Assembly: GCA_964276515.1 (NCBI GenBank)
Contig: OZ193909.1
Location: forward strand, 18,786,001 to 18,850,000
DNA length: 64,000 nucleotides
Direction: 5' to 3'
Origin: Gordius albopunctatus
Taxonomy: Eukaryota
In this document: positions 1-64,000 of the stretch, in pieces
How positions within the stretch are numbered: position 1 is the stretch's first letter
Layout: each line of letters opens with the position of its first letter
The notes under the pieces: model-generated
Seen by the model: the letters and a program-made list of their open reading frames with translations, nothing else
Databases searched by the model: none
What the model was told of the DNA's origin: nothing
Program-made: the position numbers and the translations under genes

Positions 1-13794: not shown

Positions 13795-13957
13795 CATGGG
13801 CGTAACCAGGGGGGGGGGGCAGGGCCCCAAATGAAGAAAAAAAAATTTTCGATGCAAAAACCTTTAAAAATTAAAAAAATTTAGGTTTCGCCCCCCCCCT
13901 GATTAAATTTTTGATGTCTCGCCCCCCCCCCTAATCCAAAACCTGGCTACGCCCATG
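13795..13957. mobile_element. hAT-type MITE (CATGGGCGTAGCCAG terminal family)
   Basis: TIR CATGGGCGTAACCAGG / CCTGGCTACGCCCATG with perfect 8-bp TSD ACAATATT (13787-13794, 13958-13965). Related copies at ~18265, 19800, 22005, 23805, 27190, 28090, 32416, 35279, 36062, 36430, 39487, 44273 and 58690. Confidence 0.85.
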
Positions 13958-15390
13958 ACAATATTAATTATTTACAATGCAATTTTGACATTTTTTCATA
14001 TAACATAAGTTTTTTCTTTATTAACGGCTTTTGTTACGGGTTAAAATTAATTAAATTTAATTATTTAACTGCGGCGCATGGTGGTAATAAATAAATAAAC
14101 AAAATAAAATGCTAAAGAATTACTTATTTTGTGTAGAATATTTGCCTCCCCTCCTCAAAAAATATTTGATTAAATCATATATATTCCTAATTTTTTTCTA
14201 GTTAATATTATATTTATAAATAAATAAAATAAATAATTTTTTAACTGGCGAAAATAATATAATAGTGATTTTTGGAGTAGTTAAATTTAATATAAGGAGG
14301 AATCATATGCCTATTTAAGAGCAATCTCTCTCTAAAAACACGAAGTAAAGTTTCCTCTCGCTCCAGTCTCAATGAAGGGAGTTGCGTGTTTAAAGGCAAT
14401 AAATAAAACTACCACCTAATCAAAAGGAGTGTTGGTAATATTACACTCAGATATACCATTTTACAGCGGAATACCCCTTTAGTCAAATATTATCTGTTCG
14501 ATATTCTATCATACTAATAGTCTATTTTAGTGTATAATTTATAATTCATGGAGTTTGAATGTGAATATGCTTCTTAAGCACTTAACCTCGGAAATTTCAA
14601 GAAAAATTAATAGTAAACTGGTAATTAATATTAGGTCGTAATAAAATTTTTTAATATTTAAAATGTAAATTTTATGCCTATTTCATATCCTTAGCATGCC
14701 AATTTAACGTCCTAAGGATACGATTTAAGAATAGGAAGGATATTCAGGAATAAATTTGGAGGATTTAAGGAAGGATAGGGGAATAAATTGGGAGACGGCA
14801 TGGCCGCGTAAGGGCTCACGCGCTTATTCGACAATATACCTTGACTGTTTTAACTACATATTTTATTTCGTTAAAATTAAAAAGAAAAATATAATAATAA
14901 ATGAAAAATTGAACAACTCTCGATACCGTACCTTGTGTACATAAAATCGATGATGGGTGTTCATGTTGATCAACAATCATATATGGGATGGGGGAAATAA
15001 ATAACAAACACGCATAAGCTTTGGGGGGGGGGGGAAGGGAGGTGAAGGAAAAGTAACACATACGTAAGTAAAATTAAATGTAATAGAGTTCTAGGAGTTC
15101 AGTGTTGTTGAATGCAACTTTCTTTTATCTAGAGATCGAGGCGGCGTCTATTTAATCTTTTACAATCAAAGTCTTAACACCTAAGTTAATTTTAATCAAA
15201 TTTTTTATTTATGGATCAATAAAAGGCTAGATAGTATGTCATCTTTTAGATTATTATTGGCATTTAGGATGGTACAGAAATATTAATTTAACCAAAAATA
15301 TAACATATGGTTTTTTTGATATTTTTGATTTTATAGACTTTTGACGAATAGACTTAAAACAGATGTTTGGTGGTTTATTATAAAAAGGTG

Positions 15391-18300
15391 ATGGAATTAG
15401 AATTATTAAACAGCCCTTTTGCAGGTTCTTTAGTCTGGAAATTTATCAAAATTTGTAGAAAAGGATGATATTGATATTGTTGTCTATCTCTGTGATGGAC
15501 AAGGATTTAAGATGACCATAGATCCTCTTGCAAATGCCCAAACTTTGGTTGAAATTGTTAGTGAGGAATTGCATCTAGAAATTCCCACCATTGAAAATGT
15601 TATGGCTATATGGATGGTGTCTCCTTTAATAGGTAAGTAATTAAATACTTTTTTTTGACTTGCTAAGAGATTCAACTGAAACCACTTCACATTCCATATG
15701 CTATAAGAATGAATTGGAAAAAATTATTGAAAAGGTTTACTTATGCACCAGAGAATATTATAGAGAATGGTAGAAATATATATCTTTAAATAATTTTTTA
15801 GATGACCCATTAATTTTATTTAAAAGAAATATCTATCTATCACCATATATTGAAAAGGTATATATATTAAATGCTACTTGCTTTGAATTTAGTAGGATAT
15901 AGATCAGACTGGCATATTAAAATTATTATTTGATGAAGTTCTACAGAATTTTCAGAAGCACATTTACAGGTGTGATGAAGAAACACTAATTACATTGGCT
16001 TCGTTATGTTTATTTATAAGAAACTATGGCTCAAAATTAGATTTTAATTCCAAGAATGAAAGGCAGTTTGTGTAAGATAGTATACACATTTTTTATATAA
16101 AGTTTATTTTTTTATATCTATATTTTTTTATTCATCCATAAAGGAACCAGATACCAGAATTTCAAGAGTATTTAAATTGTCCACGTTCAAAATGGATTAA
16201 CTTATTCAAAAAATCCAATGAGGCATCTATCACTGCAAAAATAATATTAGAATTTCAAAATTTATTAATGAATAAACAAATCTATAATCTGATTCAACTT
16301 TATCAAAAATTTATTAGTATTAGCCAAACAATAACATTATATGGGTATAATTATATTTATTTGTATTAATATTTGTACTTAGCTCAGCCTTTTTTGATGC
16401 TCAAATTGAAAAATGCAAGATAAAAGGTTGTCAGGATACTCTTTGCCCAGTTAAGGTTGCCCTGAACACAAATTTACTATCAGTTCTGGATGGTGTTGAC
16501 AATGTAAGTGAAATAACCTTAAATTATTTTAAAAATTTATTTTTAAATTAATCATATACAGTTTCACTCTTTTTTTATTAATATTTAAATAAATTTCTTT
16601 CACCAAAATACTTATAAATGTGGCTAAGAAATTTTCTATTTGCCTTGTGGCAATTAATCTGTGCTATTCATCACTGTTATTATAGTCGAAAAAAGAAATA
16701 ATTCAACATGATTAAGTACCCTGATCCTACAATCCCTCTATAGTTTCTATAAGGGGCACAGAGCTAATTGTTCACATTAACTCCCCCCCCCCCAGCTAAT
16801 ACCATGATTTTATGTGAATTAACATGGTTTACACAACAATTTATATTTATAATTTTTTGAAACATTCATCGATTTACATTTTAAGGTTCAGGTTTGATAA
16901 AGTTAGAAATCCAAAATAATAATTAGCTTAATCTGTAAAGGTTATAGGCTGTTAGCCAGAGTTTTGCAGGTGGTTCAATCTGGCTTGATTTAATTTAGCC
17001 AATCACTACCGTGATCTTTGAATAATAAATTAATTTTTGATTGGTTAAGGTCTCTAAATTTACCCACAAATACATATGTAAAACGATTTTAAAATCTGTA
17101 AATATTAAAAAAGGATAAAATTTATAATTTATTTTAAAACCCCCATTTTTGTATGTGTTTTGTGTATAGACGATTCTCATGACGTACCCCTACAGCGATA
17201 TATCTTGGGAATCGGCTAAGATCGAAATGCCGTATACCAATAAATCAAGCCCCGCGCTATTTATCCAAATCAGGAACGATAATGTTTCTCAACAACCCGC
17301 TTGCGAAAACAGAGTTTTTATATTGTACGCCAAACAGGTATGATAAAACCTTTCCTTTACTCCAAAACTTTTTTACGCACCTTTTAACTTTTTTTTATCG
17401 AAAAGGAAGCGTGATAAATATATATATACATATATATATAATATCAAAATATATATATCATCAACTTTTTACTCGGTAAAAATCACCACGGTTCATGTCT
17501 GGAAGAAATGAGTTTTTATTTTCTTCTCCAAGGATTTCTTACGACTAGTGCCGTAAAACCGGCTCGGTTTGTTTGATCCACTTTTGGTTTTAGTCTATTT
17601 TTCTTAGTCGCACAAAGGGATCCCTTTACCCAGCCCGTTTTACGACACTCTTTCCGGCTTGGGCTTGAGTAAAAGACTGAGTCTCGTAATGGCAATTGAG
17701 TTTGGTGACTAAAGTGATTTCGTGATGAAAATAAATTATGTTTCTGTAAGACTGGGTAGTGGGGGGGGGCGCCACAAGGCTTACCAAGGCTAGCGGGATT
17801 TTTAAAATAACTGCGAGCGAGTTTGTTTTGTAATAACGTGCGTCTTTTTATTTGATCACACAGGCGACGGCGGTTTTTGGCTTAGTGAGCAGGTATTACT
17901 AGAGTTGTAAAAACAGCTGCGTTTTGTCTGGCCGACCCTTGGTTCAACTGCGACTGTCGACTGTGGTATCTTTTACAAATTTCAACTAAGTTTAGAGGTT
18001 TAAAAAAATATCAATCCCAGCGAGTTGGGCAGGACTAGACTGAGATCCTTTGTTAGAAGTCCGCTCATAATTCTTTCAAACGAAACCAACTTAAACTGTT
18101 TGTAAAATTTCAAAATTTGTAAAAAGACTACTTTCCAAACTTTGTTGTTAGGCACCGCTTATGGATGCTATCATCAGTACCAACATTGAAACGCTAGGGT
18201 TGGACAGTGCTCAAACTGAAGATGATATGGTCGATCATGGCTCTGGTATGCTATTAATGATATACCCGCCCCCCCCCTTTAAATCCAAAAATTTATTAAA

Positions 18301-19074
18301 ATTATGGCTGAAATTTCAAAAAAAAGCTCATTTTACCCCTCACAAAATCATTATTGCCCCCACCCTCTAATCCCAATGCTGGCGACGCCCATGATGATAT
18401 ATTATATCATTTCAACAATTAAATTCAATTACTTATACTATATATTGTTGTTTTTCTTAATAATCTTCTTTATGTTTGTCATAGGAAAACATAAATTGGT
18501 TTGCACGTTTTCCCCCAAACTCAACGAATACGTGTGTTTTAACGTCGATTTCAGTGGTAAGTTGGGTTTTTATTTCAAAAAATGTTTTTAAATGTTATAG
18601 CTATCGTGCGTGTTCTTATTTGCGGTATCAAATTACCCCGAATTGCGGTATTATTATTTAGGGTTTTTAAATGTTACACATTTTTAGATACAATTTCCGT
18701 CCATCTATTTATAGGCATAAAAACTACTAAAGAAAACTTTAAGGAAGTTTTATTATTGAAATTCGGTTTAGTTTATTTATTTACAACTATGATATTCCTT
18801 GAATTACTTGCTCTAAGTTTATATAATTACAAATACGTTAATAATATTAATTAAGTATGTTACAAAATAGATTTGAAATTTAAGTATTATATATGTTGTA
18901 TCTAAATAGTATAAATTCCATAATATATTTTCGAGGGCTGTTGTTTTGTCCGCCTTTGGTTTTAGTCGAGTAAACAAAACCCAGGCGTTTTTACAACACT
19001 ATTACGGAACTATTATTTCTATTTTTGAAAAATAATTTGTTATTTTACCAGGTCAAATCATCGGGGATGAATAA
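15391..19074 (+). CDS. FRMD8: FERM domain-containing protein 8 (FRMD8/iTAP/Bili)
   Basis: Exons 15391-15424 (start exon tentative), 15459-15632, 15668-15769, 15802-15857, 15896-16071, 16144-16344, 16383-16503, 17170-17337, 18152-18245, 18485-18556, 19052-19074 (TAA); all GT-AG and phase-consistent. Motifs AIWMVSPLIEIQLKPLHIPY, WKKLLKRF, DDPLILFKRNIY, LKLLFDE, LYGSAFF, DISWE and LYAKQAPLMDAII match FRMD8. Confidence 0.92.
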
Positions 19075-20701
19075 AAGTGTAAGCTATAGAAGGTTCCTAG
19101 TGCAAATCATGAGCCAAATATACACTACTTTTTGAAATATTCTATCATGGCCTGTAATTATGAGAATTTATTTAATAAATTTTGATACATTTTATTTATA
19201 GTTATTATTTATATAATTTTATTGTAAATAAATATTAAATTACGACTTGGATTTAATATTTATTACATTGTTTATCTCTTAGGTATATATCAAATGTGAA
19301 AACTTTTTATTGGTCTGTGCCTCCTTTTAAGTGAAATACTCTTTATTACAATAAATTTTTGACAAACTTTTAATGGCTCTAGACAATTATTGAGGATACT
19401 ATTATTATTTTTAATTTTCTTAATGAAATAAATATTTTTTTAATCGATGTTTAAATATGGGACTAAGAAATAACTTCGAATATTATAATTTATTTCAAAA
19501 TGATGCATATTAAATACAATGTTTTTGTTTATACAATTCTAACTTAAAAATTCTTAAATAGTTTTAAGTTTAATTAATATGATGATGTATTTGCATCTCC
19601 CTTCCCTAATTTGTATAACAGCTTCTTGGTAAGAAATTTAAAAATACTAAAAATTTCGAGGGTTTTAAAGGAGATTAAGATAAAAATTTGTGAAAAGTTT
19701 ATTACGTATTACACATACAACAATTATATTCTAATTGTAAAGTTTGTTCTTAAACCCATGATCCGTTGACAAAGTGAGAAAAGTATAACTATCATTGACA
19801 GGCGTTGGCAGGATTGAATTCAGAGGGGGCAATAATCATTTAGGGAGGAGCAAGATGATAACTTATAGTAATTTTAGCCATGAGATTATATAAAATTTGA
19901 AGAGTTTTTGGATTTAGATTGGCTAAGTCTAGGCGATCATCTATATAAAATTTTAAAAACAATTGTAAAGTATCCAAATTATATTAAAAAAAAGCATTTT
20001 GCTAAGCCTACATAGTTTAGCTTTTTATCCTAACCACTTTTTGTGTTCTAAAAACTAAAAATTTTATATATACACACTTTTAAATATGATTAAATAATAT
20101 AAAAAGTCTTTTCCTCAACCCGCAATTTACTTAATTAAAGGAATTTTATGATTTTGAATTCAAAATATATAGAAAAATTGCGAGGCTCAAAACAGATCAT
20201 CATTTTAACAGACTGGCAAAAAGGAAATAAAAGCACCAGGCTCTGATTGAGCTAAGGCCAATGAAAAGCAATTTGGGCCTTTCTCTATATTGGCTTAAGC
20301 AGGTCTTATTAAGCACAATCTTGAAACTTAATTATAAATGTCATAGTCTTCGCACAGGCATTAAGTGTTATCTAATTGCGAGGTGAAACCATGGTTAAAC
20401 ACCTTCAGAATAATTTTATAGAAGGAATTCATGTTATTTTAGGTAGGTAGAGATTTAATATGATTTTAATGATTCCTAGAACAAAAGCCGAACAATCAGA
20501 AAGCTAGTCTACGTTGTGCTCCTTTTTTTAAATTAATTTTAAAGGATGGAAGACGGTTTTCACTAAATTAGATTATACTAATGGACTCTTTCATATTACA
20601 TTCATAGACTAGATAATAGACTGCTCATCAACCGTAGTAAATATGTGTATTATTTGTTCCGCCATTTTGAAATGTGCGCACAAGTAGGGAAAGAACAGAA
20701 T

Positions 20702-20966
20702 CTGGTGCAAAATCTAATATGTGCAAAATGTAATAATGTAATATTCGTATTTTAGAAATTGAGACCGGTTTTCACGCATATTCATACGCATGTAATATGT
20801 ACTAAAAAAGTACGTAATAAAAGGGTACACTATAATTGTTAATTGAAACAAAATAAGTTATATCAAAATGTATAATACTATTTTATAAATAAATACATAT
20901 TATCAAATAAATCACTAAATCTAACCCTTGCCTATATTAGATTTTGCACATATTACATTTTGCACA
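20702..20966. mobile_element. Small inverted-repeat element
   Basis: GTGCAAAATCTAATATGTGCAAAATGTAATA at the left end vs TATTAGATTTTGCACATATTACATTTTGCAC at the right end; no clear TSD. Confidence 0.55.
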
Positions 20967-23900
20967 GAAGTGAAAGAACATATTGTGAACTATTTAAAGA
21001 TTAAAACAACATTTTAAAATATATATAATTTACAAAATTTATAAAATAGTATAAAAATAAAAATACTATATTATTAAATAATCATTAATTAATTAGGAAG
21101 GTTTTGAACATTGAGGAAACTGCAGAAAAAATATGGAAGAAACGTATGACATGAGCAGTCTATGGTTACACCAGTAGAATGTACGCTGGAAAAATGGCGA
21201 TGTAACATATGTATGTAAATCCGGCCCGTAATGGTGTGTTTTAAAATTTTTAACACTAATATCATCATTATATTTTTAAAAAATTTTATCTTAATTTTTG
21301 ATATTTTTTGGTTAAAAACTAGGATTAACAAAGATTATATACAAGAACAATAAAATACATTGTTTTAAAAACAACATTGAGCCAGAATTCCCCGAATCTT
21401 GTTATCGTGCCCGCCCGAAAGTCAAAATTTACGAGAGATGCCCAGCCCGTGGGCCTGTCGGACAGGTTAGGGCAGCGGGCCGGGCATTTCTGATCTCTGA
21501 GATTAACAGCAGAACGCACTGAACTCCTAGTGTTAGAGGGAAGGGAAGGCGACCTTAAGTTTACGGCAATTTGTCAATGCAAAAAGATAGAAGAGATAAG
21601 TTTATTTTGAATATATATTAGAAATTAATAGAGCTAGGGTAAAAAAATTTTAATGGATTCCTCTCCCCTGTAAAATTACTGAACTAAAATTTTTCTTATT
21701 AATTTGTAAGCAAAAATCACTGTTTTTAGCAGCTTTGACAGCAAATATTTCAAAAACTTGACGTATAAGGGGAAAAATTATATTTGTGATAACCGGATAA
21801 AACTCTACCAGAATCTGCGAAAATGCTACCGGTTGATCCTATAAGTCCATTATTTGTTGAGCTAATTTTTAAAGGACTTGATTTATCATGATTTTTTAAA
21901 ATTTTAATGAAACACATAAAAAATTCGAATGGATTAAAAGGGGGGGGGGGAGCGGAAGATTTCAGCCTGTAGTTACATAAAAATGTTTCTGTGAAATACA
22001 TAACATGCCCATTGGAATTACAGGGGGGCAATAATGATTTAGGAAGGGGCAAAATGATCATTTTTTTGAAATTTTAGCCATAATTTTAATACAACAAATT
22101 TTTGGATTTAGAGGGCAGCAGCCCCCCTCTGGCTACACCGATCAACATGCCCACATATTTAACACAATATAATACAATCAGTGCAAATTTAATAATAGAG
22201 CCCAACCCAAAAATTTATGATGCTAATTTGGGTCAAGATCTTCCACATTTTAATATCTAGTTTTCTTAGGCTACATTCCAATCGATGAAACTTTATTAAA
22301 AATGGGTTAATAAAATGTGTAGATTATAAGTAAAATCAATGTTTTTTTTGAAATTTAACATTGAACCTCGACATAAAATTTATTATTTTTAGATGCATAA
22401 TCTTTTTTAATTGATTTATTTCTTATTTATAAACGATTCTTAAACATATTGTGAAAAGACCTTTGGTAAGAAATCAAAACTTAAAAGTCAAAGCTGGCTT
22501 TTTTTCAATGGTAAAAGATAAGATTTTTTTATTTGTTAGTAGAGATAAGTGGTGTCAAAAAAACTATTAGTTAAATTTGATTGAATGACGCCTATTTCTA
22601 TCTAGATCGGAAATTTCGGGTCAATAATAAAATGGAAGCTATGATTGATAAATGATCCCTTAGTGCCTTTATCCATTTATTTTGAGGTCGATTTAATGTT
22701 GTGAAATTGATAGAAATTATCATTTTAACGTTAAAAGGTTTTATTAGGCTCTTTTTATCTTCTTAAAATCAATAAAGAAATTGTTCATTATAATTTTATA
22801 ATTTTGCCCATGAAGGCGGAAAGAAGAAACGATAAGAATTTTATGGAGCAAAAGTAGCAAAAATTGTTGCCCACTTTGGAAATTAATTAATAATCCAAAC
22901 ATTTTTCGTGTTTTTCCTATTTGAAAGTTTGTTACTTTTCAATATTAAGGTTGGCTTTTATAGTAAATTTATAACTTGAAACTTTCACATTATTGTTGCT
23001 GAGCAATTTATTGGCTTACTTTAGTTTGTTCGTCCTGTATACTGTCCAACTTTTTGTTTTAATAATTGCTATGGAATACGTTTTTTTCCATTTTATTACT
23101 CCTATTTTAACCTCGGAGTTTTAAAAGCATTAAATTTTTGTTTTAGTTAAATTACTTTAGTACGAACGGAAAATTTGTGAAAAACCAGGTTTTATAAAAA
23201 TTCAGATTTTGTTCATATTTATTTACCAATTTTTTACTTTAGATTATTTACCCATTGGTTTTACCGCTCAAAATAAAGAATTTCAAAAAAAGTTGAAATT
23301 TATTTTAAAATTTAAATTTATTTACACTATTTTTTTACACTAAAACTTTAAACAATCAAATAACTAGAATTGAAAAAGGAATCCAATTTTTTATGGTACT
23401 TTTACTGTCGATAAATCGTTTATTACATAAATTATATTTATAATATTTATAGATATTTGCATATAAATTAACACTATGAAATAATAGCTATTGAAAAAAG
23501 ATTGCTTTAGATTAATCGGAAAGTTATAATAAAATTAATAGTTTGGAAAGGAATTTCGTCGATTTTTCACAAAATTTCATCTTTTTTAACCTTGGATTTA
23601 AAAATATTAATAAACATACATAACTATTTATAAGATCCCCTTAATAAATCTTATAAAATTGATTAAAATATATATGTATAAATGAGTATTTTAATTAGGC
23701 TAATTTTCACTCTTTCCTTCATATGCTTTATAGTAGCCTTCATTTTTTCATTGAAAGCAGTGAAGGCTTTTTCCAGTTTTTTAGGCAATATAAAGTAAAC
23801 CCAACGGCATAGTCAGCAATGGAATTAGAGGGGGGCAATAATGATTTATGCAGGGCAAAATGATCATTTTTTGAAATTTTAGCCATTTAATAAGTTTCAA

Positions 23901-26659
23901 CAAATTTCTGGGTTTAGAGGGGGGCAGCCGCCCCTCTCTGCCCCCCCCCCCTGTCTACGCCCAGCCAGAGTGTTGTTTGATCCTAGATGCTTTATAGAGA
24001 AATTAAAAAGCGAATGAAATCTTCGGAACCTCCTGGATGAACCGCTGCCAATAGATTATATTCTAATGCAATCTCAATCCATGGATCGATGCCAGCTCAT
24101 TAATTTTATATATTTTTGCATACAACGTACTTAAACTTTTAATTATTAAAAAAAATTAATTAAATGTGTTTTTTAATGTTATTTTAAATAAATGTTTACA
24201 AGGGAAACAACTGTGGTATTTTGGCTGCTTTTTATTAAAAAATATATAACTACAGCTAAATATTTGTTTCAAAAAATTAAAACGTGAATATATTATATAT
24301 GATATCCATTTAAAAAGGATTTTTTTAAAATTATCAACATATTATATTATACAAGTGGAATATACTGCTAAACCAAGCATGTACCTAGCTGGGAATTGAA
24401 TTAGGAGTAATTTAGGAAAGAGCGAAATTTTATTTTAAAGTCTTTAACATAATTTTGTGAAAGCCTATAAGCATCTCAATGGTTATGTCATAAGAAAATT
24501 TTAATGAATATTTTCATAAGGCTTAATTAAAGTGATCTAATTAAATTTTAATTAACGAACTATTATTAAATTTTAATAAAATATATGCTATTTATATTAT
24601 TTTGGGTATAATAAAAATAATTTTTAGGTCACCAATCGCACATTAAGGTTTAACAAATGCTATGGTTGAGGTTTGAAATCTAAGATGTTATATTTAGTTT
24701 TCGTTATAAGATATACAAAATCGTATGAGTAAATATAGATTGACTTTGAAATATTGCGAAAAGTTTAGATTATTTATAAAAAAAATACGATATATCAGGG
24801 TCAAAAAGGGGGACTTCGGCAATTGCATACTAATGATTGAGAAATTTGTTAAAACAACCTAAAAATTTTTTGCCAATTTTTGTTTTTGAAATTTATCATT
24901 GAGAAAATAAAAATAACTATTTATTATGAAATAAATCAATAAATAAATGTTATTTATTATAAATTAATTTATAGAATTATTTTTGCGCTAAGCCAAAATA
25001 AGGTTATAATACTGGTTATTTATGTGTAGTCATGGCAAAAAAATCTCCCGCCATATATAAGGAGCTGACACAATTCACTTTAAAATAATATATTCGATAG
25101 AGGTGTTTAATAAATCTTATTATAGTATGTGGTTGGGTTGTGCTATGTATACAAAACAATCAATTTAAACTATATCTTTTCATCTACAAATATATTATGC
25201 AATTTATTTTTTCAGGTTTTTACTATTATATATACTAATTTCTCTTATTTATTTATTTATCGATATTTAATGCCTTGCTCTATATGTAACTACTTTTATC
25301 AACTGGCCAATAACTAGCTAAATTGTATAAATGCTTATACTGTTTGTTATTAATTTAGCTATTTACAAGTGTATAATATTCTCATACGTTTTTTTTAATT
25401 TGAATTTGAAATACTTTTTTTAAACAAAAATACTAACAGTGTTTAGTTTGTCCGACTTTTGTCTATTTTCTAATAAGCCTAGTTATTTTCATCTATAATA
25501 TTGAACTACTATGGCTCTGGCGTCTCCAATCAAAAATATAAATATGTTTTCAATTAAAATTTATTCAGCTATTTATGACTCAATTAAAATTAATAACTAG
25601 AACATCTTTAGTAACAAGAGACAAATGGCATATAAAAAAATTCCAATAGGATTCTCTCGTTATAGCCCCTATCTATACTTTTGTAAAATTCCCCCCAAAA
25701 AATTAAATAAATATATTTTAAAATTATTTTTTTCGAAATAATGATTTAAATTTTTCTATACAACCAATATATATCCGTTTTTAGTTGCTCTGCGATTTAT
25801 GTGCTCATTTTTGGTAATTCTCCCGTCCGTTCTTTCCTGTCCAACTTAATTTTTAGTAATTGCTGTGGAAACTTATTTTACAGCTTTTTAATCACTGTGG
25901 ACTTAGGCTTCCGTAAAAAACTAATTTTTTATTTTTTTTATATTTATATATATGTGACTTCTTCTTGGTATAAATAAACTTTATAATTTCAAAAAAGTGG
26001 GGTCAATAATATTTTTAGTGTATCTATTAATTGCTTTGGCTATGCCAATGGGTCCATCTATTTTACAAATGCAAATTTTAAGCTAAATTTTAAAACTTCT
26101 ATCGATAACTATATTAGTTTTTTATGTTTAATTTAATTTATTAAGGTTTTTGTGAAGATGAATCAAATAAATAAAAAGGCAATATGTATTATAAATATTT
26201 TAAAAACATTCCTCATTGCTATTTAATCATATCCATAAAATAGTAATGCCCATTTTCTGTCATAAAAAAGATTCGCCATTATCATGGGATAGCAAAGAAA
26301 TTTGTTTCCATTTTAACAAGAATTTTTAAGGAATGGGAGCCAAAGCGGTTCTCGCAATGGGACAAAAAAGTATAGTATTTTTAAGTTTCGAGTATTTTTT
26401 TTAACTTACAGACAGTGCCTCGGCTGAAGAGAGAGGATTTTTGTTTTGATTAAACTTAGTTGTAATATATAAGAATATGAGTTTTTAGGCAAATAGTTAA
26501 AATAAATTTGTAAATAATACAGTAGTGGCATAGGCTTTTGTAGGGGCACAGGGACGTGCTGGATTCGAATCTACGAGCTAATGAAGCTAGTCACACATTC
26601 AATCAACTGAGGCATTAGACTTCAAAATGACACAGGTATTGTAAGGATATCTCAAAAAA

Positions 26660-27120
26660 TTTACAGGTGCTAAATTAAAACTTTTTCAACTACATTTTGG
26701 CCAAAGGTCATTTTTTGTATTGGTTAGCAGACAGCGGACAGTCTATAAATTCATAAGAGTCAAAAAAACGGAAAAAAAGTTTTCAACTCACATTTTGGCC
26801 AAAGGTCATTTTTTCCATTGGTCAGCAGCCAGGACACGGTAAAAGTGGATATAAATTCATAAGAGTCAAATAAACGAAAAAAATAATTTCGATTCACATT
26901 TTGACCAATGGTCATTTTTTCATCGATCAGCATCCAACGGACATCCAAAATGTCTTATTATCAATCGTAGTAACAAGAACAATCATAAGAGTCAAAAAAA
27001 CGCCGGGATTCGAACCCAAAAACTAGTTAAATTAATAATAATAATAAAAGTAAACAAGACGACACCGAAGAGCGTAACAAACAAAATGCAAAAGTGAGCC
27101 AATAAATTGCATAGCAATTA
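26660..27120 (-). mobile_element. Partial Helentron/DINE-like element
   Basis: Same TTGGCCAAAGGTCATTTTTTCCATTGGTCAGCAGCC units and terminal ATAAATTGCATAGCAATTAA as 30681-32146. Confidence 0.7.
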
Positions 27121-27705
27121 AAACTTACAACTAATTATTAACTATCATTATTTTTAATTTTAACAATAATTTAAATGAATTTCAACCAATTTTTGGATTT
27201 AGAGGGGGCAGCCACCCCTCTCTGCCCCCCCCCATCTGGTTACACTCATGGGGCGAGACGTCAAGATAGCAAATTAATCAATACCAATACCCCCCACCCC
27301 TGTTATCATCGTCATATCTTCACGATAACTACTAATAAGAAATGCGATTGATAACTTTTTTATTTTCTAATATACATGTAATCGAGGTAATTTCCCTTCA
27401 GTATAATTACAGTTATTCCAGTCATTACTTGATATAAAAAACCGAAAAATTCACTGAAAAACACGCACTTTGAAGGTAATATCGAATTACAGTGACAAAA
27501 AATAGAGATATATATATCGTAAATTATTTAAAAGTTGTTTACTCTACCTCGCCCAGACGCATGTTGACCCGTCAAAATAGTAAATAATAGGAGCTACGAC
27601 CGACATATAATATCGCAAAAGATGGGAAAAATTACGTATACCTTTATCGAAGTAAAAGAGACATTTTTATTATAATTTTTCAATCGCTTCCAGTAAAATT
27701 CTATA

Positions 27706-28012
27706 ATGGATTTCGAGAATAAAACGTCAAAATCTAGTGATTCTACAGAATTGTCATCTTCAAGTCAAGCCATGTTCTTGATCCATAGCCAATTCATATT
27801 TACACCAATTTATTGCCTACTCTTTTTGGTAGGCCTCGTCGGCAACGCGCTCGTGATTTTGGTCGTTTTCAGGGATAGGACCATGAGAAATTTCACCAAT
27901 ATATACTTGGTTAATCTAAGTACCGCCGATTTATTGATACTTCTAACCTGCATGCCCACAGCGCTGGCTGATTTGTTTTCGCAAGAAATCTGGATTTTTG
28001 GAAAAACTATGT
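27706..28012 (+). CDS. ETHR-like GPCR first coding exon A (N-terminus, TM1, TM2, ECL1)
   Basis: ATG 27706; LVGLVGNALVILVV (N1.50), MRNFTNIYLVNLSTADLLILLTCMP (D2.50), WIFGKTM, then T|GTAAGT phase-1 donor splitting the TM3 Cys codon. In frame with the acceptor at 46274 (about 696 aa product). Confidence 0.85.
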
Positions 28013-30680
28013 GTAAGTTTCATGAATTTTCTTATTACCTTACCTTCTCAAAGATTAAGAGTAAAATATATTTTAGGCATCTTAAAAATAGGAATTTCAT
28101 CCCCCTCTAAATCCCAAAAAAATCTTTAAAATCTAATATAATAATTATGGCTAAAATTAAAATATTATTATTTTTCCTTTTACTGAATCATTAATGTTGG
28201 TGCTCTCTCATTCAAATCCTCGCTACTCCCATGACTAATTTATAATCTAATTAAGCATCTACTATCAAAAAATTTTCCGAAATTAGAAGAAAACCTCGAT
28301 TTAATATTGGAAAATAGGTTTAAATATTGCAATTGGTTTAATTACATCTAAGAAAATCTCCTAAATTTTTGTTTTTTATATTATTTTACCGAACGTATTG
28401 TATATAACTATGTAAAAAACTTGCATAAAAAAGCTTTCCTTTAAGCGTATTAATATTTAAAAAAAAATTATTTTTCATTTTAAATTTTGTGAAAATTGGC
28501 TCATCCTATATTTTTGCCATTTATATTGGTAAAGTAGTTAAAACTCATCGACCTGGAAATTAATTAATTAATTTTTTTGACTTTGCTTCCTCATAAATTC
28601 AATGTCAAATCCCTTAAAATTAATTAAATCTATCCTTTTCTGTTTAGTACGGTTTTGAAATTTTTTCAATGTTTACATCGTTAATTCTTCTCAATTTTTA
28701 TTATTTTTTTATGGAATAAAATAAATTTCTATTTCACAGCTTAATAATTAAAAGTCTTTTTGAAAATTTAAATATGTTTTCTCAGTTTTTTTGTAAATAA
28801 CGCTCTCTATTAAAAATATTATTGGATTTTTGTATGTGTATTGTTAAAAATGTAATATTATTTATATTATACCGTTAAATAAACTAAAATCCGAAGGATG
28901 GGCTTACAAAAAATCTATATTGTACTATTCCAAAATTTAGTATTAATAAGCTTATAATTTATGCTAGAGAATAAATAGCTTTCAACTTGTGCTTTCTTCA
29001 CTTTATGGGCCAAGATGAAAAAATTATGATTGCCTTTTAATGCCGTGAATCAATTATAGATTACGATTTAAATTTTCTTGCTTTTACGGTTAAATAAACA
29101 ATTAACTCACAATCAATAAATTAGAAAAATAAAATTTAATTAAATTGATTATTTTCGAAAATCTAAAAATAAAAAAAATTATTTATTCTTTGTTGTAATA
29201 TTAAAGATCCGAAACTAAAAAATCAATATTACACATTATTCTTAAAAGTAGTAATTTTAAAGTATTATATTTTAATAATATGTGTATTTTATGCTAGTTT
29301 CTAATTAAAAATATCGTTGCAAAATTATTTGCACATAAATTTATTTTTTTATATTTTAAAAACTAAATGTAAGTTTTATCTTATAAAGGGATATTTTTCT
29401 ATAATAACCGGCTAATTTTACAGTTTTTATTTGCAATAACATGTTAAATTATTAAGCGTTTAAAGAAATAGGGGTCGGGTTCTCATCTCATCGTATCTTA
29501 GCTAATAAAGACAAATGACGAGATCTTAATAAACGAAAACTTAGTTTAAAAACTTAACTTTGTGTTTGGATGAGAAATAGACTATGATTATTCAATAATA
29601 CACTATTAAAAGAGTTATTCCATCGAAAAATCTGTCTTTTACGGGTATATCGGTCAGATTGCCATTTTTTTGCATCCTCTAGGTTTTTTATAAGAAAACA
29701 ATTATGGATTTTAGTTGGTAAACACTAAAATAGAAGAAGTATAGCCCTAATTGGGCAATAGAGATTTGAGGGGGGGGGGGCAAATAGTGAAAAGTTAAGG
29801 GATTTATCCCCCCTAACAATGCTAACTAGCCCCGGGCATTTTTAAAATTTTTAGGATTTTTTATGCGTTCGAAAGAATTTATAAAAAATGAGCTTTTTTT
29901 CCAATTTTTATTTCCCTAGTGGATATAGACTGTAAAAATATATTTCAATAATAAAATAATAAAAAACTTTTTTAGTGTTTTGAAGCGTGATTTAATTTTT
30001 CATGGCTATTTAGTCCCCGGTCTTCCCTATTTATAATTCTTTCATAGTCTAATAATACAATGAGCACTGCTGAATGCTGATATTATTAAGCAAGGGGTAA
30101 AAGTCGCATATTTGAGGCTATATTAACAAACTTGACTATAATCCCCCAAAACTTTCCTTGTTTAAAGTTGTAATTCTATACGCAATTAACAGTGAACTCG
30201 AAGTAAAAAATCTGTAAAAAATTGTGCAATCTACGTTAAAATGCTGGAAAATAGTTTCATTTTTGGAAAAAATAGCACACATTATGATGAAATTCGTCAT
30301 TTTCGTTATTTCCATTTATTTTTGTTATACACCACAAAATCAATACCTTTTTATATTTCCATGCGTAAAATTTGAATGGGGATATCCTAATACTTAATTA
30401 AAAGAGCAAACAGAGAAAGCCCGTATCCAGCTGCTGGATTAAGTGTATTAGCGGTGTGTTTTAGTCATGTTTAATTAGTGGATTTCCCCCCCCCAACTTA
30501 ATGTCGCGACCCTAAAGCTCATTATAGCTAAGCCACATTTCAATTAGCAGAGTTGATGACACTTTACATACAAAACATTATTTAACCTCGTTTATTTCCG
30601 TTCCTTTTTAAGATTTCCAAACATAATAAACTCCAAAAAGTCGTCCAAATTTGTCAACAATCATAATTATTAGTTTATAT

Positions 30681-32146
30681 TAAACTCGGGCCTTCGGCCC
30701 TCGTGGGAAGGGGGAAGGGGAGGAGGGGAGGGGAGGGAAGGGGGAACTCATCTACACTCCGTATAAATGTATCATATTTGCTATGCAATTTATGGGCGAG
30801 AAAGGTGGGAAGGGGTGAGAATGCCTATAGGCGGGGGGGGGGTATTAAATGTAAAATAATTAGTTAATTATTAATACAATAAAACACCACAATGTTAAGA
30901 ATTTGCAGAATTGTTGGGAGAAATTTTTTGTTGAATTTGAACAATTTTTAATTAAAAAAATCAAAAATTTGGCCAATGGTCATTTCTTCTGCATTGGTCA
31001 GTACCAACAGATACTCTATAAGTCAATGATAGCCAAAAAAACGGGAAAAAAATTTTGATGCTCACTTTGGCAAATGGTCATTTTTTCCCATTGGTCAGCA
31101 GCCAGCACACGGTAAAAGTGGATATAAATTCATAAGAGTAAAAAAAAACGAAAAAAAAATTTTCGAATCACATTTTGGCCAAAGGTCATTTTTTTCCATT
31201 GGTCAGCAGCCAGGACACGGTAAAAGTGGATATAAATTCATAATAGTCAAAAAAAACGAAAAAAAAGTTTTCGAATCACATTTTGGCCAATGGTTATTTT
31301 ATTCCATTGGTCAGCAGCCAGCGGACGGCAAAAAGTCAATGGTCATTTTATTCCATTGGTCAGCAGCCAGCGGACGGCCAAAAAGTCATAATAGCAATGG
31401 TAGGAACAGGAACAATCATAATAGTCAAAAAAAACGAAAAAAATATTTTCGAATCACATTTTGGCCAAAGGTCATTTTTTTCCATTGGTCAGCAGCCAGG
31501 ACACGGTAAAAGTGGATATAAATTCATAATAGTCAAAAAAAACGAAAAAAAAGTTTTCGAATCACATTTTGGCCAATGGTTATTTTATTCCATTGGTCAG
31601 CAGCCAGCGGACGGCAAAAAGTCAATGGTCATTTTATTCCATTGGTCAGCAGCCAGTGGACGGCCAAAAAGTCATAATAGCAATGGTAGGAACAGGAACA
31701 ATCATAATAGTCAAAAAAAACGAAAAAATAAACTCGGATACACATTTTGGCCAATGGTCATTTTTTTCATTGGTCAGCAGCCAGCGGACGGCCAAAAAGT
31801 CTTATTATCATTGATAGTAACAAGAACAATCATAAGAGTCAAAAAAAACTCCGGGATTCTAACCCAAAAACTAGATAAATTGCATAGCAATTATTAAAAA
31901 GTATAGGGTAATTATCAATGTTAACCTATTCAAAAACGAACAAAAAATTTCGATTTATTTGGCCAATGGTAATTTTTTTCAATGGTCAGTAGCCTGCGGA
32001 CGGTCAAAAAGTCATATTATCAATGGTGTTAAAACAATATATTAATTTAATTTAAAAAAAGCTGGCACCAATAACTTGGTGGATGGACGACGGACAGACG
32101 GACGACGGACAACCAAAAACGAGCCCATAAATTGCATAGCAATTAA
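30681..32146 (-). mobile_element. Helentron-associated/DINE-1-like non-autonomous element with expanded central tandem array
   Basis: Perfect 20-bp subterminal inverted repeat TTGCTATGCAATTTATGGGC (30778-30797) / GCCCATAAATTGCATAGCAA (32123-32142); hairpin GGGCC-TTC-GGCCC (30688-30700) at one end; GGAC/AGAC microsatellite (~32085-32110) near the other; T/A-rich flanks and no TSD. Confidence 0.7.
30965..32020. repeat. Complex tandem array with 286-bp higher-order period
   Basis: About ten copies of the core GGCCAATGGTCATTTTTTTCCATTGGTCAGCAGCCAG. Near-identical blocks are offset by 286 bp (ORF-track starts at 31283 and 31569 are identical). Confidence 0.9.
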
Positions 32147-32466
32147 TAATCAATGAAAAAACTTTTAAAAATTAAAAAGAATTAGGTTTTACCCTGATTG
32201 AACTTTTAAAAGTTTCGCCCACCCCTATTCCAAAACCTTGCTAAGCCCAGGAGTCTAGCTAATATTTGAATTATAGAGAGGATAACACATTTTTGGAAAT
32301 TATTTAGGGAGTAATAAAATGAAAATATTTTGAATTTTTGACCATAAAATTATTAAAAATATACGCAAATTATATAAATATACGCTTAATAATCCAATTC
32401 TCAATTTGAAACACCATGGGCATAGCCAGCAGAATTAGGATTATAGGAGGACAATAATGATAATTT

Positions 32467-34052
32467 AGTCGAGGCTATATCATCTCAGTGTATTCTGGAT
32501 TTAAATGTTTGGTATCTCGACGACGCCACCCTATGTGGCCGCCCGGAGGAGATCAGTAAAGCTATACAAATTATCAACAATTTTAAACCCACTCTGAATC
32601 TTACATTAAACTCGAAAAAATGTGAAATCTTTCAGGCCCCCAACACTATTGACTTTCCAATTTTTAAACCTTTTTTAGTTTTAGAGAAGGAAAACATATC
32701 CCTTTTGGGATCACCCATTGGCGGTGAAAAATCTCTCCTAAATTTTCTTCATAAGAACCTTGAAATTTTAAAATCTAAAACGGAACTTTTAAAATGCTTG
32801 CCAGCGCATCACTCATTTTACATAATCAAAAACTATTTTAACATCTCAAAGATTAATCATTGTTTTCGCTCATCTGGCGCATTTTTACACCTAGACGTTT
32901 TAAAGTCGTACGAAGGCTTTTTAAAAACGTTATTAGAAAAAATTTTAAATTTAAAATTTAATACTAACAATTGGATTCAAGCATCCCTCCCAACCAAATC
33001 TGGAGGATTAGGAATTCGCCCTCCCGGCAGCATATCGCTAGCCGCTTTTATTTCCTCTTTTAAGTCGGTCCAAAACTTAATTTCTAATCTCATAAAACAT
33101 GATTCCGACCCCCTGCTAACTCAAGCCTCGGAGCTTTGGAATTTGAATGTCACACCCGAGACCATCCAACCTCAAAGTACGAGACAAAAGGATTGGGATT
33201 CTGGACTAGTATCGCGCTCCGTTGATTACCTCTTATCGAGCAGCGATGATAGCCAGCATTACAACCTTAGGTCCCTCGCTTTTGACGGTTCCGGTCACGA
33301 GTGGCTTGAAGCCTATCCCAGCAAACTTTTGGGAATGCTGCTTGAAGACTTTGAGCTATCATATTCCATAGCTTTAAGGTTGGGGATTAGTTACAGCAGA
33401 GAATTCAACTGTCAAAACTGCTTTACCGTTGTAGACGAATATGCTAGGCACCCTCTACACTGCCTAGCAAACAAATATAAATACGTTAGGCACACTAAAG
33501 CTAATTTATTAATTCAAGCTGCCCTTAAAAAGGCCAAAATCCCCTCAATCCTTGAGCCGTCAGATCCCTCTCTTGAAGGTAGGATGCGCCCTGACGGCTC
33601 TTCTCTAGTCCCCTGGCAAAATGGCCTATCCCTCAAATGGGATTTTACTTGTATTGACCTTTTTGCACCTTCCCATTTTAATTACGACCCTATCGCTACA
33701 GAAGAAGGACGTAAAACTACAAAGTATTCCGCCCTTTTGGCATCCAATATTTTTATCCCTGTCGTTGCCACGTGCTCTGGTTCCTTTGGAAAACAGGCAA
33801 TGGGGTTTTTTAAAGAAATCGGAAAACGCACCCCGAAATCTAAAATTTCTGCGTCCTTTTTACTCAGGCAACAACTAGGGATTCTTGTTGCACGATACAA
33901 CTTTAAATCATTTGCCGACTCATGGCCCATTTTAGAAGAGAATGATATAAATCTTTGTATTTAACCAATATGTCTTTATTTTTGTATTTCGCTTATTAAT
34001 GTAACTTTGTTTCTTGAAAATAAACTTTTTAACAAAAAAAAAAAAAAAAAAA
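32467..34052 (+). mobile_element. 5'-truncated CRE-like (RLE-type) non-LTR retrotransposon, intact reading frame to stop at 33964
   Basis: Frame is open from ~32465: NVWYLDDATL (RT catalytic motif), LNSKKCE, LLGSPIG, ASLPTKSGGLGI, IALRLG, CQNC-x9-HPLHC zinc knuckle, RH, RPDG, WDFTC, EGRKTTKY, FIPVVATCSGSFG (PD-D/ExK endonuclease). Short 3' UTR, AATAAA ~34019, A19 tail 34034-34052; possible AATTT TSD. Confidence 0.92.
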
Positions 34053-34622
34053 TTTTGGAAGGGGCAAAAGAATCATTATTTGAAATTTCAGTCCTATTTA
34101 TATTAAATTTTAAAGCTTTTTTGGATTTTGAAGGGGGAGCCGCCCTCCCTGCCCCCCCCCTAGCTACGCCCGTGCCTCACATAATAATGCGCTATAATAT
34201 TCAATTATTCAATCTTAACCTATAAATAGTGTTGTAAAAACGGCTTGTTTTTGTTGATTCGACCTTTGGTTTTAGTCGATTAGCATCCATTTTCATTTTC
34301 GACTTCAAGGCTTAGTCGAAATTTGAAGAATAGACCAAAGGCCAACCAAATAAAACCCTGGAATTTTTACAGCACTACCTATAAAAACATGCTAAAATTA
34401 GGAGGCGAAGATCTAAGGCTTTAGCAAATAAAAAGGGGCTGCTAAACACACTGAGATAATTGTCCCATTTGGTGCAAACATAGGGAGGGATTAACCCTTC
34501 ATCAATCACGACAGGCGGGAAGAGATTTGTGTTAAATGCCATTCCACAGGATTAATAAGTCTCAATTACTGTATTTTGGTAGTAGCCCCTAATCAAAGGG
34601 TCGGGAACCCAGCTCAACTATA

Positions 34623-35226
34623 TTAATTGCTATGAAATTTATGGTCTCGCTTTTTTTGTCCGTCCGTCCGTCAACGTTCTTACACCGTCTTTCAAGACTT
34701 TCTGGTTCAATCCCCGGAGAGGACAAATTTTTTTAAATTAAATTAATATTTTGTTCTTGTTAATACCATTGATTATATGACTTTTTGACCGACCGCTGGC
34801 TACTGACCGATAAAAAAATGACCATTGGCCAAATTGTGAATCGAATTTTTTTTTTTCGTTTTTGAATTGGTATATTAGGTTAACATTGATTATTACCCTA
34901 TGCCCTCCCCTATAAGGGCCTATGCCTCTACTAATGTGGGTTCGAATCCCACAGGGGGCAAATTCTTAATTGCTGGTTCGACACCCGGAAAGGACAAATT
35001 TTTTTTAATTAAATGGAAATTTTGTATAAATAATTAACTAATCATTTTCCATTTTATACCCCCCTAACCCTATAGGCATTCTCGCCCCTTCCCACCTTTC
35101 TCGCCCATAAATTGCATAGCAAATATGCTACTTTTATACAGAGTATAGAAGAGTTTCGTTCCCCCTTCCCTTCCCCTCTTCCCCTTTCCCCCTTTCCCTT
35201 TCCACGAGGGCCTAAGGACTGAGTTT
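34623..35226 (+). mobile_element. Helentron/DINE-like element, opposite orientation to 30681-32146, with a single repeat unit
   Basis: TTAATTGCTATGAAATTTATGG, then (GTCC)n, inverted GCCCATAAATTGCATAGCAA at 35103-35122, a C-rich tract and decayed terminal hairpin GAGGGCCTAAGGACTGAGTTT. Contains T-arm-like GTGGGTTCGAATCCCAC. Confidence 0.7.
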
Positions 35227-37235
35227 TTATTTTTTAATTTAAAAATGCTTTGGTCTAAGTTATTTTAATGTTTGGTATCATGGGTGTAGCCGGGGGGGGG
35301 GGGGGCAGGAACGGGCGGCTGCCCCCTTCAAAATCCAAAAATTTGTTGAAATTTATTAAAATTCATGGTGGCTAAAATTTTAAAAAATGTTTTTTATTTT
35401 GCCCCTCCCTAAATCATTATTCCTCTAATTCCAATGCTAGCTACGCTCACGCTTGGAATTAACAATTCTTATGACAGACACCCTTAGAAATTTTTTAATG
35501 TTAAAATGCTTTTATTCGGTAAAATTGATACATGAAATATACAATAAACGAGCTTAAAATAATATTATAAATAAAAAAAATTATTCATCACATTCGTCAA
35601 TAGCCAACACAGGGTGATTTATAACGGTTGTCTAAAGTCCTGCAGACTTTTTTCCAACCAGAATCCGATCGGATTAATAAGACTTGATCCAAACTTATTA
35701 TCTTAAATTATAAAAAACTAAACTTTACATCCATGATATTATGTTAAATGCAGCGGCTTTTAGATTTTTTCCCCAAAAAATTTCTAGGAAAAATATGAAA
35801 GATACAGGCCAAACCTAAACCCCGCTCAAAACTAGTTTTTATTTAATTTACCAAACTTGAAGAAAGTGTCGAGTTTAAGTCTTAGGCTTAATTAAAAATC
35901 AAAATTGTAATTTCTTAATGTTTAGGAAATACAATAAATTTAAAAAATAAATAAATTATTAATCAATAAATATGCACACGTTAATTAGAAAGCAGTTAGG
36001 ATATGACTTTTATCAGGCCATATCATTAAGGTTCCCATTTCAAAACTTATTATATACAGTCTCATGGGAGTAGCCAAGGGGGGATAGCGAGGGGCTACTG
36101 CCCCCTTCAAAATCCAAAAATGTGTTAAAAATTATTAAAATTATGGCCAAAATTTAATAAAATGATCAGATGTTTAGTCTTTTAGGCCCAAGCCTATTGG
36201 AAATTTATTTTTATAATAAATAAATATGGGTAAACTTGGAAAAAGTTTTTATATTACAACTCGAGCTTTAAGCCTCAAAATGGATTAAATAATCAACCAC
36301 GGGTCTGGTCAAGATTTTAATTTGTTAAAGTTATTGATAAAGATTTATGAAAGGGTAAAATGATGTCTTTTTGAGAATTTTAATGTTCACTTTAAATAAA
36401 ATAATTTTTAATTTTTATGGGTTATGTGGTAGGCAGGGGTTAGCAGAGAGGGGTGGCTGCCCCCTATAAATCCAAAAATTCTTCAAAATTAAATATATTT
36501 ATGGCCAAAATTAGTGAACAATATCATTTTGCCCCTCCGTAAATCATTATTGCCCCCCCCCTCTATATCCAATCCTAGCTATTTTTATTTTTAATTGAAT
36601 ATGTATAGAAACTATATTTCTAATTTTCCACTACTTTTCTCTAATTTTTTTCATAATATTATACTTTTAACATGGTAAAAATTTTAAAAAAACTCTTTGT
36701 AAACTGACTGTCATATGTCAAAAAACTTTTTATTTCGAAAAAATCCAAAATTAAATCTCAATTTCATTTTTTAAGCTAATTTTGTTAAAAAATTTCCAAA
36801 TTCTATTATGTTAGTGTATTATTTAGAGAAATGCACACGCTAAACCATGGTTAGTGATCTTCAATATCATTGGGGGCCTTAATCACTTGCACCTCGTTTT
36901 TTAATCACAAATTTTAATAAAAATTTCATGATTAATATTAAATCATGATAAAAAATAGTAAAAAAGGGTATATAATACGTCTAGATTTTCTTATACTTAG
37001 CCCCTTTGATTTTTGAGCGATGGATCCTAAAATTCATTTTAATCCATCTTACATTGGATAAATATTTATTTTTTCGTGTTTTAAACGAATAATAATGAAT
37101 CTTTACAAGATATGAGAATTGATTCCCGTTTTATATTACGATTTTTTTGACATGCTAACCTTCGATTAACTATAATAAGTTACAACTTAATCTAATTTAA
37201 CTAGCGATTTGTTGCTCCTCTCAGGCTATCAATAC

Positions 37236-37438
37236 TAGAGTTGTTAAATTGCTAACTTTCTTCAACTCCAGCTCCCATCTGCTCGAGTTTCTGCTCGGTC
37301 CTCGAGCATTTTTATATGCTACTGCTCCGCCTAGTGCACCAAACAGCGAGCACATATTGTGATAACGCGCATATTAAGCAACTCAGTGTGCGTGCTCGCG
37401 TCTGGAGTTTGAAGAAAGTTAGCAATTTAACAACTCTA
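37236..37438. mobile_element. Young hAT-type MITE
   Basis: Perfect 30-bp TIR TAGAGTTGTTAAATTGCTAACTTTCTTCAA and perfect 8-bp TSD ATCAATAC (37228-37235, 37439-37446). Confidence 0.92.
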
Positions 37439-38334
37439 ATCAATACCACTAAACTAACGTTAAATTTAAAATAATTTAATGTGTATAACGAATTTTAATG
37501 CTTTAAAAGAAGTGTAAACTAATTTGTAGAAATTAATTTTCTATCGTTATTTATAAACGAGGACTACTTTTTGATTATTTTTTTAGTAGACCAAAAGTAA
37601 AATATGTTATTTAAAAATATAAAAGGATGGAAATAATAATATATATTTCCAAAATAAATTAAATCGATTGTCTTTAATTTTTAAAATTAAATTAAATGAA
37701 TCAAATAATATTATAACATTTAATTTTAATTAAGTTGCTAATTTTTATTGGTGGTAACTTAAATCTGTAACCCAGGTGCAGTTTTACGAGACAACACCAC
37801 AACTTCCAAAATGACATTTAATCCATTTCAATCAAGCAGCAAACAATTCGAGGTTTTTTAAATTAATTAATGTCAGTAAAAGAAAAGTTTAATTTTATTT
37901 AATTAAATTTTCATGGGTTTCTGTTTAAAGAAATATCTTCTATTTTATGAATCTTACCATAGCTATGTCCGAAATCATAATAAAATAAGGGAAAAGTAGT
38001 TATTTTTTTGTTAAAGATTGACCAATTTATTCAATCTCATATAATAAAAACGTCAAAGAAATCAATTTAACGCACCAAAATTGCTCATTTCTTGTTTTAA
38101 ACTCCTTGAAACTTTAGTTATTTTTAAGATCTCGAGACGAAAAAAAACACACGTAATTTTGGGAAATAATTGGTAATAAGGTGACATTTTTATTAGATTT
38201 GACAACTCAAGATTTTACAATCTTACCATACTAATTTATCACGTCTACAATCTATAAAAGCATTGTCCTTTTCATCGATTACATAGCAAAAAATATTATT
38301 ATAAATAATTATATTTTTCTTTATCAACTATTTG

Positions 38335-38505
38335 GTCTTCATCCATCTTGATCGGGTGAGGATACCATGTCTTGATCAATCTTCTTCGATTTCATAACTT
38401 TGTCCACGTGCCCTTTCCACGTGACACGAGGTCGTCATCTTCCTCGGTACCTCCATGTCCAGTACTTTTCGATTTCTTCTTAATATATGCCCATATCACC
38501 TTAGC
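38335..38505 (-). mobile_element. Short 3' fragment of the RTE family
   Basis: Reverse complement AATCGAAAAGTACTGGACATGG...TGTCACGTGGAAAGGGCACGTGGACAAAGTTATGAAATC matches ~10830-10950. Confidence 0.8.
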
Positions 38506-39872
38506 CCAATAATACTTAAGATAATTATAATCTAAGATTAAATTAATAATAGCGTCTTTAATATATAATTATTAATTATTATGCAACTAAAAGTAAAAAA
38601 AAACATCGATTAATCTAGTATGTTTTCGGTATAATATTATTAAGTTTTTGCTTGTAAATTATATTAATTAAACCATTAATTAATAGTGTAATCTTATTTA
38701 TTACAATTCATAATTAACAAAATCCTAGTTGGAGTAATAGTATTCCCCTATCAATTTGTTTAGAATTAATTAGCTAAGATCCTTATCACATCAATAACTT
38801 ATATCATTTATTTAAAGATAACTTCTTTTTTGGAGTCAAAAGACGTAATGCCGCCAATCCTTTAAACAATTGTTTATAGAATTGCAAAAATATTTATTTT
38901 TCATCGGTGACAAAGGAAAAATGATATAGTCTTCCTCTGGCCTTAGCTATGGATTTTACCTATTAAAATGCTAATTGAATTAGATGGTAAAGAAAGTAAG
39001 AGATATTACCATAAATTATAGTTTAGTGTGCTTGGCATAAAAGAAGAGTAAACTTATTTTTCACTTTTTATCCACATGTAAGGTTGAAATCTATTTCATT
39101 TATATATTATTAATATGACATTCATGACTAGTTATGAATGTCATAATTATAATTTATTGAAATATTAAAGGATTTTTTGGATTTAGGGACTGAACACTTC
39201 CTTTTCCTCATTCCACTTTGGCTAAGCTTACGTTTGACAAGCTTCCTGTATCTGCATAAACTTTATAGAAAAACTCCTTCTTTTTCCCCTGAAATAAGTT
39301 TAATAATTGTTATAAAACATATATGATGCGAAGAGAAATGAAATAAATAAAAAAGTTAAGTTTGTGAATATTTGGAAAACATTCAGAGGGATGTTTATAA
39401 AATGAGTTCACGATTATCATGGGATAGCAAAGAAATTTGCTATCAAAAAAAAATAATTTAAAGGTTTGGGGCCAATGGCTTTAAGTCATGGGCACATGAA
39501 AGGTGGGGGGGCAGAGAGATTTGTTGAAATTTAGTAAAATTATGGTGGCTAAAATTTGAAAAAATGTTCATTTTTTCCCTCTCTAAATCATTATTTCCCC
39601 CTCTAATTCTAATGTTGGCTACGCCCATGATTTAAGTAATTATCGCAATGGGAAAATTTTCACTATTTTAAAAATTCGAGTGCCCCTGATGAAGAGAGAT
39701 TTAAATAAATAGAGGTCTTGGGGGAAAATATGAAAAGCATGTTAAAATTTTTTATTTTTGTCAATAATATAATCTAAACTTTTATTTAAATTCTGCTTAA
39801 AGATTTTTGCTTTAAAAATAGCAAAATACTTTGAGATCAAAATTAGATATCATTTCCTCATCTTAGGTTCCT

Positions 39873-40882
39873 TAGTGATGCGGAAAAACCGAGAAAAATC
39901 TCGGCCTCGGATTTTGAAAATTTGAGTCGAGATAGAGACGAGATTTTATCGGCGAGATCTCGACTTTAATTTTTATCTATTAAGTCTTCATCTAGCTAAT
40001 TAAGAATTTTTATTTTATGAGATTTAAATTTAGGGTATATAATGCAAATTAATATGATTTCGAAACTTTTGATAGTAATTACTTACGCACCTAATTATCC
40101 GCTTCGCGCAAATTTCTAATTTGCAATATAATCTTAATAGACATAGTGTTAGTAGCCCTTTGGGTATTTGTTACTTATTTGTATAGCTTATATAATATAA
40201 AATTATTTAGACCTATAATGAGTTTATGCGCATCAAGTTCATCATCCAACACAAAAAAGAGCAAGCTGCTCAAACATTTTACAGTATCCAAGGATGAATC
40301 AAATAAATTGGAGAATTGTAAATTGTGCTTTAAAGAAAATTTTATATTTAAAGTTATATATGTGCAATTAATGTAAGATCTCAAAACTGTTATGCTCTTC
40401 CAACAGAAATGCCTATTTTATTGTATTTACAATGTTAAGATAATTACTTGTTATTAATAATGATATCTTCAAAAGCTTACTCTCGCATTTTTGTCATTAT
40501 TTTAACGTTATTATATAAGATCTCAATATATTCATTATGTTTGAATATGATGATATTATTAAGTTTTATCCTTTTATTGAGCCTTAGCCAGGAAATGAAA
40601 GTTATTGTTTAGCAACTTTATACCTTCGAGGCAAAAGTAGTATATATAACACCTCCAATAATGCTTCCTGCCTCAAGATACCTATCTAGCTTGTGTTTTG
40701 GGGTTTGAGATAAAAAATTGGTTCCATTATGACCAATTTATATCTTATATAATAATTTATAAGAGTCAGAAAAAATATAAGATATAATTATTTTTAAAAG
40801 TCGAGACGAGAATTCTCGTCGAGACGAGACGAGATCGAGATTTTAATAATTGCACCCGAGACGAGACGAGATCGCAACACTA
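39873..40882 (+). mobile_element. Non-autonomous hAT element with GAGAC subterminal repeats and BED remnant
   Basis: TIR TAGTGATGCG / CGCAACACTA; 8-bp TSD AGGTTCCT / AGGTTCTT; ORF 40146-40376 contains KKSKLLKHFTV...NCKLC (decayed BED finger). Confidence 0.82.
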
Positions 40883-42248
40883 AGGTTCTTTATTTATGGA
40901 CTAATGGCTGGAACATAAATAAACATTTTGCGTAATAAGTAATTACTTTGAATATTTATTTAGTATAAATATAAAGTAATATATTTGTTTAATATATTTA
41001 GCAACCATGTTTTTTTTCCTAAAAGTTTAATCATTAATAAATTTTACAAATATCGTCAAAAAATTCTAATATTTTATAAGGGTAACTTACATATTACATG
41101 ATACTATACACCAATAAATAACATAAAAAATTGTATTTTATTACAGTTGTATTGATACTCAAGTTTTTTGTATAAAAATTAATTTTAAACATTATAAATG
41201 GTTTTGTAAAAGATAAATCTTTAAATTAAAAAAAGTATAAATTAATAAAACACATTAAAAATCGTAACATAAATCTTTGAGCTCCATTAAACCGTAAATA
41301 AAAAGGGCTTGCTTAAACAAACTAATTATAAATTTTAACGTGAGATAAGCAATTAAATAAACGTGGCATAAGGCTTTTTGCCTAAAGTTTCTAGTTTGCG
41401 AAAAGCAGATTAAAATAAATTTTAGTTAATTGAATGTTATACATGTACATAAAGTTTTGATTAAAATAGCACTTAGCTAATATTAAATTTTACCTGTCAA
41501 TTTCCAATTTTGGGGTTAAAAGCGTTATTCATTAAAAAATTTCAAGATTTTGTAATAATTAATCATACTCTTTTAGCCTTAAATATTCTAAAATTTACTT
41601 AATTACATAGTTTATAAACTTCTTTACAATAATATTTATCTCTACTTTTAATATAATCTTATGCAGTAAGGCCCGTACATACATGCAAAATGAAGAATAT
41701 GTCGCGTCATACAAAAAGATATCACATTGCTTTACTAAACTTGTTATTAAAATCGATTGATATTCAATTTGTTGATTTAAATATATTGATTTCTCGTATT
41801 AGGCACATTGGCATTGACTCTCTTAACTGCAAAGAGGTGTTAAAATTTTCCACAATGCTCTTTTAATAAAAAATTATTTTATTTTTTTCTTCCGGAGTAA
41901 GAGGATGCGAATTAATGAAAAGCTATAATTAAATTTAATATATACTTCGCCTTTTCAATGCCAACGTTAATTTTATTCTTTTGCTGCTAGTGGATCATAA
42001 ATATTCATTTGGTATTGCTAACTTTTCACTTCCCTAAGCCTCACGACATCACTTTAAATTATAATGATCAAGACCCTTGCAAAGGCATTGTGACACGCAC
42101 GCTTTATAATAATACGGGACCAGCATATCACGATATCCCCAACTTGGTCCAAAGTTTATAGATATCCATACCATATATAGATGAAATCTGGATTTAGACC
42201 TTGAAATCTGGCACTAATTATTTATAATTTATCTAACATCCAATTAAC

Positions 42249-45200
42249 ATGTCACATTACTCCAAATTGAGTTCACACCTCGGGGCAGTTAATAGGACCT
42301 TTGCTCGTGTCAACCCTACCAACAGATCATATGTTTATTACGGCCCAATCAGATGTTTTAACGAATGCGTGAATGGTTCTTTGCCACCTGATCTACTAAT
42401 ACCAGAAGATTTATTGGTCGGGCTAACTTCATTGTACCTAATTCTATTCTTGGTGGGGGTATTTGGAAACACATTGATCATATATGTCACTTTCGGCTAC
42501 GAAGAAATGCGAAGTTCTCATACCCATTTATATTTAGCTAATTTAGCTATAGTGGATATATTACTTTTGTTAATTAATGTTCCACTAGGGCTTATTGAGC
42601 TATACGACCAAGATATATGGTATCTAGGGCCTAATTTATGTAAGTACTAATAGCCTAAACAAAATTATCAAACACTTAAAGCTTATATCTGTTCAAATAT
42701 CTATTCTTCTCATTTTACCTCTGTAGTTATTGCTACTCAATTTCTTAAAGCTTACTAAAACTTTTAAATGTCTCTCTTTTTCTGTTTGCGAAGATTTGGG
42801 TAATTGAGATCAAAGTCATTATAATAGATGGTCTCTTATTAAAATCCAATATTTCTATGTTGGACAATCAATTAAATATTTAACGACAAAATGGTCCTGT
42901 ATATTAATAATAATTCCTTCGTGTCCGCTTGGGGCTTTTAGAAGCCAATAATGAATGTTTTGTTATTATTTTGATTCTTATTCACAATTTAGTTAGTAGA
43001 TTATCAACAAAATAGCTACAATGTTTTGCAATAGGATCTAATGATTTGATACATTTTCTAACTTGACGCTTGCTTTGGAAGTCAGATTAAGTTTACATCT
43101 TTAGCATACTAATTTAATGTGCATCGTCAAAGTTGTGATTTACCAACTCTTTAGTGAACCTTAATTTGTTTTATTTGGAGAGCGTCAAAGGAAACAGCTT
43201 CCTTGCCAATTTCACGAGCTTTGATTTAAACTGACTTTGTCCTAGTGCCGATCATAAGTCCGATTATCTCAAAGAATATAGAAATCTACATTAACTTAAG
43301 GGGGCACTAGTCGAATAATCATATTTTTTGTTTTATTAACTTACTTGCTGTTACTAAAAAAATAACAACACGGTCAATTTAACAAATGCATAATAGACCA
43401 GACTAAGAAACTGCTAAATCTCATTTGAAAAGTGTTTCGAATTTGGCATTCCTATTGCTCATCCAATTTAGATGGCAAGGAAAATGCTTATAATGATATC
43501 GGATTTTCCTTATATAGCTATTATCACATAGATATAGGATATTATTGACTTAAGCCTTTTAAATTAAAATACAGAGTAAAAAGAAATTAATACCTTTGAA
43601 GAATACTAATATTTTATGAATAAAATTTGATTTATAGAGCCATCTATATTTAAGCTCTTTTTAAATTAAATTCTATTTAAGAAATTATAGAAGTACTCTT
43701 ATGAAGAGAATGAGTTTTAAATATTATAATATAAATTTTTTTTAGAAATTACAACCCGTATCATTATGGTCGTTTTTAATGAGTCTTTTGCGATTTTGAT
43801 AAATACATATGTTTAAGTTTGTTTTTTTTTTGACATAAAGCTTACGTTCATTAAAATTGTTATAAATTCTAAATATAGCATAGCATTATTAATTTAATAT
43901 TAATGATATATATAATTGTAACAAAATATCTTTGTTTTATGTTCTATTTTTGAAATTTCAGGACACACGCATTTTCCTTTTTAAGCATAAATGGATTTTA
44001 AGAGAGGTAATTCTATAATTAGAAACCGGTAAGTCGCTTTTTGTAATGAATATTGCGGTTTTACGACTTTGAGCCTTTATGGTAAAATCGATTAGTCTAT
44101 TAGACACGAAATCACCATCAATTTCTTGATACCTCATTGAAGGTTAAACTAATATTTTTTGTAACTTATATTCAATAATAGGCATTATAAGAATAATTGA
44201 AATATTTTTATTCATTTTACTTTAATAACTGACTTTAATTAATCATCTGATATTACTAATTGCCTTCAAAGACATGGACGTAGCCAGGATCGGATTTAGA
44301 GGGGGGGGGCAACAATGATTTAGGGAGGGGCAAAATGTTAATTTTTTAGCAATTTTAGCCATAATTGTATTAACTGTTAAACATTTTTTTGTATTTAGAG
44401 GGGACAGCCGTCCCTCCCTGCCACCCTCTGACTAGGCCGATGTTCAAGGAACTACTAAATCTTTAGAATAAACGTAAAAGTGTCCATTCGATTATATAAG
44501 AAGTTTGGTTTTTTATGAACTCGTCGGATCTTTATTTTTTCCATTTCTTAAATAAAAAGCTGGAAACGGGCTTATATAAAAATTAAAGGCAGTAAAGTTT
44601 TGGCTGGATATTAAGGTGATTTATATGTTTTCTCTATAAGGCTAACGCGAAAACATTTAACCATATATTTTTCTGCTTATCTGCAGCACAAAATAATAAT
44701 TTAATCAACCATAGCAACAGTTTTGGTGGTGATAAAGTATAAATTTGCATTTTTGTATCAATATCAATGTGTCATTGATGAGTGCGAAATTGGCAAACTA
44801 TATTCCAATCCACGCCTCTTCTATAAATTTAAGATAAGTTTCCCTCTATTAAATCATTTTATATCAAGTTAGGTATCTACAACCAATTTAAACTTAGTAA
44901 CTTTAATGTGTTTTTTTTCCAAGGACAATACCATCTTAACAAGTTTTATCAATCACAAATATTTTGCTAGAATTCAATCGCACACATACAAAATTTTTGG
45001 TCGCGAACCCATTTTAAAATACCGATATAAAGTTATTATAAAATATAATTGACTTTAGGTAAATATGACTATATTGCTCTTTATTTAGTTATGACTTAAA
45101 GTATTATAAGATTTATTGGTTAAAATCTATTAATATGTCTGTAACGAATGGATCATATGTCAGCCGGGTTAAAAGTTAATCTCAGTATTAAATTAGGTTA

Positions 45201-48057
45201 TGGCTCTGGAATACAAATTGAAATTAATTATTAAAAAATAATAGAAAAGAAACAATTGGATTACTTTCCCACACTTCATATAATTGATCTTTGCAATCTT
45301 ATTAAATATGTTATCCGTCAAATATTTACAAAAAATTTATTATATTTAGATGATAAATGTATATGTAATATTGATAGGAACTTTATTTACAAATTAAAAA
45401 CTAAAATTGTGAGATTTATTTAAAAAGTAATATTTATGTACAAAACGTGGTATACAACATAGATTTATAAGTCAGATAATTAATCGTAGAGCATAATTAT
45501 CTTTCATTCCCTATGGATTTTTTGTTTTTATAGATTATTTCATTTGTAGACTAATGTATATAAGTTTTTTGTTGTTAATATTAAATGGCTTTGAGGAACG
45601 TCATGTTTTGACTTTTAGATATGACAGACTTTTAATAGTCAATATGGTAAAAGATGTGCTTATCAATAAAATTTCAGAGAGCCGATGTTGGTTTGTTGCT
45701 ATGACGTTTGTCACCTAATAAAAATGTCTCATCGTTTTGACCTTTGTGGCCGATTTACAAATGTTGACTTAATTATGTTTGGATGACTTTTCAAGGACCA
45801 AATTTATCGAATATCAGCACAACAAGAAGATAAGGGTTATAAATATAATAGTTCGTGTCTCATCCGTGTTGATCATTTTATTGCTTATTGTATTTAACTC
45901 CATCACTTCACTATAATGATGAATTAATTATCTAGTACTTGCTTAGCATTCATGTTTGATTTGATTCTTCTATTATTATTATCAAAAGATATAATGTAGA
46001 GATAATAATTATATATTTTTTGTGGCACATAATAGGTATGCTTCGCCTAATCTTTTTACAATGAGTATTTATAAAAAATAAACCTAGCCATGTTAATTAT
46101 TATATAATGATATATGACTCAACAGCATACATAATTTATTGAGTTTCGAAAATTAATTAAGATTCATTGTTTCTATAATGGATTCGGCTCAGGCCATGAT
46201 ACCTCGTCCTAACTTTTTATTGCCTTTGATGTTTATCTTGCAATAAATCTTTAACATTTTTCGCTTATTATAGGCAAAGCGGTTCCATTTTTACAATCAA
46301 GCGTGACGCAAACTTCAGTGCTGACAATACTAGCCATCAGTTTCGAACGATATTATGCAATATGTCACCCGCTCAAGGTTAAGAGATATGCCGGCACCAG
46401 CGTTTCTCGCACTCTCAAGTTTTTGATATTAATATGGGCATTATCGCTTTCTATGAGCACACCTTACGTTTATATGACGCAATATCTACTGGCAACACAT
46501 CAAAATGGTAAAACAGTTCCTGTATGTGTGACTTCGCTTCAAGCGCGTTGGGAGCAAAATTTCTTCTTAAGTAGCGTTACGCTATTTTATCTTTTACCGC
46601 TGATGATACTAGTCGTATTGTATGCCAAGATTGTAAGGGTCTTGACTCTAAGTCGGAACATAGGAAATACGGTTGCTAGATTAACGAGAAAAGCCGATAG
46701 AAAAACTATGAAACAAAGGGGACAAACTCGACATGGTGGTCAAGGTAGTAGCGATACATCTTCCGGGCTTCTTCCAAGTTCAAACTTAGTTTATGAATTA
46801 CCCGGTGGGAGCATGTGTAATGGAATTGTAGCTACGAAGAAAGGAGGTTGGCTACGACAGAAAAATTGTGGTTTGAAAAAGTTTGCAGCATCGAAAAAAG
46901 TGAAATTAGTAGACACTGTAAGCTATGAAACTGAAAAAACTAGGGCAAATAAACGAATAAGTTTGAGCGAACATTGTACCATAGCATTGATCAAGGACCC
47001 GTCGTTGAATATTTCAAATCGTGGATGTGATATATGCAGTCCCATAGTTAGCAATATGAAAAGTTTTGTCCCACTTGAAATAACGATGCAGGATTGTTTT
47101 TCTGCGATTAGATATATAGATAGTGTGTCACAAAAAGAAAGTTCTGACTTAATAACATCCCGAGCCGAAATAAAGTCGTTAGACAAAACCTCCAATCAAC
47201 ATACAGGAAATTCTTCTTATAAACCGAAATCTCAATTTTGCCAATATTGTGGATCGGAGAAAGAAAGCGATGATGTTAAAAATAGCGCACAACCACCAAA
47301 AATAAATAAAAAAATTCTATTTAAAAATCGGAACGTTAATTTGTCATCACTTTTTAACCATCAATCAACGGAGCAGCAGAGAGATATTACAAAACATCCT
47401 TTAAGGCAATCTATGATGGAAGAAGAATCTCCGTGCAATGTTCATCATTTCAAAAAAAATCCATCTAGAAATGTCCAAGCTTATAATAAAAATTCAAAAA
47501 AATCCACATCTCATTTATCGAGAGGCAAAGATCGTTTAAGAAATGTCAGTCGATTTATTAGAAGAGCAGCTCCTTCTCAACTATTGCACCCCAACACTGA
47601 AATTCCTTCCTCGAGGTCGAGGTGTCATTCTAAGCCTAAGCACAATGCCATTAACAAAGGCCGTACCCAACTAGTCGGTATGTTAATAGCCGTTGTATTC
47701 ATGTATTTCGTTTGTTTACTACCGTTTCATTGTCTCAGCATATGGCTAACTTTCGTTCCCCATACCAGAGTAATCTCACTAGGCATCAAAACGTACACTA
47801 ATATTTTGTGTTTTACACGTGTCATGTACTATCTGAACAGTGCAATAAACCCCATACTATACAACGTTATATCCACGAAATTTCGCCACGCCTTTTCCCG
47901 AGCTTTGGGTTGTGGTAAAAAACGGAGTAGGAGAGCAACATTTAGAGCAACTATGGTCGGCGAAAGATCTAAATATTTGAGTGAAATACAGAGTAGCCAA
48001 TACGTAACGAGTTATAAAGAAGGGGTTCGTTTTGGTGGAACCGTTCGCTATAACTAA
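42249..48057 (+). CDS. ETHR: Ecdysis-triggering hormone receptor-like class A GPCR (exon B 42249-42639 joined to 46274-48057, about 724 aa)
   Basis: Exon B: LVGVFGNTLII, LYLANLAIVDILLLLINVP, WYLGPNL-T|GTAAGT. Acceptor TTATTATAG|GC at 46274 gives CKAVPFLQSSVTQTSVLTILAISFERYYAICHPL; TM5 LFYLLPLMILVVLYAKI; TM6 FVCLLPFH; TM7 RVMYYLNSAINPILYNVISTKFRHAF. These match recalled arthropod ETHR motifs (CKAVPF..ASVLTILAISFERYYAIC, CLLPFR, YLNSAINPILYNLMSxKFR). Confidence 0.88.
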
Positions 48058-49812
48058 TTTCCGGAATTAATAATGTTACATTTGTATATTTATTGTGATA
48101 GCCTACATCTCATTATTATTGTTGCTGTTGTTTTTAACTTCAACATACATGTTATAGCAGGTTTTATACCCCACCATAAAATAAGATTTAATTATTATAA
48201 AAATACAAGATATAAAAACAAATCCCAGAATGAAGATTGATGTATTATACATATAATAGTTAAACAAAGGAATTGACACGTAAAAACGTTTTAGTCATTG
48301 ATCTTTAGTATAATATTCTCTATTAGCAAGTAGATAGTTAACAATTAATTAATGAAATTAAATATTAGTTAATATTAAAAATATAAAATGATAGGTATGA
48401 AATATGAATGCGTTTACATATAATTTTAAGCTTTTATAAAATCTTGGCATTTTTATAATCAAAGTATTGCAGTAGTGCATTCATCATTTTAAAAAATTTA
48501 GTATTTAAAATTAGGTTTTATCATATTTAACAATATAGACAAAAACGTCTAAGCTGGTGATAGAACGGCAGAAAGAGTTAGTTCGCCTTGTTCCAAGATT
48601 GTCATAATTTTTATTTACACGTCGGAAGAATCTACCATAATGACTTGACATATATGTTTTTCTTACCTTTCTTCTATATAAATGTTTAGTAATTGGCCTC
48701 CCCTAGATATTATTTTATTCAATAAGTCGAGGCCTGTAAAAGCTAGCCCATTTACGAGGTGTATAATGATGACAAAGATGTATGATTCCAACACATTTAT
48801 CAATTGCTTGGTAAATCATGTAAAAAGAGATTTTAATTATTATTGAACAACCAAGCTAGAAGTTAGTTTTGACTTTATCAAAAGATTTAATAATTTTTAG
48901 CTCTTTAATAAAGATATAAAATTTGCGTTTTGTAGGTGCAAGGGGTTGAGCAGGAGTAGTCTGTAATAGGATCCTTTATATAACAGGAATAAAGAGAGTT
49001 ATGAATAGGCATAATAGACAATAATTTACAGCATAGTCACGATTTAAGCAAAATTTTTGAGAACTGTAGAAATTCGCCCCTAGCTAAAAAGTCCAGCGGA
49101 ATCATTATGTGCTAATGACAGCGTGAGTTATTCTCCTTTTAACTCTCGCAGATATGGGTAAGACTCTAACTAGTGTATTGGACCTTTAATCTCTAATCCT
49201 ATAATATATCACAGTGCCACTAATCTTTGGCAAAATATCTTAGAGAGCGAATAGAGAAAATCTAAATATAGAATCCATGTTTAAGGCAACCAGATAACTC
49301 GTGACTTATTTTCCTCAGAAAATTTAATTTTGGGGCAAGACAATTTACAAATATATGATGTCAATTGTCAAATTAAATCGCCTTACTGAAAACTATCATA
49401 AAATATATTTTTTCTATAATTTTAATAAAACAATATTATCTATTATTCATTAAAAATTGTTTTTATTTTAACGTACGGACCAGCATTAATAGTTTCTATT
49501 ATAATATACATACGGCATTGATCATTTATATTCGCCTTGATGTTTTGATTAATGGGCCGGCTTTGAAAAATATCATAGCGTAGACATTAATACGGAAGTG
49601 GCTAGATTTCTTAAATTATCGAAAATTTTAATTATAATATTTAACATCTGCTCTTTTATACACGACCGTCCGGACCTTTGGGCGTTCAATCAAGCCCACC
49701 ACCCAGGGTAAAAAAACAAAAACTATAAATACAAGATCACTTAACATAAAATCCTTATTATTATTGTACTTACACCCCATCGCAAAACCCTCTTTTGTAA
49801 ATCCCTCTTATT

Positions 49813-51275
49813 TAGTGTTTCGATCTCGTCTCGTCTCGGTCTCGAAAACAAAATCTCGTCTCGTCTCGGGAGCGATTATTAAAATCTCCATCTCGTCTCA
49901 GTCTAAAAAAATCTCGGCCTCATCTCGTCTCCACTTTTTAAAAAAAAATATATACAGAATAAAATCTTCTCTTGTTTTATTAAGAATACTAAATTAGTGT
50001 TAAAAAATCCAAATGGCAAACTTTTATATTTTTTGTAAAACATTTATACACAAGCTCAATACAGATTTGTGCGACCTACAATTGAAAAGATATGAACCAA
50101 TTAATAAATATAACATTTTCGTTAGAAAATTCAAATTAAAAAAACTATAAATAAACTTGAAGTATAGATAATTAAATTTTTTGTTTCTAAAAAATTACAA
50201 CATTTATATCAAATTTAATGTGTATTTTGATTATAAATATACTTAGAAATTTATAAGTTTACCTATATTGGATTTCGTTACATATTCGGGCGAATCGAGA
50301 CCATATTAGTCTATGATCGAGACCTTTTATTAAAACTGCCTAATGTCTCTTTGTTTAAAGGTAAACGTTTTCGATCATTATTACCACCATTAATTATAGC
50401 CCATAGAGTCTAATACATGTTTACTATAACGTTATAAACCACAAAGCGCGAGTGACTTTTAATGAGAATATTATTATTTATAGAATTGATAATTAGTTGC
50501 ACATATGAAAATGTAGTAAAACCAACAATTAAAGCGAAATTATTAAAGCATCAACAACATAAGATTTTAAACTTTAAATTAAAGTGCACGTATTTAATTT
50601 TATGACACCTTCCAATCTAACCAACTTTGCCATTAAATAGTAATATATCTAGAACAGTGTAAGTTTATGTATTTATTTTATATTGCACAATTATAGAAAT
50701 TATTATAGTAAATGTGAACCCACCTGCCAACCCAGCTTATGATGTGAAAAGTAATGCATAAGACACAACTATGTATTCATACAATGCCTTATTAAGGTTC
50801 AAAAATTTGGGAGGTCTATTAGTATAGCATAAAAACTTCTAGAAAATTCATGATTTAACTTGTTTAATTACTCAAACTCACCACCGATTTAGAATTTACG
50901 CATCATGCAGGATGAGTAACTGCGAAATGCAAATATGCTTTAGTAATATTTACTATTCTATCAGAACTCATTCTTTGCATAAAATTTAGTAATATTTAAG
51001 AATGCAATGGATACAAATATGTGATAAATATATTATAAAATTATTCACATATACTAAGGGTCAACCATACTTTGGTAAATGATTGCCAAATTTTAAATTT
51101 TTTGCAAAAACATATAATATTTACTACACTTAGGAATTTTTTTAATATCAAATATATTCCATACACATTGATTTAAGCTTAATACACTAAAATCTAACGA
51201 TCAATTAAAAGTCGAGATCTCGCCGAAAAAATCTCGTCTCGTCTCGACATCAAAATTATCGTCTCTATCTCGACA
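49813..51275 (-). mobile_element. Longer decayed relative of the 39873-40882 hAT element
   Basis: Begins TAGTGTTTCGATCTCGTCTCGTCTCG; other end TTAAAAGTCGAGATCTCGCCGAAAAAATCTCGTCTC matches the reverse complement of ~39925-39970. Second TIR not found. Confidence 0.65.
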
Positions 51276-51716
51276 TTTGTAATTTTAGAATAACGTCTTA
51301 ATACATTATTTTTAAATTTGGAATAAATAAAATCAGCTATTTTGTAAAGGATAAAATAATAAAGTGAGCTACTCGTAGTTATAATATACCTATTTCAAAT
51401 AGACTAAAATTATTGTTATCCTATTCATGAAAAATTTTCAATTATTTGGTTCACAACTTTAGCATTTAAACTGTTTTAACTGTAATTTATCTAAATAAAA
51501 ATATATCTAAAAAGAATAGATTATAGAATGATATTTGTAATATTTTATCAGATTATCAATCGAAAAGGGTTACAGTATTCACTATATAAATTAAGGTTAA
51601 CTGTATTAAACAGTTACTAAAATAAAGTAATCAAATCAACTACCGTCCCTCTGCAATTAAAGAAACTGTTTACAATCACTAAAAAGGAATTAGTTCAAGG
51701 AATATTGACACGTAAC

Positions 51717-51988
51717 GGTAGCCCGTCAACTTGCCGAAAACTATCTTGCCGAATTGAATTTCCCAAAGTTAAAAAATGTCCCAAAACTAGAAAATGTCCC
51801 CCAACAAAAATGCATATTAATCATCCAATTTCGAATTAAAGTTATAATTTAGCTAAATTTTTTATTAAATATGATAAATATATTAAAGGGTACTCAATTT
51901 AGGACCTTATTTATGATCATAGGGAGAAAATCATTAATGTCCCAGGGTGAATTCGGCAAGATTGTTTTTGGTGAGTTTATAGGGCACC
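51717..51988. mobile_element. Mutator-like MITE with 9-bp TSD
   Basis: ~38-bp imperfect TIR GGTAGCCCGTCAACTTGCCGAAAACTATCTTGCCGAATT / AATTCGGCAAGATTGTTTTTGGTGAGTTTATAGGGCACC; TSD ACACGTAAC (51708-51716) / ACATGTAAC (51989-51997). Confidence 0.75.
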
Positions 51989-52052
51989 ACATGTAACAAT
52001 AACAAGTTATTGAACAGCTGTATTTGTAACCAACAGCAGGAATATCATAAAA

Positions 52053-52740
52053 ATGCCTAAATATGAAATAGCTCTAATTTTAAAAATTATGAATAAAGTA
52101 ATTAATATATTATAATTATGTATCTCTTAAGACCGAAACAATTTCAGTATTAAAACGCGTTGGAACGAGTCTTTTAGATAAGAAGGGAATTATAACAAAT
52201 CTGGAGAACCTCGGTACTAAACCACTACCATACATCATGAATGCCAATAATCAAAAACACAAGAAAGGCCAGTAAGCTAAACATTTATTTTTAAAAATCA
52301 GCACAAAATTAAAGAGTCATGATGAATGGTGAGAATGTATCAATTAAAATTGTTTAATAAAATTTATTTATTTTAAATTATTTAATCACTCAAGTACAAA
52401 TTAAAATTTTATTTTATTAAATATTTTTAGATATTTTACATGGGAATTTTTTTTTTCACCAAATTCCATTACTGATTTTGAAGAAGAGCTATCTCGTGAT
52501 ATAGATATCATTAGATCAATGGTAGTTTCCCTTGATAAAGCCCAGGAGAAACATGAGATTTCAGCTGAAGCCTGGAAAAATTTAAAAGGACCTCACAAAA
52601 AGATGAGAGACCTTCCACGGCCTCTGCATTGTACTCTGCCTATTGAAAAGATGTTACCTGCATTACGTAATGAACTTAGGGATTATCCTAGATGGCAAAA
52701 GGCTGTCATAAATAAAATACATTATCCATCAAAAAATTAG
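52053..52740 (+). CDS. MRPS6: Mitochondrial ribosomal protein S6 (bS6m)
   Basis: Exons 52053-52097, 52132-52271, 52431-52740 give MPKYEIALILKIMNK-TETISVLKRVGTSLLDKKGIITNLENLGTKPLPY...GQYFTWEF...ELSRDIDIIRS, matching MRPS6 (MPRYELALILK, LENLGERALPY, LSRDIDVIR). Confidence 0.95.
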
Positions 52741-53587
52741 TTATGTTTTGTTATATATCTGATTTATTATATGCACACTATTTTGTATATAAAATTATAA
52801 ATTTATAAAAAATGAATGTTATTGTATTCAGTAATCATTTGAATTAGACAAGAAAGGTATTTTTAATTGATCATTAGGATCTAGACCTTATATATTGTGG
52901 TAATTTCTAATAAATTTGCCATTTTGAGCTGATACTTTTGTCAGAAATTCAAAACATTTGTCTGATCTTCTTAAATTTACTGTAATTCTTAAAAAAATTC
53001 AATTAATTTATAAAATAACTTTATACTTTTGTGGTTTATTTATTGCCATTGAATTTGTAAAAAAAGTCCTTTAGTGTCAAAAATGACCAACTTTACAATG
53101 CGTGGACCACTTATTAAATTTCAATCATCAAAAATCTGTGGTGGGCTATAAGATGGTAAAGTGAGCAAAAATGTACAAATCTAGGAAAAAAACATATATA
53201 GATGGCATTATGTCATTATTAAAAGCACACATTTTATGTTGAGATTTCACTTGGTTTGCATGAAGTGATGGGAAAACTCGAGGGTTTGATAACCCCAAGC
53301 CTGAGGTTTTGAGTTAAGGTTTTTTAAGAGCTCGGGGTTTTAAAATACCTGAACCTAAAGCCTTTAGGCTAGGTTTAGGTTTTTCAACCACCTAAGGTTT
53401 TTCCAAAAACTCAACCTAAAATTTTGGACTATATTTTAACTAGCCAAAAACTTTAGGTTGGAAGGAATTCTAAGCCCCATCCTTAATATTGTGGGTTTGC
53501 ATATATATCGTATGGTTTTGTTTGTTTGTCAATTTGACGTAAGAACATTATAAAATCGATGGCTAAAATTGGAAACATAAGAGCGGG

Positions 53588-54429
53588 CAGAGGTCAGATC
53601 TGTTTAGAATTTTCTGCCCGAACCCGGCCCCATTCAATTTTTAACTTCATTTACCGCTCGAAACCATCTGAGTGTCCGCTAGGGCCCGCCCGAATCGTCT
53701 AGCTCGAAATATTAAATTTGCCCGCTAGACCCGAATTTATGCAATCCCAAAATCTTTTAACCGCTATTAAAAATGGATACACAATTTTAATAGATTAATG
53801 GCTAATGCATTTAGGTTATACTTACTTTACTATAGAATATAATGGAGAAAATTTTTATACGAAGCAAAAAAAATGGTTGTGAATTAATTTTGTATAATAA
53901 AAATAAGTAAAAGCGCAGATAAGGGAATATAAAGGGCGAATGAAATGGTGCCAAAAAAGAATATGGAAATTAATTATAGAAATTAGGAATAATTAATAGC
54001 GTAGATTAGGGAATAAATAAAGCGGATTGAGCCAAATTTTATTTGTTAAAAAATGAATTCGAAATAAATACTTATATGTGCATACATTGTGTGCAAATGG
54101 CATGACACCTTTGTTTTAAGTCTAGACGGCACACATGTGTATTGCGAACAATGAAATGGCTACATAAATATAAATATTTCAGTCTTTTCCATTAACGTAG
54201 CTAAGAAATCGAGTCGGGCAAAGATTTAACTTGGGGGTGGCAGCATTCGCGATATACAATCTAATAAAAAAGTAACAAGATAATACAGTATGATTTTAAT
54301 TTAATTAGGCTCGAATTGCCCGAATTTTATCAGTGTGCCCACACAAAAATAAAAATTTAAGACATTTTTCCGGCTCTGTCGGCACACAGGCCAGGGTGGG
54401 CGGGTCGCGCCGAGAATTTCTGGTCTCTG
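53588..54429. mobile_element. Non-autonomous hAT-type element with GCCCG subterminal repeats
   Basis: TIR CAGAGGTCAGA / TCTGGTCTCTG; 8-bp TSD AGAGCGGG / AGAGCAGG; related terminus at ~21385-21499. Confidence 0.7.
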
Positions 54430-55592
54430 AGAGCAGGTATAAAACAAAATAAAAAACCATAATTCAAAAGCGTCGCATTTGTCATCTATTAAAAATGGCC
54501 AGCTGTCGGTTAAGGATTTAAAATTGCACTTTGCTATAAAAATACCAATTTTTTGTTTAAGTAAAAAAATTGTACAATATTTAGAGGGCGGGCAACGACG
54601 GCTGATTTCTTAGAAAAGCTTAATAGCTGCCTGATCAAAAGTTTCAGAGCCTATTAGAGGGTAGGGGGGCCTAATATTTTGCCCATTCGGTCTTTAGCGA
54701 GAGTCAGAGCGGTGTAGTTTTGGTTAGAAGGGGCGAAAATGTCTATGCAAGTGAAATCTCATTGAAGGGGTAGACCATCTGGGATAAGTCTTTCTAAGCT
54801 TCTATCGCGTACATATAATGGATTGGTCAGTCATGCTTTACAGTTCTTCGCCTCCGAAGGTGGAAATCTTCCCGGCGACCTTGAGTATATTCGCTCAGAC
54901 ATACTGGTCAAAACTTTGACAGTTAATATTTCTTTGATATACCACATGGATTCCTATCGAATAATTTCCTCCTCGCTAAGGTCTTGAGGTCTATAGCCTT
55001 ATATCCTTCGCAAGTGGTTTTAGTTTACCTTAAGAGTAATTCATATTGTATTAGAAATAGATGTTATCAAAGTGCTTATACTTTTACATCACATCGTAGG
55101 TTTTTTGTGACACTACTAAGGGTGGTATGGCGATATAATAGCTGCTCAGCACGGTGTATCAATTTAATAAGACTGAGTAATGATGTATACATGTGTATAC
55201 ATCAGACCTAATAAAATGTGTTGGTTACCAATTTTACCCCAAGCAATTATCGTATGTGTATACATTAACTTCATATATACTTACCTACATTTTACGATCT
55301 TGAATATACAATCTACTTGTCTTGCTATGAGAATTTCATTTTTACCCGAAGCATTATCACTGACATTCTTCAATAAGCTATATCTGTAACCATGGTTAAA
55401 TGGTTACAAACTCTTAGACCGTATATTCAAATTATTTGATTTTATAGGCAAAATAGATGGAAATAACTGTAGCCTTTCTTTGCCAAATATATGATAAAGT
55501 AGAGCATATACATAGACTAATGAGCATATGTGATAAAGAATTGTACCTTTTCGCCCAAATTCATCATTCAATAACTATTACACGTTTAACTC

Positions 55593-58500
55593 ATGCATTA
55601 TTTGAAAAAGGATAAAAAAGACGAGGAATCGGGTATGAATAAGCATATTATTAATTGATATGCAATTTATGTTATATTATTATAATTGATAGGTCACGGC
55701 TATAATGCATTTCATAATTTGGATAAAACAATGGTGCTTCAAGAGGTCTATATTTATATATTGTAGCCTAAATATTACGTTTTATATTTAGGCAAGGGTT
55801 TTTAATGAATCCCCAGTTAACTCAAAAAAGTGCCTGCAAGTTTTGACCAAAATTTTGTACATTGTAAATCAGGTACATGCTTAAAACCTAAATGGATCAT
55901 TTAATTATTATAGAATGAACCTATAGGTCTAAGGGAAGCAACAGAATGCTTTTTTGCTACAACTAAGTTATTTCAGTCGAAAGATGTAAATTAATTTATT
56001 TTCTGTAGCACAATAACATTATATTAGCCAATATTAAGAAGAATGGTGTATTTAGTAATCAAAGACATGGCAAGCTTAGCTCAAGATGTTATAATTGTAA
56101 CAAGCAGGTAATTAATGTCTCTATGTATTAAAATTTATATGCATCTTTAGCCTTACAAAAGATATGACTGGAAGGGTATAAAATAAATATATTTGAAAAT
56201 TACTAACTAGATACATTTAATAACATAATTAATTTTTATATAAAGTTATAATTAATTTGGATTTTTTTAAATATATTTTTTATTTAATATAAACTTTTCT
56301 ATAATAACAAAATACTCTCTTTAAATTCATTTATATTAAACAGGAGGATATGTATCGTGGTCCTGCTATAAGAACATTATGCTCTATTACAGATGTAAAT
56401 TAAATTACACTATATTTTTTATTCGTCTAAATAATTTTATTTCATCTATAATAATTTAATAAACACTTAAATTTTTAATTTTATAACATAATTTAATATT
56501 TGTCAAACATTTGATTTTTTATAATAATATTTTCTACAAATATTTATTAATTTATAAATATGTGTTTATTTTGTAGCATACAATGATACAAGCAATTGAA
56601 CGTTACATGAAGCAGGCCATAGTTGACAAAAATTACACAGTAGCAAGTGCAGCTCTCACTTCATCTATGGTAAATAGTAATTGATTATTTGTTAATTTTT
56701 AAATTTTTATCATGAATTTTATTCAAAAGTGTTTATATATATTTGAACCATTTTTAGGGCTTATAACATTACTTTCAAAAATATTATACTTTTTTCTAGA
56801 TTTCACAAATGTTTTATGATTTTTTCTTTACCCTTTATTTATAATATTATGTAGCATTTGTGCAAAGCTCAAGGGGGTGAAATTGTGAAGAGATGGATAA
56901 ATGAATTGCAAGAAGCCATAAATTCAGATAATGTTATGGTTCAGGTTAGTATTATTTGAATTTGCTTCTTCATCACCTAATGATACAAATTGCAATTTTA
57001 AGCAAACATTTTAAAATAAGACTATTTAAATTTGCCAATGTTATTTAAAATTTTGTGTTTCTTTTGTCCTTTAGTACCACGCCTTGGGACTGATATACCA
57101 GGTCAAGAAAAGTGATAAATTAGCCATAAGCAAGTTATTTTCCAAATTTAGTAAGGGTTCTTTACGATCACCATACGCATACGTCCTATTGGTGAGTCAA
57201 TTTAATTACGTAGTTTTAATATTTTTTTGTTTGATAATTTTTGTAATTATATTGTTTAATGTTTAGTTTGTATTAATAACACCCTTATTGTTAATCACTG
57301 TTTCTAGTTTAATGCATTATATGATTATTTTAAGTTTGCATCTTTTTGTTTTGTTTTTTTACTCTTAATTAGAAGAGCTGTGTATTTTAGAGGTAAAATT
57401 TTTTTATTTGACCAAATAAATGTGATTATCAATGAGCAAAAGTCACTTATATCAGTTAATGTTTGATTTTTTTAAGATTTAAACAGATTTGAAACTATGT
57501 GCCTTAGTTATTAAGGTACAGACTGGATTTTAACAAACGAAAAGTTGATAGTTTATTTTGTTTGTTTTATATATAATATGAAGTAATTTAATTTATATAC
57601 ACAAGCATATATTTGTAGGTTTAATAAACTAAAGATTCAATCTTGAAAATCTAAGTTACACATTGGGTTTATTAAATATATAAGATTTGCAAAATTATGT
57701 CAAATAAAAGTATAATCGCTGTCTTTAACCCCTTCACCTCAAGTTTTTCAATTGCTTACAGATTTTATTGAATTTCAAGTTACATTTTCTCATTTATTTT
57801 TTAGTTAGAGATTTGGGAGTTGATAATGATAGTTTTTATCTTATTTGTGTTAAATATAATTTTTTTAATTTCAGCTTTAGCCCTTCCATAAGGATTAGTT
57901 GAAATTTAAAATATAGTATGATTAGAGCTTAAGGTCGATTAATCAAAATCCAGCCGTTTTTACTACACTAATCGGGAATATAAAAAATTACTTTTGAAAC
58001 GTTTACACGCATTTGCACAATTATTATATTCCTTTATTTAATTGATCTAGATTCGCATAACTTGTCAACTCATCGCGGACGACGAAGGTTCCAAGTAAGG
58101 ATTGAGAACATATATATACTTTTCCTTTCTGCCATAACAAGGCTTTTGTAAAATAGAATTTGAAATTTTTTGCGACATTTTTCAAGTCAACCCTATAACT
58201 AATAACTAGCTATCGATCGCTGGTTCGCTTTAGTTAGATGCGATTTATGGGCTCACCTTTTCATTTAACCCATTCTGTCCCATCCACTATTTAATAATTA
58301 CTACATATATATATATATTTTCACGATTCTATAGCTACGCCAACACGGGCCCCTACTTCGATTTCGTCGAGAGTTGCTTGCGACACAAGAGCGAGATGGT
58401 GGTTTTTGAAGCCGCCTCGGCGCTCGTTAATATGCACAAGCCCGGCTCTTCTGTCAGCAGCAGCAAGCAACAGTTGGCCCCGGCCATTTCGGTGCTTCAA

Positions 58501-61500
58501 TTATTCTGCAGCTCGCCCAACGCGGCCCTCCGTTTTGCCGCGGTTAAAACGTTGAATAAAGTACGCTTTTTCGCCACCTAATTTTCCCACTTTGCGCACT
58601 AAATGATTTTTTTGTACTACCACGAGTGATGATAATACGTACAATTTTTATGTGTGCGTGATGTGATGCAAAGTGGATTTTAGTGTAGCACGTGGGCGTA
58701 TATCCAAGAATTTGTTGAAATTTATCGAAATTCTGGTAATTTTTTCCGCAAAAATTTTTAACTAATATTTTACGCGATAAATGTAATGCTCACGTGTGTA
58801 GACAGAATTGGAATTAGAGGGGGAGGGGCAAAATGATAATTTTTTGAAATTTTAGCCAAGTAATTATATGAAATTTTGCAGGAATTTGTGTACGGCCGTG
58901 GTAATGCTTGAAGATGGGCTTAGTTGATCACATCTTAATGCCCTTTAATATGATTTTATTTGTAAATTATTTCCTTCTCGTATCTTTTTATTAATTTCAT
59001 TCTATATTTTAATACTTTTATTAATAATAATGGAGCATGATAAATTCAGAATGTAAAAAGAGTTTGAGTTCTTACCACTATTAAATTCATTCGCGCCCCA
59101 TAAAAGTAATTCGAAGCTATTTCTCCTCACCAAAAAAACGCACGGCAGGTGGCCATGTCTCAACCGTCCGCGGTAATGTCCTGCAACGTGGACCTAGAAA
59201 CTCTGATTACGGATAGCAATAGAAGCGTAGCCACCCTGGCTATAACCACGCTCCTAAAAACGGGCAGCGAGAGCTCCATCGACAGGCTCATGAAGCAAAT
59301 CTCCACTTTCATGAACGAAATCAGCGACCCCTTCAAGATCACCGTCGTGAAAGCGATACAGTAACATTTTTGAAAAAATATGAACCTTTTCCCCCCATTT
59401 TAGCCGCCACTCGCGCTTTTTCCAATGTCTTTTTGGGGGGGGGGATTTTGGGAATATGGCGTGTATGCCTTTTATCAGAGATTTTTCCACATTCCTTTAA
59501 TCGGCATATATAAGAAGGTTATTGTCCTGGTTTGAATCACAACAAGAGTTTTTAACCAGCGAGAACTCTCGATTTGAGTGTGTCAAGCTTGGCACTATAA
59601 AATTTGAGGATCTAATTACGTTTATTACTTATTATATAATAGATTTATTACGAAAAACAGTAAAATGTTAGGACGTCCTCTGCATATCTCCCCCATGACA
59701 TTTTTTCTTAATATTTTCTAAAAAGTGATGTATTTTTATAGTTATTAATCACAGCCTCAGCTGAATGTTAAATATTTGCGTTGATTTTTACTATAATTTC
59801 CCGTTTTTTGCGCTGTTTTTGCTGGGAAAATTTGTGATTCCCTGATTAGGTCGCTATGCCTTAAATTTCCGCGCAAACACGCGGTCATGATGAATTTCCT
59901 GAGCGGAATGCTGAGGGAAGAAGGCGGATTCGATTACAAGAGGGCCATTGTGGAGACTATCGTTTCTATCATTCAAGATAATCCAGAAGCCAAAGAAACT
60001 GGTAACCGACTGGGTTTTTTGTTTGGTCGACCTTTGGTTCTACTATGAATAACGCTCGATTCTGGTCTGTTTTTCAAATTTTGGCCAACCCTAGGGGTCG
60101 GTTCAGATAAGCAGACCCCCAAACCATTGGTTTAAAACCAAGACTTACCCCTAAATAAGTCTTTGTAATTTACAAAAAGTGTTGTTTTTAAACGAAAATT
60201 AGTCACTGTACATTTATTTTGATGTGGTTGTTTCACCCTATCGTGATAACTTTAGTGTTAGAGCTGGAGGAATGTTATTGAATTATATGAAATTTTAGTG
60301 ATGATAATAAGCTATCCCGCCGCGTGTAATGTATTGGAAAATGCCTATTTTTTTTGTATTCCATTACATGCAAGTTACTATTTATTTAGGCAATTTTTCG
60401 AGATCAACCATGATGGGTGGTGGTGATAAGGTTTTTAACTTGATTGAGCAGAGTTAATGTTTTCGTTTAACTTTCAAATAAGCGTGGTGGAAACCAACTG
60501 CTAAAATAGCCTTTTGACTTTTGTAAAAACGTAAAAGGAAAACTAGTTTGTAGATCTTGATTCTCTGAATCGATGAGGTTAAAGGTCACATTCCATCGTT
60601 TTTATGTAAAATTTGTTTTCCCTCCATTTTTTAAGGGAATTTAAGTGCGAAATTAATAGAAATTCTTGGGTTTACAAGATATAAACCTCGATAACGAATC
60701 TCCTTTATTCTATTTCTCCATCTATCTCATTTATCTTTATTGCATGATACAGGTTTAGCGCATTTGTGCGAATTTATAGAGGATTGCGAACACGCGGTGT
60801 TGGCGGTTAAAATATTGCATCTGCTCGGGGCCGAAGGACCAAAAACGCCCCAACCCTCGAAATACATAAGATACATCTACAATCGCGTCATTTTGGAAGC
60901 TCCCCCTGTTAGATCAGGTACGAATATTTCAAACCTAAATCTCGGCAAAATTTTGCCAAATTTTATAGCTCGAAAATAGATTTTTAATTTACTACCTGTT
61001 TTTTTAAAACTTTTTCCTTGCGATTAAAACTCTATTTTACACCGTTAAACTGGTTAGGATCTTCAGTGCATTTCCTTAAAATTGGATTTTTAGCAGCGTT
61101 GATTTTAAGATGTTACACTATCTGCTTGATTTTTATTTGAAATCATATTTTTACTGCAATTTTTGTTCAACGCTTTTAGAGTGATGTTTTTATAAATCAG
61201 TTTTTGCCCCTTTTTTGTTTTTGTTTATTGCCTACATATAACTTGTGTATTTTATTTACCGCTCATACATATTTATATATGTGTGTATATATGGTTTACA
61301 CTTTTTGTCTGTGTTTGTTTACTTGCAGAGCTGTTAAGTAACTATTAGTTACCTGCAACTAGTTTTTGGAACTAGTTGTTTTCCTAAAAAAAGAAACCGT
61401 AATTAGTTAAATTAATTGCAGGGTAACTGTAACTGTAGTTGATTAGTAACTCTTTATTAAGGTTACAATTAATTTCTATTAAATTAAAAATTATTAATAA

Positions 61501-63732
61501 TTTTTATTATCATAGTTGATTATACCCAGTTGATTGGTCGGCCTTTCCTATTGGTCGACTAAACATACACATATCATTTATAACTCATTTACGTAGCGGC
61601 CGTCAGTGCCTTAGCCAAATTTGCCCTCTACTGCGACGACGATTTGAAAGCTAGCATCGGGGTTTTGTTGTCCCGTTGCCTGCTAGACACCGACGACGAG
61701 GTACGAGACCGGGCCACCTATTACCTTACCCTGCTAGGCGGCGCCGCCACCCGTGGGGGTCAGAACCAGGGTAGTGAGGGTCAAGGTTTGGATACGCCTG
61801 TCACCACCGAACAGCTGATTCAAGAGGAGGAGGAGGAGGACGTTGCAATGCGTGAAGAAGATGGGGGCCAGGATACGAAAGGAGCGCAATTCAAGATGGC
61901 CGCCGCAGCCTCTTACATCGATAACGGTGTGTGTGTGTTTAGTAATTTTGATGTTAAGCTAAAATAAAATTAAAAAATGGTTTTAAATTTTTGTAAAAAT
62001 TTCATTAAATTTCTGGATTTCAATTATGTTGTACCGAATTGTTTTTAATTAACGCATTTTGAAAAACGAAGTTTAGATAGTTATTTCTGTGTTATTTAAG
62101 ATAATAATACCCCCACAGAGTTGGTAAAATAACGATTTGGTAAAACCTTTTCCCTTAAGGCATAATAAAACTTGACACAAATTAATATGTTGAGCGAGGG
62201 AATTTATTGCGAAATCCGAAAATTTATCTGCTCTACAATTTGCCCGCCATTCTGTAGAGATGCACATCTCGGTCCCTTGTTTGGAGCGATCCCTGCTAAA
62301 CTACTTGGCCAAAGGAGATTTTGGGCAGGCGTCATTCGACCTTAAATCGGTGCCGATAGAAGAAACTAAGCCTCAAGACTCTACCAAAGGCGATTTTGGA
62401 CCGGGCCCCGTAGGTCCGACCTCTGAGGACGGAGGTAATCTCGTGAAATTCCCTGAAAACTGGGTTGGGTTTAGTTTGATCGACCTCGACCTTTGGTCGA
62501 GTAAACACGAACGGACCAAAGCCTTTTTTGGTGTCTTTTCTTAGTCGACCTCTAGCAAAACCCCCCAGCCCCGTTTTTACAACACTACTATGCTTAATTT
62601 TATGCAGTAATCGAGAGAAAGAGCGAAAGATCGAGAGGACTTGTGGCTGGAATATGGATTTTTAAAATCCCTCTTATAATCTGACTTCCCTGTCTCTTTT
62701 AAATGCATCCTAAAAGACATTTGTGTTTTGATTAAAAATTAGGGAAATTCGCACATTTAGAATTTTTAATTTAATTGGCGAGGTGAGTTTATGAATAATA
62801 ATTTATTTGCAGGTTATGACGATAACAATCGAGATCCGTTAGTCTAAGGGTTTTCTAGCTTTTCCCTAAAATGTTTTGGATAGTTTGTTGTTTTTTAAGC
62901 TTTATAATGGAGATTGTAAGCTAATTCGTAAAATACGTAGTGTATATGATGTAGTAAGATTATGAGTTATTTTAATCTATTTTCATTTCGTCTTCGCCTT
63001 TTATTTTTAGTATAAGTTTTATAATTATTTTTGTCCGACCTTTTTTTTTGTTAATTTTGAATTTATCATTCTTAGCGATGGGATTCCCTAAGAAGAAGGC
63101 CGAAATTGAAATGCAAGGGCTATCGCGCGAGAGCTTGTACATGGGTGAGTTGACTCTTGCATCAATTCCCCTTTTAAACCTATTATTTTGCTGTCTTTTT
63201 CACTGTGCTTTTTAGCTTTGTAGGAACAACCATTTATAAGAAAAAGGGGTTATTTTAATTATAAATCCGTTGTTTTAGCAATTTTTTATGCAAACTTGGT
63301 TATTGTCGTAATTTTATAGTTCCACCATCAACATGATATAACTCAACGTGAAAAATAAGTTGACTCGTAATTGTTTACAGTTTAAACCTACATTTACTCA
63401 TTTGACGTAGCGGAAAATATTTATTTCCATTTAATTATCAAAAAAAGCTCTCGTAAATACCAATGAAATCTTCAAAGTATTTTAATATTCATGGCTTTTC
63501 ATAGCGTCACTTTCTTATAAGCGCATTTACCCGATGACCTAAAAGAAATTCGAGATATTTAATTGTTTAAAAATTTATTTTGGCGCTGGCAGAAACGTTG
63601 TCAAAAATAGCAGCTTTCTCAACTCTCGGTCCCTTGTTCAAATCGTGTGCTCCCGTCAAGCTTACCGAAGACGAAACGGAATATGTGGTGCAATGCATCA
63701 AGCATATTTTCACGAATTACGTAGTCTTTCAG
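55593..63732 (+). CDS. COPG: Coatomer subunit gamma, 3' end outside window
   Basis: Exons 55593-55632, 55693-55745, 55792-55872, 55914-55985, 56028-56107, 56151-56175, 56344-56394, 56577-56669, 56855-56944, 57075-57191, 58051-58094, 58335-58560, 59149-59360, 59850-60001, 60753-60917, 61597-61926, 62258-62434, 63076-63144, 63593-63732. Motifs [81 protein letters not shown]. Confidence 0.98.
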
Positions 63733-64000
63733 GTAAATGCGCGATGTTTTGCCTTACTTCTAACTATTCCTCAAGCCCTTTGCTGGCCTCTATGGGATAA
63801 ATTAAGAATTTTAGAGTGTATTTGGATTAGAGACCCACACGGGTGACCTTAATTGTAAGGTCTCTGTGTCGGGTTCGGGTTTCAAAATTTTAAAATGCTT
63901 TCGGGTTCGGGTTGAAAAGGTGACTTTGCAGTTCTTTTTGACGCAGGCATCGGAATAGCGATAAAGTGGATTTTTTTCTGATCAAGAAGAACTGATGGAT

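What the first reader, a model, noticed from the sequence alone, without database searches (positions are those of the whole stretch)
27706..48057. ETHR-like GPCR with two swappable, highly diverged N-terminus/TM1-TM2 first exons on one shared TM3-TM7 exon
Seen: exons A (27706-28012) and B (42249-42639) each start at their own ATG and encode an N-glycosylation-site-bearing N-terminus, TM1 (GN), TM2 (LxxxD..P) and ECL1 (WxxG). Both end with the same phase-1 T|GTAAGT inside the TM3 Cys codon. The only TM3-TM7 exon I can find is 46274-48057; the 14 kb between A and B looks like transposon-rich non-coding DNA. A and B differ greatly (NFTNIYLVNLSTADLLILLTCMP vs SHTHLYLANLAIVDILLLLINVP), yet neither has a stop or frameshift. 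Known: insect ETHR-A/B share the N-terminal half and use mutually exclusive 3' exons from about TM4 onward. Inference: this is an independently evolved mirror-image system. Two promoters would give two receptors with different extracellular, ligand-facing modules on an identical signalling core, possibly differing in peptide specificity or tissue.
Basis: partly seen in the sequence, partly recalled or inferred. Interest (0 to 1): 0.88.

Follow-up and report, generated by a model that had tools for sequence, protein, structure and literature searches.

The report
Hairworm receptor with two swappable fronts
One gene for a moulting-hormone-type receptor, likely from a horsehair worm, carries two very different intact versions of its front end ahead of a single shared body, so it likely makes two receptors from one gene, the mirror image of how insects get two versions of the same receptor by swapping the back end.

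Summary
Observation confirmed. Exons A (27706-28012) and B (42249-42639) each encode N-terminus, TM1, TM2 and ECL1, end at the same phase-1 donor and join in frame to the only TM3-TM7 exon in the window (696 and 724 aa). The closest relative is a Gordionus (nematomorph) gene whose RefSeq isoforms X1 and X2 are an A-type and a B-type front on one identical body, so the layout is shared by two species. A is as conserved as the body (78% vs 72-77%); B is not (39%) yet is open in both, with a shared one-residue insertion after ICL1. Tree tests reject separate duplications in each species; B-B orthology is not shown. The gene belongs with ETH receptors, and the intron used is ancestral. Corrections: no RNA from this species was found, separate promoters are untested, most of the ligand pocket is shared, and the changes common to both B exons lie on the cytoplasmic side. 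Unchecked notes of this scan report the same design in other neuropeptide receptors. New variant of a known kind; not found in print.

The parts
27706..28012 (+). Exon A: N-terminus, TM1, ICL1, TM2, ECL1, first base of the TM3 Cys codon; conserved front
   Evidence: 56/72 identical to the front of Gordionus isoform X1
27676..27693 (+). Candidate splice acceptor (pyrimidine tract + CAG) 12 bases before A's ATG; would make A an internal exon behind a non-coding leader; untested
28013..28018 (+). Phase-1 donor GTAAGT of A
28013..42248 (.). Repeat-rich spacer between A and B with no TM1-2 or TM3-7 coding remnant
42249..42639 (+). Exon B: longer N-terminus (3 sequons), TM1, ICL1 with a one-residue insertion, TM2, ECL1; fast-evolving front
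   Evidence: 28/72 identical to the front of Gordionus X2/CAK9290318.1; insertion shared only with it
42640..42645 (+). Phase-1 donor GTAAGT of B
46274..48057 (+). Exon C: shared TM3-TM7, 335-residue ICL3, helix 8 and tail, uninterrupted

Best explanation
This is one ETH-receptor-family gene with two intact duplicated front exons and a single TM3-TM7 exon, and it likely makes two receptors by splicing either front, probably each from its own promoter, to the shared body. The front exon was likely duplicated once, at an intron that the family already had in the TM3 Cys codon, before this species and Gordionus split. A stayed the conservative form and B diverged fast. Both forms are predicted to bind the same class of peptide, because TM3-TM7, ECL2, ECL3, Tyr1.39 and the acid at 2.64 are common to them. 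They would differ in where and when they are expressed, in affinity or trafficking (N-terminus, TM2 top) and possibly in coupling (ICL1 insertion, loss of the conserved Asn at the start of TM2). Shown: exon anatomy, frames, one body in the window, both pairings annotated in a second species, ancestral intron. Inferred: splicing in this species, promoters, single duplication, ligand, functional differences.
For: Anatomy and frames. Gordionus RefSeq XP_065313569.1 (isoform X1) = A-type front + body and XP_065313570.1 (isoform X2) = B-type front + the identical body; a second annotation has B+body (CAK9290318.1) and A alone reading into its intron (CAK9290319.1). A-A identity 78% matches the body's 72% (TM3-5) and 77% (TM6-H8). 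AU tests on 20 rows reject winA+winB (p 0.035) and GorA+GorB (p 0.0025). The ECL1 motif Q[ED]IW is in all four exons, in none of the other 121 of 127 rows and in 1 of 98 further parsed rows. The ICL1/TM2 insertion is in both B exons, in 0 of the other 121 rows and 0 of 98. A neutral simulation leaves B open in 10 of 500 runs at 62% identity, indels not even allowed. Same intron in relatives: 19 of 32 TM3 matches in 80 metagenome loci have AG|G[CT] in the Cys codon, and 9 loci hold a TM1-2 exon ending T|GT[AG]AGT. The Gordionus B+body model folds as a 7TM bundle with TM1-2 at pLDDT about 95, with class A peptide receptors as structural matches.
Against: No junction was observed in this species. 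The Gordionus isoforms are predicted (XP_) models whose read support I could not see, and the authors' own annotation left A unjoined. RefSeq X2 starts at Met57 of the B frame, which could mean a 5' exon splices into B. Gordionus X1 has a roughly 95-residue N-terminus with a hydrophobic leader that the window's A lacks, and no matching upstream exon was found. The two B exons are only 39% identical, less than each is to an A exon (45-49%), and do not group in the free trees; B+B and all-four clades are merely not rejected (p 0.49/0.15; 0.45/0.26). Window B has replaced 4 of 16 near-invariant family residues, including a TM2 Cys kept in 105 of 105 relatives, which also fits relaxed selection.
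Confidence: 0.72

Rival explanations
1. Both isoforms are made, but A and B are mutually exclusive internal exons (or one is) behind a shared upstream non-coding leader, so the choice is by splicing, not by promoter.
For: Good acceptor-like site at 27692-27693 just before A's ATG; several AG candidates inside B; Gordionus X2 begins at an internal Met of B.
Against: Each exon has its own ATG in an A-at-minus-3 context with an in-frame stop upstream; TATA-like words at 27433 and 27509 upstream of A (weak); no upstream signal-peptide exon found in 11001-27700 (0 real; 1 in 20 shuffles).
Confidence: 0.15
2. Only A+C is the working receptor in this species; B is a relaxed duplicate on its way out.
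For: B-B identity 39% against 72-78% elsewhere; long end branches (2.2-2.9 vs 0.1-0.4); loss of near-invariant residues.
Against: Open frame, intact donor and exon-like GC (0.38 vs about 0.27 around it); open in both species where neutral drift leaves 10 of 500 open; 12 of 16 near-invariant residues kept against 9 of 35 variable columns (invariance partly imposed by the motif filter); B keeps the ancestral pre-TM1 Pro that A lost; best solved-structure matches of B are ghrelin and motilin receptors; both Gordionus annotations join B to the body.
Confidence: 0.07
3. Two isoforms are made, but the B exons have a different history: two non-orthologous survivors of a larger array, or a front captured from a neighbouring related receptor that lost its own body.
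For: The B exons are about as far from each other (39%) as from an annelid receptor (41-45%) and do not group in free trees.
Against: Shared insertion, shared Gly before ICL1, shared loss of the conserved Asn; ECL1 motif shared with both A exons; only two modules in the window. The test of B against the NMUR/PRXamide rows returned no answer, so capture from that group was not tested.
Confidence: 0.12
4. A is the front of a separate tandem gene whose TM3-TM7 exon is missing from the assembly or lost.
For: The whole genome is not held; the A-B gap is repeat-rich and its continuity was not checked with reads; one Gordionus annotation leaves A alone.
Against: No Ns and no second body in the window; RefSeq joins Gordionus A to the same body as B; A evolves at the body's rate, which a bodiless exon would not.
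Confidence: 0.04

Closest known systems
Gordionus sp. m RMFG-2023 gene with RefSeq isoforms X1 (XP_065313569.1, auto-named 'octopamine receptor-like') and X2 (XP_065313570.1, 'pyrokinin-1 receptor-like')
   Same: Likely orthologue: A-type and B-type fronts on one identical TM3-TM7 body, junction at the same Cys|KAVPF, very long ICL3.
   Different: Database model only, under two unrelated automatic names; its A has a long N-terminus with a hydrophobic leader; its B is only 39% identical to the window's B.
Insect ETHR-A / ETHR-B (PMC8175484 and PMC5572281, passages read)
   Same: Same receptor family; one gene, two isoforms from duplicated, mutually exclusive coding exons; in insects the isoforms answer the same ETH peptides with different sensitivity and are expressed in different neurons.
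   Different: Insects share the front and swap end of TM4 to C-terminus (3' exons); here the front through ECL1 is swapped and TM3-TM7 is one uninterrupted exon. Different exons, so separate origins.
Variable 5' exon / constant 3' exon loci: Drosophila Gr39a (PMC2204066, abstract read); UGT1 and protocadherin clusters (PMC1885805, search listing and start of abstract)
   Same: Tandem paralogous 5' coding exons spliced to constant 3' exons.
   Different: Those are not rhodopsin-class GPCRs and carry 4 or more variable exons; here 2, and the cut falls inside a 7TM bundle.
Other neuropeptide GPCR genes with two TM1-TM2 fronts noted by this scan (springtail pyrokinin/NMU-type; SIFamide-type; unchecked AI notes)
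   Same: Reported as the same design.
   Different: Other receptor families and phyla; not checked here.

Membership tests
Rhodopsin-class GPCR (Pfam 7tm_1) | 7tm_1 above the curated cut-off and an open 7TM frame for each isoform | tested here: met
   Gordionus B+body model and fold search
ETH receptor (ETHR) orthology group | Closest sequence relatives are ETHRs | tested here: met
   After Gordionus (200 bits) the 119 listed hits score 91-128 bits; 7 of the 120 are named ETHR, the rest carry other automatic names or none; receptors with solved structures reach at most 47 bits on the same stretch
ETH receptor (ETHR) orthology group | Groups with ETHRs to the exclusion of sister families in a tree | tested here: inconclusive
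   Body tree of 28 rows puts window+Gordionus (99) among arthropod, priapulid and lophotrochozoan ETHR-like rows, support only 81 against two long outgroups; no TRHR, GHSR or EFLa-receptor rows were available
ETH receptor (ETHR) orthology group | Phase-1 intron in the TM3 Cys codon, as in relatives | tested here: met
   19 of 32 TM3 matches in 80 loci; 83 of 204 stored proteins read G before K[AI]VP, the mark of reading through that acceptor. Shared, but not shown to be exclusive to ETHR
ETH receptor (ETHR) orthology group | Activation by ETH (PRXamide-type) peptides | not testable with these tools
   No ETH precursor was found outside panarthropods in PMC6660194 (passages; the word nematomorph does not occur in it)
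Insect ETHR-A/B splice system | Duplicated 3' exons from end of TM4 to C-terminus | tested here: not met
   One TM3-5 and one TM6-7 match, in one exon
Variable-first-exon loci (Gr39a, UGT1, Pcdh type) | Tandem paralogous 5' coding exons in frame with one constant exon | tested here: met
Variable-first-exon loci (Gr39a, UGT1, Pcdh type) | Each variable exon is spliced to the constant exon in RNA | tested here: inconclusive
   Both pairings annotated in Gordionus; no junction data for this species
Variable-first-exon loci (Gr39a, UGT1, Pcdh type) | Each variable exon has its own promoter | not testable with these tools
   Needs CAGE or 5'RACE; only weak motif scans

The most novel reading that the evidence does not exclude
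Hairworms re-invented the two-isoform ETH receptor from the opposite end, and the fast-evolving B form is a host-facing sensor: A serves the worm's own peptide, while B, retuned differently in lineages with different arthropod hosts, detects the host's ETH surge in the haemolymph and lets the parasite time its moult or exit. This rests only on the rate asymmetry, the parasitic life in arthropods and the reported absence of ETH outside panarthropods.
Probability: 0.07. Interest if true: 0.88.

Novelty: new variant of a known kind. Interest (0 to 1): 0.55.

Why it matters
If both junctions are confirmed, the ETH-receptor family has twice reached 'one gene, two receptors' by exon duplication, at opposite ends of the bundle, in insects and in hairworms (centipedes instead have two genes, PMC4244043 passages). 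The pair is a natural chimera experiment on what N-terminus, TM1-2, ICL1 and ECL1 add to a fixed TM3-7, and a handle on the unknown ligand of non-panarthropod ETHRs and on moult control in a barely studied parasitic phylum. With the unchecked notes on other receptors it suggests that the TM3-Cys intron is a recurring swap point that gene predictors miss or misname.

Tried and rejected
No whole genome is held, so a genome-wide search for a second body was not possible. No RNA holder listed; the two listed runs are contigs that also cover introns. Exact look-ups of the three window peptides: absent. Searches for a third nematomorph: none recognised among 120 of 152 shorter hits, 21 hits or the best 150 of 19,712 profile hits. 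Search for the same design in relatives: among 106 stored proteins with front and body only the Gordionus pairs share a body with different fronts, and 0 of 268 have two fronts while 18 have two TM7; 9 metagenome loci show one front each, but their flanks (at most 10 kb) are shorter than the 14 kb A-B gap, so this excludes little. Idea that Asp (A) versus Glu (B) at 2.64 is a special switch: dropped, since further relatives have Glu 52, Asp 45, Gln 1 of 98. Single-sequence fold of Gordionus X1: pLDDT 41, uninformative. ESM Atlas: generic class A hits only. AU tests for species-specific duplication and for NMUR affinity on the 39-row set returned no answer. Rows left out of trees: near-duplicates (80% filter, 66%), five distant outgroups, three named rows whose body was not parsed. 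Literature: 10 full-text searches; 'nematomorph' + 'ecdysis triggering hormone' + 'receptor' gave 0 papers, and no listing described a GPCR with duplicated TM1-TM2 fronts; subscription journals and supplements were not searched.
Full report
Observation. The coordinates are right. Exon A (27706-28012) and exon B (42249-42639) each start at an ATG with an in-frame stop upstream, encode N-terminus, TM1, TM2 and ECL1, and end T|GTAAGT; the acceptor TTATAG|GC at 46273/46274 opens a frame to the stop at 48057. The joins give 696 and 724 residues without internal stops. All three pieces pass the 7tm_1 cut-off. A and B share 32 of 72 residues. Profiles made from non-nematomorph relatives and run over six frames with stops read through find exactly two fronts and one body; the window has no Ns. 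The gap is repeat-rich.

What it is. The best hit to the body is a Gordionus (Nematomorpha) protein at 69% identity and 200 bits; the other 119 listed hits score 91-128 bits, are arthropod where named, and 7 are named ETH receptor. Solved receptors reach 47 bits at most on that stretch. I therefore read the window as a horsehair worm other than that Gordionus (inference from identity). A tree of the body places the pair among ETHR-like rows of arthropods, a priapulid and lophotrochozoans, with modest support and without TRHR or GHSR rows. ETHR-family membership is likely, but the ligand is unknown: PMC6660194 (passages) found the receptor across bilaterians and the ETH peptide only in panarthropods, and does not mention nematomorphs.

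The key evidence. The Gordionus cluster has four members. RefSeq isoform X1 (684 aa) is an A-type front on the body; isoform X2 (595 aa) is a B-type front on the identical body; the second annotation has B+body and, under the next accession, A alone running into its intron. These are predicted models and I could not see their read support; the genome paper (10.1101/2023.06.26.546503, passages) reports RNA-seq-guided annotation and has no occurrence of ETHR, GPCR or isoform in its main text.

Evolution. Over the last 72 residues, A-A identity is 78%, B-B 39%, and A-B 45-49%. AU tests on 20 rows reject a duplication within either species (p 0.035 and 0.0025) and do not reject B+B or a clade of all four; on 39 rows the last two again are not rejected, but the free trees do not group the B exons. 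Characters favour one origin: a one-residue insertion between ICL1 and TM2 occurs only in the two B exons (0 of 121 other rows; 0 of 98 parsed of 149 more), both lose the conserved Asn next to it, both keep a pre-TM1 Pro that both A exons lost, and all four share ECL1 Q[ED]IW (1 of 98 elsewhere). B is unlikely to be neutral: only 10 of 500 simulated neutral runs stay open at 62% identity. Against that, window B replaced 4 of 16 near-invariant residues. The intron used is old: 19 of 32 TM3 matches in 80 metagenome loci have the same phase-1 acceptor, the other 13 are contiguous at that codon, and 9 loci hold a front exon ending at the same donor (the first count was mislabelled by an off-by-one and corrected).

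How it likely works. A transcript that contains A splices from 28012 to 46274, skipping B; one that starts at B splices from 42639. If B has no used acceptor the exclusion is automatic, as in variable-first-exon loci (recalled mechanism). Promoters are untested; an acceptor-like site 12 bases before A's ATG, the internal start of Gordionus X2 and the longer leader of Gordionus X1 leave a cassette model open. In human NMUR2, Tyr1.39 and Glu2.64 contact the peptide and Thr2.39 contacts Gq (10.1101/2022.02.21.481304, passages). By counting from the GN and TM2 Asp motifs (my numbering; an NMUR-like row has the same Asp-to-Pro spacing), all four exons keep Tyr1.39 and an acid at 2.64, while the shared B changes sit around 2.39-2.40. 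I infer the same peptide class with different tuning, trafficking or coupling, as in insects, where ETHR-A and -B answer the same peptides with 10- to 20-fold differences for one of them (PMC8175484 and PMC5572281, passages). An alignment-based model of Gordionus B+body gives a confident 7TM bundle, but such models follow the family and do not prove expression.

Comparison and novelty. Insect ETHR-A/B swap the end of TM4 to the C-terminus; that feature is absent here, so this works like ETHR-A/B but is not that system. The layout is that of Gr39a (PMC2204066, abstract) and UGT1/Pcdh (PMC1885805, listing only). Ten full-text searches showed no description of this gene or of a GPCR with duplicated TM1-TM2 fronts; subscription journals were not covered. 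A nematomorph comparative-genomics preprint (10.1101/2024.06.11.598342, passages) has no occurrence of GPCR or neuropeptide. Unchecked notes of this scan report the same design in springtail pyrokinin-type and SIFamide-type receptor genes, which lowered my estimate of uniqueness; they are not support for this locus. Verdict: real, conserved in two hairworms, already present as an unnamed database model, a new variant of a known kind; interest 0.55.

Noticed in passing
window 46648-47652 (ICL3 of exon C): The third intracellular loop is 335 residues (264 in Gordionus, about 25% identical), several times longer than in the arthropod ETHRs seen, and is all inside one exon.
   Followed up: partly
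window 32447-33964 +: 505-codon open frame with a weak RVT_1 match (E 0.005), likely a 5'-truncated non-LTR retrotransposon; a short similar C-terminal piece lies at 54301-54609 on the minus strand.
   Followed up: partly
window 26683-26941 and 31035-31784: Related 106-108-base and 286-base tandem arrays on either side of exon A.
   Followed up: no
window about 58234-63846 +: Multi-exon coatomer gamma subunit gene (Adaptin_N and COP-gamma_platf matches).
   Followed up: partly
window 52405-52740 +: Frame with a weak Ribosomal_S6 match (E 0.003), possibly an exon of a mitochondrial ribosomal protein S6 gene.
   Followed up: no
window about 257-3901 -: Several helical-looking coding frames of one multi-exon gene; they recall TEX11/ZIP4 (from memory), but Pfam gave no match for the 3 frames tested.
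   Followed up: partly
proteins P0005-P0018, P0022, P0023, P0032, P0107: 18 insect gene models string the ETHR-A and ETHR-B 3' exons into one protein with two TM7, under unrelated automatic names: an annotation artefact of the known system.
   Followed up: partly
L005, L018, L019, L031, L036, L038-L041, L046, L050, L058: A 'CYLVPF'-type ETHR-like subgroup in metagenome contigs lacks the intron at the Cys codon and seems to have an acceptor two codons earlier.
   Followed up: no
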